From: Myxococcales bacterium
GTDB taxonomy: Bacteria > Myxococcota_A > Polyangia > Polyangiales > GCA-016699535
Assembly (NCBI GenBank): GCA_020633325.1
Contig: JACKDX010000001.1
Coordinates: forward strand, 1,587,301-1,651,300
Length of the DNA stretch: 64,000 bases
Direction of reading: 5' to 3'
The stretch's first letter is position 1; the number at the start of each line of letters is the position of its first letter. Position numbers and translations under genes: made by a program. Positions 1-64,000 of this stretch are shown here, one piece after another. The notes below the pieces were generated by a model. That model was not told the DNA's origin and searched no databases. It saw nothing but the letters and a program-made list of their open reading frames with translations.

Positions 1-549
1 AAGCGCGACATTGCTGCTGCGTCCGTAGATGCCACGGTCGGTGATTATGATAATCAGTGCCTGCTGACGGGCGGACGGTGGGGAGGTCGTGAGGGCCGCA
101 AGCATGGGCCCGCGCGCACCAGCGCCGATATGCCCCCATCGCGTCAACACGCTTAAAGCTTCGCGGTTGTTGAGTGCGACATCGAGGTCCTCAGGGACAT
201 CAGGAAGGGGGCGCAGCGCCACAGCCAGATCGGCACTCAAACGCCAGGGGCCTGACCCAGAGGGCGCTCGCAGCAGACAGTGCTCGTTCGAGTACGCCTT
301 GCCATTGCGGTCGAGCTCGGCAACCTGCCGGACCAATGCTCCGAACGTCGTCTCAGGGCTGAGAGCCCGTGAAGCGAGCGATTCCCGCAATACATCGTCC
401 TGTTCGGCGCCGGTCCCCATGGCCGTGTTTTGATCGGTCCTTAGAGCCGTGGACGGCGTTCCCTCGACCGCGTCTGGACCCTGGTGACAGGCCATGTGAA
501 AGAGGGCGTACGCGATGGCGACGGGGCGGAAAGAGCCGTATGCACGCAT
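1..549 (-). CDS. hypothetical protein, 3' end cut by window edge
   Basis: Hand translation of the minus strand. ATG at 549 (MRAYGSFRPVAIAYALFHMACHQ...) follows AAGGAGA (562..556) with a 6-nt spacer. The frame is open for all 183 codons to position 1. It lies 24 nt downstream of secG on the same strand. It is missing from the ORF track because it has no stop in the window. Confidence 0.5.
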   Translation of the reverse strand, partial: MRAYGSFRPVAIAYALFHMACHQGPDAVEGTPSTALRTDQNTAMGTGAEQDDVLRESLASRALSPETTFGALVRQVAELDRNGKAYSNEHCLLRAPSGSGPWRLSADLAVALRPLPDVPEDLDVALNNREALSVLTRWGHIGAGARGPMLAALTTSPPSARQQALIIIITDRGIYGRSSNVAL

Positions 550-572
550 GGCGAATCTCCTTTTGGGCGAGG

Positions 573-1028
573 TTATGGGCTTGGGAGTGCTGGGGGGCCG
601 GGCTCAGCGCCGCGATCGGAAGAGCCGGGTGCGGTACGTGCCGGGATGTCGCGCTCAGGCACGCTCATGGGCGCGTTGGGCAGAGGTGTGGTGTTCGGCC
701 CTTTGCCGAGGGATTTTTTCGAGGGTTTGGTGTGAGCTGCCTTGGATGTATTGCTGGGGGCCTGAGTTGTTTTCGCAGCTTTTTCGAGAGCAGACTCACC
801 ATGTCCCGACGACATATAGGAAAGGGTGGCTGACAATATCATAAACAGCGCAGCACAGACTGAGGTAAGCCGCGTCAGGAAGTCGCTCGCGCCCGCGCCG
901 CCAAAGACTGTCTGGGTCGTGCCTCCAAAAGCAGAGCCCATGCCGCCGCCTTTTCCGGCCTGCAAAAGCACGACCAAAATCAGGAACATGCAAATAAAGA
1001 CGTAAAATATGGCTAGCGCGGTAAACAT
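573..1028 (-). CDS. secG: preprotein translocase subunit SecG with a long low-complexity C-terminal tail
   Basis: ORF 573..1073 trimmed to the internal ATG at 1028 (MFTALAIFYVFICMFLILVVLLQAGKGGGMGSAFGG...). Shows the SecG LLQxGKGGG loop between two TM helices. Sits after tpiA, the conserved position. Confidence 0.8.
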   Translation of the reverse strand: MFTALAIFYVFICMFLILVVLLQAGKGGGMGSAFGGTTQTVFGGAGASDFLTRLTSVCAALFMILSATLSYMSSGHGESALEKAAKTTQAPSNTSKAAHTKPSKKSLGKGPNTTPLPNAPMSVPERDIPARTAPGSSDRGAEPGPPALPSP

Positions 1029-1091
1029 AGGAGATCTTTCGCAGGCCGTAAGCTTCCACGAAACGCGACACATCGCAAGGGGTGGCCCTTC

Positions 1092-1892
1092 TTACCTGCT
1101 CATCCAGGCCCTGTTGCTCTCTTTGGCGATGGATAAGAAATCCTTGGCATTGAGAGAAGCACCCCCCACCAAAGCGCCATCGATGTCAGGCCCAGACATC
1201 AACGCATAGGCGTTGTCGGGTTTGACGCTTCCGCCGTAGAGTATCCGCACGTGCCGAGCGCTCGATACGCCCATGAGCTTGCCCAAATGATCTCGAATGG
1301 TGCGATGCATGTGCTGCGCATCCTCTGGCGTGGCGGTTTTACCTGTGCCTATCGCCCACACGGGCTCGTAAGCGACGACGAGGCTATCTGAGCCGAGGTG
1401 GTCCATGCCTGCTAAGGCGGCACCGAGCTGGCGCACCACCACCTGTGTCGCCCGGCCATCTTCACGCTCAGTGAGCGATTCTCCGACGCAAAGAATGGGA
1501 ATGAGCCCGTGCTCGAGCAGTGCTCGTACCTTGCGTTGAACTGTTGTGTCGTCATCGCCGAAGTACTGACGCCGCTCGGAGTGGCCTATGATGCAGTGGC
1601 TGCAACCGACGTCTTTGAGCAAAGGTGCGCTCACTTCTCCAGTGTAGGCTCCCTTGTCCTCGAAAAAACAGTCCTGCCCCGCCAAAGCGATGACGCTCCC
1701 TGCCAAGCTATGGGCAGCCGTCTGTAGTGCGGTGAACGGGGGCGCCACGAGCAAAGATAGCTCTGAATCTGAGTGCTTGGTTTGCGTCGCGAGCGTTTCG
1801 CACCACGAGCGGGTCTCTTCAAGCGTGTGATGGAGCTTCCAGTTTCCTGCGATCAGGGGGACGCGAATGTCTGCATGGCCCCCGTTGTTCAT
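1092..1892 (-). CDS. tpiA: triosephosphate isomerase
   Basis: Motifs IAGNWKLH, IIGHSERR, AYEPVWAIGTG and ILYGGS. ATGA overlap with the pgk stop at 1889-1892. Confidence 0.95.
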   Translation of the reverse strand: MNNGGHADIRVPLIAGNWKLHHTLEETRSWCETLATQTKHSDSELSLLVAPPFTALQTAAHSLAGSVIALAGQDCFFEDKGAYTGEVSAPLLKDVGCSHCIIGHSERRQYFGDDDTTVQRKVRALLEHGLIPILCVGESLTEREDGRATQVVVRQLGAALAGMDHLGSDSLVVAYEPVWAIGTGKTATPEDAQHMHRTIRDHLGKLMGVSSARHVRILYGGSVKPDNAYALMSGPDIDGALVGGASLNAKDFLSIAKESNRAWMSR

Positions 1893-3064
1893 ATCTCAAG
1901 CGCCTCTACCCCTGGCAGCGTCTTGCCTTCGAGAAACTCAAGCGACGCGCCCCCGCCTGTCGACAGGTGAGTGTATGCATCGGCGAGCCCCAGCTGGTGA
2001 ACGGCCGCGACGCTGTCACCACCGCCCACCACGCTTATTGCGCCGCAATCCGCGATCGCACGCGCTACGCCAAGCGTGCCTTCTGAGAAACTGGGATTCT
2101 CAAACACGCCCATTGGGCCGTTCCAAAACACCGTTTCGACACCAGTCAATGCTGCACGGAACGCGGCGACTGATTGAGGACCGATATCAAGCGCCATGGA
2201 ATCCTTGGGCACCTCGCTAACGCGCACCACCTGGCCGCGGGTTTGCTTCGCATCAGATGCCACCACCAAGTCGGTCGGCAACCGCACGTCGACTTTGCTT
2301 CGTTTTGCGCGCTCCAACACGCTGCGCGCCATCGCCAGCCGATCCTGTTCGACGAGGCTACGACCCAGGTCGAAACCCTGTGCGGCCAAGAAGGTATTCG
2401 CCATCGCACCACCGATGATGAGACGATCGACACGTTCGAGCAATGACTGTATCACGTCAATTTTCCCGGATACTTTCGCGCCGCCCAAGACGGCCGCGTA
2501 GGGATGTTTGGCATGATCACGAAGCATGCCCAAAGTAGCAAGCTCCTTCGTGAGTAAGAGGCCGGCGGCACGCTCCGGCATGAGTCGGGGAAGGGCTACG
2601 ACCGAGGCATGGGCGCGATGGGCGGCGCCGAACGCGTCGTTGATGTATACGTCTGCCAGTTTTTGAAGCTCTTTGGCAAACTTTTCATCGTTCGCCTCCT
2701 CGCCTGGGTGAAACCTGAGATTCTCAAGGAGCGCGATCTGCCCGTCGCGCAAATCGTAGACCACCTTGCGAGCGCCATCCCCTATGCAATCGTCGGTCAG
2801 GCGCACCTCGGTTTCCAGCAGCTCCGCTAAACAGACGCCGACCGGCTCAAGAGAGAATTGCGGTGCCGGCGCCCCTTTGGGGCGACCGAGATGGGAGGCG
2901 AGCACCACATGCGCCCCTTCGTCCATCAGGGTTCGGATGGTGGGCAGCGTGGCAAGAATGCGGCTCTTGTCAGTGATGACGCCGTCGTCAAGCGGTACGT
3001 TGAAGTCCACGCGCACGAACACGCGTCGACTCTCCAAGGGGAAATCCCCAACGTGTTTGATCAC
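1889..3064 (-). CDS. pgk: phosphoglycerate kinase
   Basis: Motifs FVRVDFNVPL, SHLGRPKG and GGGDS. The ORF runs to 3124, but I place the start at in-frame GTG 3064 (MIKHVGDF...), directly after the gap stop at 3067. This gives a typical Pgk length. Confidence 0.93.
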   Translation of the reverse strand: MIKHVGDFPLESRRVFVRVDFNVPLDDGVITDKSRILATLPTIRTLMDEGAHVVLASHLGRPKGAPAPQFSLEPVGVCLAELLETEVRLTDDCIGDGARKVVYDLRDGQIALLENLRFHPGEEANDEKFAKELQKLADVYINDAFGAAHRAHASVVALPRLMPERAAGLLLTKELATLGMLRDHAKHPYAAVLGGAKVSGKIDVIQSLLERVDRLIIGGAMANTFLAAQGFDLGRSLVEQDRLAMARSVLERAKRSKVDVRLPTDLVVASDAKQTRGQVVRVSEVPKDSMALDIGPQSVAAFRAALTGVETVFWNGPMGVFENPSFSEGTLGVARAIADCGAISVVGGGDSVAAVHQLGLADAYTHLSTGGGASLEFLEGKTLPGVEALEI

Positions 3065-3066
3065 GG

Positions 3067-4080
3067 CTAGCCCTTTTGTCCCATGTATTGGGTGAGGTCG
3101 ACCATACGGGCAGAAAAGCCCCACTCGTTGTCATACCAACTCTGCACCTCGACGAGGTCGTCGCCGACGACCTGTGTCTGCGCCGCATCGACAATCGAAG
3201 AGCGGGTATCTCCAATAAAATCGCAAGAGACCAACGGCCGCGTCTCGTAACCCAAGATGTCCTTGAGCGTGGTTTCTGAAGCGGCCTTCAGGGCTTGGTT
3301 TACCTCATCTCGAGAGGTCTTTTTGCTGACTTTGGCCGTCAAACATGTGATGGACCCATCGGGGGTGGGCACCCGGATGGACGTGCCATCGAGCTTGCCT
3401 TTGAGCTCAGGTAACACCAGGCCGATGGCCTTGGCAGCCCCCGTGGTTGACGGGATCATGGAAAGCGCCGCAGCCCGCGCGCGCCGAAAATCCTTATGAG
3501 CCAAGTCCAGGATGCGCTGGTCGTTGGTATAAGAGTGCACCGTCACCATGTGGGCTGCGACGATGCCAAAACTGTCGTGGACCACCTTGGCGATGGGGGC
3601 AAGACAGTTGGTCGTGCATGATGCATTAGAGACCACCATGTGTTTCGCCGGATCGAACTCCTTGTGATTGATACCAAAGCAAAATGTGGCGTCGATATCT
3701 TTTTCTCCGGGTGCGCTGATGATCACGCGCTTGGCGCCAGCCTCGATATGCATGGATGCTTGGGCGCGACTGCGAAATCGCCCGGTACACTCGAGCACGA
3801 TCTCAGCTTCTTGCTTGCGCCAGGGAAGCGCCGCCGGGTTTTTTTCGGCAAATATCGGGATTTTTTGATCCCCCACGGAAAGGGCGTTGCCCTCGGCACG
3901 AACTGGCATGGAAAACGTGTGATGCACGGAGTCAAACTCAAGCAGATGCGCCATCACTTCCGCGCTCTCGAGATCGTTGATGCCGACCACACGGAGATCG
4001 GAACGCTTATCTAAGAGAATTTGTCGAAGGATACATCGGCCGATGCGACCGAAACCATTGATGGCAATGTTCGTGGGCAT
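3067..4080 (-). CDS. gap: glyceraldehyde-3-phosphate dehydrogenase
   Basis: N-terminal INGFGRIGR Rossmann motif and catalytic SNASCTTNCLAP. First gene of the gap-pgk-tpiA-secG block. Confidence 0.95.
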   Translation of the reverse strand: MPTNIAINGFGRIGRCILRQILLDKRSDLRVVGINDLESAEVMAHLLEFDSVHHTFSMPVRAEGNALSVGDQKIPIFAEKNPAALPWRKQEAEIVLECTGRFRSRAQASMHIEAGAKRVIISAPGEKDIDATFCFGINHKEFDPAKHMVVSNASCTTNCLAPIAKVVHDSFGIVAAHMVTVHSYTNDQRILDLAHKDFRRARAAALSMIPSTTGAAKAIGLVLPELKGKLDGTSIRVPTPDGSITCLTAKVSKKTSRDEVNQALKAASETTLKDILGYETRPLVSCDFIGDTRSSIVDAAQTQVVGDDLVEVQSWYDNEWGFSARMVDLTQYMGQKG

Positions 4081-4189
4081 AGTTTCACCTGCAAGGAAGG
4101 GTAGGTCGAAAACCTAGCGATCTTAGCCGGCGAAATCAAGCTGCATCGCTGAAATCAACGACAGCCTCTGACGAACGCTCTGGTTGCGA

Positions 4190-4384
4190 CTAGTTATCGA
4201 TGTCGTCGGTCACGAGGTCCAAGAGCTCCGAGGCGAAACTGACGAGCTCAGAGCGGGACAGCCCACCTGACCGCAATTCGCGATACGTGGACTTGGCCAG
4301 TATCCGAAGCGCGCGCGGATCCGAGTCTTGGGAGCTACCTATGGTGGCGGTGGACTCGAGGTGACTGCTGCTGCGTGCTTGCAT
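4190..4384 (-). CDS. small hypothetical protein (64 aa)
   Basis: ORF 4190..4390 (TTG) trimmed to ATG 4384 (MQARSSSHLE...DLVTDDIDN). AAGGAGAG lies 9 nt upstream. A sigma-54-type promoter lies about 40 nt upstream. I recognise no family. Confidence 0.5.
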   Translation of the reverse strand: MQARSSSHLESTATIGSSQDSDPRALRILAKSTYRELRSGGLSRSELVSFASELLDLVTDDIDN

Positions 4385-4421
4385 GGCCAAATACTCTCCT
4401 TGAAATTCGCGCAGCTACACA

Positions 4422-4437
4422 TGCAGCATTCGTGCCA
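4422..4437 (-). promoter_or_regulatory. sigma-54 (RpoN) -24/-12 promoter
   Basis: The minus strand reads TGGCACGAATGCTGCA. GG and GC have the exact consensus spacing of TGGCACG-N4-TTGCW. It sits upstream of the 64-aa ORF. Confidence 0.55.
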
Positions 4438-4495
4438 CATTTGGCGCTGAATGGAAATTTAGAATTATCCAACAGTTTGAGCTACTTACGTTGTG

Positions 4496-4517
4496 AAAAC
4501 TCGGCCGGATGGCCGGA
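4496..4517 (-). terminator. weak rho-independent terminator after the sigma/ABC1 operon
   Basis: The minus strand reads CGGCC-ATCC-GGCCG followed by AGTTTTC, about 75 nt after the ABC1 kinase stop. The stem is short, so this is tentative. Confidence 0.3.
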
Positions 4518-4592
4518 ATTTCCAGCTTCTGCGTAAACTGGTTCGCATCCGAAGGGTGGCGCGCGTAGTGCCCTACGCAGCCAGGAGCGAGC

Positions 4593-6269
4593 TCAGCGCC
4601 GGCGAAATCGGCGGGCAGAGAACATCGATACTGCAGTGAGTACGATGAAAAAAACCGCGGCTCCTACGGCAATGCGCGTCAAACGCAGCTGCCCGTCGAG
4701 ATGCAAGGCGACGGCTGACGCGACGGCCCCCAAGCACAGAATGGCATAGATGAGCTGATGGGCGGCTGCATAGAGCAACTGCGCGGATTGAGGGAGTTCA
4801 CGGATCTGTATCTCAAGTTCGCCCCTCATGGCTTTTGACAAATAGCGGCGCAGATCCTCAGGAACACTGAGCGCACTCAAGGCGGTATCTTTGGTGGCGC
4901 TCACGATAAGTGACGTGAAATCTCGGTGACGACCCAGTACGAACTCTTCCAGATACGGGCGAATCACCACCATGGGGTTCATGAGCGGATCCAGCGTCGT
5001 GCACACTCCGGCCAATAGCAAAATCGTGCGTTCCAACAACACCCAATCCTTAGGGACCTGAAATGCGCTCGTCAGCTCGCGGATTCCAATGTTCTGCCGC
5101 CTGAGATCAAAAAAGTTCTCCATGCTCTTTTGCGGGTCCACCCGAATGTCTTTCAGATTGAGACTTTCGAGATGCACTTCGTCTTGAAATTTGCGATGAA
5201 AGTAATCGATGATACGTTCAGAGGCGCGCTCCGCTTCGCTGCCATGTGCGATGAACCCCATGGTACGGAGCGCACGAAAAATACCCTGCGTATCCCGCTT
5301 GAGGATGGCTTCCAGGAAGTCGGGTATCCCGCGCTTCATGTGTGGGCTGAGCTGCGCGACTGCGCCGAAATCAACCAACACAATCTCCCCGCTTTCGGTG
5401 AGGAGCAGATTTCCTGGGTGGGGATCGGCATGGTAGAATCCGTCGACAAAGATCATCTTGCAGTAGATGCGCACCAGGCGCCGGGCGAGTTCTTGCCGGT
5501 CGTGTCCCCATCTCAGGGCCGCCTCGGGGTCAATGAGCTTCTGACCTTTTTGAAACGTGGTGCTCAATGCGCGGCGCGTAGAGTACTCGAGCAAAGGGGA
5601 GGGGATGCGCACGCCTTTTTCCTCTGCGAGATTGGCAGCAATCACCCGCATTGCGTTCGCCTCACTCACAAAGTCGAGTTCGCTCAGCACCATTTCTTTG
5701 ATCTGGCGATAGATCACATCGAGGCCCTTGACCGGGACAAACCAACCGACGATGCGAAGAATGCGCCATATCGTACGCAGGTCTGAGCGGACCACGTGGT
5801 CGATGTCCTGATGCTGTACTTTGACCACAATCTGGGTGCCGTCCTTGAGAACGGCCCGATGCACTTGGCCCAATGAGGCGCTGGCGAGGGGAACGTCATC
5901 AAAACTCAAAAACATATCGCATGGATCTTGCCCAAGCTCCTCTTTGATTTGCTGCCGGATTTGTGAGACGGGGCGGGCCGGTACCTGGTCCTGAAGCGAC
6001 TCAAGTTGCGCCAAAAATTCGCGAGGCAAAAAGTTTGTCATGATGGATATCAACTGACCCACTTTGATGAAGAGCCCTTGCAGCTCTAAGATTGCGGACT
6101 TAATGCGGCGCGCGTTGTGCGCATGGACCTCAGCCAGCATGCTGTCGTACGAATCCATGGCTCTGAGACGATGACGTAGGTTCAGGCGCACGTAGCTGAG
6201 AATCACCAAGAAGGTGACCCAATAGGCCTTGATGAAGCGCCCGCGCGGTAATCGGTATCGGGCCATCAC
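4593..6269 (-). CDS. ABC1/UbiB-family atypical protein kinase with C-terminal TM helices
   Basis: ABC1 motifs: ASLGQVHRAVLKDG, VKVQHQ, FYHADPHPGNLL and LVDFG. Two hydrophobic helices at the C-terminus. The start (GTG 6269 or ATG 6266) overlaps the sigma factor stop. Confidence 0.9.
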   Translation of the reverse strand: MMARYRLPRGRFIKAYWVTFLVILSYVRLNLRHRLRAMDSYDSMLAEVHAHNARRIKSAILELQGLFIKVGQLISIMTNFLPREFLAQLESLQDQVPARPVSQIRQQIKEELGQDPCDMFLSFDDVPLASASLGQVHRAVLKDGTQIVVKVQHQDIDHVVRSDLRTIWRILRIVGWFVPVKGLDVIYRQIKEMVLSELDFVSEANAMRVIAANLAEEKGVRIPSPLLEYSTRRALSTTFQKGQKLIDPEAALRWGHDRQELARRLVRIYCKMIFVDGFYHADPHPGNLLLTESGEIVLVDFGAVAQLSPHMKRGIPDFLEAILKRDTQGIFRALRTMGFIAHGSEAERASERIIDYFHRKFQDEVHLESLNLKDIRVDPQKSMENFFDLRRQNIGIRELTSAFQVPKDWVLLERTILLLAGVCTTLDPLMNPMVVIRPYLEEFVLGRHRDFTSLIVSATKDTALSALSVPEDLRRYLSKAMRGELEIQIRELPQSAQLLYAAAHQLIYAILCLGAVASAVALHLDGQLRLTRIAVGAAVFFIVLTAVSMFSARRFRRR

Positions 6270-6958
6270 TCCACTTCTTCGAGTGCTTGGCGAAGCAAAT
6301 CGAGCGCCTTCGCGTGTAGACGGCTTGCCCAGGATTTGGAAATATTGAGTTCTTTCGCCACCTCATCGAAATTGCGGTTTTCAAAATAAAAACCGACCAC
6401 CAGCGCTCGCTCGCGCTCGGGCAGTACATCAACTGCCTTTTTGACCAAGGCCACCTGTTGGGCGTGCGCGAGATGCCGCTCGGGATCTTTTGCAAGGACC
6501 TCCTCGCCCTGCCCCATGGCTTCGGCAATATACGCAGTGCTTAACCGACCAAGTATGGCGTAGCTGTGTTCGAGCGCGGTCTTGGTGTCGCTTTTCTGTT
6601 CGGGCGTTTGTGCTGCCACCTCGCCTGCGGGCTCCGCAATGAGATCCGTCGCCTGCGCGAGCTTGAGTTGAGAGTAAGCTCGGCGCGGCAGATAGGCCAT
6701 TTGGCGGATACCATCGAGCACCGCTCCTCGAATGCGATAGTACGCAAAGGTGTTAAATTGAACGCCGCGGCTGGGGTCGAATCGTTGTTTAGCTTCCACC
6801 AAGCCGGTGTAGCCGAACGCGATTAGATCATCGAGCTCGCAGTTGAGATCGAGCTGGGCTTTGAGTTTGTAAGCAATGCTCTTGACGAGTCCGGCATGTT
6901 CCTGAATAAATCGGTCGTCCAGCGTCATGGCGCTCGATGGTATCGGAGGCTCGTGCAT
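6266..6958 (-). CDS. RNA polymerase sigma factor, group 3 (FliA/WhiG/SigD-like)
   Basis: Region 2 reads LIAFGYTGLVEAKQRFDPSRGVQFNTFAYYRIRGAVLDGIR. Region 4 HTH reads RERALVVGFYFENRNFDEVAKELNISKSWASRLHAKAL. An alternative start exists at ATG 6928. Confidence 0.9.
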   Translation of the reverse strand: MHEPPIPSSAMTLDDRFIQEHAGLVKSIAYKLKAQLDLNCELDDLIAFGYTGLVEAKQRFDPSRGVQFNTFAYYRIRGAVLDGIRQMAYLPRRAYSQLKLAQATDLIAEPAGEVAAQTPEQKSDTKTALEHSYAILGRLSTAYIAEAMGQGEEVLAKDPERHLAHAQQVALVKKAVDVLPERERALVVGFYFENRNFDEVAKELNISKSWASRLHAKALDLLRQALEEVE

Positions 6959-7568
6959 GACGGAAGCTATTCCGTTGCGTTTTGGACATACGCTGAGTTT
7001 TGGGAGCCTGTTACAGCAAGCCGCTCGGGAACAGGCTGTGGCGCAGGGCCTGGCGTTGGCCTATGGCGGCTTTCGCCTTCAGGAACGCCGGTTGCTGCTC
7101 AAGAGCATTGAAAGCGAGCTAGCCCACGCGCAAACGCCTCTATTTCCCGTGCTGAGTTATCTTCTCGGGACTGAGACGGACACGGCCGTGGCACGTCAGA
7201 TTGCGAATATGTTGGCTGGGGCCGTCCGCCAGAGACCCGGTGCGGCCGATCACGCGTGGATGGCCGCGTGGGCAGAAGACCAAGGAGCTGGGCTCGTAGG
7301 TTTCGGCCAAGCGGATGGGCGTTTTGAGGTATATGTGCTGGGCTGGGATAGTAGGAGCATGACGGAAGTGCAACGTCATTGCGACCTGGACATAGGGCAG
7401 CTCGAACAAAGGTCTCGCCATTTTAGAGAAGTTCATCAGAAAGGATGGGTCGATGGGGAGATGCGAGTGGTGCTCGATCGGATTTGCGAGATATTGTGGC
7501 GCCGCCGCCTGGCCGCTTCGGCGTTTCGGGCTCCATTGGCGAGCTTTGCGAAGCAGCTCAGGTTATAA
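6957..7568 (+). CDS. hypothetical protein
   Basis: ORF 6927..7568 trimmed to ATG 6957 (MTEAIPLRFGH...), preceded by GGAGG (6945-6949) with a 7-nt spacer. No motifs recognised. mepA follows 6 nt later. Confidence 0.5.
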   Translation: MTEAIPLRFGHTLSFGSLLQQAAREQAVAQGLALAYGGFRLQERRLLLKSIESELAHAQTPLFPVLSYLLGTETDTAVARQIANMLAGAVRQRPGAADHAWMAAWAEDQGAGLVGFGQADGRFEVYVLGWDSRSMTEVQRHCDLDIGQLEQRSRHFREVHQKGWVDGEMRVVLDRICEILWRRRLAASAFRAPLASFAKQLRL

Positions 7569-7574
7569 TCTTAC

Positions 7575-8522
7575 GTGATGCGCGCCCGCAGCAGTCTGGC
7601 TCTTGTTGCCACCTCCGGGTTTCTGCTCTGGGGCAGTTTGGTGGAGGCGGTGACTTCCGATTCCATTTCGGTGGGGAGTCCCAACGAGGGCACGCTCATC
7701 CACGGCGTTCCGCTTGCTGAGTCGGGGCAAGGGTTTGCGCGCAATCCGAGAAGCCCGAATCTTGAGGCGCGCTACGGCACCACGGAGCTTATTACGGAGA
7801 TCACCCAAGCCGCGGCGCGCGTGCAATCTGCGTTTCCGGCGAGCGAGCTCGTGATCAACGATATCAGCCTCCCAAAGGGTGGACCCATTTCGCACCACGG
7901 CTCGCATCAGTCCGGCAGGGATGCGGACGTGCTGTTCTATCTCAGAAATCGTCAGGGTGATCCAATGCCTCCCAAGGGGGTTCCACTCGATGGCAAGGGG
8001 CATGGCTGGGATTTTAAAGATCTGGCCGATCCGGGTGACGATGTATTTGTCACGATAGATGCGCCGCGAACCTGGGCGCTTATTCAAGCCTTGGTCGAAC
8101 ATCCCGACAGCTCCCTTCAGAGGGTATTTATAGTCGAGCACCTTCGCACGCTGTTGTTGAACGAAGCCCGTCGAGCCCATGCCCCCCGCCGATTGATCAT
8201 GCGTGCCGGGCACCTGATGTGCCAGCCTCACGTCGCCCATGACGATCATTTCCACTTTAGATTTTTCTGCGCTCCGGACGATATTCGGTCGGGATGTCAG
8301 GACGTGCGGCCCATCTATCCGTGGCGGCAATCCCAGCTCGACACCGTCGGGGTTAAGCCGGTCTTGGCGCGCCCTTCTCGGCGGCGTGTTTCAGGAAGCA
8401 CTGTGAGCCGCAAAGAAGCGCGAAAAAATGCGGGGCCTATGCATAAAAAAGTGCTGACATTTTTGGGGCTACAAGATGCCTGGAGCGTTCAGCCGCATCC
8501 TGGACGTCGGTGGTGTCCGTGA
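7575..8522 (+). CDS. mepA: penicillin-insensitive murein endopeptidase (MepA-like, peptidase M74)
   Basis: Signal peptide, then zinc-ligand motifs HHGSHQSGRDADV and HVAHDDHFHFRF typical of MepA. Confidence 0.8.
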   Translation: MMRARSSLALVATSGFLLWGSLVEAVTSDSISVGSPNEGTLIHGVPLAESGQGFARNPRSPNLEARYGTTELITEITQAAARVQSAFPASELVINDISLPKGGPISHHGSHQSGRDADVLFYLRNRQGDPMPPKGVPLDGKGHGWDFKDLADPGDDVFVTIDAPRTWALIQALVEHPDSSLQRVFIVEHLRTLLLNEARRAHAPRRLIMRAGHLMCQPHVAHDDHFHFRFFCAPDDIRSGCQDVRPIYPWRQSQLDTVGVKPVLARPSRRRVSGSTVSRKEARKNAGPMHKKVLTFLGLQDAWSVQPHPGRRWCP

Positions 8523-8535
8523 CTTTTCAAGCGTT

Positions 8536-9882
8536 TTAGGGCTCAGGCTTGGGGACCTGGGGACGAAGTGTGGAAAAGGCGGGCTTAGAAGCTTCGTGAT
8601 CGGAAATACGGCGCAATGCCACCCGTTCGATGCGTCGACCACGAACATCTTCGACGGTTGCTTCGAAGTTTCCAAGTTTGACCCGGTCGCCGGGATAGGC
8701 AAGACGTTCAAGTACAGAGGTTATACAGCCTGCCATCGTGTCGCCCTCTTCTGTGTGAGGGAATGCAATCCCTTCAAGCTCAAGTTCTTGGATGGGCAAG
8801 GAGCCGTCCATCACCAAGGTGCCGTCACTGCGGGTATATAGACGCGGTGCCTCAAGATCGGTCTCATCTTGAATGTCTCCGACGATCTCTTCTACGATAT
8901 CTTCCAGGGTGACGAGGCCACTCGTGCCGCCGTATTCGTCAACCACAATGCCGATCGGTATTCGTTCGCGTTTCATCTTTGAGAGCGCATCGGCGGTCGT
9001 GAGAGTTTCGGGCAAAAACAAAAGATCTCTGCGCAGCTGGGTGAGATCATTGCGCACACGCGGCGAAGCAATAAACAGATCCTTGGTATGAATATAACCG
9101 AGCACTTGGTCGGGATCACCGTCCTGGACCAAAGGATAGCGGCTGTAACCATGTCGACGAACCATTGCCAGACATTCTTCGAAGCTGTCGGTCATATTTA
9201 ACGTCACCATATCGACGCGCGGGATCATGACGGTACGAATGTGGCGATCGGTGCTGGTGAGCACGCGCTCAAGCAGCTCGCGCTTAGTGTTATCCGGGCC
9301 TCCGGTTGAAAATGCGGACTGAATGATTAGCTTGATCTCCGGTGCGGAAAGGACCGACCGTGTGGAGCCAGCGGCTTGAAGACCGATGACGCGAAGGATC
9401 CGGTTGGTGATCGCATTAAACATCACCTGAATGGGATAGGTGAGGTAGTAGAATACTTCCATGGCCTTGGCGGTCCAGCGGCTGACTGCTTCCGGGCGCT
9501 GTATTGCAAGCGATTTCGGGATTAACTCTCCGACTACGATATGCAAAAATGTGATTATTCCAAAGGATACGCTCAGTGCAATGCCGTGCACCAAAGAAGG
9601 AGAGACGTCGAAAGATCGCAGGGGGACCTCGATAAACCGGGCCACTGCAGGTTCGCCCAGCCAGCCCAGTCCAAGTGAGGCAAAGGTGATGCCTAGTTGG
9701 GTAGCGGTGAGATAGGCATCGAGTTTCTCTACGAGTTTCAGCGCGTGTAAGGCACGCTTGTCTCCAGCGTTTGCTGCCGCCTGTAAACTGGTCGGCCGAG
9801 CCGTCGCCAACGCAAACTCAGCCGCGACAAAAAACGCGTTTGCAGCAACGCACAGAAACGCAGCAATGAGGGCGATTAGCAT
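8536..9882 (-). CDS. CNNM/HlyC-CorC family transporter-associated protein (DUF21 + CBS pair + CorC_HlyC)
   Basis: N-terminal four-TM DUF21 region, a central CBS-pair region (IPRVDMVTL...YSRYPLV) and a C-terminal transporter-associated domain. Confidence 0.88.
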   Translation of the reverse strand: MLIALIAAFLCVAANAFFVAAEFALATARPTSLQAAANAGDKRALHALKLVEKLDAYLTATQLGITFASLGLGWLGEPAVARFIEVPLRSFDVSPSLVHGIALSVSFGIITFLHIVVGELIPKSLAIQRPEAVSRWTAKAMEVFYYLTYPIQVMFNAITNRILRVIGLQAAGSTRSVLSAPEIKLIIQSAFSTGGPDNTKRELLERVLTSTDRHIRTVMIPRVDMVTLNMTDSFEECLAMVRRHGYSRYPLVQDGDPDQVLGYIHTKDLFIASPRVRNDLTQLRRDLLFLPETLTTADALSKMKRERIPIGIVVDEYGGTSGLVTLEDIVEEIVGDIQDETDLEAPRLYTRSDGTLVMDGSLPIQELELEGIAFPHTEEGDTMAGCITSVLERLAYPGDRVKLGNFEATVEDVRGRRIERVALRRISDHEASKPAFSTLRPQVPKPEP

Positions 9883-9948
9883 ATGGATGGTCGATGCCTA
9901 ATCGTGATTGGCTACCATTGGAACTCTAATCGTGTAAAGTACCACCAA

Positions 9949-10923
9949 ATGGCTGTTTTCACGCACCTCGCTGAAAAAGATGCCCAACGCATCGCCGATG
10001 CGTGCAACTTGGGCCGGGTGCATGCGGTTGAGCCGGTGCCAGCCGGCAGCGTAAACAGCAACTTTTATCTCGACACACATGCGGGGCGAGTCTTTGTGCG
10101 TATCTACGAGGAGCAGGGCGCAGAAGGCGTCCGCTACGAGTGGGCGCTGCTACGCTTTTTGCTGACCCACGGAGTTTGCGTGGCGGGACCGTTGCCAGGT
10201 CTTTCGCCCGATGAGTTGCAGGTACAAGGAAAGCCTGTGGGCGTGTTTGAATGTGTGGGCGGTTCGCAAAGCTGTCAGCAGGGAGTCACCCGAGAGCGGG
10301 CCGCAGCGGTCGGCGCGTGGTTGGCAAACGTCCATGGTGTCCTTCAAGCGTTCCCGGAAAAACGTCAGGGTCGGTTCACGGTGGCGCACATGAAAGCCCG
10401 TTTACACGACATTGCAACACGGTCCGAGACCGCATTGGTCAGCACGGTGACCCGGCTCGAAGAAAATCTCGGTGAGATAGAGTCTTTTGTCGACGAAGGG
10501 CTGCCGCACGGCGTAATTCATGGGGATTTGTTCCGCGACAATGTGCGATGGGACGGCTGCCACATCGTGTCTGTGATCGATTGGGAGAGCGCAAGCGACG
10601 GCTTATTCATTTATGATTTAATGGTCGCGGTGCTTGCGTGGTGTTACGGGAATGGTTTTGACTGGCAGCTGGTTTCGGCCATGGTGAGGTCGTATCATGA
10701 TACGCGCCCACTATGCCCCGAGGAACAACAACAGCTACGAGCATGTGCGTTGCGAGCTGCACTGCGCTTTGCCATCACGAGAATAACCGACTTTCACAGT
10801 CGCGGCAGCATCGGGGAGCGTGTGCATAAGGACTATCGGCGTTTCCTCGCGCGATGGGATGCCATCCAGGCCCTTGACGCCCAGCAATTCGAGTTTCTTT
10901 GCTACGGTTCGGGTTCGAAGTAA
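9949..10923 (+). CDS. thrB: homoserine kinase type II (ThrB, APH fold)
   Basis: ORF trimmed to MAVFTHLAEKDAQRIADACNLG..., the typical type II ThrB N-terminus. Motifs GSVNSNFYL and catalytic loop HGDLFRDNV...IDWE. The 3' end overlaps the convergent peptidase gene by 22 nt. Confidence 0.8.
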   Translation: MAVFTHLAEKDAQRIADACNLGRVHAVEPVPAGSVNSNFYLDTHAGRVFVRIYEEQGAEGVRYEWALLRFLLTHGVCVAGPLPGLSPDELQVQGKPVGVFECVGGSQSCQQGVTRERAAAVGAWLANVHGVLQAFPEKRQGRFTVAHMKARLHDIATRSETALVSTVTRLEENLGEIESFVDEGLPHGVIHGDLFRDNVRWDGCHIVSVIDWESASDGLFIYDLMVAVLAWCYGNGFDWQLVSAMVRSYHDTRPLCPEEQQQLRACALRAALRFAITRITDFHSRGSIGERVHKDYRRFLARWDAIQALDAQQFEFLCYGSGSK

Positions 10924-13900
10924 TCTTGCCCAAACGCCATCTCGTCCGTCGTTGGAGTCTTGAGCAAGGTGCCGTCCTTGCCATCCCTACGAACGATGAA
11001 AGATGCGCGAGTCACCATGTCGTTCCGTTTGCGCGCAAAAACGTTAATGTGATTGGTGCCAGGACTCAAAGGGAGAAGAGTGGAAAAACTCACTGCCTTA
11101 GGATTTTTCCCTGCGCGATTGGACTTGTAGAACACCTTGCGGGCACCGACGAAAATATAGACATCCTTGACCTGATCGCGGTCCCTCGCTGTACCGCTTA
11201 ATTTGAGCGTGGGACTGGAGGTGACGTGTTGGTTCTTGTAGTCCAGACTGAGTTCGGGCGGCATGTGGTTGAGTGCATTCGCCAGCACGCCATCCGTGGA
11301 CGCCGGCTTCTGCTTTTCGAGCTTTCCGGCATTTACCCATCCCGGCTGACCAGCTGCCATAGTTACACGCGTAAATTCACCCAAAGTAGCTTCCATTGGC
11401 AACGCGAGGATTCCCTTCGATGCATAAGCGATAGCTTTGCTGGTTGCATGAGGACTCTCCAAGATAGGCGTCCCGGCCGCAAGGTACGCCGTACCATTCA
11501 CGGGCTTGGGATTGCCGCTCGTGCTTTTCGCCCACACCGATACCTTTTCAGTCACGCCTTCGCGAAGATCGGTGTCGGCGACAGAAACCTCAAATTTGGC
11601 CTCGCTGTCCTCGGCATCCGGAAGAATCTTAAACGTGAAGGGAACAGTCCGTTCCTGGCCAGGCTTGATATCGTCGATTCGGAAGCGGCCGTCTCTGAGG
11701 AGAACCCCGTTGCCAGTCAGATTTCGCAGATTCGCTTGCGTGGTATAACTGGGCCCTTTTCCCACGTTTTTTACATGCAAGAAGAGGGTGGCCGTCTCTC
11801 CACGTTGAATTGTGCCATCGCCGTTCCCCTTCGGATCAGCTATCTGAAGGGAGTAGGCAAACTGCGGCTTCGGCAGGGATGTAACCGTGGTGCGGATCTC
11901 GGCCGATTTGGGAGTGTGTCCATAGGCTTCCTGAAAGTCGACGCGTATGCCGTCGGCGCGATCGGCCAAGAAAAACGGTAGCGTGCAAACAGGTTTGCCT
12001 TTGGCACGTCCGATCTGTGGCAGTAGGGCGCGCCATGGGTCGGCCTGACCATCTTTGCCCACAGTCACCGCGGGCTTGGGATTGCGCGTCTCACAAAGAC
12101 CCAACGTGGCTGACCAGCGCCGCGTTTGCCCGGGCTTGAGTTTGCCAAACACTAGTTCGCGTTGATCGAATAGCAAGAAATCGCTGCTTGTCGTTGCCCG
12201 CAGTCGATAGATGGGCACCTGGCCACGGTTGGTCACCTGAACGATTAACTCAAATGGTTCGCCAGCACGCCCGGAGTTGTTCGGACGATTGGTGGACACC
12301 TCGACCGAGAGGTCTGAAGGGCCTTTGTCAGGCCCGTTCGACCAGTCGATACCAAGCTTGCGAAGCTCGCTTATCGCGCGGTCGAGTTCTTGTGCTTGGG
12401 TGGTTGCGATCACTTTTTTGGCGTCCGCGAGGAGCCTCCGTCGGTCGGCATGGGTCGCTTGGCTCAAAATGCGTTCTGCGAAGCGGATCAAGAACTGCGC
12501 CTCGTGTTCGTTCTCTTCTTGGGCCCCCTCGTTGGTTTCTCGTAAGCGTTCCCTGATTTCTTCGGGAAGGTAGTACTCTAGGAGCACTTCCGGTTTGTCG
12601 CCCTGCCTCACGCTCTCGTTGGTGAGATGCCGTTCGAGATCAGCTTCGCGTAAACCGGGACGATTGACCGTGAGATCCATATCGTCGCGATCCACGGTGA
12701 TAGGATCGATCCCGATGTCAGGCACGATACCTGTGCCCTGTATGGACACATCTCCGGGGGTGAGATACTGAGCGATGGTCAATTTTAACGCAGAGCCATC
12801 ATTGTAATCGTAAAGAACCTGCACTGAGCCTTTACCGAAGGTGCGCTGCCCAATCACTAATGCGCGATCATGGTTTTTAAGGGCGCCCGCCACTATCTCA
12901 CTCGCCGAAGCGCTGCCGCCGTTGACGAGAACCACAAGCGGATAGGTCGGTTCATTGCCATCGTTCGACGCATGCTTCTCGTCGCGCTGGCTCTCATCGT
13001 TCGAGCGAGTGCTCACGATTGTGCCGCTCTTCAGGAAGATGTCGGTGACCCGGATGGCTTGTTCGAGCAAGCCCCCCGGATTGTCTTGAAGATCGAGGAT
13101 GAGTCCTTTGATGTGACTGGCGTCAAGCTTTCTTAGAGCGCGCTCAAGGTCAGAGGTAGTGTTTCCTTGAAAACTCTTAAGCTGAACGTATCCGATGTTG
13201 CCATCGAGAACCCGGGACTCGACAGAGTCAATGTGAATAATGGCGCGCTCCAGCTGCACGGTACGGGGGTCGCTCCAGCCCTTGGGGGTTTCGCGGACAA
13301 TGGAGATATTGACTTTAGAACCAGGCGCCCCGCGAAGACGGTCCACAGCCTCCTGCAGAGGCATGTTAAGTGTGGATTCATTGTCGATGCCCACGATGCG
13401 ATCATGACGCTTGAGTCCGCTTTTCTCGGCGGGCGTTCCGGGCATGGGACGAATCACGGTGAGCAAACCATCGCGGATAGAGATGACAATGCCTAAACCG
13501 CCAAACTCCCCGCGCGTACTCATGCGCATTTCCGTGTAGACTTCGGGGGTAAGAAGGGTTGAGTGCGGATCCAAAGTGCGGAGTGCGCCGTTGACGCTCG
13601 CGTACTCAACGTCCCGGAGCTCGATATCTTCTTCGTCGAGATGTTTTTGCAAGAAAGCAAACACTTCCCGAAAACGTTGCGCAAGGGTCCACGGGCTCGT
13701 CACATCGGAGATGGGGAAGCGCTTCTCTTCCGTGTCCACAATGACAGAAAGGTCCCGAGCGCCCTTCTTGTGATGGACAATGACAGGTGGCACAGCGAGT
13801 TGAATGGCATTGAGACCCGCGAGCAACATCTCACGATACTCCACACGTTCAGGGGCGACGTAATACTTGTTGACATGGTGGATCACACGGTTGAGCACGC

Positions 13901-14105
13901 TCAGCTTCGAGAGATCGTAGGGCAGTCGCTTACGTGCGGCTTGCGCGCGCGGTGAGCTATCGATTTCGATCCCATATCCGTTACGTTCGGGCCACACGAA
14001 AGTGACCCCATATGCGAGGGCAACGGCGGCCAGCACCAAAAGGATGCGCCACCATGGGGAAAATGGCGGCTTTACTGAGCGATAAAAAGAAACCACGCTA
14101 TTCAC
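10902..14105 (-). CDS. large C-terminal processing (S41) peptidase with PDZ domain and a ~550-aa C-terminal extension
   Basis: N-terminal TM helix. PDZ region (GGLGIVISIRDGLLTVIRPMPGTPAEKSGL). S41 catalytic motifs LVNGGSASASEI and RTFGKGSVQ. The long C-terminal region appears beta-rich and repetitive. Confidence 0.88.
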   Translation of the reverse strand: MNSVVSFYRSVKPPFSPWWRILLVLAAVALAYGVTFVWPERNGYGIEIDSSPRAQAARKRLPYDLSKLSVLNRVIHHVNKYYVAPERVEYREMLLAGLNAIQLAVPPVIVHHKKGARDLSVIVDTEEKRFPISDVTSPWTLAQRFREVFAFLQKHLDEEDIELRDVEYASVNGALRTLDPHSTLLTPEVYTEMRMSTRGEFGGLGIVISIRDGLLTVIRPMPGTPAEKSGLKRHDRIVGIDNESTLNMPLQEAVDRLRGAPGSKVNISIVRETPKGWSDPRTVQLERAIIHIDSVESRVLDGNIGYVQLKSFQGNTTSDLERALRKLDASHIKGLILDLQDNPGGLLEQAIRVTDIFLKSGTIVSTRSNDESQRDEKHASNDGNEPTYPLVVLVNGGSASASEIVAGALKNHDRALVIGQRTFGKGSVQVLYDYNDGSALKLTIAQYLTPGDVSIQGTGIVPDIGIDPITVDRDDMDLTVNRPGLREADLERHLTNESVRQGDKPEVLLEYYLPEEIRERLRETNEGAQEENEHEAQFLIRFAERILSQATHADRRRLLADAKKVIATTQAQELDRAISELRKLGIDWSNGPDKGPSDLSVEVSTNRPNNSGRAGEPFELIVQVTNRGQVPIYRLRATTSSDFLLFDQRELVFGKLKPGQTRRWSATLGLCETRNPKPAVTVGKDGQADPWRALLPQIGRAKGKPVCTLPFFLADRADGIRVDFQEAYGHTPKSAEIRTTVTSLPKPQFAYSLQIADPKGNGDGTIQRGETATLFLHVKNVGKGPSYTTQANLRNLTGNGVLLRDGRFRIDDIKPGQERTVPFTFKILPDAEDSEAKFEVSVADTDLREGVTEKVSVWAKSTSGNPKPVNGTAYLAAGTPILESPHATSKAIAYASKGILALPMEATLGEFTRVTMAAGQPGWVNAGKLEKQKPASTDGVLANALNHMPPELSLDYKNQHVTSSPTLKLSGTARDRDQVKDVYIFVGARKVFYKSNRAGKNPKAVSFSTLLPLSPGTNHINVFARKRNDMVTRASFIVRRDGKDGTLLKTPTTDEMAFGQDYFEPEP

Positions 14106-14233
14106 GGGACATACAGGCGCAAAGAAGTGTTAAGAGGTCAAGTGCCGCTTCCGGGGTTTTAGTATAAGAAAGCCTGCGCTGGCCAGCTTTACATGCTTCG
14201 TAAGTTCATATGATTTCTAGATATTGGCAGTAA

Positions 14234-15640
14234 ATGGTTGAATATTCAGCAAAAAACAAGAACGACGATGGGGAACTCTCTCTCCTTGCGGAGGCGACGC
14301 CGCAGGCAGTGGGGGAGCTATGTCGACGCTTCGAGCAAGGCGGCTATCGGGCGTGGGCAGTCGGTGGTTCGCTAAGAGACGTTCTTTTGGGGCGCTCTGT
14401 GGCGGATTGGGATCTCGCGACCACGGCCCGCCCCGAGGAAGTGTGCCGACTCTTTGACCGCGTGATTCCCACGGGGATCGAACATGGAACCGTGACTTTG
14501 ATTTGGAAAAAGGCCTCGTACGAGGTGACGACGTTGCGCGCGGAACACGGCTACAGCGATGGTCGCAGGCCCGACCATGTGCGATTTGTCGAAGACATCG
14601 CGGAAGACTTGGCGCGTCGAGATTTCACCGTCAACGCGCTCGCATACGATCCATTAAATGACACGCTGACGGATCCTTTTTTCGGTGTAAACGACATTCG
14701 GGATCGTCGCTTGCGTACGGTGGGGGATCCACTCCAGCGCTTTTCCGAAGACGGGCTCAGGGTGCTGCGGGCGGCGCGTTTTGTAGCCACGCTCGAGTTC
14801 GATCTTGACGCGCGCACCGAAGCGGCCATGGAGCCGTCGTTACCCGTGTTTCGTAAAGTCGCACACGAACGGGTGCGCGATGAATGGATCAAATGCATGG
14901 CAGCGAGGGCGCCCTCGGCCGCATTCGATATCATGAAACGCACCGGTCTTTTGAAAGTCACGCTGCCGGAGCTGCTCGAACAGGTGGATTGCACGCAGAA
15001 CCGATGGCATGCGTTTGACGTCTGGCGCCACACGATGCTTTGCGTAGATCAGCTCCCTCAAGGAGACGCCATATTGCGGATGGCTGGATTGCTACACGAC
15101 ATCGGGAAGCCAAAGAGCCGAGCCTTTTCTGAAAAAACCAAGGAATACACCTTCTACAACCACGAGAAGCTGGGTGCTGAACTCGCCCGACACTGGCTTG
15201 AGGACTACAGGTTTTCCAACGCCGACCGCGCTCGCATCGTGGATCTCGTGCGGCACCACCTGGTGTGTTACGCAGCGGATTGGACGGATGCTGCGGTCCG
15301 CCGCTTTGTCCGGCGCGTCAGTCTTGAACGGGTTCCTGACTTGCTGTTATTGGCCGAAGCGGATGCCATGTCCAAAGGTCGACCCGTCGACAGGGAGCTC
15401 GAGTTGCTGCGAGAGCTTAGGTCTCGCATTGATAAAGTGACTGCTAATCGAGAGGCGTTGTCCGTTCGGGAGTTGGCGATCGATGGTCGAGATATCATGC
15501 GGAGTTGCGCATTAAGGCCGGGGCCGCGCATCGGCCGTATCCTCGAAGCGTTGCTGGAGGATGTGCTCGAAGATCCGGCGCTGAACCAGCGGGAGATTTT
15601 ACTTGAGCATGCCCTTCGTCATCTAAAGGCGCTAGAATGA
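14234..15640 (+). CDS. cca: CCA-adding tRNA nucleotidyltransferase / poly(A) polymerase family with HD domain
   Basis: Motifs GGSLRDVLLG and RRDFTVNALAY, plus HD motif LLHDIGKP. Confidence 0.88.
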   Translation: MVEYSAKNKNDDGELSLLAEATPQAVGELCRRFEQGGYRAWAVGGSLRDVLLGRSVADWDLATTARPEEVCRLFDRVIPTGIEHGTVTLIWKKASYEVTTLRAEHGYSDGRRPDHVRFVEDIAEDLARRDFTVNALAYDPLNDTLTDPFFGVNDIRDRRLRTVGDPLQRFSEDGLRVLRAARFVATLEFDLDARTEAAMEPSLPVFRKVAHERVRDEWIKCMAARAPSAAFDIMKRTGLLKVTLPELLEQVDCTQNRWHAFDVWRHTMLCVDQLPQGDAILRMAGLLHDIGKPKSRAFSEKTKEYTFYNHEKLGAELARHWLEDYRFSNADRARIVDLVRHHLVCYAADWTDAAVRRFVRRVSLERVPDLLLLAEADAMSKGRPVDRELELLRELRSRIDKVTANREALSVRELAIDGRDIMRSCALRPGPRIGRILEALLEDVLEDPALNQREILLEHALRHLKALE

Positions 15641-16365
15641 CTGGTTATATCGATTTGCATTGTCATGTTGTGCCCGGCGTCGACGACGGCGTTCGGACTT
15701 CCGAAGAAGGTTTCGCACTTTGCGGTGCCCTTGCAGGTATGGGCTATAGCCGCCTAGTCGCCACGCCGCACATACGCACAGCCATGTTCGAAAACCGTCG
15801 CTCATCCCTTGTGGCGCCTTTTGGAGCATTCAGGCGCGACTTCTATGCGCAGGACGCAATGCCAACGTTGGGCCTCGCTGCGGAACACTACTTCGATGAT
15901 CAGTTTTGGACCCTCTTCGAAGCTGAAGAGACGATATTGTACCCTGGCGGACGCGCGATTTTGCTAGAGCTGAATCCCAACGTTGCTCCGATGGGGTTTG
16001 AAGCGCGCTGTTTTGAGCTACTGGTGCGAGGCATTCGACCTGTGATGGCCCACCCCGAGCGCTATCAGTTTCTTTTTGACGATGATACGTGGGTACGCGA
16101 AGTACAGGCTCGCGGGGTTCTTCTGCAGTTAGACCTGATGTCGCTGGCGGGTACTTATGGCAAGAGGCCAAAGCATTTGGCCGAACGCTGGCTAGGGGCA
16201 GATCTTTATTCCATTGCCTGCACCGATTGCCATCGCCTTGAACAGATTGATGATGTCGCCAAAGGTATTAAAGAGCTATTTCGGCGACTCGGCGCGGCAA
16301 AAGCCGCTCAACTCCTCAAGGATGGGCCACAAAAGGTGCTGGACGGCACCATCATGCCAGTATAA
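15637..16365 (+). CDS. PHP-family protein-tyrosine phosphatase (CpsB/YwqE-like)
   Basis: N-terminus IDLHCHVVPGVDDG and motif MAHPERY, typical of CpsB/CapC phosphatases. ATGA overlap with the cca stop. Confidence 0.78.
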   Translation: MTGYIDLHCHVVPGVDDGVRTSEEGFALCGALAGMGYSRLVATPHIRTAMFENRRSSLVAPFGAFRRDFYAQDAMPTLGLAAEHYFDDQFWTLFEAEETILYPGGRAILLELNPNVAPMGFEARCFELLVRGIRPVMAHPERYQFLFDDDTWVREVQARGVLLQLDLMSLAGTYGKRPKHLAERWLGADLYSIACTDCHRLEQIDDVAKGIKELFRRLGAAKAAQLLKDGPQKVLDGTIMPV

Positions 16366-16391
16366 GAGGGCCGTGCTTTTATGGAGCCAGG

Positions 16392-17525
16392 ATGCCACGA
16401 CTTTTAGCCTCAGCCGTTGAACGCGTAGAGCGTGCCATCCACGAGATCCAAGCGGGCCGCATGGTGATTTTGGTGGATGACGAGGACCGCGAGAACGAGG
16501 GGGACTTGTGCATGGCCGCCGATCAAGTCACACCCGAATCGATCAATTTCATGGCCCGCTACGGGCGTGGACTCATATGCTTGGCGTTGGCTGAGGAGGC
16601 TGTTCATCGCTTGAGGTTGCCCATGATGGTGCGTGATAATCGATCGCCGTTGGGCACGGCATTTACGGTATCCATCGAGGCGAAGGAAGGTGTGACCACG
16701 GGTATTAGCGCGCACGACCGTGCCCATACCATCCGAACTGCGGCGTCGGCCGATTGCAAAGCGGAAGACCTGGTGAGCCCTGGCCATGTCTTCCCTCTGT
16801 GCGCCAAGCCCGGGGGAGTTTTGCAACGCGCGGGACAAACTGAAGGCTCGGTGGACTTAGCGATGCTTGCAGGCCGTGCACCCTCGGCTGTGATTTGCGA
16901 AATCATGAATGAAGACGGGACCATGGCCCGATTCGCTGAGTTACAACAGTTCGCTGAGACGCACGGACTCCATCTTTTGTCGATTGCAGATGTCGCGACA
17001 TACCGTCTGCGCCATGAGTCCATGGTGCGTAGAGTGAGGGGCGCAGAGGTGCCCTCTGCAAGTGGCAAAATGTGGCGGGCGCATGTGTACGAGACGAAGG
17101 TAAAAAGCCGCCAACTTGTCGCGATGACATTGGGCAGTATTGACAATAGTCCCACGCTCGTCAGGGTGCATACTGGCAGCGCGCTTTTGGATGTTTTTGG
17201 GGCCAGGGCCCCGGGGCGCCTTCTCTCGCATGATGCCGTTCGACAGATTGAAAGCGAGGGTCGCGGGGTGTTCTTGTTCTTGCCCAGTCCTGACGATCTA
17301 TTAACCGAGCTTGAACGATACGAACAGGCATCCGGTTCAACCCCGATGTCCGAGGCCCAGGACCGCTTAAGCGTACTTCGAGAATACGGACTTGGTGCCC
17401 AAGTGTTGGCGGACTTAGGCCTTTCTCATATTCGGCTACTGACCAATCGCCCGCGACGCATTGCGGGGCTGGATGCCTTTGGCCTTCAAATAGTCGAAGA
17501 AGTTCCTCTGGTTCATGTATCCTAG
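16392..17525 (+). CDS. ribB: 3,4-dihydroxy-2-butanone-4-phosphate synthase fused to a degenerate GTP cyclohydrolase II-like domain (RibBX type)
   Basis: DHBP synthase motifs ILVDDEDRENEGDL, GLICLAL and SGHVFPL. The C-terminal half aligns with RibA (LVRVH..., EGRG, LLTN). It reads TGSALLDVFGARAPGRL where RibA has SECLTGD...RCDCG. Confidence 0.88.
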   Translation: MPRLLASAVERVERAIHEIQAGRMVILVDDEDRENEGDLCMAADQVTPESINFMARYGRGLICLALAEEAVHRLRLPMMVRDNRSPLGTAFTVSIEAKEGVTTGISAHDRAHTIRTAASADCKAEDLVSPGHVFPLCAKPGGVLQRAGQTEGSVDLAMLAGRAPSAVICEIMNEDGTMARFAELQQFAETHGLHLLSIADVATYRLRHESMVRRVRGAEVPSASGKMWRAHVYETKVKSRQLVAMTLGSIDNSPTLVRVHTGSALLDVFGARAPGRLLSHDAVRQIESEGRGVFLFLPSPDDLLTELERYEQASGSTPMSEAQDRLSVLREYGLGAQVLADLGLSHIRLLTNRPRRIAGLDAFGLQIVEEVPLVHVS

Positions 17526-17532
17526 GCCCGTC

Positions 17533-18030
17533 ATGGGACAGCAAACTTCCATCAAGCGGGTCGAAGGCACATTTGACGTGGCGCCCCGTTCGCGCTTTGC
17601 CATTGTGGCCTCGCGCTTCAATCAAGAGGTGGTAGAGCGGCTCCTAGAGGGTTCGATCGATGCGCTGATTCGACATGGCGTAGACCGCACGCATGTTACG
17701 GTGGTCAGTGTGCCAGGAGCATGGGAGATTCCCTTCGGTTGCGAGCACGTCGCACGGCGAAAAAACATCTCGGGAATCGTAGCGGTAGGGGCCGTCATAC
17801 GGGGGGAAACCTCGCATTTTGAGCGGGTAGCCGCCGAGTCCATCTCTGGCTGCGCACGCGTCATGGGTAAGCACGGGGTGCCGATCGGGCTTGGCATACT
17901 TACGACCGAATCCCTTGCGCAGGCCATGGCCCGCGCCGGCGGCTCGATGGGAAATAAGGGCTGGGAAGCTGCGCTGAGCGCATTGGAAATGGCGTCTCTG
18001 GCAGCACGGCTTGCAGGCAGCAATACATAA
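17533..18030 (+). CDS. ribH: 6,7-dimethyl-8-ribityllumazine synthase
   Basis: Motifs FAIVASRFN, VPGAWEIP and GAVIRGETSHFE. Start set to the internal ATG (MGQQTS...). Confidence 0.9.
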   Translation: MGQQTSIKRVEGTFDVAPRSRFAIVASRFNQEVVERLLEGSIDALIRHGVDRTHVTVVSVPGAWEIPFGCEHVARRKNISGIVAVGAVIRGETSHFERVAAESISGCARVMGKHGVPIGLGILTTESLAQAMARAGGSMGNKGWEAALSALEMASLAARLAGSNT

Positions 18031-18043
18031 CTTTTTGATTTAA

Positions 18044-18478
18044 TTGAATAATATGTCGCACACTCCCCGACGCAGAAGCCGCGGCACGGCGCTACAGATT
18101 CTTTATCAGATGGATGTCGCATCGATTGATATCGACATGGCCATACGTCTCTACTGGAGTCAGTTTGAAAGTTATGGTCACGAAGGAGCTTTTGCCGATC
18201 AGCTAGCGCGCGGCGTGGCGGGCGCACTCACAGAGATTGATGCCGCAATTACGCATGCGAGCGAGCACTGGCGCCTCGACCGCATGCCAGTCGTGGATCG
18301 CAATCTGCTTCGCTTGGGATGCTACGAACTTATGGCGTCCCCGCAAACTCCTTATCGCGTCACGCTGAACGAGGCCATTGAGCTTGCGAAGCTTTACGGC
18401 AACGAAGAGAGTCCGAGTTTTGTCAACGGCGTTCTTGATTGCATTGCGCGCAATCTCAACATTCATACAGAAAAATAA
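18044..18478 (+). CDS. nusB: transcription antitermination factor NusB
   Basis: Motifs RRRSRGTALQILYQMD and LDRMPVVDRNLLRLGCYEL. Conserved position after ribH. Confidence 0.9.
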   Translation: MNNMSHTPRRRSRGTALQILYQMDVASIDIDMAIRLYWSQFESYGHEGAFADQLARGVAGALTEIDAAITHASEHWRLDRMPVVDRNLLRLGCYELMASPQTPYRVTLNEAIELAKLYGNEESPSFVNGVLDCIARNLNIHTEK

Positions 18479-18990
18479 TGGCTTTTCGTATGGCTCAGAG
18501 CGAACTGGTGACGTTGGACGAGCTTACAGTTGATGCTCTCGCTTTGCCTTTTTTTGAGGACGAACGGCCGCTCCGCAAAACGGCCGGTCTCGTAGACTGG
18601 CGGCTCTGTGGAAGGTTGTCGCGGCTGATGCTTCGTGATTGTGTCACGGGCAAGCTTGGCGAAACAACGCTCGTGGCTACCGAAAAAAAGTTCCCATTTT
18701 TGCGGCTTTTTTTGCTCGGTTGCGGACCCTCGAGCCAATGGGACGACCGCCGGGAATGGTGCATTCTCAAACAATGTCTCGATACGCTTGAGGCCGCCAA
18801 AATTCGCGCCTTCGCCATAGCCCTGCCAGGGCGAAGCCTCGAACTTGTCGATTTGGCCGACGCGCGGGCGCGTTTTTTGGCAACGCTCTCAGAGCGTCGG
18901 TTATTTACCGACGTTGTGATTGTCGAGGCGTCCGAGGCGCTAAGAAGTTTGCCACCGGCCACCAGAAGTCAGAGAGTCCACGAATACTAG
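18478..18990 (+). CDS. hypothetical protein resembling the N-terminal domain of M17 leucyl aminopeptidases
   Basis: ORF trimmed to MAFRMAQSEL... (TAATG overlap with the nusB stop). The pattern ALALPFFEDE...GKLGETTLV...RLFLLGCG resembles Peptidase_M17_N. No catalytic domain is present. Confidence 0.5.
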   Translation: MAFRMAQSELVTLDELTVDALALPFFEDERPLRKTAGLVDWRLCGRLSRLMLRDCVTGKLGETTLVATEKKFPFLRLFLLGCGPSSQWDDRREWCILKQCLDTLEAAKIRAFAIALPGRSLELVDLADARARFLATLSERRLFTDVVIVEASEALRSLPPATRSQRVHEY

Positions 18991-19000
18991 TTGTTCAGTC

Positions 19001-19546
19001 ATGATTTCTTTTCACAAGATCGCTGCGATAGTGAAGACCCGGGTTTTGGGGGTTGAAGACACGCCACATCGCATCGCACTCAGCGTCTTTTTAGGATTTT
19101 TTGTAGGATGCACGCCGCTCATCGGCATCCACACTATTCTGTATCTGGGATTAGTAGCAGCGTGCCGCGCGAATAAGGTTGCCGGACTGCCTGCGGTGTT
19201 CGTCACCAACCCAATTACCGCTATCCCGGTGTATTATGCATTCTGGAAGCTCGGGTCGTGGGTTCTGCACGGGCGCGTGCCGGAGCGGGTCATTCATCAC
19301 GCTAACGCCCACGCTTCCCCCGACTCCGGCAGCGGTTTTTATCGCTATTTGGAGCTCGAGCAGTGGATCAGGCTCTGGAATAAGCTCATGGGTTTAGGCG
19401 CCGAAGTGTGGGTGGGCTCCATGATCGTTGGACTGTCAGTGGGTTTTGTCGCATATGTCGTGACGTACCGCATGGTCATAGCGTATAGGACGCACAAGCA
19501 TCGCCACGATGGTGAGGCAGCTGAGCACGTCAGTCATGGACTATAA
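19001..19546 (+). CDS. DUF2062-family membrane protein
   Basis: Pattern TPHRIALSVFLGFFVGCTPLIGIHT...VTNPITAIPVYYAFWKLG with three TM helices, typical of DUF2062. Confidence 0.7.
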   Translation: MISFHKIAAIVKTRVLGVEDTPHRIALSVFLGFFVGCTPLIGIHTILYLGLVAACRANKVAGLPAVFVTNPITAIPVYYAFWKLGSWVLHGRVPERVIHHANAHASPDSGSGFYRYLELEQWIRLWNKLMGLGAEVWVGSMIVGLSVGFVAYVVTYRMVIAYRTHKHRHDGEAAEHVSHGL

Positions 19547-22373
19547 GAATACGATACGCCTGCCGCGGACTGCATTCCCGATGCGCGCCAATCTGGCTCA
19601 ACGAGAACCCGCCATTCTCGCCCAGTGGTCGGAACGGGAGGTTTACAAAAAGCAGGTGGCGGAGCTTACGGATTCCGATCGATACGTCTTTCACGACGGG
19701 CCACCTTACGCGAATGGACATCTTCACTACGGCACTGTCTTCAACAAAATCTTGAAGGATATTGTTATCAAGTACCAAGGGCTCAGGGGGCGTAAGGTTA
19801 GGTTCGTTCCCGGCTGGGACTGTCATGGCTTGCCCATCGAGCTTAATGTCGAACGGCGCATGGGCCGTGACAAGGCCCAAACAATTTCCGTAACATCGCT
19901 ACGCAAGGCGTGCCGCGACGAGGCCGAGAAGTGGGTGGCTGTTCAGCGGGAAGAATTCAAACGTTTGGGGGTGTTCGGGTATTGGGAGGAGCCGTATCTC
20001 ACGCTTCATCCGCGCTATGAACAAGGCGTGCTGAAAATCCTTGCCGCCTGCCTTTCGCAGGGCATTGTCGAGCGAGGGAAAAAGCCGGTTTACTGGTGTG
20101 GACATTGCCAGACCGCGCTGGCCGAGGCCGAGGTCGAGTACGCGGAACACACATCACCGAGCATTTACGTCAAGTTTCCCCTATCGCAGCCCGAGTCAGA
20201 GAGAGTGGCGCGGCAGATGGGTTTTGCGACCTCGGGGGATAAGCCGCTCTACGCGATGATCTGGACGACCACACCATGGACCTTGCCGGCAAACCTCGCC
20301 ATTGCGGTACACCCCGAGTATCAATATGTGGCGGTCGATGTGGGCAAGGAGCTGTGGCTCCTTGCGCAAGAGCGGCTAGGCGCAGTTGCCCAGGCCACTG
20401 GGGTGACGGCGACATGCGTGGGAAGCCCCATCAAGGGTGATGCGCTTCTGGGGACGGTGGCCCAGCATCCGTTCGAGGAGCGCGATTCCCCGCTGTTGGC
20501 CGCAGACTATGTAACCCTTGATGCAGGGACAGGCCTTGTGCACACTGCGCCGGGTCACGGCATAGAGGATTACGTCCTAGGTCAGCAACACGGACTTGAG
20601 CCATTTGCTCCGGTGGACGATGCTGCATGCTTTACCGACGAGGTGCGCGACGCGTGGCGTAAACGGCCCGTGATCTCGGTCAACCAAGACATCGTACGAT
20701 TCCTCGCTGAGGCGGGGCGCTTGGGCAACGCCGAGGGCGACAGCGTGCAGCATAGCTATCCACATTGTTGGCGCTGCAAACACCCCGTGATCTTCCGTGC
20801 GACGACTCAATGGTTCGTGCTGCTTGACAAGCCCATGAGAAAAGATCCGCAGCACAGGACGTTGCGCCAAGCCGCGATGACCGCAATCGGTGAGGTAAAC
20901 TGGGTACCAGCGTGGGGACGAGATCGCATTGAGGGCATGGTGAGTCAGCGGCCTGATTGGTGCATCTCCAGACAGCGCCGGTGGGGCGTGCCGATCCCCG
21001 CCTTTTACTGCGACGGTTGTGGTGAGGCGTTGCTCGATACAGAGACGGTGCGGCATGTGGCAGAACTCTTCGGCGCGCACGGCTCGGACATATGGTTCGA
21101 AAAACCGGCAATAGAGCTAGTGCCCGAGGGGCAGCGCTGCTCACATTGCCAAGGACAACACTTCAGCAAGGATCAGAGCATTCTAGATGTATGGTTCGAG
21201 TCAGGGGCGTCTTTCGAACCTGTCTTGCAAAGTGACGCCTATGGAATGGGGGAGGCGGTTCCGGCCGACCTGTATTTGGAGGGGTCCGATCAACACCGCG
21301 GCTGGTTTCACAGCGCACTGTTATTGTCCGCAGCCTCACGAGGGCATGCGCCCTATAAACGCGTGCTTACACACGGTTTCGTCTGTGATGATCAAGGCAG
21401 GCCTTACTCGAAAAGCGAGATTCGACGTCGACAAGAAGCCGGAGAAAAGATCGAGTACGTCGAACCCAATGTCGTGGTCAAGCAAAAGGGCGCTGAGCTC
21501 TTACGGGCATGGGCCGCATCACAAGACTATCGAACCGATCCGCGCTATTCAGAGGTGCATCTTGGACAAGCTTCCGACAGTTACTTTAAACTGAGGAACA
21601 CGCTTCGATTCTTACTTGGCAATCTAGATGGCTACGATGGAAAGCCCGGCGAGTACATCGAACCTTTGGACGCCTGGGCCAAGGCGCGTATGCGGGCTTA
21701 TATGCAGGCCGCCGTAGATGCGTATGACGCGTACGATTTTCGGAGGGTCTTTCAGATCACTCTGGAGCTATCTGTAGGAGAATGGTCCGCGTTTTATCTC
21801 GATGTGATCAAAGATCGCCTTTACTGTGACGATGTTAACTCTCCTCGGCGGCGCTCCGGCCAGGCGACGTTGGAAATGATCGCTCGGGGCATGCTAACGG
21901 TGCTCGCCCCCATTTTGTGCTTCACCGCTGAGGAAGCTTGGGGCTTTTTGCCACAAGAAAAGGGTCGGTCGGTCTTCCTAGAAGGCCACCTTGAGCGTCC
22001 CCAGTTGTCGGAGGCCGACATACAGTTGCTGGATGCGGGCCGGGTGCTGCAACGAATTCGTGATACAGTCAACGCGGCGATGGAGCCGCTCGTAAGAGAC
22101 AAATCGCTGGCACATCGCAGAGAAGCGAGCGTAAGCCTGGGGCTTCCCGCTTTGGACCTCGCGGCGATTAAGCGGATTACAGGCGACGTCGCAGAAGTGC
22201 TTGCTGTGGCAGAGGTAACCACCTTCGAAGCAGAGTGCCTAACCGCTTCGGTCAGCCAAACTACTCATCCAAGATGTCAACGCTGCTGGAGGCATCGGCG
22301 CCAGGCAGGGACAGATGTGAAGGAACTATGTGATCGTTGTGCAAAGGTGATGGAGACATGGGAGAGCAATTAA
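19536..22373 (+). CDS. ileS: isoleucyl-tRNA synthetase
   Basis: Starts MDYKNTIRLPRTAFPMRAN. HIGH-type motif PPYANGHLHYG, KMSKS-like YSKS, and a C-terminal zinc-finger-like CQRCW...CDRC. Confidence 0.95.
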   Translation: MDYKNTIRLPRTAFPMRANLAQREPAILAQWSEREVYKKQVAELTDSDRYVFHDGPPYANGHLHYGTVFNKILKDIVIKYQGLRGRKVRFVPGWDCHGLPIELNVERRMGRDKAQTISVTSLRKACRDEAEKWVAVQREEFKRLGVFGYWEEPYLTLHPRYEQGVLKILAACLSQGIVERGKKPVYWCGHCQTALAEAEVEYAEHTSPSIYVKFPLSQPESERVARQMGFATSGDKPLYAMIWTTTPWTLPANLAIAVHPEYQYVAVDVGKELWLLAQERLGAVAQATGVTATCVGSPIKGDALLGTVAQHPFEERDSPLLAADYVTLDAGTGLVHTAPGHGIEDYVLGQQHGLEPFAPVDDAACFTDEVRDAWRKRPVISVNQDIVRFLAEAGRLGNAEGDSVQHSYPHCWRCKHPVIFRATTQWFVLLDKPMRKDPQHRTLRQAAMTAIGEVNWVPAWGRDRIEGMVSQRPDWCISRQRRWGVPIPAFYCDGCGEALLDTETVRHVAELFGAHGSDIWFEKPAIELVPEGQRCSHCQGQHFSKDQSILDVWFESGASFEPVLQSDAYGMGEAVPADLYLEGSDQHRGWFHSALLLSAASRGHAPYKRVLTHGFVCDDQGRPYSKSEIRRRQEAGEKIEYVEPNVVVKQKGAELLRAWAASQDYRTDPRYSEVHLGQASDSYFKLRNTLRFLLGNLDGYDGKPGEYIEPLDAWAKARMRAYMQAAVDAYDAYDFRRVFQITLELSVGEWSAFYLDVIKDRLYCDDVNSPRRRSGQATLEMIARGMLTVLAPILCFTAEEAWGFLPQEKGRSVFLEGHLERPQLSEADIQLLDAGRVLQRIRDTVNAAMEPLVRDKSLAHRREASVSLGLPALDLAAIKRITGDVAEVLAVAEVTTFEAECLTASVSQTTHPRCQRCWRHRRQAGTDVKELCDRCAKVMETWESN

Positions 22374-22954
22374 TTCCTCGATCCAAACGGGCGGTTATTT
22401 GGTGCGTCATCGCCATCGCGTTGCTGACAGCGTTCGACTTGGGCACCAAAGCATGGGCCTTAGGCGCATTGTCGGAACCCCGCCCTGAGCTTGATACCCC
22501 CGCATGCGAACACGATTTCGCGGGGCATGTGCCAGTCCAACGTTTTCGCACGGCACCCATCGTTCTCATCGAGGGCTACCTCGAGTTTCGCTACGCTGAG
22601 AACTGCGCAGCGGCATTCAGTATGCTCAAAGACACGCCTCTGTTGTTCAGACGCGTGTTATTTTCACTCGCCGCGGTTTTGGCGATCATCATGTTGATGT
22701 GGATGTTCATCAAAGGACATGGTGCACGGTGGTTTGCCTGGAGCGTTCCATTTATTCTCTCGGGCGCATTAGGGAATCTCATCGACCGGCTGCGTCTGGG
22801 GTATGTGGTTGATTTCATTAGGTTTCACTTGCGAAGCGGCTTTGAGTGGCCGACATTCAACGTGGCGGACGCCGCCATTACAATCGGCGTGATCATGCTC
22901 CTTATTGATGGGTTGACGTCGCAGGCGCAAAGGAAACGCGGCGAGCCAGTATGA
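22358..22954 (+). CDS. lspA: lipoprotein signal peptidase II
   Basis: Motifs NLIDRLRLGYVVDF and FNVADAAI with four TM segments. Conserved position after ileS. Confidence 0.88.
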   Translation: MGEQLIPRSKRAVIWCVIAIALLTAFDLGTKAWALGALSEPRPELDTPACEHDFAGHVPVQRFRTAPIVLIEGYLEFRYAENCAAAFSMLKDTPLLFRRVLFSLAAVLAIIMLMWMFIKGHGARWFAWSVPFILSGALGNLIDRLRLGYVVDFIRFHLRSGFEWPTFNVADAAITIGVIMLLIDGLTSQAQRKRGEPV

Positions 22955-23814
22955 CCGCCCATATCATTGATGGGAAGACCCTGGCCCGGGATGTGCGCGC
23001 CGATCTGGCGTTGGCGGCCGAACGCTTTTCCGAGCAGCATGGCCGAAAGCCGGGTCTCGATGTCGTTCTAATCGGGGATAATCCCGCATCCCAGGTTTAT
23101 GTCCGTAACAAGGAAGTTGCGGCTCGCCACACGGGGTTTCGTGGCAACGTGCATCGTTGGTCTGCTCAAGTTTCTGAAGAAGAGGTGTTAAGAATCGTTG
23201 GCGAGCTCAACAACGACAAATTGGTGGATGGCATCTTGGTGCAACTTCCATTGCCAGCGCATCTTGATGCGGCCCGCATTTTGCGTATGTTGGATCCTCT
23301 GAAAGATGTGGATGGGCTGCATCCGCTTAACGTGGGACTGCTGATGCGGGGAGAGCTCGGACTTAGGCCCTGCACGCCTCAAGGGTGCATGGCGCTCCTC
23401 GATAGCCTAGGTTGCGATCTGACAGGCAAACAGGCGCTCGTTGTGGGCCGTAGTAATCTGGTGGGCAAGCCAGTCGCGTTGATGCTTCTCGAACGACACG
23501 CCACGGTGAGCATCGCCCACTCTCGCACACGCAATTTGTCCGAGCACGTAAGTCGCGCGGACGTGGTGATCGCCGCAGTCGGGATCGCGGAAATGATCAA
23601 GGGTGCTTGGATCAAGCCCGGAGCTATTGTCCTGGATGTGGGAATAAATCGTGACGCCCAGGGCAGGTTGGTGGGTGATGTGGAGTTTGACGAAGCCAAG
23701 ATGCGCGCGGCATTCATCACTCCTGTTCCGGGCGGCGTCGGCCCCATGACGATTGCGATGTTGCTAGCCAACACCCTAAAAGCGGCGCAGGCTCGTTTGG
23801 ATCAATCCGGATAA
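22951..23814 (+). CDS. folD: bifunctional methylenetetrahydrofolate dehydrogenase/cyclohydrolase
   Basis: Motifs GDNPASQVYVRNK, ILVQLPLP, GRSNLVGKP and PVPGGVGPMT. ATGA overlap with lspA. Confidence 0.95.
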   Translation: MTAHIIDGKTLARDVRADLALAAERFSEQHGRKPGLDVVLIGDNPASQVYVRNKEVAARHTGFRGNVHRWSAQVSEEEVLRIVGELNNDKLVDGILVQLPLPAHLDAARILRMLDPLKDVDGLHPLNVGLLMRGELGLRPCTPQGCMALLDSLGCDLTGKQALVVGRSNLVGKPVALMLLERHATVSIAHSRTRNLSEHVSRADVVIAAVGIAEMIKGAWIKPGAIVLDVGINRDAQGRLVGDVEFDEAKMRAAFITPVPGGVGPMTIAMLLANTLKAAQARLDQSG

Positions 23815-23832
23815 GCGCGCGGGCAGGCGCGA

Positions 23833-24720
23833 CTACGATGCCGGGTGATCAAGCGTAGGGATACGCTTTAAGATGGCGTCGAGTTCGTCATAGCTCCCGT
23901 AAGATATGGAGATGCGTCCGCGCCCATGCCGATCGATGACGGCGACTTTCGTGCCCATCGCGCGCGAGAGACGCGTCTCAAGATCGCGAACATTGGCCGA
24001 GGCGTTAATCGAGCGCATCCCAGTTGCTCTCGGTGGCTCGGTCGCCCGGCGAACCTCCCGCTCGGTCTCCCGAACGCTCCATCGTCTGATCACGGCCTCC
24101 TTGGCCATGGTCTGCATCTGTTCCTGGCTGCTTAGCCCCAAAAGCGCACGCCCATGGCCTTCTGTTAGCTCTCCAGTTTCGAGCCTGCTCAGCACTGCGG
24201 GCGGCAATTTCAGAAGGCGAACCGCGTTCGCAATGGTTGACCGGTTTTTGCCGATCCGTTTTGCCATGGACTCCTGCGTATGCCCGAAGTCTTCGAGCAG
24301 CCTCTGAAACGCCCGCGCGGTCTCGACGGGCCCGAGCTCTTCGCGTTGAATGTTCTCGACGAGCGCGGCTTCAAATGCTTGTTTATCGGTAAGCTCACGT
24401 ACAAATACCGGCACCTTGAGCATGCCGGCACGCTGAGCGGCACGCCATCTCCGCTCGCCCGCAACGATGTTGTAACCGCCTTCAACCCGCTTGCGAACAA
24501 GAAGCGGTTCCAGTATGCCAAGCTCCCTAATCGATTCTGCGAGTTCCTCAAGCGCACTATCGTCAAAGAGCCCGCGGGGCTGATGATGGCTGGGATAAAG
24601 ATCCTCCACCGGGAGCTGTAGCGTGCTACCAGCTGTGCCCGGCGAAGACGCCTGGGGAAGCAACGCATCGAGCCCGCGCCCTAAGGGCCGTCGTTTTGGA
24701 GCTTTTGCCGGATCCATCAT
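23833..24720 (-). CDS. parB: chromosome partitioning protein ParB
   Basis: ParB box GERRWRAAQRAG, an HTH region and a C-terminal dimerisation region. TAATG overlap with parA. Confidence 0.93.
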   Translation of the reverse strand: MMDPAKAPKRRPLGRGLDALLPQASSPGTAGSTLQLPVEDLYPSHHQPRGLFDDSALEELAESIRELGILEPLLVRKRVEGGYNIVAGERRWRAAQRAGMLKVPVFVRELTDKQAFEAALVENIQREELGPVETARAFQRLLEDFGHTQESMAKRIGKNRSTIANAVRLLKLPPAVLSRLETGELTEGHGRALLGLSSQEQMQTMAKEAVIRRWSVRETEREVRRATEPPRATGMRSINASANVRDLETRLSRAMGTKVAVIDRHGRGRISISYGSYDELDAILKRIPTLDHPAS

Positions 24721-25493
24721 TAGGCCGCCGCCCGTGGCGTCGGGCCGCTTAGGATTTCGCGCGCCAAGTTGAGGTAGCCGGCGGAGCCTTTGGAGGCCGC
24801 ATCGTAAAGGATGATAGGCTTTCCGTAGGAAGGCGCTTCGGCGAGCCGGATATTGCGCGGTATAACAGTGTCGTAAACATGAAAATGTTTTCGAAGTTCG
24901 TTGGCCACCTCTGATGACAAGTTGCTCCTTGGGTCAAACATGCAGAGAAGTACCCCGTCAATACGCAAACTCGGATTGAAAGATCCGCGTACCCTCTCGA
25001 CGGTGTTCATGAGTTGGGAGAGCCCTTCGAGCGCGTAGTACTCGCATTGCATCGGCACCAGCACCGCATCGGCGGCGACGAGCGCGTTTATGGTGAGGAT
25101 TCCCAGGGACGGGGGGCAGTCGATGATGATGTAGTCGTATCGACCGCGCAGGGCGCTGACGATTTCCTTCAGGCGCGAGGAACGATCCTCGACGTTAGCA
25201 AACTCGAGCTCAATGGCAGCCAGGTCCGCTGAGGCCGTAATCAGTTCCAGATTTGGCAAGTCCGAAGGCACGATGGCTTCATCCAGCCCCAGCCCGCCTT
25301 GCAGAAGCCCATAGGTCCCCTCAAGGCCCCCTTTCGGGTCTCGGCCTAGTCCGCTGGTGGCGTTGCCCTGGGGATCCATGTCGATGAGAAGCACCCGCTG
25401 TTCAGCCACCGCCAGGCTCGCCGAGAGGTTGACGGCTGTCGTGGTTTTGCCGACCCCGCCTTTTTGGTTGGCGATCGCAACAACGTAGGTCAC
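24720..25493 (-). CDS. parA: chromosome partitioning ATPase ParA/Soj
   Basis: Deviant Walker A NQKGGVGKTTT, plus IDMDPQGN and IIIDCPPSLG. Confidence 0.95.
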   Translation of the reverse strand: MTYVVAIANQKGGVGKTTTAVNLSASLAVAEQRVLLIDMDPQGNATSGLGRDPKGGLEGTYGLLQGGLGLDEAIVPSDLPNLELITASADLAAIELEFANVEDRSSRLKEIVSALRGRYDYIIIDCPPSLGILTINALVAADAVLVPMQCEYYALEGLSQLMNTVERVRGSFNPSLRIDGVLLCMFDPRSNLSSEVANELRKHFHVYDTVIPRNIRLAEAPSYGKPIILYDAASKGSAGYLNLAREILSGPTPRAAA

Positions 25494-25647
25494 CCCTCGC
25501 TATTAGCAGGGTGTGAACGAGGATTCAATGTGCCTTTTTTTTGCCGCGCAGAGAGGAGGTGGTAGAGTGTCACCAGATGTAGGATAACGTATGCAATGTA
25601 GGTAATGTATAGCACCCCCCTTGGCGTGCTCAGGAAGGCAAGGATTC

Positions 25648-25815
25648 ATGCGCGGGCCCAAAACATACCGAAGTATCGAAGAGTTTGAGCGCGAAGAGAT
25701 TCGCCCCTCGAGTAAGATCGGTTTCTCGTTGGACGATCTTTATCAGGAAGCCACCTTCAACACGGAGCAAGAATTCGGCAAAGAAGATCCCAAAGAGCTC
25801 GACTTCGAATCCTAA
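25648..25815 (+). CDS. small acidic hypothetical protein (55 aa)
   Basis: ATG 25648 follows GGAAGGCAAGGA. Sequence MRGPKTYRSIEEFEREEIRP...KELDFES. A strong terminator lies about 70 nt downstream. Confidence 0.45.
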   Translation: MRGPKTYRSIEEFEREEIRPSSKIGFSLDDLYQEATFNTEQEFGKEDPKELDFES

Positions 25816-25887
25816 GCGCTCTTTGCGCCTCGAAATCTTAGACTACATCCCTAGCAGGATGGCTGCTCCGTGCTTACCCTCACGGGG

Positions 25888-25928
25888 CAAAAAAGGCTCG
25901 ACATCTCCCCGTCGGGCCTTTTTATTTT
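25888..25928. terminator. bidirectional rho-independent terminator
   Basis: A-run, 9-bp stem AGGCTCGAC / GTCGGGCCT (one G-T pair), 8-nt loop, then TTTTATTTT. It lies between two convergent small ORFs. Confidence 0.65.
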
Positions 25929-25980
25929 CGTCTCCGAGCACGATGTGTGTCCACATCGCACAGCCCCAGCGCCTGTTTTC

Positions 25981-26172
25981 TCAGCCGGCAATCCGGGGAA
26001 TCCAGGTAGCAGCGGTGACGATGATACCAAGCGCGATGCCGAGCACGACCACACCAAATGCGATGAGCTTTGGTCCAGTCCACGTGTCGCTTTGCCTTAC
26101 GAAACGCTCTTCGTACTTGTCGGTCATGCTCGCCCTAGTGCCACGTTTAGATGGTGACGTCAATCGAAGCAT
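25981..26172 (-). CDS. small single-TM hypothetical protein (start uncertain: 26172 or 26127)
   Basis: One clear TM helix (LIAFGVVVLGIALGIIVTAATWI). It ends 53 nt before the bidirectional terminator. Shine-Dalgarno signals are weak for both candidate starts. Confidence 0.35.
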   Translation of the reverse strand: MLRLTSPSKRGTRASMTDKYEERFVRQSDTWTGPKLIAFGVVVLGIALGIIVTAATWIPRIAG

Positions 26173-26219
26173 GCTAAAGATTCCATCGCTTTGCCAGCGG
26201 GCGGAGGCGAGAGGGTAGC

Positions 26220-27695
26220 ATGTCCCAAGCGCTCGGAGAACACAGCTCAGTCTTCACACGTCCGAGCCGCCAGGAGCGCAACTACCACCGTTTGACCAAG
26301 GGGAAGCTGAGCTGGGGTGTGCTCAGATTTGGCATGCCCCTTGTCGTCGGGATGGCGCTCCATACGACGTTCAACCTCATCGACATGTTTATGATTAGCC
26401 GGCTCGAGGAGGGCACGGCTGGTCTTGCGGCCCTCGGGGTCTGCGACATGGTGGCCGCCCTCGCCACTATTATCTCCAACGGGGTTTCGACCGCGGCCGT
26501 CGCATTGATTTCTCGTCGCGTAGGGTCGCGGGATCAGAGAGGCATTCGGCGCGCAACCTGGCAGTCACTCTGGCTGGTTGGCGCATTTTCCCTCGGGTTC
26601 GGCCTGCTCGGGTTGATTGGCAGCGGGGTGATCATCAGGGACATCATGCAGGTCAAAGGCCTAGCCGCCGATCTCGCGGTCCCATATCTGCGCATTATGC
26701 TGGGGGGCAGTTTCGCGATCTTTTTCTTGTTGCAGATCACAGCGATATTGCGAGCGCTCGGCAGCGCCAAATCGGCAGCCACCTTGCTTGTAATGGGTAA
26801 CTTGCTCAATATCTTTCTAAACATTTTTTTCATTTACGGAGCCGGGCCCCGCCCCGAAGTGTTTGCATTTGCGCAACCCGTCGCAGAGTTTTTTGGAATT
26901 CCGCGCATGGGCGTGGTCGGGGCCGGCTGGGCTACACTGATTGGACGCACGGTGCCAGTATTAATCGGGGCGCTGCTTTTGACACGCCGGAGCGGTGGCC
27001 CGCGTTTTCATCTCATGTACTTGAAGCCTATGCGTGAGGAGTTGCTTGCGCTCTTCCGCATCGGTTGGCCGTCGAGTGCCCAGCTGATCGTGCGGGTGGG
27101 GGCGGTGTTGGTGTTCATTTCTCTCGTAAACGCGAATTACACCTCGGCCGGGGATCCAAGCGCCCTCACCGCATTTAGTATTTGTTTACGCCTCGAGACC
27201 ATGGTGCTTTTTCTCAGCATGGGCTGGGGCGCGGCAGCATCCACGTTCGTGGGCGCGAATCTGGGGGCGGGGCTACGGCCGAGGGCGCAACAGGCAGGTT
27301 GGATTGCGGCCTCGTTTAACTTCGTGTTGATGATCGCCCTTGTGGGGGTCTACATGCATTTCGCCGAACCCATCATCGGGTTTTTCGACCCCTCTCCCGA
27401 GGTGCTGACCATTGGCAAGGAGTATCTGCGCATCGTAGGGCTGAGCTATGGCGTATTGGGGGTGGCACTCGTGTTATCCCAGGCCATGACGGGAGCGGGC
27501 GCCACCCTCTCGAGTTTGGTCATCGATGGAGCGTTTTTGGTTTTCTTGGTCGTGCCCATGGCCATCATAGTCACCGAATATCTGGGCGCGCCTCGGCTCG
27601 CCTTGTGGACAACTATTGCGCTTGGGAACTTGATGGCTGCCGCCGCCTATACGCTGTGGTATGCACGGGGGGCATTCTTGGAAAAACAGGTGTAG
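26220..27695 (+). CDS. MATE-family efflux transporter
   Basis: About 12 TM helices. MATE-like N-terminus (LRFGMPLVVGMALHTTFNLIDMFMISRL) and an internally duplicated architecture. Confidence 0.88.
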   Translation: MSQALGEHSSVFTRPSRQERNYHRLTKGKLSWGVLRFGMPLVVGMALHTTFNLIDMFMISRLEEGTAGLAALGVCDMVAALATIISNGVSTAAVALISRRVGSRDQRGIRRATWQSLWLVGAFSLGFGLLGLIGSGVIIRDIMQVKGLAADLAVPYLRIMLGGSFAIFFLLQITAILRALGSAKSAATLLVMGNLLNIFLNIFFIYGAGPRPEVFAFAQPVAEFFGIPRMGVVGAGWATLIGRTVPVLIGALLLTRRSGGPRFHLMYLKPMREELLALFRIGWPSSAQLIVRVGAVLVFISLVNANYTSAGDPSALTAFSICLRLETMVLFLSMGWGAAASTFVGANLGAGLRPRAQQAGWIAASFNFVLMIALVGVYMHFAEPIIGFFDPSPEVLTIGKEYLRIVGLSYGVLGVALVLSQAMTGAGATLSSLVIDGAFLVFLVVPMAIIVTEYLGAPRLALWTTIALGNLMAAAAYTLWYARGAFLEKQV

Positions 27696-27704
27696 GGTTG
27701 TCCT

Positions 27705-28580
27705 ATGGGAGCTATTGAAATCCTGAATCAGCGCATGATTGAAGACATGCAGAAATCCTGCCGGATTGCCGCGGATGCGTTGGTGATGGTGGGTTCAAAA
27801 ATCCGTGCCGACATGAGCACCGAGGAAATCAACACCTTGGTCCATGAGTTTATCGTCGGCCTGGGCGCCCGCCCATCGCCGCTCAATTATCGCGGGTTCC
27901 CCAAGAGCGTTTGCACGAGCATCAATGAAGTGGTGTGTCACGGCATCCCGGGCTCTCAGGTGTTGCAGGACGGTGATATCATTAACGTCGATGTCACCTC
28001 TTATTTCCCTTTGAAAGGCGGGTATCATGGTGATACCAGCGCCATGTATTACGTCGGGACGCCCAGCGAGCAAGCTATCAAGGTGGTGGAGGTCGCGCGT
28101 CGCTGTCTTGAGCTTGGCATCGAGCAGGTCCGGCCGAATGGCCGCATCGGTGACATCGGTGCCGCCATTCAAGAATATGCAGAAGGCCAAGGGTGTTCGG
28201 TCGTACGCGATTTCGTTGGCCATGGGGTGGGTCGTGAGTTTCATATGGCGCCCCAGGTGCCACACTACGGCACGCGCGGAAGCGGCAAAAGGCTCAAGCC
28301 AGGAATGGTCTTCACCATTGAGCCGATGATCAACCTCGGTGATTACGCATGCGAAATTATGGACGACCAATGGACCGTGTTGACGAAAGACCGCTCGCTT
28401 TCTGCGCAGTTCGAGCATACCGTGCTGGTCACTGACACGGGATGCCGCGTGTTGACTGAACGTGATCAGGTCGTGGCGCACAGCGAGGATCTGCCTTGGT
28501 CTCAAGTGGGCCCACGCTCGGCACCGGCGGCGTTCAACAGGGGCCGAGAGCCACACGCGCTCAAGCAGGCAGCCCAGTAG
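27705..28580 (+). CDS. map: type I methionine aminopeptidase
   Basis: Metal-ligand motifs VCHGIP, DIINVDVT, GYHGDTS, FVGHGVG, FTIEP and FEHTVLVT. Confidence 0.95.
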   Translation: MGAIEILNQRMIEDMQKSCRIAADALVMVGSKIRADMSTEEINTLVHEFIVGLGARPSPLNYRGFPKSVCTSINEVVCHGIPGSQVLQDGDIINVDVTSYFPLKGGYHGDTSAMYYVGTPSEQAIKVVEVARRCLELGIEQVRPNGRIGDIGAAIQEYAEGQGCSVVRDFVGHGVGREFHMAPQVPHYGTRGSGKRLKPGMVFTIEPMINLGDYACEIMDDQWTVLTKDRSLSAQFEHTVLVTDTGCRVLTERDQVVAHSEDLPWSQVGPRSAPAAFNRGREPHALKQAAQ

Positions 28581-28589
28581 CCCGGGCCC

Positions 28590-28955
28590 TTAATCCTCAG
28601 GGTCAGCGACGAATAATTCGTCGCCCTCGATGCTGAAAGCAAGCGGACGAAGAAAGGCGCCCCTACATGGTCCGCCTTCGCAATAGCCATCCTCTGGGCG
28701 ATAGATGGCGCCGTGGGTCGAGCACAGTAGGTGGGTACCTTCCCTGTTCCAGAACAGTCCCGAACCCGCATCAAGGGGAATGGGCAGATGTTGACACTCG
28801 TTCAGATAAGCTCGCAGTGTTCCGTTCTGGTCGCGGAGTACGATGGCGGAGCGCGGCTGGCCGTACCGACCGGGACTCAGCCTCACCGCCATGGCCTCCT
28901 TAAGCCCTAGGGTGGCCGGCTGGCAGGCGTAACCGGGTGAAATTGGCGCATTCAC
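28590..28955 (-). CDS. small Rieske [2Fe-2S] domain protein
   Basis: Rieske ligand boxes CQHLP (CxH) and CSTHGAIY (CxxH). 121 aa. ATGA overlap with the phosphoesterase gene. Last gene of the sulfur operon. Confidence 0.85.
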   Translation of the reverse strand: MNAPISPGYACQPATLGLKEAMAVRLSPGRYGQPRSAIVLRDQNGTLRAYLNECQHLPIPLDAGSGLFWNREGTHLLCSTHGAIYRPEDGYCEGGPCRGAFLRPLAFSIEGDELFVADPED

Positions 28956-29647
28956 GGGAATAATGGCTCCTTTTTCCCGCGATCGAGGTAGACATTTTTT
29001 GCCGAAACCGATATAATACGCCGCTCCGGCAGCGCCAGCGCCGTCAACTCGCCCCCGTAGACACAGCCGGTGTCTAGTCCGTAGGCCCAGGGATGCCGTT
29101 GAAGGCCCCGACGCGCGTCATGGCCAAACACCACGCATTCGGGCCCTTCCCATGTGCTGGCCCAAGGCACCCCCATTGTGGCAAGGGGGCTCGGCGTTCC
29201 ATCGGGCAAGATACTGCGCAGGGTAGTCAGCTGCGCGGGGTCCTGGGCTTCCAAAGGTATACCGGGCACGATCCCCGCATGCACCACCGCCACCCCATAC
29301 GTTTCGAGCCGCAAGTAGAATGGCTTCTGCCGAAGCCAAGCAACATCGTCTCTGCTGAGCGATTGGGCGGCAGTGACATGGCTCTTTGTCGCACGAGGTG
29401 GAGGCTCTCCTTTATCTAAGTGTTGTCGGATTTCGAGCACACGGACATCATGGTTTCCAAGTACGGTGCGGGCGCTTAATGAGCGCGCCATTTCGACTAC
29501 GCCTTGCGAATCAGGCCCCTTGGCGACCAAGTCTCCAACAAACACCACACTATCTCCCGGTTGGTACTCACATCGCTCAAGGAGGATGCGCAGCTCTTCT
29601 GCACATCCGTGGACATCGCCGATAATGAGAGCGCGTGAAGCAGCCAT
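28952..29647 (-). CDS. calcineurin-like metallophosphoesterase (ApaH/PrpE-like)
   Basis: Motifs IIGDVHGC, FVGDLVAKGPD, LGNHD, HAG and GHD. The start codon overlaps the aprB-like stop by 1 nt. Confidence 0.85.
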   Translation of the reverse strand: MAASRALIIGDVHGCAEELRILLERCEYQPGDSVVFVGDLVAKGPDSQGVVEMARSLSARTVLGNHDVRVLEIRQHLDKGEPPPRATKSHVTAAQSLSRDDVAWLRQKPFYLRLETYGVAVVHAGIVPGIPLEAQDPAQLTTLRSILPDGTPSPLATMGVPWASTWEGPECVVFGHDARRGLQRHPWAYGLDTGCVYGGELTALALPERRIISVSAKNVYLDRGKKEPLFP

Positions 29648-29988
29648 TAGAGGTTCGGATTAAAGGGTGGGGTGCCAGTTGCGGGGGTCTCGTATCGTGT
29701 TTCCGTACCATCCCGGCGCCGAATCCTCCAGACCGTCTTCGGTTTAATGGCGCGGCCGCGCAGCGTGACGCCCTGCACAATGACCGCCGTTGGGAGTTGC
29801 ATATGGATCGCTTGCGTGGGGCACACTTTCACGCAGGCTGCGCAGTCCCAGCATTCTGCATTGCTTCGAATCGTGGCCTTGCGGTGCGGCAACAAAATCA
29901 TGAGATCTCCGGGGCAATCCCGGACGCACATAGGCTCCTCAGCCCGTCCACATCCGTTGCATAGCTCGTGATCGACAAATATCCCCAT
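29647..29988 (-). CDS. aprB: AprB-like adenylylsulfate reductase beta subunit (2x[4Fe-4S] ferredoxin), short form
   Basis: Cluster motifs CNGCGRAEEPMCVRDCP (Cx2Cx7Cx3CP, the spacing I recall for AprB) and CWDCAACVKVCP. 113 aa, so it lacks the long C-terminal tail of classical AprB. Directly downstream of the aprA-like gene. Confidence 0.75.
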   Translation of the reverse strand: MGIFVDHELCNGCGRAEEPMCVRDCPGDLMILLPHRKATIRSNAECWDCAACVKVCPTQAIHMQLPTAVIVQGVTLRGRAIKPKTVWRIRRRDGTETRYETPATGTPPFNPNL

Positions 29989-29997
29989 AACAACATT

Positions 29998-31743
29998 CTA
30001 CGCGTGCCGAATGACCGCGCCGTCGTCCAGCGCCGGCAACACGACCTCCAACGCTTCACGTTCCACTGGCCGCTCGCGCATCTCGATACGACCATCCGCA
30101 TGTTGGATGCTGTTGACGAACACCATCCACCGCGCATCATCGCGCATGGGATAATCAAGTCTTTCTTGATAGCAATGCCAACGCGTCTCCTTGCGGTGCA
30201 GCATATGTTCCACCAACACCATGGCGACGGTCACGCGATCGATGACTTCGTGTGCGTGCATGAGCCCATAGCTGCTCTCGGCACAAAGCGAGCGCAAATC
30301 ATCCGACAGCCGTCTGAGATGCAGACGCGCTAGCGTGAGCTCACCTTCCGAGTATCCGTAATCGACGGCAATGCCCCCGGCGTACTCATCCATGATTTTC
30401 TGTAAGCGCTCTTCGAGGTCTTTGGGGTCCACTCCTTCTTTTTGGGCCAGCGGGGCGAATACCCGCTGCTGCTCTTTGACGAGCTCGGTGGTTGAGATTG
30501 GCACAAGCGTGCCTCTTCGCGCCTCGTTGATCATGTCGCGCACAGCCAAGACCGCCTCCGCCCATGCGCCGGGCGCGTACTTTTTCGGGCAGCCTCCCGT
30601 AACGTCGCCCGCCGCCCATAGACCTTCACGGGTCGTGCGCCGCCGGGTATCGACCCAATAACCGCTAAGGCCATGGCCGCCAACGACCAAAGGTTCGCCG
30701 CCCGTGACCTCGATGGGTGCCATATGACCGTTGACTTTTGCGTAATACGCCTCATCCGACATGATCATAGCAGCCGCAGGGGCCATCGAGAGGTATGCGG
30801 CAATGGTCCATTCGAGCCGCTTCGGATCGACGCCCCGCAAATCCAGATAGCAAGGGCCGCGACCTGCGCGCCTCTCGAGGAGCGTCGCATACAAGCGGTC
30901 TTGGGTTGTCATGCGGATGCCGCCCAGCTCGCCATAGTATTTGTCGAGGTACGCCTCGCCCTTGGCGTTGATCTGAGGGGCGCGAAGCCACTGGGCGATT
31001 TCGCCTGTCGGTGCAATAGCATCCTTGATGCGCATGGGAATAAAGCGGAACTCAAAGGAGGTCATCTCGGCACCGGTGCGAATCCCCATCGCCAGCCCTG
31101 CGCCAGTATTGTAAGGCGAATACCACATCCGATGTGCGGCCGAGCCAGGGTTGTTCGGGCGATAAAGGCCCGCGGCCCCTCCCGTACATACCAAGACGGT
31201 CTTGGCGCGCACGACATAGAACGCACCATCACGCACGCCAAACCCATAAGCGCCCACGATGCGCCCCTCATGCGTCGCAAGACCGGTGACGTTCACGCGG
31301 TTGAAGATGCGCGCTCCAGACGCCTCAGCGCGCTTAGCCATTATGGGCTTGATACGTTCGCCAAAAATTTTTATGGATGCGCGACCGCGTTTCAACGGTC
31401 GACCCATTTCATCGCGCACGAGCGGAAGGCCCCAGCTTTCGACACGGTGGACCTGCTCATTGAGTTGCCGCGCCATGCTTAGCACTAGATCATCGCGCAC
31501 GACGCCGTGCGTATCGTGTTGGGTATAACGCAAAAATGATTCTGGCGTTTCGCCATGCGTCAGATACGCATTGAGTGCACTGATGCCGGCTGCCAGGCAT
31601 CCGCTACGGTAGATGTGAGCTTTCTCTAAGACGATCACATCGAGGTCCGGCGCTTGCTCAGACGCGTCCACTGCGGCCATGCATCCGGCAGCACCGCCGC
31701 CAATGATGAGCACATCGCACGAGAGCTCTACGGTGTCGCTCAT
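29998..31743 (-). CDS. aprA: AprA-like adenylylsulfate reductase alpha subunit (FAD flavoprotein)
   Basis: ORF trimmed to MSDTVELSCDVLIIGGGAAGC (ATGA overlap with mec). It matches my recollection of Archaeoglobus AprA along its length: LEKA..RSG..A.G.SA.N.Y, TGGA, RFIP.R.KD, LQKIMDEYAGGI and RKETRW...Y....DYP. Confidence 0.82.
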   Translation of the reverse strand: MSDTVELSCDVLIIGGGAAGCMAAVDASEQAPDLDVIVLEKAHIYRSGCLAAGISALNAYLTHGETPESFLRYTQHDTHGVVRDDLVLSMARQLNEQVHRVESWGLPLVRDEMGRPLKRGRASIKIFGERIKPIMAKRAEASGARIFNRVNVTGLATHEGRIVGAYGFGVRDGAFYVVRAKTVLVCTGGAAGLYRPNNPGSAAHRMWYSPYNTGAGLAMGIRTGAEMTSFEFRFIPMRIKDAIAPTGEIAQWLRAPQINAKGEAYLDKYYGELGGIRMTTQDRLYATLLERRAGRGPCYLDLRGVDPKRLEWTIAAYLSMAPAAAMIMSDEAYYAKVNGHMAPIEVTGGEPLVVGGHGLSGYWVDTRRRTTREGLWAAGDVTGGCPKKYAPGAWAEAVLAVRDMINEARRGTLVPISTTELVKEQQRVFAPLAQKEGVDPKDLEERLQKIMDEYAGGIAVDYGYSEGELTLARLHLRRLSDDLRSLCAESSYGLMHAHEVIDRVTVAMVLVEHMLHRKETRWHCYQERLDYPMRDDARWMVFVNSIQHADGRIEMRERPVEREALEVVLPALDDGAVIRHA

Positions 31744-32237
31744 AGGACCTGCATAACGGATTCCGTAAACCCATTGCTTCCTGCCACATGCACCCACAGT
31801 TTGCGATCCACGATGTTGCCGCCAAGCACGCTCATCACCAAAAACGCACACGGCCACATCAACTGGCCGTGAGCGGCAAACGTGGCTGCGTCTTCCTCGG
31901 AAAAATACGCGCCCGCATCGCAGTGCGAGTGATAAATGACCTTGATCGGGCGTCCTGTTGCGTTGCCCTCTTCGAAGCGCCGGGCTGCCCTAAGGGCATT
32001 AATCTTGAAATAGGTTTTTGAAGTGCGAGGAAATCGCTCTGGATCAAGGGCGTGGTATTTGTCCGCTTCGTTGACCTCAAAAATCGCCTCATCCACCAAG
32101 AGCGGTTGCTCCAAAGGCCCGCTCAAAAACCCGCAGCACTCGCTCGGATAGGCCCGAACGGCCTCTTCCTCGATTGCCGTCATGACCGAGCGCGGCAGAG
32201 TCAGGTTGCCATGAATCCACGGTGTCTCACCACTCAT
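31740..32237 (-). CDS. mec: JAMM/MPN+ metalloprotease (Mec-like)
   Basis: ORF trimmed to MSGETPW... Full JAMM motif: E in PSECCGF, then HSHCDAGAYFSEED (HxHx7Sx2D). The start overlaps the cysM end by 11 nt. Confidence 0.85.
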   Translation of the reverse strand: MSGETPWIHGNLTLPRSVMTAIEEEAVRAYPSECCGFLSGPLEQPLLVDEAIFEVNEADKYHALDPERFPRTSKTYFKINALRAARRFEEGNATGRPIKVIYHSHCDAGAYFSEEDAATFAAHGQLMWPCAFLVMSVLGGNIVDRKLWVHVAGSNGFTESVMQVL

Positions 32238-33162
32238 AATGTTTCTCCCAGCGCATGGGCGCGAAGTATCGGTCCCCCCGATCAGGCGCAATGGTGACAA
32301 TGCAGCCACGTCCGATACGCTCGGCGAGTTGTAGTGCGCCGCAAACGTTCGCGCCGGTCGAATGTCCAACATGCAATCCCTCCTCAGCCGCCAGTCGATC
32401 GGCCATGTCCCACCCGGCGTCGGTCCCGATACGCAAGAGCTCATCCGGCATTCTCGCGTCGTAAATATCGGGAATCATGGATGTTTCCATGTGTTTCAGC
32501 CCTTCAAGTCCGTGCAACGCTTCATCCGGCTCAAGGGCGACACATCGAATGCTCGAGCGGTATTCTTTCAGCCTGCGGCTTATTCCCATGAACGTCCCTG
32601 TGGTGCCAAGACCCGTGACGAAATGCGTCAAGCGATTCCCAACCTGCTCGATGATCTCTTGTCCGGTGCCGAGGTAGTGCGCCTTCGGATTCGAGGGGTT
32701 GCTATATTGATCGGGATAGAAATACGTCTCGGGTGAGGCGTCCACCAGCGCCCGACAGTGGTGAATGGCGCCGTCAGATCCCTCCATGGGGTCGCTGAAA
32801 ATCAGTTCTGTGCCAAATGCTTTGGCAATGTCCTTGCGCGCCTCAGAAACATTGGACGGCATCACGAGTTTGACGCGGTAACCCAAAGCCGCCCCAAAGA
32901 GTGCGTACGCCACGCCGGTGTTTCCGCTGGTGGCATCAATGAGTGTCTTCTGATGGTCGAGCCGCCCATCGAGCACGGCGTCGCGCATCATTTGTAACGC
33001 AGATCGGTCTTTCACCGAGCCGCCAGGATTTCTATATTCAAGCTTCAGATAGAGTTCCACATCCGGGAAGTTCTTTCCCACGTGCCGCAGCCGCACCAAC
33101 GGCGTCTCTCCCACGGCTTCGGTGATGTTACGCATCTGACGCGTGCGCGCAGGGTCGATCAT
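32227..33162 (-). CDS. cysM: PLP-dependent cysteine synthase, CysM-like
   Basis: PLP lysine motif NPGGSVKDR, plus TSGNTG and GLGTTGT. It sits between cysO-like and mec-like genes, the same gene neighbourhood as in M. tuberculosis. Confidence 0.88.
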   Translation of the reverse strand: MIDPARTRQMRNITEAVGETPLVRLRHVGKNFPDVELYLKLEYRNPGGSVKDRSALQMMRDAVLDGRLDHQKTLIDATSGNTGVAYALFGAALGYRVKLVMPSNVSEARKDIAKAFGTELIFSDPMEGSDGAIHHCRALVDASPETYFYPDQYSNPSNPKAHYLGTGQEIIEQVGNRLTHFVTGLGTTGTFMGISRRLKEYRSSIRCVALEPDEALHGLEGLKHMETSMIPDIYDARMPDELLRIGTDAGWDMADRLAAEEGLHVGHSTGANVCGALQLAERIGRGCIVTIAPDRGDRYFAPMRWEKHYEW

Positions 33163-33168
33163 GACAGG

Positions 33169-33459
33169 TCAACCATTCCCGGCTAAGCCTCCCGCAATGG
33201 CCGGCACGATGCTTAATGTATCGCCATCCTTAAGCGGTGTATCGAGATTATCAAGGAATCGGATGTCCTCTTCGTTCGCATAGATGTTAACAAATCGGCG
33301 TACGCCCTTCTCATCGCACAATCGATCCTTGACTCCGGGGTGGTGCTTTTCCAGATACTCAATCGCTTCTTTGACGTTGGCCCCGTCGGCCTGAACGATG
33401 TCCTGTCCGCCGGTGAGCGTCCGAAGTGGTGTAGGAATTCTTACGGTAATTGTCGCCAT
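33169..33459 (-). CDS. cysO: CysO-like MoaD/ThiS-family sulfur carrier with C-terminal GG followed by a 5-residue extension
   Basis: Resembles M. tuberculosis CysO as I recall it (IPT.LR..TGGQ...RFVNIY.N.ED.RF....DGD...I.PA.AGG). It ends ...PAIAGGLAGNG. AAGGA RBS upstream. Confidence 0.82.
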   Translation of the reverse strand: MATITVRIPTPLRTLTGGQDIVQADGANVKEAIEYLEKHHPGVKDRLCDEKGVRRFVNIYANEEDIRFLDNLDTPLKDGDTLSIVPAIAGGLAGNG

Positions 33460-33471
33460 GGTTTGTCCTTT

Positions 33472-34404
33472 CTAGTTTTCTTGAAAATACGTGTCCAAAC
33501 TAAAATATCGCTCTCCTGTGTCGCAGAGCACGGTGACTACCACGTGGTTTTCACCAAGCTCTTCAGCGAGCCTTGAGGCGATGGTCACATTGGCCCCGGC
33601 GCTGATGCCAACAAGAAGGCCTGCTTTTTCTGCAAGGGCTTTTTTTGCGCGATGCGCTTCGTAATCGGAGACACGTCGAATCTCATCCACCACGGTGGGA
33701 TCGAAGTTTCCCGGCACGAACCCCGCGCCAATCCCCTGGATTTTTGTTGGGCCTGGCTCGCCGCCCGATAATACGGGGCTGGTTTCGGGTTCCACAGCAA
33801 CTATCCTGCACGACGGGTAGTTTCGCTTAAGGACGCGGCCGACGCCCGTGATGGTACCTCCGGTCCCAACGGCGGACACAAAGGCATCCACCGGCTGTCC
33901 CTCGAGCGCACGCATGATTTCCTCCGCCGTGGTCTCGGCATGGGCAGCGGGGTTGGCGGGATTATCAAACTGCATGGGCATGAAAGCCCCGCGGCTCGCG
34001 ACGATATCCTTGGCCGCCTCGATGGCACCTTCCATCACCCGCTCGGCCTGGGTGAGGACTATCTCGGCGCCATACGCCTGCAATAACGCACGCCGCTCAA
34101 GCGACATACTCTCCGGCATCGTGAGCACCAAATGGTAACCCTTTACTGCGCAGACCAATGCGAGGCCGATGCCGGTGTTGCCGCTTGTTGGCTCGACAAT
34201 GGTATCCCCAGGACGGATTTTTCCCTCGCGTTCCGCCACTTCGATCATGGACAGACAAATGCGGTCCTTGACCGAGCCGCCAGGGTTCACGTGTTCCGCT
34301 TTTGCCCAAAGCGTTGCGGCGCCTTGAGGAGTGCAATGGGTCAGTTCCAAGAGCGGCGTATTGCCGATTAGCTCTAATACGGACTGTACTACGGGTGCGG
34401 CCAT
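33472..34404 (-). CDS. cysK: cysteine synthase A (O-acetylserine sulfhydrylase)
   Basis: Motifs IGNTPLL, NPGGSVKDR, PTSGNTGIGLA and GTGGTITG. The start lies 3 nt after the Rrf2 stop. Confidence 0.9.
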   Translation of the reverse strand: MAAPVVQSVLELIGNTPLLELTHCTPQGAATLWAKAEHVNPGGSVKDRICLSMIEVAEREGKIRPGDTIVEPTSGNTGIGLALVCAVKGYHLVLTMPESMSLERRALLQAYGAEIVLTQAERVMEGAIEAAKDIVASRGAFMPMQFDNPANPAAHAETTAEEIMRALEGQPVDAFVSAVGTGGTITGVGRVLKRNYPSCRIVAVEPETSPVLSGGEPGPTKIQGIGAGFVPGNFDPTVVDEIRRVSDYEAHRAKKALAEKAGLLVGISAGANVTIASRLAEELGENHVVVTVLCDTGERYFSLDTYFQEN

Positions 34405-34407
34405 GGG

Positions 34408-34860
34408 TTATATGACGTAGTTCAGGCGTCGCTCAGAGGCGCGACGAATCCCTAGCTGTTCGGCGTTTTGGGCCAGTTGTTCCATAGTGACGGCGTTAAA
34501 GCAGTTCTCGATTCGCTCTGAGAGTTCACGGAACGCGTGAATGATCACTTGACTCGAGCTTCCCGAGGATCTGGCTTTCGGCGACTCGGCCACGAGAGCG
34601 AGGGGCCCTTCAACTGCTCTCACCACATCCCCAACGCTGATGGCAGAGGCGGGACGCGCCAATCGATAGCCGCCACGCGGGCCGCGTTTCGAGGTCACCA
34701 AACCCGCACGCTTCAGGTCTTGGCATATCTGTTCCAAAAACCGCGACGGAATGGCCTGGCGCGCTGCAATGTCTTTGATCTGAGAGGCCTCTCCCTGGGT
34801 ATGAAAGGCCATGTCAAAGACGGCTTGTACGCCGTATCGGCCTTTGTTGGACAGTTTCAT
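34408..34860 (-). CDS. Rrf2-family transcriptional regulator without Fe-S cysteine ligands (CymR-like)
   Basis: ORF trimmed to MKLSNKGRYGVQAVFDMAFH, the typical Rrf2 N-terminus. Winged HTH IPSRFLEQICQDLKRAGLVTSKRGPRGGYRL. There are no cysteines in the region where IscR and NsrR bind their cluster. Confidence 0.82.
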   Translation of the reverse strand: MKLSNKGRYGVQAVFDMAFHTQGEASQIKDIAARQAIPSRFLEQICQDLKRAGLVTSKRGPRGGYRLARPASAISVGDVVRAVEGPLALVAESPKARSSGSSSQVIIHAFRELSERIENCFNAVTMEQLAQNAEQLGIRRASERRLNYVI

Positions 34861-34869
34861 CGCCGCTCC

Positions 34870-34898
34870 AAGATAGCGCGGCGCACCCTGCTGGTCAA
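34870..34898 (-). promoter_or_regulatory. candidate sigma-70-type promoter of the sulfur operon
   Basis: The minus strand reads TTGACC (34898..34893), 17 nt, TATCTT (34875..34870), inside the AT-richer 84-nt spacer after metH. It would give a very short or absent leader for the Rrf2 gene. Confidence 0.3.
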
Positions 34899-34944
34899 CC
34901 AAACCCTATCGGGTATGTCAAGAATAAATAAACGTCGGATAATA

Positions 34945-37900
34945 CTATGTTTTGCGTTCTGGTTCGTATCCGAGGCTGGGTCTTAGCCATCGTTCGGTCT
35001 CTTCGAGAGAAGTCCCCTTCCTGTGGGCGTATGCCTGCACCTGATCGCGATCGATGAGCCCCACCGCGAAATAATGGGCCTTGGGATGGGCAAGATAGAT
35101 GCCGCTGACGCTGGCTGCCGGCCACATCGCGAAGTTCTCGCTAAGCGTGATTCCAATCTCAGGGGCGTTCAACAACGAAAAAAGTTTGGGTTTCTCGCTG
35201 TGGTCGGGGCATGCGGGATAACCAAATGCCGGACGGATCCCGCGGTACTTCTCCGCGATCAGCTCTTGGGGACTGAATTGCTCTTCTAGCCCGTATCCAC
35301 AGTCACGACGTGCGCGCTGGTGCAGATACTCCGCGAACGCTTCGGCCAGTCGATCGGCGAGGGCTTTGGCAATGATGGCATTGTAATCGTCGAGGGCGTC
35401 ACGATATTCCGCAGCAAGTTCTTCGGCGCCTATGCCGGCCGTGACTGCAAACGCCCCAACATAATCCGCGATACCTGTCTCTTGGGGAGCGACAAAATCC
35501 GCCAAACAAAAATAGGGCTCATCCTCGGGCTTGGCTTGCTGTTGCCGCAGCATGCAAAACCTGAGCAATTCTTCTTGGCTATCAGTATGACTCACTACAA
35601 TATCGTCGCCATCAGCGTTCGCGGGCCAAAAGCCGTAAACCCCGCGCAGCGTGAAGCGGCGCTCGCGGATGATGCGATCAAGTAACTGACGTCCATGGTC
35701 GTAGAGTTCTCGTGCGGCTGCACCATAGGTGGGATGCTCTAAGATCTTGGGAAACTTCCCCTTGAGCTCCCAAGCAGTGAAGAAAAAAGTCCAGTCAATG
35801 TAGGGGACTAAATCTTCCAATGTGACATCGTCGACCACGCGACGGCCGAGGAAACTCGGTACGGCTATATCCTTCTCGGCCCAAGTGATGGCCGCTGGAT
35901 TTTCTCGTGCGATGGAGTAGGGCAGCTGGGGTTTGCGTCGTTTCTGCTCATAGAGCCGAACGAGCCTGGCTTGCTCCTTGCGGTTGTTTTCTTCAAACGC
36001 GGCCTGCCGCTCGGGCGAAAGAATATCCGCAAGGACGCCCACGACTAAAGAGGCATCGAGCACGTGCACGGTGTTGGCGTCGTACCTGGGAGCAATCTTT
36101 ACGGCCGTGTGCTGCCGGCTGGTCGTGGCCCCCCCAATCAGTAGAGGCAACTCGAATTTCTGACGTGCCATTTCATCAGCAACGTTGACCATTTCATCGA
36201 GCGAGGGGGTGATCAACCCGCTCAGGCCGATGGCGTCCGCCGCCACGTCTTTTGCAGTTTGGAGAATTTTTTCAGCCGGCACCATCACGCCAAGGTCCAC
36301 GACATCATAGTTGTTGCATCCCAAGACGACGCCGACAATGTTCTTTCCAATGTCGTGAACATCACCCTTGACGGTGGCCAAGACGATTTTCGGACGGGCT
36401 TTGGCGACGCCGCCGACTTTCTCTTTCTCCATGAAAGGCTCTAAGTAAGCCACCGCGCGTTTCATCACGCGCGCGCTCTTCACCACCTGGGGCAGAAACA
36501 TCTTTCCCGACCCAAAAAGCTCACCCACGACTTTCATACCGTCCATCAATGGGCCCTCGATGACATGTAGGGGCTTAGGATGCTTCTGCCGCGCCTCCTC
36601 CGTGTCGGCTTCTATGAAATCCACGATACCATGCACCAAAGCGTGCGAGAGTCGCGCTTCGACAGAACCTTCTCGCCAAGCGAGATCGAGGGTCTTCTTC
36701 TTGCCGATGGATCTAGCGCTTTCCGCAAAGGTAACCAGCCGTTCGGTTGCATCGGGGCGCCGATTAAATATGACATCCTCCACCTTGCTGAGCAGGTCTT
36801 CGGGAATGTCCGCGTACACCGCAAGTTGACCCGCATTGACGATGCCCATGGTCATGCCTGCTGCAATGGCGTGATACAAGAAGGACGCATGCATGGCCTC
36901 GCGTACCGTGTCATTGCCGCGGAAGGAAAACGAAAGGTTGCTGACGCCGCCACTGATTTTGGCGTGCGGGCACGCTGCTTTGATACGTCCAATTGCCTGA
37001 ATATAGTTTTTCGCGAAGTCGTTGTGCTCAGCAATGCCGGTGCCAATGGCTAGAATGTTGGGGTCAAAGAAAATGTCTTGCGCATTGAAGCCAACTTTCT
37101 CCGTAAGCAGGGAATAGGCTCGCTTGCAAATGGATACCTTCCTATCCACCGTCTCGGCTTGCCCCTCTTCATCGAACGCCATCACCACGACAGCGGCACC
37201 GTATCTCTTAACGAGCTTGGCCTTTTCGAGAAAATCGGCCTCACCCTCCTTGAGTGATAACGAGTTGACGACGCCTTTCCCCTGCACGCATTTGAGCCCC
37301 GCTTCAATGACCGACCACTTCGAGCTATCGACCATAATGGGAAGCCGCGAAATCTCCGGCTCCGACGCGATGAGATGCAAAAAAAGCGTCATCTCCTTCT
37401 CTGAGTCGAGCATGCCCTCGTCCATGTTGACATCAAGAATATTGGCACCACTACGGACCTGGTCGAGTGCGACGGCCAAAGCGTCGGAATGTTTGCGCTC
37501 TTTGATCAGTCGTGCAAAACGTTTGGACCCGGTCACATTGGTTCGCTCGCCAATCAGGACAAAGTTGGAGTCCTCTCGAATCACAAACGGTTCGAGACCG
37601 CTGAGACGCGTGAGGTGTGAGACAGGCATCTCGGCAACGTCGCGAGGCTTTATCCCCCGACATGCATTTTTTATAGCGGCGATGTGTTCGGGTGTTGTCC
37701 CACAACATCCCCCGACCAGATTGACCAGGCCATCTTCAGCCAATGCTTTTAACTGCATGGCTGTCGTGGCTGGCGTCTCCTCATACTCACCAAAGGCATT
37801 GGGCATCCCCGCGTTCGGGTAACAGCTGATATAGCAAGTGGCCAATCTGCTGAGTTCAGCAATGTAAGGCCGCATGTCCTTTGCGCCGAGCGCACAGTTG

Positions 37901-38625
37901 ACCCCGACACTCCATGGGTTGGCATGGGCAATGGAGGCCCAGAAAGCTTCAATGGTTTGCCCCGAGAGTGTGCGCCCGCTTTTATCCGTAATGGTTACCG
38001 ACACCATGATCGGTAAGTAGACCTTCTCGCGCTCACAGACCTCCTGGATGGCAAAGAGCGCAGCCTTGGCATTGAGGGTGTCAAAGATTGTCTCGACCAT
38101 GAGCAAGTCGACACCACCGTGAATGAGTCCCCGAACCTGTTCTTCGTAGGCCAAACGCACCTCATCAAACGTCACGGACCGGTATGCAGGGTCGTTTACA
38201 TCAGGCGACAAGCTGAGGGTCTTGTTGGTAGGACCGATGGCGCCCGCCACAAAACGAGGCTGCGCCGGATCCTGCTCGGTGACGATGAGCGCACAGCGCT
38301 TGGCCAGCTTGGCCGCCTCGACGTTCAGGTCGTATGCGAGATCCTGTAAGCCATAATCGGCCTGAGCGATGCGGGTGGCCGTGAAGGTGTTGGTTTCAAT
38401 GATGTCGGCGCCCGCGGTGAGAAATTGTGTATGAATGCCGGCGATAATATCGGGCTGGGTCATGACCAGCACATCGCTATTCCCTTTGAGCGCATGGGTG
38501 TGCGTACTGAATCGTTTTCCGCGAAACGCTGACTCGTCCAAGGCATGCCGCTGAATCATGGTGCCCATGGCGCCGTCGAGTATCATCAGCCGCTCTTTGA
38601 GCGTTGCTTCTAGATCTTGCTGCAT
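34945..38625 (-). CDS. metH: cobalamin-dependent methionine synthase
   Basis: 1226 aa with all modules: Hcy-binding N-terminus ([11 protein letters not shown]), pterin-binding module, B12-binding GDVHDIGKN (DxHxxG) and a C-terminal AdoMet reactivation domain. Confidence 0.95.
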
Positions 38626-38635
38626 TGGGCGGTGT

Positions 38636-39622
38636 TTACGCCGCGCTCGGCGTTGACGCCAGCCCCACCGGGATGGGTTTGACCGCGGGTGCCACGGCGC
38701 TCAATGGAATTCCCTCTAAAATCGCCACGCATAGGTCTTCAAACGTGTAGCCCAGTCCGCGAACGATTTTTGGCAGAAGACTGGCGCTTGAGGTGAGCCC
38801 CGGCAGGGTATTGACCTCAAGTACATAATCATTGCCGCCTTCGGTGACCATCATATCCACACGGGTGGCGCCGATAGCCCCCACGCTCCGATTGGCTTTC
38901 TCGGCGACATCGAGAAGCGTCTGATAGCGGCTCGGGCTGACGCGGGCGGGGAAATGGTAGGTACTCTGGCCCGCTTGATACTTCGCCTGATAATCATAAA
39001 ATTCCCCCAAAGGCTCGATCTCTATTGCGCCCAAGGGCTTTCCATGCAGCAACCCAACTTGAATCTCCTGTCCCTGAATATAGCGCTCGACAAGCACATC
39101 GCCCGGAAATTGGCTTGCAAGCTTTACCCCAGCATGAAGTTCCGTGAGCGATGCGGCTTTGGAGCTTCCTACGCTTGAGCCTTGGCTCCGGGGTTTGATA
39201 AACACAGGAAAGCCAAAGGATCCGTGCGCTTGCTCGGCTTCTTCGAGTGTGTCCGGTTCGAGGACATAATAAGGCGGCGTAGGCACGTTGTAGAGGCGGA
39301 ATAATTCTTTCGCCTTCACCTTATCCATCGCCAAAGCACTCGCCAGCACGCCAGAGCCCGTGTACGGGATGCCCAACAGTTCCAAGAGGCCCTGAATGCA
39401 GCCATCTTCGCCGTAGGTGCCATGGAGCGCTATGAATGCGACGTCGATCGGATCTTGGCGCAACACCTTATCGATGTCGCGATCGACGAATACGGTGACA
39501 GCATCGTAGCCACGTGAAACCAGTGCTCGATGCACGCATTCGCCAGTTTTTAATGAGATCTCCCGCTCGGCACTGAGTCCGCCCATCAATACACCAACGC
39601 GTTTTTCTCGATACTTCGTCAC
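38636..39622 (-). CDS. ddl: D-alanine--D-alanine ligase
   Basis: ATP-grasp fold. Motifs [22 protein letters not shown] and EVNTLPGLT. Confidence 0.93.
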
Positions 39623-39679
39623 AGGACGGCCCTAGCAAGAGAGCGGGTCCCGGTCAACAAAACACCCAATTTCGGGGGA

Positions 39680-39955
39680 CTACCGCAGATAACGGTCTAG
39701 GTACTTGTTCACCTGTGCTTCAATGGCCCCCTTTAGGGGTCTTAGCATCAGCCCTAGCTCCACGCTGACGTGGACCAACGAATCGCTCACGGCCACCTGC
39801 CCTTTGGCGCCTGTCCTCTCGAATTTGAGCACGTCGCCCTCCCAATGGGACTGCACCTGTAGTTTGTTGGTGAGCTCTGTGCTGAGCGCGTCTGCGGCTT
39901 TGCGCGCCGCATCCTTGCCAAGGGTATGTGCGCGTCGAATGTCGATGCCGGGCAT
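39680..39955 (-). CDS. putative polyhydroxyalkanoic acid system protein (PHA_gran_rgn family)
   Basis: 91 aa. The pattern MPGIDIRRAHTLGKDAARKAADAL...W.GD.L.F.R.GAKG...V....V.V...LG matches my recollection of this small family. Confidence 0.6.
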   Translation of the reverse strand: MPGIDIRRAHTLGKDAARKAADALSTELTNKLQVQSHWEGDVLKFERTGAKGQVAVSDSLVHVSVELGLMLRPLKGAIEAQVNKYLDRYLR

Positions 39956-39992
39956 GGCGCGAACCTACCCAAAAGAGAGCAGAAGTCAATGA

Positions 39993-40021
39993 TTGCAACA
40001 GAGCCTACGGAATGGTAGAAT
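39993..40021 (+). promoter_or_regulatory. candidate sigma-70 promoter with extended -10
   Basis: TTGCAA (39993-39998), 17 nt, then TGgTAGAAT (-10 at 40016-40021). It implies a leader of about 145 nt before the ATG at 40173. Confidence 0.35.
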
Positions 40022-40172
40022 CCCGGCGCAGGCGACATGTTGCAAGATTGTCACCATAGAGCATTCAAAGGTGCGCTAGAGCCGACCAGGGAGGACGGTT
40101 CGCGCCATCTTTACCACGAGGAAACAATCCTCGACATCAACTCACATTCACTCCCTATTTCAAGGAATTTTC

Positions 40173-41897
40173 ATGACTTTTACGGAAGCAGCGGTGGCCG
40201 TGCTTCGCCATGCCGGACGGCCGCTCCATTACAAAAAAATCACCGAACTGGCGATTGAAAACAACCTACTTTCTCACGTCGGGAAAACCCCAGAGGTGAC
40301 GATGAGCGCCAGGCTGGCGATGCTGGCCAAGAAGCCCGATGGAGGGCTTGAGGTGGTCAAGGTTAAGCCGGGCGTCTTCGGCCTCAAGGAATTCGGAGAC
40401 GCTATACTGACGCGAGCTTCGGCAGACGGAGCCGAGGGAGAGGATATAGAAGTGATGATGCAACCCCAAGAAGAAGACCGTTCAGTCTCGGAAAATCAAG
40501 AGGATAACGGCCAAACATCGAACGCGGCGCCAGCCCAACCAGAATCGGGTGCGCAGCTCTTCCCTGACGAGGATGACGATGATGAACCGATTTTGGCGGG
40601 TCTTGATGAGGGGCGTGCAGATCCCAAGCGCGGTCGGCGCCGCCGGCGTCGCCGCCCGGGCCGAGGTGCATCGAGCGCAGGGCAGCCCACGGGCGCTGTG
40701 CGTGCGCGTGAATCCGGCCAGGGCAATGGTGGCCGCTCGCCCCAGAGTCGAGAGCAAAGAGATCGATACGATGTGGCTGGTGATTGGGATCGTCTGCCCG
40801 AGGATAACGACTTAATTGGAAAAAGCCTTTCAGACGCTGCGCACGCCGTCATGGCGGCAGGCACGACGCGGCAGGGCTCGACGCTTGAGCGCATTGCACA
40901 TCAACTCGTTCAAAAGGGCCGCCTTCAGGGGGACCCGCAGGCACTTGTGCCCACGGTCGCCGCGGCGCTTCGCGCGGACAACGCATGTCGAACCCAAGCT
41001 CAAGAGCGCTTGAGATTTCGCGTCCACGCCAATCTCGTCTGGCTCACAGATTGGCTACTGCCGACGGACGCTATTCGCCTAGAGCGCGACGTCACGCGGG
41101 GAGCAGAACAACAACGCCTTGCTGTGCGGAAGGTGTTCTTAAAGCAACTCAGAGCGTTGCCCTTGACGGGATTTGCTGAATTCGTGGCATCATGGCTGAA
41201 CGCAGAAGGCGTCACGTCGGTGCGTGCGATTCGCCGCCCGGGAAGCTCCGCCTCTCAGCTACACTTTGCCGGGGTGCTCCACCAAGGGCAAAGCGAGATG
41301 CACCTTGCGGTGGTGATGCTCAGGGACGGTCAAGACATAGACAAGAGTTTGGTCGAACAAACCCGGGGGGCGCTACATCACTATGGCCAGGCCAATGTTG
41401 CATGGCTGGTGACGCTCGGCCAGGTACGTCCAGACGCGAGGCAGGAAGGTAATGTCAGTGGCGTTGCACCGGCGGTCCTGTTTGACGGCCTTGAATGGGC
41501 TGAAGCCCTCGAAAATCGAAGCATCGGTCTCTCTAAGACCTATGTTGCTCTCACGGTGCCCCAGTTTGAGTTGCTCGCGGCCTTGAGCGGGGCGGTGGAG
41601 CCGGACACACAAGCCCTCGAGTCCGAAGAAGGGCGGGAGGGGCGCAGCGGATGGGCACAGCAGTCCTCGGGACCGAGGAGACGTCGAGGAGGACGCGGCT
41701 TTCGGCGAGATCAGGCGCAGTCCGATGATGACGGCGATAACGATGGACAAGAAGCTGCTTCTTCCGATATTGATCGCAACGGGCAAGAGCCACCGCTGCT
41801 CGACGAGGATGAGTCCGAGAACGACAATGGCCCCTATGCCTCGGACGAGAGTGCTGACGGCGACGATGATGACGTCGATCAGGACGACTCCAACTGA
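40173..41897 (+). CDS. HARE-HTH domain protein with Arg/Gly-rich and acidic disordered regions and an Mrr-like (restriction endonuclease fold) domain
   Basis: N-terminus MTFTEAAVAVLRHAGRPLHYKKITELAIENNLL.HVGKTPE.TM.A.L...VKPGVFGLKEF is a HARE-HTH signature. Residues about 330-440 (FAEFVASWLNAEGV...HLAVVMLRDG...VAWLVTLG) resemble an Mrr_cat core. The tail is poly-acidic (DGDDDDVDQDDSN). AAGGA RBS upstream. Confidence 0.78.
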   Translation: MTFTEAAVAVLRHAGRPLHYKKITELAIENNLLSHVGKTPEVTMSARLAMLAKKPDGGLEVVKVKPGVFGLKEFGDAILTRASADGAEGEDIEVMMQPQEEDRSVSENQEDNGQTSNAAPAQPESGAQLFPDEDDDDEPILAGLDEGRADPKRGRRRRRRRPGRGASSAGQPTGAVRARESGQGNGGRSPQSREQRDRYDVAGDWDRLPEDNDLIGKSLSDAAHAVMAAGTTRQGSTLERIAHQLVQKGRLQGDPQALVPTVAAALRADNACRTQAQERLRFRVHANLVWLTDWLLPTDAIRLERDVTRGAEQQRLAVRKVFLKQLRALPLTGFAEFVASWLNAEGVTSVRAIRRPGSSASQLHFAGVLHQGQSEMHLAVVMLRDGQDIDKSLVEQTRGALHHYGQANVAWLVTLGQVRPDARQEGNVSGVAPAVLFDGLEWAEALENRSIGLSKTYVALTVPQFELLAALSGAVEPDTQALESEEGREGRSGWAQQSSGPRRRRGGRGFRRDQAQSDDDGDNDGQEAASSDIDRNGQEPPLLDEDESENDNGPYASDESADGDDDDVDQDDSN

Positions 41898-41909
41898 GGA
41901 GCCGCTCGT

Positions 41910-43574
41910 TTAAATATATGCCGTGGGGTGGTATTCGCCCCACGCATCTCTCAATGCATCACTGATCTCGCCCAGGGTGGCGCCAGCTTGAGCGGCTTCG
42001 ACAATCTGAACCATGAGATTGCCATCTCCCATCGCGGTTTTGCGCACCGTTTCACAGGCGCGGGCGGCTTCATCCGGCTCGCGCGCTTGACGAAAGGCAG
42101 CAAGCCTCTCTATTTGACGCGGACCGTAGGCGCGTTCAGTATCAGCCGACTGTGTTTGCGGCTCGGACTCGTCTTTGAATCGGTTGGTCCCCACAACCAC
42201 TCGCTTTTGAGATTCCACCTCGAGCTGAGCCTGGTATGCGGTGTTCTGAATCTCCTTTTGCACGTAGCCTTTAGCGATGGCATTGGGCATTCCTCCAATC
42301 TTCTCGATGTGATCGAGGTAACGTTGTGCCTGACCTTGGAGCCTGTCCGTCATGGCCTCGATGGCGTAGCTGCCCCCCATCGGGTCCACCGTGTCTGTGA
42401 CGCCACTTTCATAGGCCAGGACTTGTTGCGTGCGTAAGGCGAGGGTGGCCGCTGTCTGAGAAGGTAACGACAGCGCCTCATCGTAGCCATTGGCGTGCAG
42501 AGATTGACAGCCCCCCAGGACCGCACTCAGCGCTTGGAGCGTGACGCGGGCGGCATTGACCAAGGGTTGATGGGCCTGCAAAGTGGAGCCGGCAGTTTGG
42601 GCATGAAACCGCAGCATGCACGCGGCGGGATCTGTCGCACCAAACCGGTCGCGCATGATCGTTGCCCACATGCGACGTGCAGCCCGAAACTTCGCCACTT
42701 CCTCCAGCAAGTGATTGTGCGCATTGAAGAAAAACGATAGCTGTCTGCCGAAAATATTCGGCCCAAGGCCGGCTTCTTTCGCCGTCTTCACGTACGTTAT
42801 GGCGTTGCTTAGGGTAAAGGCGATTTCCTGTGCGGCGTCACATCCTGCTTCGCGCATGTGATACCCGCTTACCGAGATCGGGTGCCAACGTGGAACGTGT
42901 TCCGCACACCAGACGAACAGGTCGCGACTCAAACGCAGCGATTCCTTGACCGGATAGATATATGTGCCGCGGGCGATGTATTCTTTCAGGATATCGTTTT
43001 GGACCGTCCCTTTGAGCGTTTCAATGCGGACGCCCTGCTCCTTGGCCACAGTGACGTAGAACGCCAGAAGGATTGGGGCGGTGGCGTTGATGGTCATCGA
43101 AGTCGAAATCGCGTTCAAATCAATGCCACGCAACAGCATTCGCATATCGTCGATGGTGTCGATGGCCACGCCGACTTTCCCGACCTCTGCTTGCGCCAGA
43201 GGATGGTCGCTGTCGCGTCCCATTTGGGTGGGCAGATCGAAGGCAACGCTAAGTCCCGTTTGGCCCTGCTCAAGCAAATGGCGGTATCGTTGGTTAGATT
43301 CTTCAGCGTCGCCAAAGCCCGCATATTGTCGCATGGTCCAGAGCCGGCCCCGATACATGTTGGGTTGCACACCGCGTGTGAAAGGGAAAGCTCCCGGGAA
43401 TCCGAGCTTCGCCTCATAATCATTTTCCGTCGGGGCGTGCGGGGGGACGTAGATACATTCGGCATCTTTGCCGTCGCTCAACAGGATGCTGCGCTCGCGG
43501 ACCGGATGCTGTGCTTCAAACCGCGCAAGATTCGCGCGCCACTCCGCAAAAGCCTGCTTAAGGTCACCACTCAT
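41910..43574 (-). CDS. methylmalonyl-CoA mutase family, catalytic (TIM-barrel) subunit only
   Basis: Motifs FPFTRGV, MYRGRLWTMRQYAGFG, GLSVAFDLPTQ and the NDILKEY region. 554 aa with no C-terminal B12-binding domain. Confidence 0.9.
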   Translation of the reverse strand: MSGDLKQAFAEWRANLARFEAQHPVRERSILLSDGKDAECIYVPPHAPTENDYEAKLGFPGAFPFTRGVQPNMYRGRLWTMRQYAGFGDAEESNQRYRHLLEQGQTGLSVAFDLPTQMGRDSDHPLAQAEVGKVGVAIDTIDDMRMLLRGIDLNAISTSMTINATAPILLAFYVTVAKEQGVRIETLKGTVQNDILKEYIARGTYIYPVKESLRLSRDLFVWCAEHVPRWHPISVSGYHMREAGCDAAQEIAFTLSNAITYVKTAKEAGLGPNIFGRQLSFFFNAHNHLLEEVAKFRAARRMWATIMRDRFGATDPAACMLRFHAQTAGSTLQAHQPLVNAARVTLQALSAVLGGCQSLHANGYDEALSLPSQTAATLALRTQQVLAYESGVTDTVDPMGGSYAIEAMTDRLQGQAQRYLDHIEKIGGMPNAIAKGYVQKEIQNTAYQAQLEVESQKRVVVGTNRFKDESEPQTQSADTERAYGPRQIERLAAFRQAREPDEAARACETVRKTAMGDGNLMVQIVEAAQAGATLGEISDALRDAWGEYHPTAYI

Positions 43575-45049
43575 TTTTTTGATGACATGATGATGCGCGC
43601 CAAAGCCTCAGAAACCGCGTAACTCAGCGTACGAATGCGCTCGTGGCCAAAATTGCCATAAAGCGGACCGTCGGCGCAGAGCATGGCCACGATACGACCA
43701 TGCAAAAAGATGGGTTCTATCAGAAGTTCCGGTCCCCGGCTCGCGGTGGCGGAGCGAAATAACACGTCCGCGGCATGCGTGCCGTGAGGACCCATATAAC
43801 TTTCCCCCGTCGCCAGAACTTTCTGAAAAACCGAGGCGGTTTCTGTAGGAATCCAAATCTTTCGGATGGCTTCACGTGGCACGCCCACGCCCGCCGCTTC
43901 CCGCCCCTCTAGTGTGCCCTTGCGCAACACGAGTGCGACGGCGAGTGCGGCGACAGAGGCGGCTCCGTAGCACGCAAACCTCAAAATTTGATCGCTGTCC
44001 CGGCTCGCCCGAATGCTGGCCAACGTCGGACCGATACTGGGAGGCTCTGGCTCCTCGCTGGGACGAAAAGAGCGCATCCGCTCACCAATTGCGCTACCTC
44101 TGCGTACGCTTTGTGCATTGCTCGGCATGGCCCGCGTGCTTCGGGCATGGTGCCTAGAAACCGCTGCACCATCTTCTGGCAGCAGGTCAGACCATGAGCG
44201 TTCCGAGGCAGACACTTGGGGCCGAGCCTCGATTTCCGAATGCTCTGCCACCGATGCCGGCGGATTATACGAAACGGTGGTTTCTGGCGCAAACGAATCC
44301 GCTGCGGGGCGGTGCTGAGAAGGGGTGAGAGGACGGGAAGCGCTTGCACGTTGCGAAACCCCGCGGGGTGCGCGTTGGCCCGAATGCGAGGCTGCCAAGG
44401 GGATAAACATATGTTCGTCCGCGAACCCCGGCACCGAAGGAGGTCTGAGCGTGCCAGTAGGCCCGTGGGCCCGTGCCGCGCGCGGCACTTTAGCGCTGTG
44501 TTGCGCTTCGTCAGGGAAGGGGCGCTCATCGGCAGGCCACGAGGAGGATTGCATATGGTTACGCAGCCAGGATGCCGGGCGGTGCGTGACTTGGCGGACC
44601 CCGTCGTCGGTGCGCGCCGTGTCCACCTGTTGATACGCATGCTCGATGGCCACCCGCAAGTCTGAAACGAAGGACACCTTTGGAATCACGTCCATGCTTG
44701 CAGCAAGCGACAGCTCGTGGATCAGGTGCGGGTCCGTGGGATCCGCCATGGCGGTGATAAGTCCCTGCTCGGTGGTGCGAATCGGCAGCGCCAAGAGCTC
44801 TCGCGCCATCTCTTCAGGTACCCGCTCCACTGCGCTCGGTGCAGCCGTGGCCAGCTCTTCTATCGTGATGAGTGGGCCGTAGCCGTCGCCCAAAAACACT
44901 CCGGCGAGCGCTTCTTCGTTAAGTCCTTGCTCAATCAGTCGCGCCGCAAGGATGCCGCCGTCGAGTTGGGTGGCGGCCAGCGCGTGGGCCAGCTGGTCCC
45001 GGCTGATGAGACCGGCTCGCACCAAACGCGTGCCCAGATCGGAGAACAT
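43571..45049 (-). CDS. T2SSE_N (MshEN-like) domain protein with disordered linker and C-terminal GAF-like domain
   Basis: The N-terminal ~140 aa (LGTRLVRAGLISRDQLAHALAATQ...LLALPIR...ITAMADPTD) resemble the GspE/MshE N-terminal domain. A Pro/Ser/Ala-rich middle follows. The C-terminus looks GAF-like (assignment weak). ATGA overlap with the downstream mutase gene. Confidence 0.7.
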   Translation of the reverse strand: MFSDLGTRLVRAGLISRDQLAHALAATQLDGGILAARLIEQGLNEEALAGVFLGDGYGPLITIEELATAAPSAVERVPEEMARELLALPIRTTEQGLITAMADPTDPHLIHELSLAASMDVIPKVSFVSDLRVAIEHAYQQVDTARTDDGVRQVTHRPASWLRNHMQSSSWPADERPFPDEAQHSAKVPRAARAHGPTGTLRPPSVPGFADEHMFIPLAASHSGQRAPRGVSQRASASRPLTPSQHRPAADSFAPETTVSYNPPASVAEHSEIEARPQVSASERSWSDLLPEDGAAVSRHHARSTRAMPSNAQSVRRGSAIGERMRSFRPSEEPEPPSIGPTLASIRASRDSDQILRFACYGAASVAALAVALVLRKGTLEGREAAGVGVPREAIRKIWIPTETASVFQKVLATGESYMGPHGTHAADVLFRSATASRGPELLIEPIFLHGRIVAMLCADGPLYGNFGHERIRTLSYAVSEALARIIMSSKK

Positions 45050-45107
45050 AGCTCAGAAGTACAGCCGGATAGTAGTTGAGTCCAGATAGTAATGTTAACC
45101 TGCGCTA

Positions 45108-46211
45108 ATGGCTGGGGGTTTGCCACGTGATTTGCGGAGGATTCTGCTTATCAGCGCTTCTTCATCCTCGATGGATGCAGCGGCCTGCGCCCTCGTTGCC
45201 GCCGGACACGGTGTAGTGTCGGCCAAGGATGGCCCCGAAGCTCGGAAAGCGGCGTTGGCCCATCTGCCGGACTTGGTGCTTGTCGAAGGGGATCTCGGCA
45301 ATGCTGATCACGCGGGGATAGCGGTCCAACTTCAGGACATTCCTGGATTCGATGCGGTTCCCATCATTCCGCTTCCCTCCATCGATGGCGCCTTAGCGGT
45401 GCTACAGGAACAGAACCGTACACTTCATGAGTCAAACCGTAGACTCGAGCACATGGCACGTTTACGCCGTGACTTTTTGCGAAACATCACGCACGAGCTC
45501 GCGACACCGCTTACGCCGGTCATTGGATACGTCGGACTGTTGCTTGAGGAACAACTGGGGCCGCTGAGTCCGCTTCAGAAACAAAGCCTCACATCGATGC
45601 GCAACTCGGCAGAGCGTCTGCGGTTCCTCATCGACACGCTGCTTGACATGAGTTTGCTTGAAAGCGGCAGCATGCATTTTTACGAAAGCGCCTATGACTT
45701 TGCCCATATGGCCGGACAGGCGGTTGATGCCATTCAGCCACGGGCCCAAGAGGCCAACGTGAGAGTGAGGGCACGCATTCCTGGAGATTCTTTGGCGGCG
45801 ATGGGTGATTCAGAAAAACTCCGCCGCGCTGTCTTGCATGTGCTCGATAACGCCATCAAGTTTACCCCGCGAGGCGGCAAGGTGGCAGTAGAGGTCGTCA
45901 CCGAGACCGATGCAGGCGATGTCTATTACGTGATTCGAATCGCGGACAGCGGCGCGGGCATCGATGCGGAGCAGCTTGAGCACATATTTGAGCCATTTTA
46001 TCAAGTGGATGGCTCTCCGACCCGAGCCCACGGCGGAATGGGTCTCGGATTGGCATTTGCCAGGCGGGTGGCCCGGGCGTTTGGTGGCGATGCAAAGATA
46101 GAGAGCCCGCCTGTTCAGTCGGTTGCGGGTCTATCGCTCAGGGGCACAGCGGTGACCCTTAGCGTCCGGGCTAAAATGCCGTCTCGATCGAATCCCGATA
46201 AAGTGGCATAA
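45108..46211 (+). CDS. sensor histidine kinase with N-terminal receiver-like domain
   Basis: H-box FLRNITHELATPLTPVIGY, N-box LDNAIKFTP, G-boxes DSGAGI and GGMGLGLAFARR. The N-terminal ~110 aa are receiver-shaped but lack the acidic pocket. Confidence 0.85.
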   Translation: MAGGLPRDLRRILLISASSSSMDAAACALVAAGHGVVSAKDGPEARKAALAHLPDLVLVEGDLGNADHAGIAVQLQDIPGFDAVPIIPLPSIDGALAVLQEQNRTLHESNRRLEHMARLRRDFLRNITHELATPLTPVIGYVGLLLEEQLGPLSPLQKQSLTSMRNSAERLRFLIDTLLDMSLLESGSMHFYESAYDFAHMAGQAVDAIQPRAQEANVRVRARIPGDSLAAMGDSEKLRRAVLHVLDNAIKFTPRGGKVAVEVVTETDAGDVYYVIRIADSGAGIDAEQLEHIFEPFYQVDGSPTRAHGGMGLGLAFARRVARAFGGDAKIESPPVQSVAGLSLRGTAVTLSVRAKMPSRSNPDKVA

Positions 46212-46278
46212 CTCGCCCCACGGCCCTCTTGGGCCAGTGCCGAAGGGACCCATCCCATCCGAACGACGGAGACTGCGT

Positions 46279-47397
46279 ATGCTGTATTTTGATTATCACG
46301 CCGCGAGCCCCCCGTGCACCGCCGCGCGCGAGGCAATGTCCCTGGCCGAGGCGGTCGCTTGGGCGAATCCTTCAAGCATCCATCAAGCAGGTCGCCAGGC
46401 GCGACAATGGTTAGAGCAAGCGCGGGGGCAGGTGGCGGATGCCATCGGAGCACAATTGAGCGAAGTGATTTTTACCTCGGGAGGAACGGAGGCATGCAAT
46501 CTGGGGCTCCGGGGACTTCTCTGCACGCGACCTGCGCGCGTCGTCACGACGCCTGTCGAGCATCCGGCGGTGACAAATGTAATCCGCGAGTGGGAGCGCC
46601 AGGGCACCGAGGTGGTATCTCTCCCGGTGGATGGCTCAAGGGTTCCGAGTGCAGCACAGCTTGAAGAAGTATTGCAAACGCCGACCGAACTTGTGGCCGT
46701 TCAATGGGTTAACCACGAAACCGGCATGGTGTTCCCCATCGCCGGCTATGCGGAAGTATGCTTCAAAAGCGGCGTGCCCCTCTTTGTCGATGGCACACAG
46801 GCGCTTGGCAAAATTCCTATCAATGTCAAGGGGCTCGGAGTGACCGCCATGGCATTTGCGTCTCACAAGATGGGGGGGCCCGCGGGCGTTGGCGCGCTTT
46901 GGGTCACGCCAGAGCGAGATGTTGAACCGGTCCTGCGAGGCGGCGCGCAAGAAAAAGGTCGTCGCCCCGGGAGTCCGGATGTGGTTTCCTTGGCGGGGTT
47001 TGGTGCAGCGGCGGCGCGCGTGGCTGACCGGCTTGGGCAGCTCAAAGCGATCGGTAAGCTGCGCGACTCGCTCGAAGCGTTTCTAAGGACACTCGGGGCT
47101 AGCGTGAACGCAGATGGCGCGCTTAGAGTGGCGACTGTGACCAACGTCAGCTTTCCCGGGGTGCGCGCCGATACGCTTGTGCCCGCGCTCGATGTAGAAG
47201 GCCTATGTGTCTCAAGCGGCTCGGCGTGCTCCTCAGGGCTCGTGCGCGTCAGTCCAGTGCTCGAAGCCATGTATCCTGAAGAATCCTGGCGCGCGAGCAG
47301 TGCGGTCCGCTTCAGTCTAGGACCCGAGATCACCCCAGAGGACATCGAGACTGCTAAAGGCATTATGCGGCAAGTCCTGTCGAGATTTTCATCTTAA
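46279..47397 (+). CDS. cysteine desulfurase (NifS/IscS class V aminotransferase)
   Basis: ORF trimmed to MLYFDYHAASPP. PLP lysine SHKMGGP and catalytic loop SSGSACSSG. It precedes mnmA. Confidence 0.88.
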   Translation: MLYFDYHAASPPCTAAREAMSLAEAVAWANPSSIHQAGRQARQWLEQARGQVADAIGAQLSEVIFTSGGTEACNLGLRGLLCTRPARVVTTPVEHPAVTNVIREWERQGTEVVSLPVDGSRVPSAAQLEEVLQTPTELVAVQWVNHETGMVFPIAGYAEVCFKSGVPLFVDGTQALGKIPINVKGLGVTAMAFASHKMGGPAGVGALWVTPERDVEPVLRGGAQEKGRRPGSPDVVSLAGFGAAAARVADRLGQLKAIGKLRDSLEAFLRTLGASVNADGALRVATVTNVSFPGVRADTLVPALDVEGLCVSSGSACSSGLVRVSPVLEAMYPEESWRASSAVRFSLGPEITPEDIETAKGIMRQVLSRFSS

Positions 47398-47511
47398 TAC
47401 GAATTTGAGATTTATGATCCGAAACTCTGCCTGTCCGCGCAATTGCGATATAACTCCCTGAAACATAGAGGGTTGCGGAAGTTGGCTTCATGGATGTTCC
47501 TGATCTATTGA

Positions 47512-48693
47512 ATGGAATCACTCACCCACAATCCTAGATACGTCTGTTCAGATCCCATGCCCCAACACGTCCCGCTCACACAAGGTCGTTTCGATCGTCA
47601 AGCTGATTCATTCGCCTCAAGCGCCTCCCCAAAACGTTCGGCCGTCCGAATCGTGGTGGCCATGAGTGGAGGTGTCGATTCCTCCGCGGCAGCAGCGCTT
47701 CTCCAGGAGCAGGGTTACGATCTGGTCGGGGTCACGTTGCACCTGTGGGATGCTGAGCCAGGCCGACAGCCCGGTCGGTGCTGTGCGCCGGAGGATCAGG
47801 AGGACGCCCGACGGGCATGCGAGGCTTTGGGGATTCCGCACTACGTGCTCAATGAAACCGCCGCATTTCGAGCCGAGGTCGTCGATCCCTTTCTTGAGAG
47901 TTACACACGTGGCAGTACGCCCGTGCCATGTGTATCGTGCAATCAGCACGTGAAGCTCGGCAGGCTCATCGAGGTCGCGGACGCGTTTGGTGCCACGTAT
48001 GTAGCCACGGGACATTACGCCCGTCTTCAGACGAACGAGACTGGAGGCCTTGAGGTTTTGCGTGGCATCGATCGAGATAAGGATCAAAGCTATTTCCTGT
48101 TTGGTGTCCCCGCCTCCACACTAGAGCGGTTCATGTTTCCCCTTGGGGAGATGACCAAGCCCGTCGCACGCATGCATGCTGAACGCCTTGGCGTGCCCAA
48201 CTGGAGTAAGCCCGACTCGCAGTCCCTATGTTTTGTGCCGGACAACGACATCGCGGGATTTGTGTCCCGCCAGTCGGGTCCGCAGCCTCATGGACACATT
48301 ATGGATGAATCCGGGGCAGTTTTGTCGCGACACAGCGGAATTCATCAATTTACCATAGGACAGCGCCGCCGTCTAGGCATCACGGGGAAAGAGCCCAGAT
48401 ATGTGCTGAAAATCGTCCCCGAGGACCATGTCGTCGTAGTCGGGTCGCGTGCGGCACTAGCTCGCCGCACATTCAGTGCCAGCCGTGCATCCTGGCTGAT
48501 CGAGAAGCCTCGCAACCCATTTCGCGCGCTTGTCCGCATCCGTTATCGGCATGAGCCGAGCCCCGCCGAGGTCACGCCCACGCAGGGGGGCTTCTCGGTA
48601 GAGTTTGAATGTGAGCAAACCGCTATCACCCGCGGACAGGCTGCTGTGATCTATAAGAACGAGACCCTCGTTGCAGGTGGCTACATTGATTAG
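47512..48693 (+). CDS. mnmA: tRNA 2-thiouridine(34) synthase MnmA (start uncertain; N-terminal extension)
   Basis: PP-loop VAMSGGVDSS, motifs CCAPEDQEDA and RGIDRDKDQSYFL. Alternative start at ATG 47557. Confidence 0.88.
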   Translation: MESLTHNPRYVCSDPMPQHVPLTQGRFDRQADSFASSASPKRSAVRIVVAMSGGVDSSAAAALLQEQGYDLVGVTLHLWDAEPGRQPGRCCAPEDQEDARRACEALGIPHYVLNETAAFRAEVVDPFLESYTRGSTPVPCVSCNQHVKLGRLIEVADAFGATYVATGHYARLQTNETGGLEVLRGIDRDKDQSYFLFGVPASTLERFMFPLGEMTKPVARMHAERLGVPNWSKPDSQSLCFVPDNDIAGFVSRQSGPQPHGHIMDESGAVLSRHSGIHQFTIGQRRRLGITGKEPRYVLKIVPEDHVVVVGSRAALARRTFSASRASWLIEKPRNPFRALVRIRYRHEPSPAEVTPTQGGFSVEFECEQTAITRGQAAVIYKNETLVAGGYID

Positions 48694-49261
48694 CAAGCAC
48701 CTATGGTTGGCCCCTTGCATGGGCATCGGGTTATTCCTTGTGGGATGCGAGGTCGGCAAAGGGGAGGGGGACATTCAGGGTAGCGTCGTGGTTCGTGACT
48801 GCGGTCTTTCGGGGGCCTATGATCTAGCGCCTACGTACTATGCTGCAGAGGACAGCGAGGAGCGTTTGGACATCATTATCCAACACGGGAGCGATTTGCA
48901 GATACAAAGCGATGGCGTGTTTTTGATGGTGACAGACACCAGCGACATCCGATTGCATCGGCTCGGGGCGCCTCTGCCTATCGCTTATGGGTATGAAGCG
49001 CCGGTACAGCTCGTCCTCTACCTCAACGAAAGCTGTGACATTGGACGTGGAACAAATCCCGTCTCGCTCAATGCCGTCTCGGGAACCGTTGTATTCGACG
49101 CCATCTATGCTCCCTTGGTGAACGACAATGAGAGCATTGATGCCCAACTTCACGATGTGAAGCTAGAGGATCCGAAAAAGCCTACTGAGCGCTACGGGAG
49201 TTTGGACGGATACTTTCGTTTCACGTTTAGCCGAGGTCGACCTGCTCAAAGGTTTCCCTAG
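48671..49261 (+). CDS. putative lipoprotein, hypothetical (start uncertain)
   Basis: Signal peptide with lipobox LFLVGC. No recognisable domain. The 5' end overlaps the mnmA 3' end. Alternative starts at TTG 48686 and ATG 48719. Confidence 0.5.
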
Positions 49262-49284
49262 CGACATGCCCCACGGACATCATC

Positions 49285-49755
49285 ATGAAGTGCCCCTTTT
49301 GTAGTTCGCTCGAAAATCGCGTGATGGATTCGCGCCTGTCAGGCGGAGGGGAGGTCACGCGCAGACGAAGGGAGTGCGAAGGCTGCGGTCGTCGCTATAC
49401 GACCTATGAGCGCCTAGAGCAGATATACCCGCTCGTCATTAAAAAGGATGACCGCCGCGAAACATTCGATCGTCTGAAAGTCGTTTCGGGATTGCGAAAA
49501 GCGTGCGAGAAGCGGCCTGTGTCTTCTGAAGCAATCGAGGCGCTGGTTGACGATCTCGAGAAGCAGCTTGTTGAAATGGGTGAAAAGGAAGTCCCCACTG
49601 CTGTGATTGGCGAAAAAATCATGTCCAAGCTCAAAGAACTGGATCAAGTGGCTTATGTGCGCTTTGCCAGTGTATATCGCAGTTTTAAGGATATTCACGA
49701 GTTCATGGGCGCACTTTCGCACCTGCTCGATGGCGCGGAGAAAACGGAGACGTGA
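49285..49755 (+). CDS. nrdR: transcriptional repressor NrdR
   Basis: Zinc ribbon MKCPFC...[12 protein letters not shown] followed by an ATP-cone. Confidence 0.95.
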
Positions 49756-50882
49756 CGGTTTCGGCATTTGACAGGCGCATGATGGCACTGGCGCTCAAAG
49801 AGGCCAAAAAGGGCACCCCAAGCCCCAATCCTCATGTGGGAGCGGTGATCACCAGAGAGGGAAAATTGCTAGCCGAAGGATTTCATGCGCGCGCCGGTCT
49901 CGCGCATGCAGAAATTGTCGCGATGGACAAAATCGGCGCCGAATGTCGTGGCGCTACCCTGTACGTGACGCTCGAGCCTTGCAATCACCACGGACGTACC
50001 GGCCCTTGCACCGACGCCATTCTCGCGGCGGGGATTGAACGGGTGGTGATCGGATGCTCAGACCCCATGCCGCATGTGCCGGGTGCAATCGAGAAACTCG
50101 AGCAGGCGGGCATCTCGGTAGAGGTCGGTGTTTTGGATTATCAAGCGCGCCAGTTGGTGGCGGGTTTTGTTAAACACCGGCGAACAGGGCTTCCGCATGT
50201 CACCCTTAAAGCCGCTGTAAGTCTGGATGGCCGCATCGCGAGCCGCTCGGGACAGGCGCGATGGCTCACGGGAGATAAGGCGCGGAAAGAAGCGCACGCC
50301 TTGCGCGCAGCCGTCGATTGTGTGCTTGTGGGGGTACGAACGGTGCTGGCCGACGATCCCGAACTGACGGTACGCCACGTGCCCGGATCGCAACCCGTCA
50401 GAGTCGTGTTGGACTCGAATTTACGTACCCCAACCAGCGCGCGCCTTTTTCAAGGGCGGGGATCGGCGGTGTGGATCATGCACGGCGCCCATGCGCCAGA
50501 AGGCAAGAAGCAGGATCTCACGCAACTCGGCGCGCAGCTTTTTATGATGCCCGAAAGTCCCCACGGTCTAAGCGTACCTTCGGTGCTGCGGCTCTTGGGA
50601 GACCGCGGGATGCAATCGGTGATGGTTGAGGGCGGCGCAGCTGTGTACAACAGTTTCTTGCGACAGGAATGCGTAGAGCGCATGGCGATATTTGTCGCGC
50701 CCGTATTGATGGGGGACCCACAGGCGCCGAGCCTCGCGGCATTTCGGGAGGTGGTCGGCATGGGGGAAGTGACCCGACTCGGGGAAGTTCATGTCCGACG
50801 GTTTGGTCCCGATGTACTAATTGAAGGCGATATACTAGAACGCCTCTCCTCGATGCATGGCCATGGCGCACATGCGGACTGA
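49752..50882 (+). CDS. ribD: bifunctional riboflavin biosynthesis deaminase/reductase RibD
   Basis: Deaminase zinc motifs HAEI and [11 protein letters not shown], plus a reductase domain. GTGA overlap with nrdR. Confidence 0.93.
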
Positions 50883-50894
50883 CGAGGGCTCAAA

Positions 50895-51494
50895 ATGTTT
50901 ACCGGAATAGTACAAACGTTGGGCATTGTTCAGTCCCTCACGCCCTCTCAAGACGGATTGGTTTTGCGCATTCGGGCGGACTACGAAGACCTGGCGGTCG
51001 GCGAATCGGTGGCCGTTGACGGGGTGTGTCTGAGCGTAACGCCAGAGAAGGATGGCACTTTTAGCGCGCATGCATCGAAGCGCACGCTTGCTGACACCAC
51101 CTTCGGGGAACTCAACCCGAATCACACCGTGCATCTTGAGCGTGCGGCGCTGCCTAGCACTCGACTTGGCGGTCACATCGTCACAGGTCATGTCGATGGT
51201 CTGAGCACCCTTGTGGAACGCACAGAGGAAGGTGACTGTCTAGTGGCACGCTTTTCGGCGCCACCTCAGCTCATGCGGTACATTGCCTCAAAAGGTTCGG
51301 TGGCACTCAATGGCGTAAGCCTGACAGTCAATGGGCTGAGTGACCTCGCATTCGATGTCACCCTCATACCGCTGACCTTGCATGGCACGTGCTTCGGTGC
51401 GTATTCGATTGGCACGCATGTGAATCTTGAGGTCGATCTCGTGTCTAAGTACGTGGTGCGGTTTTTGGAAACTTCTCCTTCTTATGTTGCGTAG
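50895..51494 (+). CDS. ribE: riboflavin synthase alpha chain
   Basis: MFTGIVQ N-terminus, duplicated lumazine-binding repeats (GESVAVDGVCLSV / GSVALNGVSLTV), GGHIVTGHVDG. Confidence 0.93.
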   Translation: MFTGIVQTLGIVQSLTPSQDGLVLRIRADYEDLAVGESVAVDGVCLSVTPEKDGTFSAHASKRTLADTTFGELNPNHTVHLERAALPSTRLGGHIVTGHVDGLSTLVERTEEGDCLVARFSAPPQLMRYIASKGSVALNGVSLTVNGLSDLAFDVTLIPLTLHGTCFGAYSIGTHVNLEVDLVSKYVVRFLETSPSYVA

Positions 51495-52491
51495 AGACAT
51501 CATTGCCAAACTTGCCGTTTCGGTAGTGATCGGGGCCTTGTTTGCATGGCTTGTTGCGCGGGGCGGGGTTCCTCTATGGCCGAGTGCGAGTTCCTTTGCG
51601 CACGTCACATGGTGGGCGGTCCCGTTGTATCTTCTCACGCTCGCAATCAGTCACTGGTTTCGCGCAACGCGCTGGCGTTTCCTTTTAACGCCAGTGACAT
51701 CGCTCAAGACGCTTGAAGTGGTTCGCATAAGCTGGGTGGGGTTTTTCGCGATTTTTGCATTGCCACTTCGCGTGGGCGAGGTGGTGCGTCCGGCCGTCCT
51801 CAAGCTCAGGCATGGCGTGAGTTTGTCCGCCGGATTGGGGACCATCGCGGTCGAACGGGTTATCGATGGCCTCGTGACAAGTCTATGTGTGGTTTGGGCG
51901 GTGTTTTTTCTCCCGCGACTGCCGAGTACCGAGCGTCTTGTGCAGTCATTGCCCTATTATGCGTACGTCACATTGATCGTGTTCGTGGCTGCCATAGCCT
52001 TTCTGGCTTTGTTTCTGTATCAACGCGGGCTAGCGGCCGCGTTCTTGCGGCGCAGCATCGGCATGTTCTCAAAAAGGGCCGGCGACTATGCTTCTGAGAA
52101 GCTCGCGAGTGTCGCTCAAGGTCTCGAATCGCTGGCGCAACCGAAGCTCCTGGTGCCGTTCTTGGTAGAGACGGGCATCTACTGGGCTCTGAACGCCTTG
52201 GGCATGTGGTTGCTCGCGAAGGGATGCGGCCTTCCGCTCTCCTTGGGGCATGCGGTGGGCCTGATGGGCATCTTAGCCATTGGCGTGCTCTTGCCATCTG
52301 GGCCCGGCCTTTTTGGCAACTTTCAACTTGCCGTCTCCATCGGCCTCAAGCTCTATCTTGCGGGCCACTGGGTGATCGATGAGGGGGCAGTCTACATTTT
52401 TCTTCTCTATAGCATTCAAGCCCTGTTCATCGCCATTACCGGTCTCATTCCTCTGTATTTTATGAAATTACGACTGCGCGACGTGCTCTAA
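51484..52491 (+). CDS. UPF0104 / lysylphosphatidylglycerol-synthase-TM-region-like (flippase-like) membrane protein
   Basis: ORF trimmed to MLRRDIIAKL. About 8 TM helices with the RWRFLL motif typical of this family. Overlaps the ribE end by 11 nt. Confidence 0.7.
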   Translation: MLRRDIIAKLAVSVVIGALFAWLVARGGVPLWPSASSFAHVTWWAVPLYLLTLAISHWFRATRWRFLLTPVTSLKTLEVVRISWVGFFAIFALPLRVGEVVRPAVLKLRHGVSLSAGLGTIAVERVIDGLVTSLCVVWAVFFLPRLPSTERLVQSLPYYAYVTLIVFVAAIAFLALFLYQRGLAAAFLRRSIGMFSKRAGDYASEKLASVAQGLESLAQPKLLVPFLVETGIYWALNALGMWLLAKGCGLPLSLGHAVGLMGILAIGVLLPSGPGLFGNFQLAVSIGLKLYLAGHWVIDEGAVYIFLLYSIQALFIAITGLIPLYFMKLRLRDVL

Positions 52492-52567
52492 GCAAGAGCG
52501 CCCGAGCGGCACTGTCAAAACACCGATAATTTGGCGTGGGCGGGAACGGAGGACTACGGTAGGGGGT

Positions 52568-53110
52568 ATGCGATTGTGGACCCGCTTTCTCATTGTAACC
52601 GCGGTTTTACTTTTGACGTATCAGGCTCACGCGCGCACTGGGAGTGCCATCGAATACCGCTATGACCAGGTTTGGAGCGCCACAATTCGCTTGGTGAGGG
52701 TAGATCTCCGCATGGCCATTGACGAGCAGGACAAAGATCTCGGATTCGTGCTGTTTCAATACCGCGAGGGCAAGCGTGAGTTTCCGGGCAGCATCGAAGT
52801 GATCGAAGAAAAAGATGATGGAGGGAAGCGCACCATTCAGGCGGTGGTGCAGATCCCCGGCATGCCCAGTTATGTCGAGCAGGTGATGCTCAACCAGTTA
52901 AAAAAGAAACTGAAAGACGATTATGGTCCGCCCCTGCCTCCCCCGTCGAAGAAGAAAGACGACGGCAAACAGGGTGGTCGGGAGAAGGCCGACTCCGACA
53001 GGTTTGACAGCGACCGAAAGGGCCCTACTATGCGCGAGCGTGACGCTGGTCGTTCAAAAGTACGGGGGAACGAGCGTAGGGAATCTGGCTCGGATTCGCC
53101 TAGTCGCTGA
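52568..53110 (+). CDS. secreted hypothetical protein with Lys/Asp/Arg-rich tail
   Basis: Signal peptide [22 protein letters not shown]. No family recognised. The 3' end overlaps the inferred lysC start by 71 nt. Confidence 0.45.
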
Positions 53111-54269
53111 ACGCGTCGCTCAAAGCAAGCGTGAGGGCATCGATGTCATCGTGGTCGTCAGCGCGATGTCGGGCGAAACCAATCGTCTTTTGGCCATGGG
53201 CAAAGAGCTTGCAACCCATCCCGAGGAGCGCGAGGCCGACGCTCTGTTGGCAACCGGAGAGCAGGTGACTGCTGCTCTCTTGTCCATCGCGCTCAACGGC
53301 TTGGGGATACCTGCGCGCTCCTTGTTGGGTCATCAGGTGCGCATTTTGACAGACGGGGCGTTCAGCAAGGCGCGCATTCGCAGCATCGAGAGCGCAAAAC
53401 TTACCCAGGTTTTGTCCGAAGGAAAGGTTGCTGTGATCCCGGGCTTTCAGGGCATTGATGCCGAAGGCAACATCACCACGCTGGGGCGGGGCGGTTCGGA
53501 CACGACTGCCGTGGCGCTTGCCGCGGCAACTCACGCAGAGGTATGCGAAATCTATACTGACGTCGATGGCGTCTTTACCGCCGATCCAAGCATTTGCAAA
53601 GGCGCGCGCAAAATAGAACGCATCAACTACGAGGAAATGTTGGAGTTGGCCTCTTTGGGGGCCAAGGTGTTACAAATACGATCAGTCGAGATTGCTATGA
53701 AATATTCAGTTCCGGTTCATGTACGTTCAAGCTTTTCGGATAAACCAGGCACATGGGTGGTACCCGAGGACGATCTTGAAGCGGTCTTCGTGACAGGCGT
53801 CACCTACGACAAGAACGAGAGCAAGATCACCGTACGCGCCGTTCCGGACCACCCGGGGGCGGGCGCTGCCATTTTCGAGCCCATGGCCGAGGCCAACATT
53901 TCGGTCGATATGATCATTCAGAACGTCTCCACACGTGGGAGCACGGACTTGACGTTCACGGTTCCCAAAAGCGACTTGGACCAGGCGCGCGCCATCGCCG
54001 AAAGAGTCGTGAAGGATATCGGAGCCGAGGAAATCGTCGTCGATGACAATGTGGTCAAGGTCTCCATTGTCGGCGCCGGCATGCGCACCCATGCGGGCAT
54101 CGCCGCCAAGACATTTCGGCTCTTGGCAGATGAGGGCATCAACATCATGGCCATCAGCACCAGCGAGATCAAGGTCTCGGTCTTGCTGCAGGCAAAGTAT
54201 GCGGAGCTCGCCGTGCGAACATTGCATGCCGGCTTCGGGCTTGGCAATTCCGAGAAACCGCCCGCTTGA
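53040..54269 (+). CDS. lysC: aspartate kinase
   Basis: ORF 52923.. trimmed to GTG 53040 ([14 protein letters not shown], the canonical N-terminus). Motifs VVVSAM and GRGGSDTTA, plus two C-terminal ACT domains. Confidence 0.9.
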
Positions 54270-54286
54270 ACGGGCGATAATCTTGA

Positions 54287-54706
54287 GTGTCGCTTCGCTC
54301 AAACCTGCTCGCGCTTGCTGTCATTTGGGCGGCGTTTGCATTGAGCGAGCATGAACAAAGTGGCGCACATGGATGGGAAAAGGTGCCACAAAGTGAGCCG
54401 AATGCTCGCCTTCCTTGTAAGGACGATGGCTCCGGTGCATGCGCCTGGCTTCAGGGGAAACCGCTCGACCTCAACCAGGCAGGCTTAGAGCAGCTGCGTC
54501 TTTTGCCGCATGTCGGGCCGGCGCTCGCGCAACGCATCCTAGCATACCGGAAGGAGCATGGTGCGTTTCATAGCGCCGATGAGCTTAGGCATATTAAAGG
54601 CATTGGCAAAAAAACCATAGACAAGCTGCGGCGGTTGGTCACGGTAGCGTCCTCGACGCATCACATGTCGAACAACCACTCGAGGCGCAAGGTGACCGTC
54701 AGATAG
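54287..54706 (+). CDS. comEA: ComEA-like helix-hairpin-helix DNA-binding protein
   Basis: Signal/TM N-terminus. The C-terminus LDLNQAGLEQLRLLPHVGPALAQRILAYRKEHGAFHSADELRHIKGIGKKTIDKL is a tandem HhH. Confidence 0.78.
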   Translation: MSLRSNLLALAVIWAAFALSEHEQSGAHGWEKVPQSEPNARLPCKDDGSGACAWLQGKPLDLNQAGLEQLRLLPHVGPALAQRILAYRKEHGAFHSADELRHIKGIGKKTIDKLRRLVTVASSTHHMSNNHSRRKVTVR

Positions 54707-55179
54707 GCTGGCCGCGTCTCAAGCGCGCTCAGCACCACAAAGGGGCGAATATCCAAGCCCACTACCGTGTCGCGGGACAGCACGTAGTCGAGCCCCAGCA
54801 CCAGGTTACCCGCGCCATCGGCGCTTACCTCACCGTCTGCGACGTTGAGCATGCCATGGGCTCCCAGCCCAAAAAAAGGGATCCATTCGATCACATCGAG
54901 GACATAGATGAGCTCTGCGCCGAATAGCGACGCATGCCAGGGAAGCGTCCCTGGGTGATACGCATAGAGGGCGTGGGCACGGACCATCCAGGTATCATCC
55001 AAGCCGAGAGCGCTTGAAAGCCCAAGTGCCACACCGTGATCCCCAAGCGCGTTGTCACCAAATTGACCCGCATAGCCGGCCTCGACGCCAAGGGAAATCT
55101 GATCCTGATAAGCCAACGCGGGCGCTGCCACCCACAGCGTCGCTGCCGCGATTGTGGCTAGCCCCGTTATTCTCCGCAT
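54661..55179 (-). CDS. small outer-membrane beta-barrel protein
   Basis: Signal peptide ending ALA-YQD. Alternating hydrophobic beta-strand pattern with a near-C-terminal aromatic residue (...RLEWLFDM). Convergent 46-nt overlap with comEA. Confidence 0.65.
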   Translation of the reverse strand: MRRITGLATIAAATLWVAAPALAYQDQISLGVEAGYAGQFGDNALGDHGVALGLSSALGLDDTWMVRAHALYAYHPGTLPWHASLFGAELIYVLDVIEWIPFFGLGAHGMLNVADGEVSADGAGNLVLGLDYVLSRDTVVGLDIRPFVVLSALETRPAYLTVTLRLEWLFDM

Positions 55180-55283
55180 CCCGTCGAACTCCTCACGTTG
55201 ACTTCCCTGAACTCCCTATTATAGAAACCCAGCCTACGTGTGCGAACGGACGCTAGCATTCAACAAGAGAGCAGGGTAGCTGT

Positions 55284-56327
55284 GTGTCGGACTTGAACAA
55301 GCATCAAAGCAGCCCCTCGACGCGTGAAAGCCCCATGACGCCCGGAGAGCGGCTTGCGGCTCAAAAAGCCGCCAAAGCCATAATCAAAGCACGAAAGCGC
55401 GGCAAACCAGTGATGGAGGAGCAGATTCTGAGGCGGGCTTCCAAAGCCGGCCAATGGGTGTCCCGCTACCGAAACCTGTGGCTGATCGGCGGGATTATAT
55501 TCGTGGCCGTGGGTGCGGTGGTTGCGTTCGAGTGGTGGTACATGGCCGAGAGATCGCACAAAGCGACCGCCTTGCTCCACGCTGCGGTCCAGACGACCTT
55601 TGCGGAGATTGGCGGTCCCAACGCGTTGGCGGCATCTGCTCAGGGCACCGACAAGAAGAAGCAAGAGCGGTTTCAGAGCGAGGATGCACGCGCGAAAAAG
55701 GCGATTGAGCGCTATTCCAAAGTCATCGCCGAGTATCCTTCAAGTGACGCTGCGGCATGGGCAAAGCTTGGGCAAGCAGCGCAGTTCATGGCTTTAGGCA
55801 ATGTGGCCAAAGCGTCTGCGCGTTACGCAGAAGTGGAAAAAGCTGCCGACGAGCCATGGCTTCGTCGTGCGGCCATTGAAGGGCTGATTGTCGCCAAGGA
55901 GCAAATCAAAGACTACGAGGCCGCTCAGCGATACGCAAAGACGCTTCTTGGACTAAACGAGGGCGCGTTCAAAGACGCAGCCGAATACCATTTGGCCCGG
56001 ATTGCGATCCACCAAGGCGACAAAGCGGGCGCTGCCAAACGCCTCAAGACCCTCATTGAACGTTTTCGAAAAGAAGACGCCTCGGCAAACGCTTATCTCT
56101 TGGAACAATCCGAGTTGGCGCTACTGGATATTGATCCCGAGATGCTTCCGGGCGGGCGCTTAACAAAGAGCGGTCAAAATGGGCTCGGTGATCTCGGGGG
56201 GTTGGGCGGCCCGGGTGGCTTAGGGGGAGCGGAGGGGCTTAACAACCTCTCGCCAGAACAGCTCAAGCTGCTGATCGAACAACTCCAACGACAAGCCCCG
56301 GCTTCCGGCAAGCCCGAGGAGCCATAA
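55284..56327 (+). CDS. YfgM-like membrane-anchored TPR protein
   Basis: GTG start, one TM helix (WLIGGIIFVAVGAVVAFEWW), helical TPR-like repeats and a Gly-rich tail. It sits immediately upstream of a BamB-like gene, as yfgM does in E. coli. Confidence 0.65.
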   Translation: MSDLNKHQSSPSTRESPMTPGERLAAQKAAKAIIKARKRGKPVMEEQILRRASKAGQWVSRYRNLWLIGGIIFVAVGAVVAFEWWYMAERSHKATALLHAAVQTTFAEIGGPNALAASAQGTDKKKQERFQSEDARAKKAIERYSKVIAEYPSSDAAAWAKLGQAAQFMALGNVAKASARYAEVEKAADEPWLRRAAIEGLIVAKEQIKDYEAAQRYAKTLLGLNEGAFKDAAEYHLARIAIHQGDKAGAAKRLKTLIERFRKEDASANAYLLEQSELALLDIDPEMLPGGRLTKSGQNGLGDLGGLGGPGGLGGAEGLNNLSPEQLKLLIEQLQRQAPASGKPEEP

Positions 56328-56332
56328 CCACC

Positions 56333-57523
56333 GTGTCCCGCTTGATGATGCCCATGGAGGCGGGCACCCTTGGGCTGTGCGTCCTTTTGGTCCTTGCCGA
56401 GGGATGCGGTGCGCTTGGCTTGGGGGCGAAGGACACCTGGCCGGACGACGTTGGTTATAGAGGCCAGGCAACCGATGCGATACTGCTTCGGTGGCATAAA
56501 CCTTTGGTTCCCCCTTTTGAGGGGCCCTATAAGCCCGTCGAGGGCGCCGTGCCCGTTCTGAGCCCGAAGGATGACAGGGTCTACGTGGGCACCTCAAGCG
56601 GGCATTTCTGGGCGCTCAGCGGGGGAGGGCAGCGACAGTACCAATACAATGCAATGGGAGCGATTGAGTCCGAGGCCGGCATCGATCGCAAGCGTGGGGA
56701 CATCTATGTGGGAACCGAAGACGGCGTGCTCCACGCGCTCAGGGCGCAGGATGGAAGATTGAGATGGCGGCATAAAGTGCGAGGATCGCTCCGGCAAGCC
56801 CCCGTCATGACTGCGCGAAGCGTATTCGTGATCACCGACGACGACGAAATCAGTGCGATCGATCGGCGTTCGGGTAAGCGCAGCTGGACCTACCACCGAG
56901 ATGCCCCCGAAGGATTCACCATTGCCGGCCATGCGGGTCTCGCACTGAGCGAGAATCTTCTCATCACGGGGTTCAGTGATGGCGTCGTTATGGCGTTCGA
57001 TCCGCAGACTGGCAAAATCGCGTGGGAACGCGATACGTCGATTGAAATCGATCAAACCAAAGAAGCGCCGCAGCGCTTCGCCGACGTGGACACAACTCCG
57101 GTGGTAGAGGGCGAGACCGTGTACGTGGCCTCATTTTCGGGCGGCCTGTTTGAGCTCTCGCTCAAGACGGGCGGCGTGGATTGGCATCGCAGCGACTGGA
57201 CCGGGATCACGGCGCTCGTGGTCACCCCGGCCGAAGTCGTGATGTCGTCTGCCGACATGGGCGTCTTGTGCATGGACCGCGAAAGCCGCAGCCTGCGCTG
57301 GCGCCATAAGATGATACGCGGGGCGCCATCCCGGGCGACGGCGATTCCCTATCGCGTAATTGTCGGTGACAGCACGGGCGCGCTCTTGGCCTTGTCAATA
57401 GACGATGGCCGCGAGCTATCACGCATCGAATCCAAGCACGGCTTTTCGGGCGCCATCGCCGTGGCGGATCACCGTGGCTATGTGCTTTCCAACAGCGGCG
57501 AGCTTTTCGCCTTCGAACTGTAG
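56333..57523 (+). CDS. bamB: BamB-like PQQ-repeat beta-propeller lipoprotein
   Basis: Signal peptide with Cys (LVLAEGC). Repeated motifs G.V.A.D...G...W typical of the 8-bladed PQQ-like propeller. Confidence 0.75.
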   Translation: MSRLMMPMEAGTLGLCVLLVLAEGCGALGLGAKDTWPDDVGYRGQATDAILLRWHKPLVPPFEGPYKPVEGAVPVLSPKDDRVYVGTSSGHFWALSGGGQRQYQYNAMGAIESEAGIDRKRGDIYVGTEDGVLHALRAQDGRLRWRHKVRGSLRQAPVMTARSVFVITDDDEISAIDRRSGKRSWTYHRDAPEGFTIAGHAGLALSENLLITGFSDGVVMAFDPQTGKIAWERDTSIEIDQTKEAPQRFADVDTTPVVEGETVYVASFSGGLFELSLKTGGVDWHRSDWTGITALVVTPAEVVMSSADMGVLCMDRESRSLRWRHKMIRGAPSRATAIPYRVIVGDSTGALLALSIDDGRELSRIESKHGFSGAIAVADHRGYVLSNSGELFAFEL

Positions 57524-57740
57524 TTCGCTATAGCTCGCGCAGGTTGGCTGATTCGCATGGCGCTCCTTCCACAGGCTGCCATGGTTAAACATCATACGGC
57601 AGAGCACTAACCCAACATTTAGTTGCCATTTTATGAATTCGTAAAAGATATATTATGTTAAATTAAGCTGGAGGGCGATGGGACCGGGCTCTTCCTCCCT
57701 CAGGATATCTCGGAGCATGAGCCCTGGCTCCAAGCGTGGC

Positions 57741-58523
57741 TCAATGGCCTTTGAAATGTGGGGGGCGTTTGTCGCGAAACGCTGCGAGGGCTTCCTCTCG
57801 GTCGTGGCTCAAAAGCGTTTGTTCATACGCGCGCCGCTCAGCATCGAGTCCTTCGGCGAGCCCACAATCGAGCCCTTGGTCGACGGCCACGAGCGCCGAG
57901 CGTACCGCGAGAGGCGCCATGCGATTGAGCGGCTCGAGAAACGTCAGCGCACAAGCGCGCGCGGATTGTCCAGGTTCGGCGATACGGTTGATGAGGCCCA
58001 TGGCGAGTGCTTCGTGCGCGCTGAGGCGCTTGCCCAATACGATCATCTCTTTTGCCCGCGCCGGCCCTATGAGCCGCGGCAAGCGTTGGGTGCCACCGGC
58101 ACCCGGGATAATCCCGAGACCGGTTTCCGGTAATCCCAGCACCACGGATTCGACTGCCACCCTGAAATCTGCGGTCAACGCGAGTTCGAGGCCGCCTCCC
58201 AATGCCACGCCATTGAGCGCGGCCACGACCGGCACAGGCAAGCTATCGATGGCATCAAACGCATCCCGGCATCGATCGAGGACCTCGCGCGCCTGCTCGG
58301 CATTGAGCAAGATCCGTTCCTTGAGATCAGCGCCACTGCAAAACGCCTCTTCTCCCTCTGCGGTGATCACGACCGCCCTAAGCTCGGTGTCGGAAGCTGC
58401 ACGAGCTGCAAGTCTGCCGAGCTCAACGAACATGTCTCGGCTGAGCGCGTTGCGACGCTCGGGGCGATGGATCGTCCAAATCGCGACACTGTTTTGGGTT
58501 TCGAGGCGTATCAACGGGTGCAT
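57741..58523 (-). CDS. enoyl-CoA hydratase/isomerase (crotonase) family protein
   Basis: Motifs FCSGADLKE, ALNGVALGGGLELAL, PETGLGIIPGAGGTQRLPR. Confidence 0.9.
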   Translation of the reverse strand: MHPLIRLETQNSVAIWTIHRPERRNALSRDMFVELGRLAARAASDTELRAVVITAEGEEAFCSGADLKERILLNAEQAREVLDRCRDAFDAIDSLPVPVVAALNGVALGGGLELALTADFRVAVESVVLGLPETGLGIIPGAGGTQRLPRLIGPARAKEMIVLGKRLSAHEALAMGLINRIAEPGQSARACALTFLEPLNRMAPLAVRSALVAVDQGLDCGLAEGLDAERRAYEQTLLSHDREEALAAFRDKRPPHFKGH

Positions 58524-58627
58524 CCTCCCAACGCTGTCTGCCTGGTGTAACTCGCCAAACTTTTTGCTACAATCCTTGAGCGACTGCCAGGCTTCTTGAC
58601 CGCGCCCGACTTTCCCTTGAAGATTAG

Positions 58628-58912
58628 ATGATGCAAACTGAAGTTTTCGTCGATATTTTGCGTAAAATCAAGGGAATTGAAGACAAAGACGGCGTGTATA
58701 CGCTGGCCGACGGATGGGATATGACCGTGCACCTCGGATCGCCAGGTCGCGCTCTCGTGGTGCGAAAAGTTCGCGCTGTTCGGATCGATGGCCCACTCAT
58801 CACATTGGACTCGACCGAATCAGGCAGCATCTATTGCACATGCAGCGACGTTTCTGTGGTGACCGCCGAAGAGGCCATGGCGGCGCGCGGTGCACGGGCC
58901 GGGTTCGGGTAA
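58628..58912 (+). CDS. hypothetical protein (94 aa)
   Basis: The ORF ends 7 nt before the pilR-like start. No SD and no recognisable motif. Confidence 0.4.
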   Translation: MMQTEVFVDILRKIKGIEDKDGVYTLADGWDMTVHLGSPGRALVVRKVRAVRIDGPLITLDSTESGSIYCTCSDVSVVTAEEAMAARGARAGFG

Positions 58913-58919
58913 TCCGTCG

Positions 58920-60323
58920 ATGTCCGAGGAGCCGCGCGTCCTAATCTGCGACGATGAGCCCGGTATGCGCGGGATGCTGGAGGTGTTGCTCAGGCGGCAA
59001 GGCTATGCGGTCTCGTCGGTGGACGGCGTGGTTCGAGCCCGCAAGCGCCTGATTGACTCCCTTCCCTTCGATGTCATCGTCACCGACTTGTCCATGCCCG
59101 ACGGCTCGGGGATGGATGTGCTCCGTGCGGCTTCTTTACGCGATGATGCCACCCAGGTGATCCTGATCACGGCCTATGCCACGACCGAGCAAGCCGTCCA
59201 TGCCATGCGGCTCGGTGCGTACGACTATGTGCAGAAGCCTTTTAAAAACCACGAGTTATTGGGCACGATCGAAAAAGCACTTGAGAAGCGTGCCATCCTC
59301 AAAGAAAACGCGTCACTTCGCGTGCGCGTTCATGAGGCGAAACGCACCGGCGAACTTATCGGGAAGTACCCACCCATGCTGCGTATCATGGAGCTCGTGA
59401 ATAAGGTCGCGAAATCTCCCACCAGTGTCTTGATCACAGGCGAGAGCGGCACCGGCAAGGAAATTGTCGCCCGTTCCTTGCACGAACTCAGCGATCGGAA
59501 CGCGCGCGCGTTTATCGTGGTGAACTGCGGTGCGCTGCCCGAAAATCTCATGGAGAGCGAGCTTTTTGGCCATGAGAAAGGGGCATTTACTGGCGCATCG
59601 GCAAAGAAGGACGGTCTGGTGCGCGCGGCCGACGAAGGCACGCTTTTTTTGGACGAGATTGGTGAGCTTCCGCTCGCTTTACAAGTCAAACTTTTGCGTG
59701 TGCTTCAGGAACGCAAAGTGCGTCCCGTAGGGGCGGATGAGGAGAAGCCCGTCGATGTGCGGGTGCTTGCCGCGACCAACCGCGACCTAGAGAAAGAAGT
59801 CGAAGCGGGTCGCTTCCGGCAGGATTTGTTTTTTCGCCTGAACGTGATCCGCATACGTATGCCTCCCTTGCGAGAAAGGCGTGAGGACATCCCGCTATTT
59901 GTCGAACGTTTGGTGCATAAGCACGCCACGCTGCAAGGCAAGCGGCTCGCTATGTCGCCCGAGGCCCTAAAGCGCCTGATGACGCTCCCCTACCCGGGCA
60001 ATGTCCGTGAGCTTGAAAACATTATCGAGCACGCGGTCACGCTCGCCTCTGGCGCACACATCGAGGTTGATGACCTCCCAGAGCACACCCGTGACATACC
60101 TTCATTAGAACTGCCGTCTATCTCAAGCGAGGGATTAGATCTCGATGCGCACCTTCAAGCCATCGAGAAGTCGTTGCTATCGTCAGCTTTGGAGAAAAGC
60201 GACGGAAACCGGACGGTAGCGGCAAAGATGTTGCAAATGAGCTTCCGTTCACTTCGATACCGTTTGGCCAAGTACGGTATGGATGAAGGCCGAGAGGACG
60301 ATCTAACCGCTGATGGTGATTGA
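58920..60323 (+). CDS. pilR: sigma-54-dependent response regulator (NtrC/PilR family)
   Basis: ORF trimmed to MSEEPRVLICDDEP. Receiver domain with DVIVTDLSMPDG. AAA+ domain with GESGTGKE and the GAFTGA loop (EKGAFTGAS). C-terminal Fis-type HTH. The symbol is inferred from the adjacent pilin genes and sigma-54 promoters. Confidence 0.85.
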   Translation: MSEEPRVLICDDEPGMRGMLEVLLRRQGYAVSSVDGVVRARKRLIDSLPFDVIVTDLSMPDGSGMDVLRAASLRDDATQVILITAYATTEQAVHAMRLGAYDYVQKPFKNHELLGTIEKALEKRAILKENASLRVRVHEAKRTGELIGKYPPMLRIMELVNKVAKSPTSVLITGESGTGKEIVARSLHELSDRNARAFIVVNCGALPENLMESELFGHEKGAFTGASAKKDGLVRAADEGTLFLDEIGELPLALQVKLLRVLQERKVRPVGADEEKPVDVRVLAATNRDLEKEVEAGRFRQDLFFRLNVIRIRMPPLRERREDIPLFVERLVHKHATLQGKRLAMSPEALKRLMTLPYPGNVRELENIIEHAVTLASGAHIEVDDLPEHTRDIPSLELPSISSEGLDLDAHLQAIEKSLLSSALEKSDGNRTVAAKMLQMSFRSLRYRLAKYGMDEGREDDLTADGD

Positions 60324-60331
60324 CCCCAACG

Positions 60332-60346
60332 TGGCTGGACCATAGC
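60332..60346 (+). promoter_or_regulatory. candidate sigma-54 promoter upstream of the first pilin gene
   Basis: TGGCTGGACCATAGC has correct GG/GC spacing, but the -12 element is TAGC rather than TTGC. Confidence 0.35.
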
Positions 60347-60393
60347 GGCCGTGCTATACTGTGCTGATGGGCGTGTTTAGGGGGCCAAGGCGG

Positions 60394-60918
60394 GTGCGCT
60401 CCGCGAAAAGGAACGGCTACTCGCTGATGGAGCTGATGGTCACGGTGGTGATTGTCGGCGTGCTATCCGCAATCGCGATTCCCACGTTCACCAACTACAT
60501 GTACCGCAGTAAGACGACCGAGGCGATCACCTTCTTGGCGGAAATCAAACAGCGGCAAGAGGCTTATCGTGCCGAGTTTGGGCAGTATTGCAACGTCTCG
60601 GCCGATCCGGCGACGCGCTGGCCAGGCGATGCTTTGGGGTCCAATCCTGTCCCTTGGGGCGCCTCCCCGGCCAATTGGACCGCACTAGGGGCGAGCCCCG
60701 ATGGCTACGTGCGCTTCCGCTACTCCACCGTCGCGGGGTTTCCAGGCACTGACCCCTCTGGAGCAGGCTTTAGCGGCGACTTGGGTTACGACGGCAGTGA
60801 CTTTTGGTTCGTCTCTCAGGCGCTCGCCGATCTGGACGAAGACGGAACGACGGTATTGTTTGAGTCCTACTCGGCGAGCTCAAACCTTTACATCAACCGC
60901 GACAAAGGCTGGGAATAA
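60394..60918 (+). CDS. type IV pilin-like protein
   Basis: ORF 60361.. trimmed to GTG 60394 after AAGG, giving MRSAKRNG|YSLMELMVTVVIVGVLSAIAIPTF. That is a short basic leader, Gly-1, Glu+5 and a hydrophobic alpha1-N helix. Confidence 0.78.
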   Translation: MRSAKRNGYSLMELMVTVVIVGVLSAIAIPTFTNYMYRSKTTEAITFLAEIKQRQEAYRAEFGQYCNVSADPATRWPGDALGSNPVPWGASPANWTALGASPDGYVRFRYSTVAGFPGTDPSGAGFSGDLGYDGSDFWFVSQALADLDEDGTTVLFESYSASSNLYINRDKGWE

Positions 60919-60984
60919 TCCGATCCATTTTTCTGTGATGGCGGTGCCCTTGCCGATCGCGTTGCTGGGGGTAAGCTTCTTGGC

Positions 60985-61857
60985 ATGCGGTGCCTTAGCT
61001 CGGTAGTTTGCGTCGCATTTTTGCTTAGCTCGTGCGCAGCGGACGGGTCCCTTGAGTTTGAAGGTGAAAACCAGGGACAAGGGGAAACGCGGTGGGCAAA
61101 ACCGCGCACCATTTACGATGGGCTATATACGCGTGAAGAGATACAGGCGGCCCTGCCCCACCCAGAGCTGTCCTGCAGCGTGCGTATCGATTCACGGCTG
61201 AATTGCGCCTCAGATTCCTACAAGTTTTTCCTTTCTGTGGCCGACGATATCTCGCGGACGTCCCTCTCTCGGCCGTTTTTGGTGTCGGATCTTTTGCGGC
61301 TTTTGTATGCCCTTGAGCTCAGCCTCGTCTTTGACGGCCATGAAGCCGTGAGTCGCGAAGCTTTTGTCCGCCATTATTGGTCTTTTGTAATCTCTCGCAA
61401 CCCCGGCACGCACTTCGGACTTAGCGGAGGTGACATGTTGGAGTACTTGGCAAGCATGCAGGCCTGGTGGCAACTCGTGTACCGCGATCGAGATGCGCTT
61501 AGAGACCTACTTCTTGAAGCACGAGCGGACAGCGCCTTTGAAATGCTCTGGTACAAGCAGTCTTTCCAGAATGGGGCCACCCTGGGGCGTCCCGTCAGCT
61601 GGGGAAACTGGGCTGCGGGCAGTACTGGATACGCCGCGCTTATGCAGGCCCGCGAAAACGGCATGTTGGGAGACCAAGCCCTGCCCTTACTATACCGCTA
61701 CTGCACCGCCTCCGGCGATTACGCCTTTGCTATCGTCACCTGGAAACAGGATTCACTTCTCGAAGCGCCCTCCCCAGTTGATGGCTCGATTGATCCAGAG
61801 TGCGGGGATAGCGAGATGGTCACGCCTCTCATTTACGACGGGCAAGTACTCCATTAA
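60985..61857 (+). CDS. putative lipoprotein, hypothetical
   Basis: Signal peptide with lipobox LLSSC. 290 aa with no motif I recognise. It lies between the two pilin genes. Confidence 0.55.
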   Translation: MRCLSSVVCVAFLLSSCAADGSLEFEGENQGQGETRWAKPRTIYDGLYTREEIQAALPHPELSCSVRIDSRLNCASDSYKFFLSVADDISRTSLSRPFLVSDLLRLLYALELSLVFDGHEAVSREAFVRHYWSFVISRNPGTHFGLSGGDMLEYLASMQAWWQLVYRDRDALRDLLLEARADSAFEMLWYKQSFQNGATLGRPVSWGNWAAGSTGYAALMQARENGMLGDQALPLLYRYCTASGDYAFAIVTWKQDSLLEAPSPVDGSIDPECGDSEMVTPLIYDGQVLH

Positions 61858-61892
61858 ATATCAAAGCAGCTCAAGACCTAGGTATTCGCCGC

Positions 61893-61917
61893 CCGCTGTT
61901 GCACAACAGCGCTTTAT
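61893..61917 (+). terminator. rho-independent terminator
   Basis: CGCTGT-TGCA-ACAGCG hairpin followed by CTTTATT, 36 nt after the lipoprotein stop. Confidence 0.5.
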
Positions 61918-62069
61918 TAAACCCGCAAGGAGTTGGTTGCATGTCATGAGGTCAGTACACCCGTGGGGTGACATTTATTGTCAATGAGGCCGTCCGCCAG
62001 GTGACGATAATGGTCACACAGGCGTCCCTGCTTCGCATAAAATGCTGCGATTTCAATGAAATGGGTTAT

Positions 62070-62085
62070 TGGTATGCCGCTTGCA
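62070..62085 (+). promoter_or_regulatory. sigma-54 -24/-12 promoter of pilA
   Basis: TGGTATGCCGCTTGCA has the exact spacing and both core dinucleotides of TGGCAC-N5-TTGCW. It lies about 60 nt upstream of the pilA ATG and downstream of a PilR-like activator gene. Confidence 0.65.
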
Positions 62086-62146
62086 ATGAGGATGTCTCAA
62101 CTCCTCGGTTGGAGTGAGACTTCGGTAATCAAGAAAGGAAATGGGC

Positions 62147-62686
62147 ATGTCGAAACTATTGAGCAAGAAAGAGGGCTTCACGCTGATCGAGTTGATGATC
62201 GTCGTGGCGATTTTGGGTATTTTGGCTGCGGTCGCGATTCCCGCGTTCGTGGGTTATGTGCGTCGCTCAAAGACGTCTGAGGCCACAGGCAACTTGAACT
62301 CGATGTTCAAGGGCGCCGCCAGTTACTACAATCAGGAACGTACGACGCAAGGCATTGCGGCAGCGACTTCGGGTAACTGCACAGTGGCTGACATTGCGCT
62401 TGAGCCTACGGATCCGGGAGCTGGAAAGCAAGCTTTCACCACCAATGCAAGCTGGGAAGCTCTGGGCTTCTCTATTGCTGACTACGTGTACTTTGGTTAC
62501 CAGGTGTCATCGGGCGGCGCGAGCTGTGCCAACACCGCCTCTGACACAACCATCTATACCCTCGCTGCACATGGCGACTTGGATGGCGATGACACGAACA
62601 GCACGTTCGAGTTGGCAGTCGGTAGTAACGCAAACAACGAGCTTTATCATGCTCGCGGCTTTTATATCGCGAGCGAGACCGAATAA
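62147..62686 (+). CDS. pilA: type IVa major pilin PilA
   Basis: [10 protein letters not shown]|[24 protein letters not shown] is a canonical prepilin leader and alpha1-N helix. I prefer ATG 62147 over 62141 because of its spacing from AAGGAA. A strong terminator follows. Confidence 0.9.
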
Positions 62687-62710
62687 GCTTCTTACTCGGT
62701 ATCTGACAAA

Positions 62711-62748
62711 CCCCTGCAAGGGCCTTGCTCTTGCGGGGGTTTTCTTTT
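62711..62748 (+). terminator. rho-independent terminator after pilA
   Basis: 10-bp stem CCCCTGCAAG / CTTGCGGGGG (one G-T pair) followed by TTTTCTTTT. Confidence 0.75.
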
Positions 62749-62766
62749 AAGTCTGACGCGGCTCGT

Positions 62767-63603
62767 ATGAAACGCATGGCCCTCTCAATGGCGGTGGTCT
62801 GTGGTGTGGCGCTCGGCATACGCGTCTGCCGCGTGGATGCCATGCGCCAGTACCTGGCCATGCAACACTACGAAGACGTGTATTACCTGCCGCCCACCGA
62901 CTGGCTCCCCGTCTTTTCACTCGGTTACCATGAAGCGTTGGCCGATCTCATTTGGCTCAAAGCGCTGGTCTATTTTGGTGACGAACTTTATCACCGGGGC
63001 CAGGTGGCCTATCTGTTCAACTATGTGGATGCGATGCTGGCCCTCGATCCCGGGTTTCGGCAGATCTATCGATGGGTGGGGAGCGCTGCCTTGTATCGCA
63101 CAGGTACCGTCACCAGCAAAGATGCGTGGCGCGCCATCAGCTACTTGGAGAAAGGCGTGCGGCGCTTTCCAGACGACGGCGAGCTCGCGTGGGATCTCGG
63201 GGCAAGCCTGAGCTACGAGTTGCCGCCTTTGTTGAGCACGGCCGCCGAAAAGGAAAAGGCCATCGCCCGCGGCGTGCCCTACTTGGAAACCGCAGCCAGG
63301 CTGGGTGCGGGCCCGTCATGGCTCGCCTTGTCCAACGCGACGCAGCTCGTGCGTCTCGGCCAGGTCGAGCAAGCGCTGCGCCACCTTGAGGAAATCTATG
63401 CTACCGTTCACGATCCAGAAACCCGTGAACAGATTCGCTATCAAATAGCGCGCTACCGCGACCAGGCTTATGCAGAAGCGTTTGAGCACGCGCACAAGGA
63501 GTTTCAGAGTGAGTGGCAACGAGACTACCCCTATCTGCCGTCCACGCTGTTCATGCTGGTCGGCCCCAAGATCCCGATCGACGACGGGGCTCTCGCTCAT
63601 TGA
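62767..63603 (+). CDS. hypothetical helical-repeat (TPR-like) protein with signal/anchor sequence
   Basis: ORF trimmed to MKRMALSMAVVCGVALG. Helical repeats rich in Y/W/L/A (ALADLIWLKALVYFG..., AWRAISYLEKGVRRFPDD...). Confidence 0.55.
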   Translation: MKRMALSMAVVCGVALGIRVCRVDAMRQYLAMQHYEDVYYLPPTDWLPVFSLGYHEALADLIWLKALVYFGDELYHRGQVAYLFNYVDAMLALDPGFRQIYRWVGSAALYRTGTVTSKDAWRAISYLEKGVRRFPDDGELAWDLGASLSYELPPLLSTAAEKEKAIARGVPYLETAARLGAGPSWLALSNATQLVRLGQVEQALRHLEEIYATVHDPETREQIRYQIARYRDQAYAEAFEHAHKEFQSEWQRDYPYLPSTLFMLVGPKIPIDDGALAH

Positions 63604-64000
63604 GCTTCTTTTGCTTGTTTCTTTGATGGGTGTAGTCCTGGCCGTCATGGTGCCGACATTTGTTCGGCATCTGCGCGTGAGCAAAATTTCCGAGGCGACG
63701 CAGATGCTGCGCACTCTGCATCAGAAAACCGCAAGCTATTTTGAGACCCCCCACGGTTCCCTAGGCGCCATGCATTGTCTTCCCGAATCGGCAGGCCCCG
63801 CGCCCAGTATGCCTTCGACCGAACTGAAGCACGTCGACTTTTATGACGCTGCGATGCCTGGCCAAGCGACCTGGAAGAGCCTGGGCTTTAGGCCGGCTCA
63901 TCCGATACGATATCGGTATACGCTTGAAACCATGCATGCGGGCTGTCATGTAAAAGGCCCCCCCATGAAACCGCTCGTCACCTTTAAAGCCGAAGGCGAC
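63509..64000 (+). CDS. type IV pilin/pseudopilin-like protein, 3' end cut by window edge
   Basis: Hand translation. GTG 63509 follows AAGGAG (63496-63501) with a 7-nt spacer. The leader MSGNETTPICRPRCSCWSAPRSRSTTG precedes LSLIELLLLVSLMGVVLAVMVPTF (Gly-1, Glu+5). The frame is open to the window end. It overlaps the preceding gene by 95 nt. It is missing from the ORF track because it has no stop. Confidence 0.6.
   Translation, partial: MSGNETTPICRPRCSCWSAPRSRSTTGLSLIELLLLVSLMGVVLAVMVPTFVRHLRVSKISEATQMLRTLHQKTASYFETPHGSLGAMHCLPESAGPAPSMPSTELKHVDFYDAAMPGQATWKSLGFRPAHPIRYRYTLETMHAGCHVKGPPMKPLVTFKAEGD

Follow-up and report, generated by a model that had tools for sequence, protein, structure and literature searches.

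A probable sulfur-assimilation and cysteine operon with an AprBA-like reductase, next to a probably separate phosphoesterase-Rieske module, in a Myxococcales bacterium

Dissimilatory AprBA, for which structures are available from Archaeoglobus fulgidus (1JNR/2FJA) and M. gigas (3GYX), is a reversible enzyme. An assimilatory PAPS-reductase class was described in 2023 with MtPAPSR from Methanothermococcus thermolithotrophicus (8A8O; Jespersen & Wagner 2023, PMC10322725), which has been demonstrated experimentally to be PAPS-specific and assimilatory, and for which a reverse reaction was not measurable. MtPAPSR is strongly inhibited by PAP, and the methanogen cluster possesses its own unusual PAP phosphatase (PMC10322725). 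This precedent was absent from an earlier note on the locus discussed here. With respect to cysteine synthesis, the closest described system is CysO/CysM/Mec+ of Mycobacterium tuberculosis (Rv1334-Rv1336; 3DWG), in which a CysO protein with a C-terminal GG is encoded next to a PLP cysteine synthase and a JAMM protease. The ApaH protein of Myxococcus xanthus has been characterised as a symmetrical Ap4A hydrolase (Sasaki et al. 2014, as cited in PMC10148737).

The window, that is, the whole stretch of 64,000 nt of DNA from an uncultured Myxococcales bacterium that was analysed, contains nine verified minus-strand ORFs between positions 28590 and 34902 (Table 1). In profile scans their domains are, in gene order, Rrf2, PALP (reaching the cysK cut-off), ThiS/MoaD, a second PALP (CysM-like), Prok-JAB/JAMM, a flavoprotein similar to AprA, a di-cluster ferredoxin similar to AprB, a metallophosphoesterase of the ApaH-like type and Rieske. 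The genes and domains listed in the earlier note were recovered by the ORF check and the Pfam and equivalog scans; searches for AprA, AprB, CysO, CysM and JAMM returned the families as assigned, with the equivalog cut-offs for aprA, aprB and cysM being missed. When the junctions were recomputed from Rrf2 to Rieske, the first three proved to be gaps (3, 12 and 6 nt), followed by overlaps of 11 nt and 4 nt (ATGA), a gap of 9 nt, and overlaps of 1 nt (TAATG) and 4 nt. All lengths agree with those given previously, but the last overlap, between the phosphoesterase and Rieske genes, reads GTGA instead of ATGA. The Rieske gene starts with GTG at 28955, and homologues of 121-127 aa favour this long form. 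For Rrf2, the gene call of the source contig and the homologues indicate ATG 34860 (150 aa) as the most likely start, and not TTG 34902.

Table 1. Coordinates of the genes and of the upstream motif in the window
Feature	Position	Strand	Evidence and remarks
Promoter/operator-like motif (putative) ATTCTTGACATACCCGATAG	34906..34925	-	conserved in related loci
Rrf2-family regulator, 150 aa, CymR/IscR-like	34408..34860	-	PF02082, 127.8 bits
CysK, O-acetylserine sulfhydrylase A	33472..34404	-	TIGR01139 cysK, 401 bits (cut-off 350.95)
CysO-type sulfur-carrier protein, ThiS/MoaD fold	33169..33459	-	PF02597
CysM-like PLP cysteine synthase, presumed CysO partner	32227..33162	-	PALP, 207 bits
JAMM/Mec-type metalloprotease, 165 aa	31740..32237	-	PF14464, 58 bits
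AprA-like alpha (FAD) subunit, assimilatory (P)APS reductase of MtPAPSR type	29998..31743	-	8A8O_A match, NF005331
AprB-like short beta subunit, 113 aa, 8 Cys for two [4Fe-4S], conserved Trp47	29647..29988	-	best solved relative 8A8O_C (E 8e-17)
ApaH-like metallophosphoesterase, PPP family	28952..29647	-	PF00149; best solved relative 2QJC
Small Rieske [2Fe-2S] protein, C54-x-H56 ... C78-x-x-H81, GTG start	28590..28955	-	PF00355, 38.6 bits

The nine genes had been taken for one functional unit. This view is contradicted by their distribution, since genes 1-7 are found clustered in many genomes while the last two stem from another conserved neighbourhood. The analysis shows sequence similarity, conservation of residues, a recurring gene order and the independence of the two modules. 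The run is probably a composite, with genes 1-7 forming a sulfur/cysteine operon that includes an AprBA-like pair of the MtPAPSR lineage, and genes 8-9 forming a separate module.

The AprA-like protein scores 609 bits against 8A8O_A of M. thermolithotrophicus and 288 bits against 1JNR_A, the AprA of A. fulgidus. It reaches 728 with NF005331 (cut-off 557) but only 338 with TIGR02061, the dissimilatory aprA profile (cut-off 641), and the AprB-like protein similarly fails TIGR02060 aprB (70.8, cut-off 135.65). In the phylogenetic tree, the dissimilatory clade leaves out the AprA-like protein of the window in 200/200 bootstraps. The whole Apr family stands apart from fumarate-reductase-like outgroups, again in 200/200, placing the flavoprotein inside this family and away from fumarate reductase and aspartate oxidase, and the "PAPSR-like" sequences constitute an unresolved grade (clade support 19/200). 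The former description of the pair as "dissimilatory-type" is not supported; the pair matches the methanogen assimilatory PAPS reductase.

The window pair and MtPAPSR both consist of an alpha flavoprotein and a short beta ferredoxin (113 aa in the window, 104 aa in MtPAPSR), with alpha subunits that are about 51-53% identical, and both are found in an assimilatory gene context and lack a membrane partner. The catalytic residues N58, W207, R238, R283 and H357 are conserved, as are the sulfate-binding residues of APS reductases. Furthermore, the pocket residues S123, T246 and Q251 are common to MtPAPSR and distinguish both proteins from the AprA of A. fulgidus, which has Q145, V273 and L278 at these positions. 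The specificity loop, however, is R-A-S in the window and K-R-S in MtPAPSR, and one of the three residues proposed for PAPS specificity is thus altered. Because A122 of the window replaces R121 of MtPAPSR, the substrate may be either APS or PAPS. Other differences are the bacterial (Polyangiales) host, a cluster devoid of ATP sulfurylase, APS kinase and DHH-type PAP phosphatase, and the incorporation of the pair in a cysteine operon that comprises CysK, CysO, CysM and JAMM and is headed by an Rrf2 regulator. With dissimilatory AprBA, the pair shares the superfamily, the cofactors, the catalytic residues and presumably the FAD-N5-sulfite mechanism, but the identity is only about 35-40%, the nucleotide-pocket residues differ, the AprB of the window has no long tail, and there are no Qmo, AprM or Dsr genes near the pair. 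The AprBA-like proteins are predicted to form a soluble reductase with FAD and two [4Fe-4S] clusters, sharing the lineage of MtPAPSR, that would convert activated sulfate (APS or PAPS) to sulfite for biosynthesis and not for respiration.

The proposed CysO/CysM/JAMM assignment was borne out by the match of the carrier protein to M. tuberculosis CysO (3DWG_C, E 4e-20), by its retained C-terminal GG and by the JAMM motif HSHCDAGAYFSEED (HxHx7SxxD), which is intact in the window and in 27/27 related loci. A sequence search yielded no solved relative of the JAMM protease. Whereas the closest solved relatives of the carrier protein, 3DWG_C and 4N6E_B, both terminate at GG, its own C-terminus consists of VPAIAGG followed by the five-residue tail LAGNG; in relatives, the tail past the GG varies from 0 to 10 residues. 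HcyS of Wolinella and QbsE of Pseudomonas reportedly also have a tail after the GG and require trimming by a JAMM protease. The JAMM protease of the window presumably trims the CysO tail and/or frees cysteine from a CysO-Cys adduct. The CysM-like protein stays under the TIGR01138 cysM cut-off (327, cut-off 394), and its assignment follows from the conserved placement of its gene, which lies between CysO and JAMM. Its dependence on CysO is presumed from gene context, as the sequence scores higher against E. coli CysM (227 bits with 2BHT) than against the CysO-dependent enzyme of M. tuberculosis (180 bits with 3DWG_A). As compared to the mycobacterial pathway, the operon adds CysK, the AprBA-like reductase and the Rrf2 regulator. 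As with MoeZ in M. tuberculosis, no E1 activator is linked to the operon of the window, while in most relatives a ThiF gene lies inside the cluster. Two routes from sulfide to cysteine would be encoded side by side: one from O-acetylserine and sulfide via CysK, the other from CysO-thiocarboxylate via the CysM-like synthase followed by hydrolysis by the JAMM protease, which probably also removes the LAGNG tail and exposes the GG terminus.

The gene order is not restricted to this genome. The core Rrf2-CysK-(ThiF)-CysO-CysM-JAB-AprA-AprB occurs in more than 20 Polyangiales genomes (loci L001-L027, L118 and L125). Of the 22 distinct loci that span the interval from CysK to CysO, 18 have a ThiF-family gene there. 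Sat directly follows AprB in L002/L021, L020, L030 and L031; L028 reads Rrf2-AprA-AprB-CysD-CysN/CysC, L122 reads Sat-CysC-AprA-AprB, and in L124 a PALP enzyme adjoins AprA. AprBA-like homologues in other phyla are located next to Sat, CysC or CysDN, without CysO. None of the annotated flanks of related loci contains Qmo, AprM or Dsr genes. The earlier idea of an assimilatory APS-to-sulfite-type step joined to the CysO pathway gains from these comparisons: the connection of an assimilatory sulfate-to-sulfite step with CysO-type cysteine synthesis is a well-supported prediction, because the core order recurs and distant homologues adjoin Sat, Sat-CysC or CysD-CysNC. Judged by gene order, genes 1-7 (Rrf2 to AprB) would be a sulfur-assimilation/cysteine operon typical of Polyangiales (Myxococcota). 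A literature search found no paper describing this gene combination itself. Neither tblastn with seeds from related loci nor Pfam scans of most other large ORFs detected an E1 activator, ATP sulfurylase, CysD/CysN/CysC or sulfite reductase in the window, which agrees, as far as these searches reach, with the absences noted before. If the pathway is complete in the host, the genes for activating sulfate, for reducing sulfite and for the E1 activator would lie elsewhere in its genome.

It could also be imagined that all nine genes serve one pathway, with the Rieske protein as electron donor to AprB and the phosphoesterase clearing a nucleotide by-product (for example PAP to AMP), as a non-canonical PAP phosphatase does in the methanogen pathway. 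On thermodynamic grounds, a low-potential Rieske ferredoxin could reduce APS, the operon has no other visible electron-donor gene, and PAP is a strong inhibitor of MtPAPSR. Moreover, the phosphoesterase gene shares 1 nt with the stop codon of AprB, and this overlap is kept in three genomes (the window, L024 and L125) of the four-genome lineage to which the window belongs; it would fit a recruitment of the phosphoesterase into the operon. Nevertheless, such an integrated pathway appears unlikely. The phosphoesterase-Rieske pair follows AprB in only 4 of about 30 cys/apr loci, all within this lineage, and in two of these four (L024 and L125) an opposite-strand gene parts the phosphoesterase from the Rieske gene and so cuts the latter off from the operon. 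Among 80 metagenome loci with phosphoesterase homologues, including 46 with at least 1.5 kb of upstream sequence, none contains an Apr or Cys gene. Of the 64 loci in which the downstream sequence is long enough, 9 have a Rieske gene directly after the phosphoesterase, and Map comes next in all six of these that extend further; the order phosphoesterase-Rieske-Map without Apr genes is likewise present in L035, L116 and L117. On a 401-kb contig of one relative, the cys/apr genes (187.6-205.4 kb) and phosphoesterase-Rieske-Map-ParAB-FolD (223.6-240 kb) are about 30 kb apart. Furthermore, PAP may not be made at all, because the Arg of MtPAPSR is missing from the Myxococcota loop and, in relatives, Sat but no APS kinase is encoded beside AprB.

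Homologues of the phosphoesterase with about 55% identity are distributed across Myxococcota. Some are fused to a Rieske domain, pointing to the phosphoesterase and not AprB as the Rieske partner, and the Rieske motifs are kept in homologues of the small protein as well as in the C-terminal half of the fusions. Because the pair follows AprB only in the four-genome lineage, the Rieske protein is not supported as redox partner of AprBA, and the participation of the phosphoesterase in the sulfur pathway, also proposed earlier, is likewise unsupported. Gene order and fusions show the pair to be independent of the cys/apr cluster, and the Rieske partner would be the phosphoesterase. With ApaH and ApaH-like proteins (T. 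brucei 2QJC, 169 bits; E. coli/Shigella ApaH 2DFJ), the phosphoesterase shares the PPP motifs GDVHG, GDLVAKG and GNHD, and it has about 56% identity with a protein of M. xanthus whose annotation is symmetrical Ap4A hydrolase, again at odds with a role in one nine-gene pathway. It differs in remaining below the ApaH equivalog cut-offs and in its pairing with a small Rieske protein, a pairing or fusion for which no description was found in the literature search. In the composite reading, the two genes would be an ancestral module that belongs to the Map-MatE-ParAB-FolD region and would most likely encode a dinucleoside-polyphosphate hydrolase or phosphatase together with a redox-active partner domain. 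The cys/apr cluster would have been relocated directly upstream of this module in the lineage of the window, and genes 8-9 may now be co-transcribed with the operon.

There is very little to recommend an oxidative direction, in which the AprBA-like pair would convert sulfite and AMP to APS for sulfite detoxification or disposal, as in sulfur oxidisers and Pelagibacter. Dissimilatory AprBA does allow both directions, and Sat adjoins the pair in some relatives, where the reverse reaction could give sulfate and ATP. However, the enzyme does not belong to the dissimilatory and oxidative clade, its closest characterised relative, MtPAPSR, has no measurable reverse reaction (PMC10322725), and no AprM or Qmo partner was found in the annotated flanks. 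The contexts are biosynthetic as well, with cysteine-biosynthesis genes and Rrf2, or with APS kinase or CysDN neighbours in other phyla. The analysis yielded no finding in support of this earlier suggestion, nor of the one that the pair acts on another adenylated substrate such as a CysO acyl-adenylate, which is most improbable: tight linkage to ThiF, CysO, CysM and JAMM in Polyangiales and one loop residue unlike both characterised enzyme types weigh less than the conservation of every catalytic and sulfate-binding residue of APS reductases, the 51-53% identity to a proven PAPS reductase, and the homologues in other phyla that adjoin Sat, CysC or CysDN without CysO.

Finally, the Rrf2 protein, a candidate regulator of the operon, has no Cys ligands for an Fe-S cluster and remains below the CymR and IscR cut-offs in the equivalog profile scan. 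The motif ATTCTTGACATACCCGATAG, which includes a TTGACA -35-like box, is positioned 46-65 nt upstream of its start, and about 20 related loci have this motif (ATTCTTGACATTTCCGATRG) ahead of their Rrf2 genes. A promoter/operator function can be inferred for it, and genes 1-7 would probably be transcribed from this conserved element. It occurs once in the window, where no occurrence is expected by chance, and is located only before the Rrf2 gene.

The nine consecutive ORFs of the run carry the domains that the earlier note had assigned to them, as judged from Pfam and NCBIfam profiles. The first of the two PALP enzymes scores above the cysK equivalog cut-off (401 versus 351 bits), and the second has CysM as its best match at 327 bits, under the cut-off of 394. 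The AprA-like protein is a 581-aa FAD flavoprotein, the AprB-like protein a 113-aa di-cluster ferredoxin, and the calcineurin-like phosphoesterase finds its best, sub-threshold match in ApaH. When recomputed, the junctions have the sizes given before: +3, +12, +6, -11, -4 (ATGA), +9, -1 (TAATG) and -4 nt. The last overlap reads GTGA instead of the ATGA reported, since GTG at 28955 is the start codon of the Rieske gene, and the Rrf2 gene, rightly recognized, most likely starts at ATG 34860 and not at TTG 34902. A promoter and terminator scan yields weak consensus matches only, and a terminator-like hairpin inside the JAMM gene is taken as a chance occurrence. Immediately upstream, on the same strand, lie genes for Ddl (D-Ala-D-Ala ligase) and MetH (cobalamin-dependent methionine synthase); only 84 nt lie between the end of the latter and the Rrf2 start, which makes read-through into the cysteine operon possible.

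Coordinates of the features discussed, in the window unless another locus or contig is named
Feature	Position	Strand	Remark
Nine-gene run	28590-34902	-	Rrf2 regulator to Rieske protein
CysO-like carrier gene	33169-33459	-	
Terminator-like hairpin	31849-31871		Inside JAMM gene
Rrf2-upstream motif (ATTCTTGACATNNCCGAT motif)	34906-34925	-	Conserved 5' of Rrf2 gene
Ddl and MetH genes	34945-39622	-	
Cysteine desulfurase and MnmA genes	46237-47397 and 47512-48693	+	
Phosphoesterase-Rieske pair or fusion	Window 28590-29647; loci L035, L116, L117; proteins P0140, P0153, P0187, P0191, P0194, P0238		
Ends of Rieske and convergent Map genes	28580-28590		
cys/apr cluster	401-kb contig, 187.6-205.4 kb		
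Phosphoesterase-Rieske-Map block	401-kb contig, 223.6-240 kb		
Gene between phosphoesterase and Rieske genes	L024:12780-14140		AAA_14/DUF4143 ATPase
Gene between phosphoesterase and Rieske genes	L125:10823-12451		542-aa protein, no Pfam matches
LarE-family gene and 124-aa ORF of cys/apr clusters	L013:6566-7405 and equivalents in about 12 loci; L118:6217-6591		

The best solved match of the flavoprotein is chain 8A8O_A, the alpha subunit of the assimilatory PAPS reductase of Methanothermococcus thermolithotrophicus (MtPAPSR), with 609 bits over residues 4-562, nearly its full length, versus 288 bits for AprA of A. fulgidus and 217 bits for that of M. gigas. The best solved match of the AprB-like protein is the MtPAPSR chain 8A8O_C (E 8e-17), and the beta subunit is short in both, 113 aa here versus 104 aa in MtPAPSR. 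The description of the pair as dissimilatory-type AprBA does not hold. The flavoprotein passes NF005331 (728 versus a cut-off of 557) and falls short of the aprA equivalog TIGR02061 (338.5 versus 641.75), as does its partner for the aprB equivalog TIGR02060 (70.8 versus 135.65). Furthermore, we placed the window protein in a neighbour-joining tree, which is distance-based only, together with MtPAPSR, AprA of A. fulgidus and full-length representatives from among 1.84 billion proteins searched. There the dissimilatory clade (A. fulgidus and three representatives) is recovered in 200 of 200 bootstraps with the window sequence outside it. The Myxococcota AprA-like sequences form a clade of their own with the same support. 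The flavoprotein nevertheless belongs to the Apr family as had been proposed, since the family as a whole is split from fumarate-reductase-like outgroups, again in 200 of 200 bootstraps. A monophyletic group of PAPSR-like enzymes is without support in this distance tree: the non-dissimilatory sequences form a grade (19/200).

The catalytic residues are kept, with N58, W207, R238, R283 and H357 of the window corresponding to N74, W234, R265, R317 and H398 of A. fulgidus, and direct reading of the AprB-like sequence gives the eight cysteines for two [4Fe-4S] clusters together with Trp47. These residues and the eight-cysteine beta subunit are common to dissimilatory AprBA and MtPAPSR and therefore do not discriminate between them. 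The nucleotide pocket does, resembling that of MtPAPSR and not that of A. fulgidus AprA: E141, W144, Q145, V273 and L278 of the latter are matched by a gap, A122, S123, T246 and Q251. Some of these A. fulgidus pocket residues are named in PMC10322725, and the others come from the literature on the A. fulgidus structure.

A scan of one genome per species yields 29 loci, nearly all from Polyangiales, Sandaracinaceae or 'Myxococcales' MAGs, and the closest relatives of the window are uncultured Polyangiales (Myxococcota) MAGs. When the window proteins are mapped onto these loci, the order Rrf2-CysK-...-CysO-CysM-JAB-AprA-AprB, the recurrence of which in related genomes was to be checked, is present in every locus long enough to hold it. 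Homology, conserved residues and gene order are direct observations. ATP sulfurylase (Sat), without a kinase domain, lies directly 3' of AprB in L002/L021, L020, L030 and L031. More distant homologues in other bacteria have biosynthetic neighbours as well: Rrf2-AprA-AprB-CysD-CysN/CysC in an Anammoxibacter MAG (L028), Sat-CysC-AprA-AprB in L122, and a PALP enzyme adjoining AprA in L124. In the case of P0241 an AprA-AprB pair stands alone and says nothing about context. No Qmo, AprM or Dsr genes are found in the scanned ORFs of the window or in the annotated flanks of its relatives (±10 kb). Given these biosynthetic neighbours and flanks, the context of the AprBA-like genes is one of assimilation and not of respiration. 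A dissimilatory AprBA is rejected on the strength of equivalog scores, tree position, the residues of the pocket, the small size of the beta subunit and surroundings free of Qmo, AprM and Dsr genes.

Within the window, searches with seeds from the related loci give no match for ThiF or Sat, in agreement with the earlier note, nor for CysD, CysN/CysC or a LarE-like gene. Its claim that sulfite reductase is absent stands for most of the other large ORFs, where Pfam scans detect neither this enzyme nor any Qmo or Dsr gene. ATP sulfurylase, APS kinase and PAP phosphatase are all missing from the window, which differs in this respect from the genomic association of MtPAPSR. Apart from MetH adjoining the operon, the window shows just one more pair of genes for sulfur handling, encoding an IscS/NifS-like cysteine desulfurase beside the tRNA 2-thiouridylase MnmA; nothing points to this pair serving CysO. 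Most Polyangiales clusters have in their vicinity a gene for a PP-loop sulfur transferase of the LarE family (TIGR00268, 328 bits) and a 124-aa ORF without Pfam match between CysO and CysM, both of which the window lacks.

MtPAPSR is PAPS-specific and assimilatory, its reverse reaction is not measurable, and its specificity is ascribed to K120, R121 and S122 together with the absence of a clashing Gln (Jespersen & Wagner, PMC10322725). The corresponding window loop (residues 118-125) reads R121-A122-S123, the Gln being absent, the Ser retained and the central Arg lost, and the 120 closest homologues read [KRQ]-R-G-R-[AG]-S. Two of the three specificity positions thus appear to be kept or conservatively replaced in the window, with the central Arg gone. 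A G-K-R-S loop as in MtPAPSR occurs where an APS kinase adjoins (L028 and P0242 of L122), while the Myxococcota enzymes with G-R-[AG]-S have only the kinase-less Sat beside AprB (L002, L020). With the motif tracking the adjacent kinase, there is a hint of APS as the substrate in the Myxococcota clade, although the loci are few and cysC could lie elsewhere in those genomes. It is possible, again from few loci, that the loop variant constitutes a natural switch between APS and PAPS specificity, and the correlation of R-A/G-S versus K-R-S with the absence or presence of an APS kinase next door makes such a switch directly testable.

The cysteine branch of the operon is reminiscent of the CysO pathway of M. 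tuberculosis, with which it shares the carrier fold, the Gly-Gly and the adjacent JAMM protease. The 96-aa CysO-like carrier (PF02597, 65.8 bits) matches CysO of A. orientalis (4N6E_B, E 1e-26) and of M. tuberculosis (3DWG_C, E 4e-20), and its Gly-Gly (residues 90-91) aligns with the chain ends of both. Five residues, LAGNG, follow the Gly-Gly in the window; among relatives, the tail after VPAIAGG counts 0 to 10 residues. The JAMM protein (PF14464, 58 bits) has no match in the solved-structure search, and its HxHx7SxxD motif, HSHCDAGAYFSEED, is intact, as it is in all 27 loci. The variable tail and the adjacent intact JAMM protein fit with trimming, and the carrier presumably undergoes proteolytic maturation by this protease. 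All loci have a PALP enzyme gene between those of CysO and JAMM. The window enzyme is nearer to CysM of E. coli (227 bits) than to that of M. tuberculosis (180 bits) and under the cysM equivalog cut-off; because of this, its dependence on CysO is proposed from its position only. As for an E1-like adenylyltransferase (MoeZ/ThiF) to activate CysO, no ThiF-family match is found across the 64 kb of the window, and such a gene may lie elsewhere in the genome. A ThiF-family E1 gene of about 250 aa is present between CysK and CysO in 18 of the 22 distinct loci that span the interval.

The regulator is assignable to the Rrf2 superfamily only. It misses the cut-offs for CymR (90 versus 195) and IscR (104 versus 208), and direct reading finds no Cys in the stretch that matches the three Cys ligands of IscR (residues ~92-104). 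With CysK as its neighbour, it resembles CymR of Bacillus, which is paired with CysK. In about 20 Polyangiales loci (L003-L027, L118), a conserved 20-nt motif with a TTGACA, ATTCTTGACATTTCCGATRG, lies 5' of the Rrf2 gene, and it occurs once in the window where none is expected by chance. Being conserved in this place and single in the window, it probably marks the site at which the operon has its promoter and operator, combining a -35 box with an Rrf2 operator.

The combination of these elements suggests a pathway, of which we infer the substrates, reaction direction, regulation and co-transcription. Sulfate would be activated by enzymes encoded elsewhere in the genome, upon which the soluble AprBA-like enzyme could reduce APS or PAPS to sulfite with a low-potential electron donor, and an unlinked sulfite reductase would convert sulfite to sulfide. 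CysK would then form cysteine from O-acetylserine and the CysM-like enzyme from CysO-thiocarboxylate, with the JAMM protease trimming CysO and freeing cysteine, and Rrf2 might control the operon through the conserved upstream motif. Every component has a known relative; the system is an extension of known ones and not a new class of pathway. In 2023 the AprBA-like PAPS reductase was reported from one methanogen as a 'unique class' (PMC10322725), and a bacterial origin has been proposed for it. In the literature searched, no paper links this class to Myxococcota or to the CysO pathway, nor is the gene combination of the cys/apr operon described. The enzyme lineage of MtPAPSR is here conserved across a myxobacterial order and built into a cysteine operon with the protein-thiocarboxylate route of CysO. 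Matches to aprA and aprB in metagenomes from such lineages are consequently not markers of dissimilatory sulfur cycling. The operon also offers a bacterial system for asking which donor supplies electrons to soluble AprBA-like enzymes.

The last two genes of the run seem to have a different history. The phosphoesterase misses the ApaH equivalogs (PRK00166, 127.9 versus 176; TIGR00668, 99.9 versus 222.85) but has the PPP motifs on direct reading, and is therefore labelled 'ApaH-like'. It has thousands of homologues; at about 55% identity they are spread over Myxococcota, and one of them, from Myxococcus xanthus, carries the annotation of a symmetrical Ap4A hydrolase. The Rieske protein (PF00355, 38.6 versus a cut-off of 20.3) finds nothing below E 0.07 among solved structures, and no described or solved relative of it as a phosphoesterase partner was found. 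In several homologues the two are fused into one polypeptide of 342-351 aa, in which the Rieske domain is C-terminal and aligns with the window protein; the motifs C54-Q-H56 and C78-S-T-H81 for cluster binding are kept in homologues and fusions.

The earlier note had joined all nine genes into one pathway with the Rieske protein as candidate redox partner, a view that is not supported. None of 80 metagenome loci with phosphoesterase homologues, including 46 with at least 1.5 kb upstream, has Apr or Cys genes nearby. Of the 64 loci that reach far enough 3' of the phosphoesterase, 9 have a Rieske gene directly after it, and in all six phosphoesterase-Rieske loci that extend further a convergent Map gene comes next. 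In Myxococcota the two form a conserved pair, as a rule between a divergent AhpC/TSA peroxiredoxin gene and the convergent Map gene. Three loci (L035, L116, L117) read (divergent AhpC/TSA)-phosphoesterase-Rieske-(convergent Map), then ParA-ParB-FolD-LspA, and the block from Map to LspA is also downstream in the window. On one 401-kb contig, the cys/apr cluster, beside rplS-trmD-rimM-rpsP, and the phosphoesterase-Rieske-Map block are separate loci. The phosphoesterase follows AprB in four genomes only (window, L001, L024, L125), all without ThiF in the cluster. In two of these, L024 and L125, the insertion of a gene on the opposite strand has parted the phosphoesterase gene from the Rieske gene.

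The simplest reading is that the cys/apr cluster moved beside a pre-existing phosphoesterase-Rieske module. Three of the four genomes have the 1-nt overlap of AprB and phosphoesterase, which points to co-expression in the window lineage and does not imply a shared function. One possibility for the module itself is a redox-controlled dinucleoside-polyphosphate hydrolase. The neighbour surveys and the two loci on one contig downgrade the Rieske protein as partner of AprBA and the phosphoesterase as PAP phosphatase. It could still be imagined, as a distinctly improbable outcome, that relocation joined the functions in the window lineage, the phosphoesterase, translationally coupled to AprB through the conserved 1-nt overlap, clearing the nucleotide product or side-product of (P)APS reduction and the Rieske protein feeding electrons to AprB. 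An aerobic soil bacterium would then possess a self-contained module for sulfate reduction that is independent of thioredoxin. Finally, the Rieske and convergent Map genes end 9 nt apart, which leaves no room for separate terminators, so that their transcripts probably overlap.

Follow-up and report, generated by a model that had tools for sequence, protein, structure and literature searches.

The closest characterised relative of the enzyme described here is MtPAPSR from the methanogen Methanothermococcus thermolithotrophicus (PDB 8A8O), a soluble, assimilatory and standalone enzyme derived from AprBA (Jespersen and Wagner, 2023; PMC10322725). MtPAPSR carries FAD and two [4Fe-4S] clusters. 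In assays with methyl viologen it was shown to reduce PAPS at 0.114 U/mg and APS at 0.007 U/mg, with no reverse activity (PMC10322725). Its specificity has been ascribed to K120, R121 and S122, and Q145 of the Archaeoglobus fulgidus enzyme (AfAPSR) would clash with the 3'-phosphate; this model was built on modelled PAPS and not on a bound ligand (PMC10322725). PAP is a strong inhibitor of MtPAPSR, and a PAP phosphatase gene is found together with the genes of this enzyme (PMC10322725).

Related gene arrangements have been described in other organisms. In Clostridium acetobutylicum, an operon of the CymR regulon (CA_C0102-CA_C0110) contains cysC, a gene for "adenylylsulfate reductase subunit A" and a ferredoxin gene (PMC4845359). 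In M. tuberculosis, mec, cysO and cysM have been assigned to a thiocarboxylate pathway of cysteine synthesis (O'Leary et al., 2008, as cited in PMC3141025). No usable literature was found on the enzyme in Myxococcota, on a "dissimilatory-like PAPS reductase" or on the Wolinella HcyS system.

Gene order at the locus

The window (the whole 64-kb stretch of DNA that was analysed) comes from a member of the Polyangiales. An initial annotation had placed an AprA-like and an AprB-like gene at 29647-31743, and both open reading frames, called alpha and beta below, were found there on the minus strand. Their neighbourhood contains the following genes.

34408..34902, minus strand: Rrf2-family regulator (CymR/IscR-like); PF02082, 4e-37
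33472..34404, minus strand: CysK, O-acetylserine sulfhydrylase; TIGR01139 cysK, 401 bits, over the cut-off of 351
33169..33459, minus strand: ThiS/MoaD-family sulfur carrier (CysO-like) with GG near its end; PF02597 ThiS, 5e-18
32227..33162, minus strand: CysM-like PLP cysteine synthase; PF00291; TIGR01138 cysM, 327 bits, under the cut-off of 394
31740..32237, minus strand: JAB/Mov34 metalloprotease (Mec-like), about 165 aa; PF14464 Prok-JAB, 2.5e-15
29998..31743, minus strand: alpha subunit, 581 aa; FAD flavoprotein of the AprA/fumarate-reductase superfamily, MtPAPSR-type (NF005331)
29647..29988, minus strand: beta subunit, 113 aa; two-[4Fe-4S] ferredoxin-like, tail-less AprB homologue
28952..29647, minus strand: ApaH-like (ALPH-type) metallophosphoesterase; PF00149; PRK00166, 128 bits, under the cut-off of 176
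28590..28955, minus strand: small Rieske [2Fe-2S] protein (CxH...CxxH); PF00355, 1e-9

The pair had been described as an orphan, but alpha and beta make up the distal part of an operon, rrf2-cysK-cysO-cysM-mec-alpha-beta, whose genes are tightly packed and which is conserved across Myxococcota. On the public contig the JAB gene is called with a length of 165 aa; its stop codon overlaps the ATG start of alpha as ATGA, and a 9-nt spacer separates the alpha stop codon from beta. Of seven other Myxococcota loci that were looked up, six have identical coordinates for the JAB-alpha overlap (JAB end 10004, alpha start 10001). The order Rrf2-CysK-(ThiF)-ThiS-CysM-JAB-alpha-beta recurs in Myxococcota loci, one of them without the Rrf2 gene, and in two of these loci (L086 and L087) sat lies directly downstream of beta. 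A relative with a complete genome (CP064980.1, GCA_016699535.1) has an alpha with 78% identity and shares the gene order. The Rrf2 protein scored under the cut-offs of both the CymR and the IscR equivalog models; it is probably the regulator of the operon. An Rfam scan of the whole window, covering riboswitches and other RNAs upstream of the operon, gave zero matches, and a promoter and terminator consensus scan from 28.3 to 39.8 kb gave weak matches only, mostly within genes.

The JAB protease, ThiS-like carrier and CysM encoded directly upstream of alpha resemble the mec-cysO-cysM trio of M. tuberculosis. Sulfonucleotide reduction in that species is performed by the unrelated thioredoxin-dependent CysH, whereas the trio in the window is coupled to an AprBA-derived enzyme. 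Judged from its gene descriptions, the clostridial operon is similar in having subunit A and ferredoxin genes and an Rrf2-type regulon, and the Clostridium loci L039 and L060 show the same type of architecture. The clostridial operons place cysC, cysDN and sulfate ABC transporter genes beside alpha/beta, whereas the window has cysteine-synthesis genes instead.

The Pfam scan covered 58 of the 81 window ORFs of at least 150 aa (including all of at least 290 aa) and the smaller operon genes. Among these, no Qmo/HdrA-like, AprM, Dsr, Sat, APS-kinase or sulfite-reductase gene was found, which bears out the earlier remark that Qmo and AprM are missing nearby. Five scanned ORFs had no Pfam match; four of them lie 17-31 kb away and one looks like a shadow ORF. 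It is possible that a divergent AprM is among these five or among some smaller ORFs outside the scan.

Family assignment of the two subunits

By its sequence, alpha/beta is a myxobacterial member of a known and characterised family: soluble reductases that descend from AprBA and supply the sulfite for making cysteine. Alpha scored 728 bits against NF005331 and passed its cut-off of 557, as did MtPAPSR (885 bits) and members from Nitrospirota, Ruminococcus and locus L037 (695-967 bits), whereas A. fulgidus AprA failed with 452 bits. Against TIGR02061, the model of dissimilatory AprA, alpha reached 338.5 bits and failed the cut-off of 641.75; among the sequences scored, only A. fulgidus AprA passed. 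The closest solved structure for alpha and for beta alike is 8A8O, determined by crystallography at 1.45 Å. Alpha matched 8a8o_A with 50% identity over the whole subunit (E 7e-182), and it matched A. fulgidus AprA (1jnr_A) with an E-value of 1e-84. Because of the E-value to this solved homologue and the score against a curated equivalog model, the matches of alpha are far above chance. The AprA-like motifs quoted in the initial annotation were all found: DVLIIGGGAAGC at residues 10-21, LQKIMDEYAGGI at residues 447-458, and a C-terminal block of RKETRW at 517-522 followed by DYP at 530-532.

Matches of alpha to PF00890 and PF02910 are at superfamily level only, and a succinate dehydrogenase/fumarate reductase flavoprotein was rejected by NF006131 (297 bits, cut-off 587). 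No match to PF01507 (PAPS_reduct, CysH-type) was found in alpha or beta by the Pfam scan. The thioredoxin-dependent APS/PAPS reductase CysH shares a pathway role with alpha/beta, and the sequences are unrelated.

Beta has both of the cluster motifs first ascribed to it, Cx2Cx7Cx3CP (cysteines 10, 13, 21 and 25) and Cx2Cx2Cx3CP (cysteines 46, 49, 52 and 56). These are eight cysteines in all, and the relay tryptophan is kept as Trp47. Beta matched 8a8o_C at E 8e-17 over residues 3-100, D. gigas AprB (3gyx_B) at E 2e-15 and A. fulgidus AprB (1jnr_B) at E 3e-12. It failed TIGR02060 (aprB) with 70.8 bits against a cut-off of 135.65, covering profile positions 1-108 of 132. The long C-terminal tail of AprB reportedly wraps around AprA (Fritz et al., 2002). 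Of beta, only this terminal tail is missing. As a correction to the initial description, beta does not end right after the ferredoxin core; a segment of about 50 residues is kept, to about AprB residue 108. The alignment stops at residue 108 of 150 in A. fulgidus AprB or of 166 in D. gigas AprB, and about six window residues lie beyond it. After the second cluster motif there are 56 residues in the window beta and 52 in that of M. thermolithotrophicus, compared with 109 in D. gigas AprB; the family median is 54.

The likeness to MtPAPSR thus includes NF005331 membership, the eight cysteines and relay tryptophan, the same catalytic residues, a short beta (104 aa in M. thermolithotrophicus, 113 aa in the window), Arg/Ser for A. 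fulgidus E141/Q145, and an assimilatory context without Qmo or AprM. The two enzymes differ in their hosts (a methanogen and a bacterium of the Myxococcota) and in their loops (RGKRS and RGRAS). They also differ in gene context, as the window pair clusters with cysK, cysO, cysM and mec and not with genes for ATP sulfurylase, APS kinase or a DHH-type PAP phosphatase. Dissimilatory AprBA from A. fulgidus (1JNR, 2FJA) and D. gigas (3GYX) shares with the window pair the fold, FAD with two [4Fe-4S] clusters and the alpha-then-beta pairing. Equivalents of N74, W234, R265 and H398 suggest that N5-sulfite adduct chemistry is shared as well. The window pair differs from AprBA in its 38% identity, an alpha that is about 60 residues shorter, a beta without the C-terminal tail of about 40-55 residues, replaced E141/Q145, an anabolic operon, and no Qmo, AprM, Sat or Dsr nearby among the ORFs scanned. 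A classical AprBA was rejected, since both TIGR02061 and TIGR02060 were failed.

Active site and substrate

The initial annotation expected the APS/sulfite-binding residues of AprA to be conserved and the closest homologues not to have another function. On alignment, the catalytic and FAD-site residues are kept in alpha as N58, Y73, W207, Y208, R238, G247, R283 and H357 (A. fulgidus N74, Y95, W234, Y235, R265, G274, R317 and H398), but positions E141 and Q145, which bind the APS ribose, hold other residues. In addition, the closest homologue, MtPAPSR, is a characterised enzyme with a different substrate (PAPS), and the initial expectations are thus partly contradicted. In alpha, the loop R119-G-R121-A122-S123 replaces A. 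fulgidus E141, Q143, W144 and Q145 (by R119, R121, A122 and S123, respectively), and the equivalents in M. thermolithotrophicus are R118, K120, R121 and S122. E141 and Q145 have become Arg and Ser, as in the PAPS enzyme. R119, R121 and S123 match the M. thermolithotrophicus loop in kind, while the position of its R121 is A122. The RGR[A/G]S loop was found in 120 of 120 close relatives, so that this position is Ala or Gly throughout the clade. T246 and Q251 are the same as in M. thermolithotrophicus.

The ribose-3' pocket shows PAPS-type substitutions, and PAPS is modestly favoured over APS as the substrate of the window enzyme. The same family and assimilatory role are also compatible with a myxobacterial clade that reduces APS directly (APS to AMP and sulfite), for which sat-alpha-beta would be enough without APS kinase or PAP phosphatase. 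Gene context speaks for this: none of the 16 Myxococcota loci examined has an APS-kinase gene within 10 kb, the scanned ORFs of the 64-kb window include none either, and it is sat and not cysC that directly follows beta in L086 and L087. The Ala/Gly at the R121 position points the same way, as do clades with an RGRWN loop (with sat) and an RGNRN loop (with cysDN), which likewise have no adjoining cysC. However, the residues that hydrogen-bond the APS ribose in AfAPSR (E141 and Q145) show precisely the exchanges seen in the PAPS enzyme, T246 and Q251 are of the M. thermolithotrophicus type, and the sister-clade loci L028 and L037 both combine an RGR[A/G]S loop with cysC directly upstream of alpha. 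Moreover, the clades without adjoining cysC carry Asn and not Ser at position 145. Direct APS reduction is possible but rather unlikely.

Among non-myxobacterial loci, an APS-kinase gene lies within 7 kb in 13 of the 17 loci with Ser at the Q145 position and in 1 of 56 others (Fisher p 3.6e-10, a value that ignores shared ancestry). It is directly upstream of alpha in 13 of the 14 loci that have one within this distance. Because the RGRWN and RGNRN clades have no adjoining cysC, the NF005331 family is probably not uniformly PAPS-specific. The loop types RGKRS, RGR[A/G]S, RGRWN and RGNRN track APS-kinase adjacency, which suggests a switch between APS and PAPS specificity in one scaffold.

The phosphoesterase and Rieske genes

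The start of the ApaH-like gene overlaps the beta stop codon (TAATG), and a GTGA overlap links it to the Rieske gene. The encoded phosphoesterase matched PDB 2qjc at 8e-49. These overlaps would fit a recruitment, in this lineage, of the ApaH-like protein as a novel kind of PAP phosphatase and of the Rieske protein as the electron donor of beta, and the gene order is common to L009 and L084. The PAP inhibition of MtPAPSR and the co-occurrence of its genes with a PAP phosphatase gene can be cited in its favour. Such a module, if real, would provide self-contained PAPS reduction with a physiological donor in an aerobic myxobacterium. It is quite improbable in light of the distribution of the two genes. 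The phosphoesterase and Rieske genes occur as a pair widely in Myxococcota, regardless of alpha/beta, and the two are fused as one gene in at least six homologues. The pair adjoins a Ser/Thr kinase in M. xanthus, and in L093, where alpha/beta is lacking, it stands back-to-back with the same M24 peptidase gene. The ApaH-like gene adjoins alpha/beta only in the window, L009 and L084 and is missing at the other 13 of 16 Myxococcota alpha/beta loci; in L084, a gap of 85 nt separates it from beta. The ApaH-like and Rieske proteins are probably an independent module and not a conserved part of the alpha/beta system. As dedicated partners of alpha/beta they were rejected by the homologue and neighbourhood searches, and the suggestion that the adjacent Rieske protein is a partner finds no support.

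Proposed role

Alpha/beta is very probably a soluble assimilatory sulfonucleotide reductase of the MtPAPSR family that evolved from dissimilatory AprBA, and it probably forms an alpha2beta2 complex. We infer its substrate choice, electron donor and regulation and, by homology to AfAPSR and MtPAPSR, its catalytic mechanism. A soluble low-potential donor would deliver electrons to the tail-less beta, where they would travel through its two [4Fe-4S] clusters and past Trp47 to reduce the FAD of alpha. The FAD N5 would then attack the sulfonucleotide at its sulfur, and sulfite and the nucleotide would be released. PAPS, with PAP as the released nucleotide, is the most likely substrate; APS, with release of AMP, is less likely. 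A sulfite reductase encoded elsewhere would convert sulfite to sulfide, which could feed two cysteine routes of the same operon, CysK and CysO-thiocarboxylate/CysM/Mec. Control of the operon may lie with the Rrf2 regulator, whose gene heads the cluster. No electron donor for alpha/beta was found in the window. The initial proposal of a soluble enzyme with a redox partner other than Qmo or AprM gains support by analogy, as MtPAPSR is such an enzyme.

A genuine dissimilatory or reverse-acting AprBA that lost its tail and gained a novel membrane or soluble partner, serving sulfate respiration or sulfite oxidation to APS, is already largely refuted and highly improbable: the homology to A. fulgidus AprA and AprB (E 1e-84 and 3e-12) and the kept catalytic residues agree with it, but both curated dissimilatory models were failed, the APS ribose-binding residues are changed, Qmo, AprM, Dsr and Sat genes were not found among the window ORFs scanned, alpha/beta lies among cysteine-biosynthesis genes and is coupled to them translationally, MtPAPSR lacks the reverse reaction, and all 81 family loci have assimilatory neighbours. 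The assimilatory reading makes the window locus an ordinary biosynthetic operon. Calls of "aprA/aprB" in non-sulfate-reducers such as Myxococcota, Clostridia and Nitrospirota would usually represent assimilatory enzymes of the MtPAPSR family, and metagenome surveys should not take them as a sign of dissimilatory sulfur cycling.

Distribution of the family

In a genome survey, the NF005331 family turned up in at least 582 species genomes; it is nearly always accompanied by a short beta and by neighbours of sulfate assimilation. In the 81 family loci, the neighbours were beta (75), a small NIR_SIR sulfite reductase (38), cysD (34), JAB (32), cysN (31), ThiF (26), Rrf2 (25), sat (24), MetY (17) and APS kinase (14). 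An apparent alpha-beta fusion in L037 was instead an out-of-frame shadow ORF. A conserved partner downstream of beta in other Polyangiales loci (L004-L010) was also rejected, since these positions hold mostly shadow ORFs or variable genes. The variable genes after beta include PP-loop ATPase-like and glyoxalase-like genes, as judged by eye, and a ThiF-like gene.

The alpha/beta pair and its operon

The AprA-like (alpha) and AprB-like (beta) proteins very likely form an assimilatory sulfonucleotide reductase of the family of the PAPS reductase from Methanothermococcus thermolithotrophicus (MtPAPSR). The initial annotation had called the pair an orphan AprBA. It instead forms the distal end of a compact operon of cysteine-synthesis genes.

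Genes of the operon, in order of transcription
34945-38625, minus strand: metH
34408-34902, minus strand: Rrf2-family regulator
33472-34404, minus strand: cysK, above the TIGR01139 cut-off
33169-33459, minus strand: ThiS/MoaD-type carrier, CysO-like
32227-33162, minus strand: CysM-like PLP enzyme
31740-32237, minus strand: JAB/Mov34 protease, Mec-like
29998-31743, minus strand: alpha, AprA-like, 581 aa
29647-29988, minus strand: beta, AprB-like, 113 aa, 9 bases downstream of alpha

The stop codon of the JAB gene overlaps the start codon of alpha as ATGA. An ENA metagenome contig of 182 kb encodes an identical alpha protein and shares the gene order, and the nearest relatives of alpha (70-84% identity) come from MAGs annotated as Myxococcales or Polyangiales. 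The core Rrf2-CysK-(ThiF)-ThiS-CysM-JAB-alpha-beta, with a beta of 113-114 aa, was found in seven further Myxococcota loci (L086 without Rrf2). The coordinates of the JAB/alpha overlap are the same in six of these seven, with a gap in L085. The ThiF gene, present in many Myxococcota versions, is missing from the window operon; an E1-like activating enzyme for CysO would therefore be encoded elsewhere. Also missing is a gene of 126-171 aa with no Pfam match that lies between the ThiS-like carrier and CysM in many Myxococcota loci (L085 7994-8383; L088 8070-8585; L089 8207-8587; L090 8211-8594).

Pfam scans of 58 of the 81 window ORFs of at least 150 aa (including all of at least 290 aa), together with the smaller operon genes, found housekeeping genes only and no Qmo/HdrA-like, AprM, Dsr, Sat, APS-kinase or sulfite-reductase gene. 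The reported lack of Qmo and AprM nearby is borne out among the ORFs covered.

Alpha carries DVLIIGGGAAGC at residues 10-21, LQKIMDEYAGGI at 447-458 and RKETRW at 517-522, followed by DYP at 530-532; its Pfam domains are FAD_binding_2 and Succ_DH_flav_C. Beta, a 4Fe-4S dicluster protein by Pfam, has eight Cys spaced Cx2Cx7Cx3CP and Cx2Cx2Cx3CP and retains Trp47. All motifs quoted initially are present, and the initial observation of an AprA-like protein paired with a tail-less AprB-like one is confirmed. The alignment of beta with AprB of D. gigas (166 aa) and A. fulgidus (150 aa) stops near residue 108, so the C-terminal tail is indeed absent. The wording that beta ends soon after the ferredoxin core was slightly off because a segment of about 50 residues beyond the core is retained (56 residues follow the second cluster motif, versus 109 in D. 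gigas). On the ENA and Logan contigs, beta is publicly annotated as an 84-aa protein (L001 11843-12097, corresponding to window ~29647-29901, minus strand); this call has an internal Met as its start and so lacks the first cluster motif, Cx2Cx7Cx3CP. With its start at 29988, the 113-aa form aligns with the M. thermolithotrophicus beta from residue 3 onward.

Membership in the MtPAPSR family

The closest solved structure is PDB 8A8O, in which chains A and C are MtPAPSR alpha and beta. Window alpha matches it over residues 4-562 (E = 7e-182, 50% identity) and window beta matches chain C (E = 8e-17; the methanogen beta has 104 aa). AprA of A. fulgidus is far more distant (E = 1e-84, 38% identity). 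The NCBIfam model of the MtPAPSR-type family (NF005331) and the dissimilatory aprA model (TIGR02061) part the two families cleanly.

Alpha scores in bits (cut-offs: NF005331, 557; TIGR02061, 641.75)
Window alpha: NF005331 728; TIGR02061 338.5, fails
MtPAPSR: NF005331 885; TIGR02061 397, fails
Nitrospirota member L012: NF005331 814; TIGR02061 470, fails
Ruminococcus member L079: NF005331 967; TIGR02061 336, fails
Uncultured-bacterium member L037: NF005331 695; TIGR02061 352, fails
A. fulgidus AprA: NF005331 452, fails; TIGR02061 1171, passes

Window beta likewise fails the dissimilatory aprB model TIGR02060 (70.8 bits; cut-off 135.65). NF005331 already covers window alpha, and its name, "adenylyl-sulfate reductase subunit alpha", is possibly misleading.

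MtPAPSR is an alpha2beta2 enzyme with FAD and two [4Fe-4S] clusters that has the architecture of dissimilatory APS reductase and serves sulfate assimilation (Jespersen and Wagner, PMC10322725). Its activity was 0.114 U/mg with PAPS versus 0.007 U/mg with APS, it showed no reverse reaction, and PAP was a strong inhibitor (PMC10322725). Ferredoxin was suggested by the authors as its physiological electron donor (PMC10322725). The window pair thus belongs to a known, structurally characterised kind of enzyme, with a curated annotation model. Of the initial interpretation, a soluble enzyme with a different redox partner is reasonable, but orphan status is not. At 50% identity, the window member is divergent from MtPAPSR, with a variant substrate loop and different operon partners.

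Distribution and gene neighbourhoods

One genome of each GTDB species was scanned with a degenerate pattern, which gave at least 582 confirmed loci. The best 80 of these are from Polyangiales, Nitrospirota, Leptospirillum, many Clostridia and Ruminococcus, Halanaerobiales, Fusobacteria, Thermodesulfobacteriota, Hadarchaeota and Hydrothermarchaeales; the family is widespread in bacteria and archaea. For 81 loci, every ORF up to 7 kb from alpha was clustered and cluster representatives were annotated with Pfam. In 75 of the 81, alpha is followed directly by a short beta (median 111 aa).

Same-strand genes within 7 kb of alpha (loci out of 81)
Small NIR_SIR-type sulfite reductase 38; cysD 34; JAB 32; cysN 31; ThiF 26; Rrf2 25; sat 24; TusA 21; ThiS 20; MetY 17; APS kinase 14

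Sulfate ABC-transporter genes, in clusters recognised by eye, also recur. A beta without the tail and an assimilatory setting thus characterise the family as a whole and are not oddities of the window. Such a pair, with CA_C0104 as a putative family member, has been treated as part of the CymR-regulated sulfate-assimilation operon CA_C0102-0110 of Clostridium acetobutylicum (PMC4845359). Such aprBA calls should not be read as dissimilatory markers.

PAPS or APS as substrate

Residues were mapped by MAFFT alignment with A. fulgidus (Af) numbering as anchor. Window alpha keeps every one of the catalytic, FAD-site and adenine-stacking residues, and its ribose-side residues are changed.

Residue correspondence
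Af N74, Y95, W234, Y235: window N58, Y73, W207, Y208
Af R265, G274, R317, H398: window R238, G247, R283, H357
Af E141, Q143, W144, Q145 (ribose side): window R119, R121, A122, S123; MtPAPSR R118, K120, R121, S122
Af V273, L278: window T246, Q251, same as MtPAPSR

The initial annotation had tied its AprA reading to conserved substrate-binding residues. This holds for the catalytic residues but not for those distinguishing APS from PAPS. The specificity of MtPAPSR has been ascribed to loop 104-123 (K120, R121, S122), and Af Q145 would clash with the 3'-phosphate of PAPS (PMC10322725). The family splits by this loop in step with neighbouring sulfate-activation genes.

Loop types (Af 141-145; loci L004-L083 and window 119-123)
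RG[KR]RS, Mt-type: M. thermolithotrophicus, Firmicutes, Ilyobacter; cysC directly upstream
RGRWN: Nitrospirota, Hadarchaeota, Leptospirillum; sat, no cysC
RGNRN: Ruminococcus and other Clostridia; cysDN, no cysC nearby
RGR[A/G]S: Myxococcota clade including the window; no cysC within 10 kb in 16 Myxococcota loci, sat 3' of beta in two of them

Among non-Myxococcota loci, 13 of the 17 with Ser at the Q145 position have an APS-kinase gene no more than 7 kb away, versus 1 of the 56 with other residues (Fisher's exact p = 3.6e-10, in a test that ignores shared ancestry). Of the 14 loci with such a gene, 13 have a cysC that either overlaps the start of alpha or stops only a few bases from it. The family, with a single assayed member, is probably not uniformly PAPS-specific. 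Loop types and neighbouring activation genes suggest a switch in specificity between APS and PAPS among its members.

On balance, PAPS is the more probable substrate of the window enzyme. APS is a less probable alternative: Mt R121 is replaced by Ala or Gly in the Myxococcota clade, cysC was seen within 10 kb of alpha/beta in none of 16 Myxococcota loci, and sat lies directly 3' of beta in two of the 16. However, in a rough neighbour-joining tree the clade is sister to the uncultured-bacterium loci L028 and L037, with loops RGRGS and RGRAS and cysC directly upstream of alpha in both. PAPS is favoured because these sister loci share the loop type and have an adjacent cysC.

The downstream phosphoesterase and Rieske genes

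The gene 3' of beta varies among the Myxococcota loci compared. It is ATP sulfurylase in L086 and L087, and nothing follows in L089 and L090. The window and L009 and L084, its narrow lineage, have two genes:

28952-29647, minus strand: metallophosphoesterase, 231 aa, ApaH-like (ALPH-type)
28590-28955, minus strand: small Rieske protein

The start of the phosphoesterase gene overlaps the beta stop as TAATG, and the Rieske gene overlaps the phosphoesterase stop as GTGA. This chain would suit recruitment of the phosphoesterase to dephosphorylate PAP and of the Rieske protein to supply alpha/beta with electrons, which is improbable: the phosphoesterase is ALPH-type (top PDB match 2qjc, 8e-49; below the ApaH equivalog cut-offs), has orthologues of 52-58% identity throughout Myxococcota, and adjoins a Ser/Thr kinase gene in M. 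xanthus DK1622. Moreover, phosphoesterase and Rieske protein are fused into one chain in at least six homologues, and one fused gene stands back-to-back with the M24 peptidase gene also seen in the window, with alpha/beta not nearby. In the genome of P0017 (locus L085), alpha/beta and the orthologue P0319 share a contig, but P0319 is not within 10 kb of the pair. On these orthologue contexts, the fusions and the position of P0319, the two genes were rejected as a general part of the alpha/beta system. Given the fusions and the orthologues away from alpha/beta, they are an independent module, conserved across Myxococcota, that abuts the operon in the window's lineage. A putative redox-gated phosphatase is one possibility for this combination of phosphatase and Rieske [2Fe-2S] domain. 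The fused proteins (P0290, P0303, P0337, P0341, P0344 and P0388) have 342-351 aa; the fused gene beside the M24 peptidase gene lies at L093 6001-7041.

Other features of the window

A 574-aa protein (40173-41897, plus strand) combines an N-terminal HARE-HTH with an Mrr_cat restriction-endonuclease domain. Its gene adjoins the ddl-metH end of the region and is syntenic in relatives L001 and L085. About 4 kb separate the operon from the parA and parB genes (23833-25493, minus strand), and the slope of the cumulative GC skew changes between ~28 and 40 kb; a putative replication origin or terminus near these features is possible. Riboflavin genes occur on the plus strand in two groups about 30 kb apart (16392-18030 and 49285-51494), one with ribBA and ribH and the other with nrdR, ribD and ribE.

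Follow-up and report, generated by a model that had tools for sequence, protein, structure and literature searches.

The window analysed here, a stretch of 64,000 nucleotides, carries at positions 40173-41897 of its forward strand one open reading frame of 574 amino acids (aa) plus a stop codon, in agreement with the coordinates given by the initial annotation. The ATG is supported as the true start by the sequence M1-T2-F3-T4, which is invariant in 72 homologues, and a promoter-like site lies approximately 150 nt upstream of it; 2 such sites were found against 0.8 ± 0.9 expected, weak evidence from a consensus scan only. The product is 100% identical to P0001, labeled by NCBI as 'restriction endonuclease [Myxococcales bacterium]', and a search of NCBIfam with the 574-aa protein returned 0 families. 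The features of the locus are as follows.

39993-40021, + strand: promoter-like site TTGCAA-17-TAGAAT with TG upstream
40173-41897, + strand: complete open reading frame with ATG start
40173-40397, + strand: N-terminal HARE-HTH domain (aa 1-75; Pfam PF05066), the most conserved part of the protein
40398-40541, + strand: acidic disordered linker (aa 76-123; net charge −10, pLDDT < 50)
40542-40598, + strand: conserved acidic short linear motif ESGAQLFPDEDDDDEPILA (aa 124-142)
40599-40790, + strand: basic disordered segment (aa 143-206), from composition and charge, holding the poly-Arg tract
40626-40667, + strand: poly-Arg tract KRGRRRRRRRPGRG (aa 152-165)
40791-41060, + strand: second winged-helix-like domain, wH2 (aa 207-296), from the AF2 model
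41061-41156, + strand: long connecting helix (aa 297-328; AF2 helix 298-327, pLDDT > 94)
41157-41588, + strand: Mrr_cat-type PD-(D/E)xK fold lacking the D...QxK residues (aa 329-472), from Pfam PF04471, hhalign and Foldseek
41589-41894, + strand: disordered C-terminal tail (aa 473-574), from the AF2 model and charge count
41673-41708, + strand: Arg patch PRRRRGGRGFRR (aa 501-512), ahead of the acidic end of the tail

The acidic linear motif, wH2, the long connecting helix and the Arg patch had been overlooked previously, as had the branch-specific nature of the C-terminal acidic tail. In the AF2 model, residues 1-75 and 207-472 are confidently folded and residues 85-205 and 490-574 are disordered, and approximately 40% of the protein is low-complexity, disordered sequence. 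Conservation is unevenly distributed: across 120 homologues, mean pairwise identity is highest in the HARE-HTH domain (0.81) and the acidic motif (0.76), with wH2, the connecting helix and the REase fold at 0.48-0.56. Across the homologues, 50 positions are invariant and 68 nearly invariant, and the charge patterns of the disordered regions are also conserved.

The HARE-HTH N-terminus recognized in the initial annotation lies well above the curated Pfam cut-off: PF05066 matches residues 1-74 (E = 4e-14, 53.2 bits against a cut-off of 25.9) over profile positions 1-71 of 71, and the same residues adopt the H-H-H-beta-beta topology of a winged helix with an insert between helices 2 and 3 (helices 3-14, 20-29 and 40-52; strands 61-65 and 68-71 in the AF2 model). 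Among the homologues, 28 positions of the domain are invariant. The wH2 domain is predicted confidently (pLDDT 90-97 in the full model, 90.5 when modeled alone), and its best PDB folds are the globular domains of linker histones H1/H5 and the winged helices of forkhead, E2F/DP and ScpB proteins, at TM values of 0.5-0.6 yet with statistically weak E values (> 0.4 in Foldseek). No Pfam family was matched at E ≤ 10 by any of nine wH2 sequences (9/9), and the hhalign comparison of wH2 with the family's own HARE domain, which spans 68 columns of like topology, is weak (E = 0.04, probability 1.3%). On sequence comparison and modeling, wH2 is described here as a generic winged helix rather than a demonstrated second copy of HARE-HTH. 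The connecting helix that follows (aa 297-328) aligns with the helix preceding the catalytic domain of EcoKMrr. No true relative turned up among PDB sequences, whether the query was the whole protein, the profile of the family, the REase profile, HARE alone or wH2 alone; the matches were to low-complexity sequence only, plus 4nq1 (dihydrodipicolinate synthase) on wH2 (E = 1.7e-4), which was discarded as a chance match since it is missing from the family profile search.

The disordered regions between and beyond these domains carry strong and patterned charge, as the initial annotation had described for both the acidic and Arg-rich region after HARE-HTH and the extremely acidic tail. Residues 76-142 have a net charge of −18 and are disordered, and the composition of the acidic linker within them is kept across the family (median D+E fraction 0.27). 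The linker ends in the acidic motif, for which the family consensus is LPGADVFPEEEDDDEPILA. It has a fixed length of 19 residues in 120/120 homologues. I140 is invariant and P125, G126, F130, P131, E133, D136, D137 and L141 are at least 90% conserved, and the orthologue from Pajaroellobacter, though distant, has it as FDDEEDDDQPILL. The basic segment that comes next has a family median Arg fraction of 0.27, and its poly-Arg run is present in the Pajaroellobacter and Sandaracinus orthologues too, the latter also containing long RD/RE dipeptide repeats. Net charge is −22 over the tail (aa 473-574) and −24 over its final 61 residues, which are poly-acidic, and the distal tail is more negative than −0.15 per residue in 104/120 close homologues. 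It is nevertheless specific to a branch: proteins of the Polyangiaceae branch, Pajaroellobacter included, stop directly after the REase fold, so the C-terminal acidic tail cannot be essential to the core function. The charge feature that is universal in the clade is the internal acidic motif followed by the poly-Arg tract.

The C-terminal folded domain, noted previously as an Mrr-like segment in which no D...(D/E)xK residues could be found by eye, belongs to Mrr_cat by the curated Pfam threshold (PF04471, aa 327-445, E = 2e-7, 31.5 bits against a cut-off of 21, profile positions 2-114 of 115), and distant clade members reach E = 1e-15. Foldseek matched the model to MspJI (2e-4) and also to AspBHI, FokI, EndoMS, AF1548 and Rpb5, and the segments HFAGVL (aa 364-369) and HLAVVMLRDG (aa 377-386) form the beta2 and beta3 strands of the REase fold (AF2, pLDDT > 95). 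The conserved residues of the domain are E336, H364, R384, R398, H402, W411 and E425. Profile-profile alignment (hhalign) against 120 genuine EcoKMrr relatives, which gave a probability of 82% and E = 1e-5 over 151 columns, revealed no intact D-ExK site. The catalytic D203, Q219 and K221 of Mrr are paired with A366, V381 and L383, leaving the protein without the D...(Q/E)xK motif of the Mrr-type (type IV) enzymes, and E172, D199, G204 and R222 are paired with E336, Q362, G367 and R384, respectively. Position 366 is Ala in 119/120 close homologues and A, S or T in 98 of the 106 clade representatives, and D or E in none of them (0/106); positions 380-382 are aliphatic in nearly all clade members. 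Allowing any register shift of ±1, (D/E/Q)xK occurs in 0/106 representatives, as does D or E at positions 365-367. Because these columns lack catalytic residues across the representatives, the degenerate catalytic site is, at the level of sequence, real and family-wide, and not confined to the window gene.

The structural counterpart of D203 depends on the register used: it is A366 in the profile alignment and position 362 in the AF2 hairpin, where residue 362, not 366, sits across the strand from position 383. Position 362 is E or D in 93/106 representatives and Q in the window protein, and the model thus places what may be an acidic residue near the old active site in most clade members. Neither register retains the (E/Q)xK half. 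Further polar residues are kept near the old site (E336 in 97/106 representatives, H364 in 88/106, R or K384 in 99/106), and together with position 362 they hint at a ligand-binding or non-canonical catalytic site, because a purely structural relic needs none.

The genomic setting is that of a housekeeping gene, as the initial annotation had supposed in describing a single gene among core genes with no methylase partner. The gene order PALP (cysK-like)-Rrf2-ddl, followed by the gene and then MshEN-HK-iscS-mnmA, recurs in most of 80 related loci from Polyangiales, with ddl adjoining the gene in 63/80. The gene is single within the window, each of the 80 species listed has it at a single locus, and no methyltransferase is encoded among its ten neighboring genes (about ±8 kb). 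In the locus L020, an unrelated secreted protein is encoded between the gene and the MshEN gene. Pajaroellobacter abortibovis, which has a reduced genome of 1.82 Mb, keeps an orthologue, located directly upstream of yceD-rpmF-fabH-fabD-fabG-acpP-fabF, and other distant clade members adjoin murB, topA and dprA. No conserved informative partner emerged among the neighboring genes, and neither the downstream lipoprotein gene nor the small upstream gene of the distant branch has homologues at the main-branch loci or within the window. A search with the C-terminal module retrieved only 265 proteins at E ≤ 1e-3 among 1.84 billion representatives, which identifies a small, sharply bounded branch apart from the ordinary Mrr enzymes. 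Neither the patchy, mobile spread nor the defense-island context of Mrr-type (type IV) enzymes was observed: the gene is vertically inherited, occurs only in polyangial myxobacteria and is not a defense gene.

On balance, and with moderate confidence, we regard the protein as derived by domestication from an Mrr-type (winged helix plus PD-(D/E)xK) enzyme, nuclease-dead and now a vertically inherited housekeeping protein of Polyangiales. Its role is most likely nucleic-acid binding in transcription or chromosome organization, and it may associate with RNA polymerase or the nucleoid; the binding partners and charged-region roles set out here are ones that it may have. The near-invariant HARE-HTH would dock on DNA or RNA polymerase as its highly conserved partner, for which the HARE-HTH of the Firmicute delta subunit provides a precedent. 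The wH2 and dead-Mrr module would bind nucleic acid without cutting it and would probably also oligomerize, like Mrr, with the poly-Arg tract supplying extra, non-specific nucleic-acid affinity. The acidic segments, namely the invariant FPEEEDDDEPIL motif of all members and the long C-terminal poly-acidic tail of the window branch, would then compete electrostatically with nucleic acid or mask the basic surfaces of the protein itself. The outcome would be a tunable, delta-like 'bind and release' behavior.

A possible but rather doubtful extension is that RNA polymerase in Polyangiales has this protein as a lineage-specific accessory subunit, a functional analogue of delta joined to a dead nuclease fold resembling the Rpb5 jaw. 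The invariant HARE-HTH, perhaps with the FPEEEDDDEPIL motif, would dock on the polymerase, the wH2 and dead-Mrr module would touch downstream or upstream DNA, and the alternating poly-Arg and poly-acidic regions would tune nucleic-acid retention or drive transcription condensates. If true, bacteria would have independently recruited a restriction enzyme into their core transcription apparatus, in parallel with Rpb5 of eukaryotes.

The residues retained around the old active site raise the alternative that the REase fold now serves as a non-canonical enzyme or ligand pocket built on E336, E362, H364, R384, R398 and H402; it could, for example, be a metal-independent RNase using Glu/His/Arg chemistry, as in the tRNA-splicing endonuclease branch, or a small-molecule or nucleotide sensor. 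These polar residues are present in about 83-100% of clade members despite the lost triad, E362 and H364 share the face of the beta2-beta3 hairpin with the former QxK positions in the AF2 register, and the PD-(D/E)xK superfamily did give rise to tRNA-splicing endonucleases with an alternative active site (PMC3424549). However, position 362 is Gln in the window protein and A, T, G, S, C or R in several others, and H364 is replaced in 18/106 members, variation that counts against this explanation because it is unusual for catalytic residues. With no match to an RNase family by sequence (Pfam) or fold (Foldseek) either, we consider it unlikely. Similarly improbable is a role as an RNA-binding or condensate scaffold, in RNA decay or ribosome biogenesis for example, rather than as a factor associated with DNA or transcription. 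Blocks of opposite charge, which would drive phase separation, occur twice in the protein (in the linker, where an acidic stretch precedes the poly-Arg tract, and in the tail, where the Arg patch precedes the poly-acidic end), the RD/RE repeats of the Sandaracinus orthologue are in keeping with this, and the Pajaroellobacter gene lies directly upstream of the gene for ribosomal protein L32 (rpmF). That link is found in one genome only, however, and is not kept in the main branch, and the three folded modules all come from families best known for binding double-stranded DNA or RNA polymerase.

We consider it very unlikely that the protein is an active Mrr-type (type IV, modification-dependent) restriction endonuclease in which HARE-HTH and wH2 read modified DNA, even though the database label, the Mrr_cat match above the Pfam cut-off and a match of the PADLOC candidate defense model PDC-S02 to the Mrr domain (E = 2e-8) all point that way, a function in reading modified DNA has been suggested for HARE-HTH (PMC11037411) and the C-terminal half can be aligned with EcoKMrr up to the last residue of EcoKMrr. 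The equivalents of D203, Q219 and K221 are Ala, Val and Leu and are non-catalytic in 106/106 representatives, and D203A, the engineered catalytic mutant of E. coli Mrr, is by itself catalytic-null (PMC5435990). Furthermore, stable housekeeping synteny and retention in a 1.8-Mb genome are the opposite of what is seen for the patchy, island-borne type IV enzymes. The earlier proposal that this is not an active restriction enzyme is thus well supported by both the clade-wide replacement of D...QxK and the conserved synteny; the chromatin- or polymerase-associated role and the DNA-mimicking tail that it also suggested are conjectural. Finally, that the gene is a decaying pseudo-enzyme without function, a dead restriction gene awaiting loss, would fit the missing catalytic residues and the extent of low-complexity, disordered sequence but is effectively refuted by the conservation data, as the reading frame is intact in several hundred species diverged to 30-45% identity, the invariant positions, fixed-length linear motif and disordered-region charge patterns are all maintained, and the gene is kept in a genome reduced to 1.82 Mb.

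Several hundred myxobacterial genomes label this gene as 'restriction endonuclease' or 'HTH domain-containing protein', an annotation that is corrected here: on the sequence data, its product appears to be neither a defense protein nor a nuclease but a conserved, probably important core protein of Polyangiales. As a domesticated Mrr descendant, it would present a clean case of a selfish or defense enzyme taken into housekeeping, with an unusual set of modules (HARE-HTH, a further winged helix, a dead PD-(D/E)xK fold and delta-like charged disorder). If it is associated with RNA polymerase or the nucleoid, it would be a new lineage-specific component of bacterial transcription or chromosome organization, parallel to eukaryotic Rpb5. 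The protein is a testable target, as Sandaracinus amylolyticus is culturable and Pajaroellobacter keeps the gene after genome reduction.

Of the known systems, EcoKMrr and the other Mrr-type (type IV) REases (Mrr_N plus Mrr_cat) share with the window protein the order of winged helix, long helix and Mrr_cat PD-(D/E)xK fold. The detectable homology extends to the very C-terminus of Mrr, and the retained features include the alpha1 Glu (E172/E336), the Gly following the catalytic Asp (G204/G367) and R222/R384. In contrast, the three catalytic residues are replaced, wH2 does not match Mrr_N in Pfam, and the window protein adds an N-terminal HARE-HTH domain and a charged, disordered linker of about 130 residues, as well as, in its own branch, an acidic tail of approximately 100 residues. 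Its gene also differs from those of Mrr-type REases in being vertically inherited within a housekeeping neighborhood, not placed in a defense island. The Pfam architecture of HARE-HTH plus Mrr_cat is common to the window protein and to the HARE-HTH-REase fusions that Aravind and Iyer reportedly described in 2012 in restriction and DNA-modification systems, with nucleases presumably active; relative to those fusions, the clade of the window protein is inactivated, rich in disorder and core-genomic, and is confined to Polyangiales. NA-iREase1 (PF22722, 'NACHT-associated inactive restriction endonuclease 1') is likewise an inactivated REase fold, but the window gene has no NACHT context, the window protein has no Pfam match to PF22722, and some clade members match it below threshold only (at most 26.2 bits against a cut-off of 27). 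These matches were rejected as proof of inactivity because genuine E. coli Mrr relatives carry the same match, which reflects general Mrr_cat similarity.

The Firmicute delta subunit (RpoE) resembles the window protein in layout, with an N-terminal HARE-HTH followed directly by a long, intrinsically disordered polyanionic region (aa 76-142 here), and in both a basic tract stands beside the acidic run (KAKKKKAKK in Bacillus subtilis delta, checked against 7f75_L; poly-Arg in the window protein). The N-terminal domain of delta holds the polyanionic tail at the rim of the RNA polymerase main channel, in competition with nucleic acids (PMC7749165). Whereas delta comprises 173 residues without further folded domains and is found in Bacillota, the window protein, from Myxococcota, continues beyond its poly-Arg tract with two more folded domains, the winged helix and the dead REase module. 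A specific kinship between the HARE-HTH domains was not supported: hhalign comparison with the N-terminal domain of B. subtilis delta was not significant (E = 0.07, probability 0.8%), phmmer found no delta chain in the PDB and the NCBIfam delta models gave no match; the likeness ends at the shared Pfam family.

The N-terminal 'jaw' domain of Rpb5, a component of RNA polymerases I-III, provides the second parallel. Foldseek matched the model to many Rpb5 chains (E = 2e-3 to 4e-2, probability up to 1.0), a likeness at the level of the fold only (TM of about 0.35-0.41 on the target, rmsd of 10-12 Å over about 180 columns). Pfam gave no match of the window protein to the Rpb5 N-terminal domain (PF03871), and there is no sign of common descent beyond the PD-(D/E)xK superfamily, to which the N-terminal domain of Rpb5 from eukaryotic RNA polymerases also belongs (PMC3424549). 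Both proteins nonetheless contain catalytically inactive PD-(D/E)xK folds, and in Rpb5 this inactive fold has a structural role within the transcription machinery (PMC3424549).

The target gene is a single ORF with an ATG start, encodes 574 residues and fills 40173–41897 on the forward strand. The start is corroborated by the invariance of M1-T2-F3-T4 in 72 aligned homologues, and ORFs overlapping the gene in other frames are ordinary side effects of 58–60% G+C. An AlphaFold2 model built on the 72-sequence alignment (mean pLDDT 73.9) shows two confidently folded parts, residues 1–75 (HARE-HTH) and 207–472 (pLDDT mostly 94–98), with residues 85–205 and 490–574 disordered. NCBIfam gave no match to the window protein.

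Features of the window protein (gene at 40173–41897, forward strand)
aa 1–74, HARE-HTH domain (Pfam, E 4e-14, 53.2 bits against a cut-off of 25.9)
aa 207–296, second winged-helix-like domain, wH2 (AlphaFold2 model)
aa 298–327, 30-residue helix (AlphaFold2 model)
aa 327–445, Mrr_cat domain (Pfam, E 2e-7, 31.5 bits against a cut-off of 21)
aa 329–472, restriction endonuclease (REase) fold, alpha-beta-beta-beta-alpha-beta (AlphaFold2 model)

The order winged helix, helix, Mrr_cat is common to E. coli Mrr (EcoKMrr) and the window protein, whose alignment extends through the last residue of Mrr; the C-terminal half appears to be a whole Mrr-type enzyme that has gained a HARE-HTH domain and charged disordered regions. 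When compared with PDB structures by Foldseek, the full model matched MspJI (E 2e-4) and AspBHI, both modification-dependent PD-(D/E)xK enzymes, together with FokI, EndoMS, the Mrr-like AF1548 (1y88) and many chains of Rpb5 (E 2e-3 to 4e-2), a subunit shared among eukaryotic RNA polymerases. Rpb5 has an inactive PD-(D/E)xK fold as its N-terminal domain (PMC3424549), and matches of the model to Rpb5 are best taken as fold membership only, not specific kinship. Modelled alone, wH2 was again confident (pLDDT 90.5), and its best PDB matches (TM 0.5–0.6, E above 0.4) were DNA-binding winged helices: the linker histone H1/H5 globular domain, forkhead, E2F/DP and ScpB. Pfam had no match for wH2, which aligned with the N-terminal HARE domain weakly but with complete topology (E 0.04); residues 207–296 are called a winged helix rather than a second HARE-HTH. 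A marginally significant single-sequence phmmer match of this region (window 40791–41060) to dihydrodipicolinate synthase 4nq1 (E 1.7e-4) is not reproduced by the family profile and is probably a chance compositional one.

The catalytic residues are gone from the Mrr-type module. E. coli K-12 mrr and 120 genuine Mrr relatives were collected, and their profile was aligned to that of the REase domain of the target family (probability 82%, E 1e-5, 151 columns). Mrr E172 pairs with E336, D199 with Q362, D203 with A366, G204 with G367, Q219 with V381, K221 with L383 and R222 with R384; the position of QxK is anchored by an ungapped match of R384...G399-A400-L401 to R222...G237-A238-L239 of Mrr. The Mrr motif has been given as PD-QxK (PMC11037411), and the engineered catalytic mutant of the E. 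coli enzyme is D203A (PMC5435990). Position 366 is Ala in 119 of 120 close homologues, in which position 381 is V, I, L, T or A and position 383 is mostly hydrophobic. In 106 representatives covering the whole clade that shares wH2, helix and REase fold (the C-module), with identity as low as about 30%, positions 365–367 never hold D or E and (D/E/Q)xK is absent from every ±1 register. The modelled strand limits (beta2 362–371, beta3 374–383) place residue 362 across the strand from 383; 93 of the 106 have E or D at 362 and the window protein has Gln, and an acidic residue near the old site may persist in most members. By either the profile alignment or the strand register, the classical nuclease site is dead. 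The initial annotation had described a HARE-HTH domain, an Mrr-like domain and charged regions at 40173–41897, all confirmed at the sequence level (ORF, Pfam, charge counts); its failure to find the catalytic D...(D/E)xK residues is borne out by the Mrr profile alignment and the 106 representatives. Matches of PF22722 ('NACHT-associated inactive Restriction Endonuclease 1') on relatives of the target are sub-threshold and were rejected as proof of inactivity, since genuine E. coli-type Mrr enzymes (P0121–P0240) bear precomputed PF22722 matches as well; the 'inactive' of the Pfam name should not be taken as evidence.

Still conserved are E336, E/D362, H364, R/K384, R398, H402 and E425, and with these polar residues in place a ligand-binding or non-canonical site is conceivable. 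The conserved E, H and R residues would fit a REase fold re-tooled as a non-canonical catalytic or ligand site, but positions 362 and 364 are substituted in several members, including Q362 in the window protein, and we regard this reading as unlikely.

The charged disordered regions are conserved. The acidic linker (residues 76–142) carries a net charge of −18, the Arg tract KRGRRRRRRRPGRG occupies residues 152–165, and the tail (473–574, net charge −22) contains an Arg patch (501–512) and then 61 residues of net charge −24. The acidic linker motif (consensus LPGADVFPEEEDDDEPILA, residues 124–142) has a fixed length in all 120 homologues, and a poly-Arg run always comes after it; the net charge of the distal tail is below −0.15 per residue in 104 of the 120. 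Mean pairwise identity over these homologues is 0.81 for HARE-HTH, 0.76 for the 19-residue motif, 0.51 for wH2, 0.48 for the connecting helix and 0.56 for the REase fold. Judged by identity, HARE-HTH and the acidic motif are under the strongest constraint, the pattern expected if both bind an invariant macromolecular partner. That the protein is an RNA-centred or condensate scaffold seems improbable. The Sandaracinus amylolyticus orthologue (P0079) has long perfect RD/RE dipeptide repeats (RDRDRDRDRDRD..., RERDRERDRERG) at residues ~195–255 and ~530–575, filling both its disordered regions, whereas the window protein has the poly-Arg tract only.

In Polyangiales the gene has become part of the core genome. 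A full-protein search retrieved more than 1,200 proteins, the best 120 of which, where named, belong to Myxococcales, Polyangiales, Sandaracinaceae, Myxococcota and broader Deltaproteobacteria or Proteobacteria, with S. amylolyticus among them. Searched alone against 1.84 billion representatives, the C-module matched only 265 proteins at E ≤ 1e-3, so the clade is small and sharply separate from ordinary Mrr enzymes. Scanning one genome per GTDB species gave 174 confirmed loci; each of the 80 listed is the only one in its genome, and nearly all are labelled as Myxococcota MAGs. Their recurring order is PALP (cysK-like)-Rrf2-ddl (−), target gene (+), MshEN (−), histidine kinase (HK), iscS and mnmA (+), and ddl adjoins the target in 63 of the 80. 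The listed window neighbours (metH, ddl, a PHA-granule protein, methylmalonyl-CoA mutase, an MshEN-domain protein, a histidine kinase, iscS and mnmA) include no methyltransferase; this list and the synteny over the 80 loci uphold the earlier placement of the gene among core genes with no methylase partner.

Neighbourhood of the target gene in the window
33475–48690, order PALP-Rrf2-ddl / HARE-Mrr gene / MshEN-HK-iscS-like aminotransferase-mnmA, strongly kept in dozens of Polyangiales MAGs (L010–L054)
34945–38625, metH, inserted between Rrf2 and ddl
39680–39955, reverse strand, gene for a small PHA_gran_rgn protein of 91 aa (Pfam E 5e-29) between ddl and the target, at that position in only 8 of the 80 listed loci
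41910–43574, methylmalonyl-CoA mutase, separating the target from the MshEN gene

One locus labelled 'uncultured Coxiellaceae bacterium' (L047, CAXMND010000139.1) bears the full Polyangiales synteny PALP-Rrf2-ddl-gene-MshEN-HK-iscS-mnmA, so its label probably stems from misbinning; L048 ('Pseudomonadota') and L015 ('Proteobacteria') are likely to be myxobacterial too.

A distant branch (30–37% identity) has HARE-HTH, the motif, poly-Arg, wH2 and the dead REase, and its proteins stop at the REase fold, without the acidic tail. It includes Pajaroellobacter abortibovis (Polyangiaceae), whose complete genome is only 1.82 Mb and whose orthologue lies just upstream of yceD-rpmF-fabH-fabD-fabG-acpP-fabF; other members adjoin murB, topA and dprA. 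In two distant-branch loci (L082, 10166–11074; L083, 9718–10593) a conserved lipoprotein gene of about 290–300 aa (signal peptide, Cys lipobox, no Pfam match) lies downstream, its start overlapping or adjoining the stop of the branch gene, and a divergent gene of 105–115 aa without a Pfam match lies upstream; main-branch loci and the window hold no homologue of either.

A defence role is strongly disfavoured by the stable housekeeping synteny and by the survival of the gene through genome reduction, both of which point to an important cellular function. The PADLOC candidate defence model PDC-S02 does match the Mrr-like domain (residues 302–460, E 2e-8; window 40173–41894) and the Pajaroellobacter orthologue (E 1e-14), and this housekeeping gene could come up as a false positive in automated searches for defence systems; an active type IV restriction enzyme is very unlikely. 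The conservation data rule out the reading of the gene as a decaying relic.

The window protein is in all probability a housekeeping nucleic-acid-binding protein, not a restriction enzyme. We lean towards a bind-and-release scaffold, in which the wH2 and dead-REase module would probably bind nucleic acid without cutting, the poly-Arg tract would supply non-specific affinity, and the acidic motif and tail would compete with nucleic acid or mask basic surfaces; the partner could be RNA polymerase (RNAP) or the nucleoid. Nucleic-acid binding without cleavage occurs in other inactivated PD-(D/E)xK domains (PMC3424549). HARE-HTH with Mrr_cat at the Pfam level, inactive PD-(D/E)xK domains and delta-type acidic tails are already known. 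The clade-wide nuclease inactivation, the core-genomic status and restriction to Polyangiales, the extra winged helix, and the pairing of the invariant acidic motif with a poly-Arg tract after it seem to be undescribed so far; no account of the clade was found in papers mentioning HARE-HTH other than the founding one. It is doubtful that the protein is a true RNAP accessory subunit. Its closest mechanistic analogue is the delta subunit of Firmicute RNAP, whose polyanionic tail displaces nucleic acids as it sweeps the RNAP main channel (PMC7749165), and in whose sequence a short basic tract likewise precedes the acidic run.
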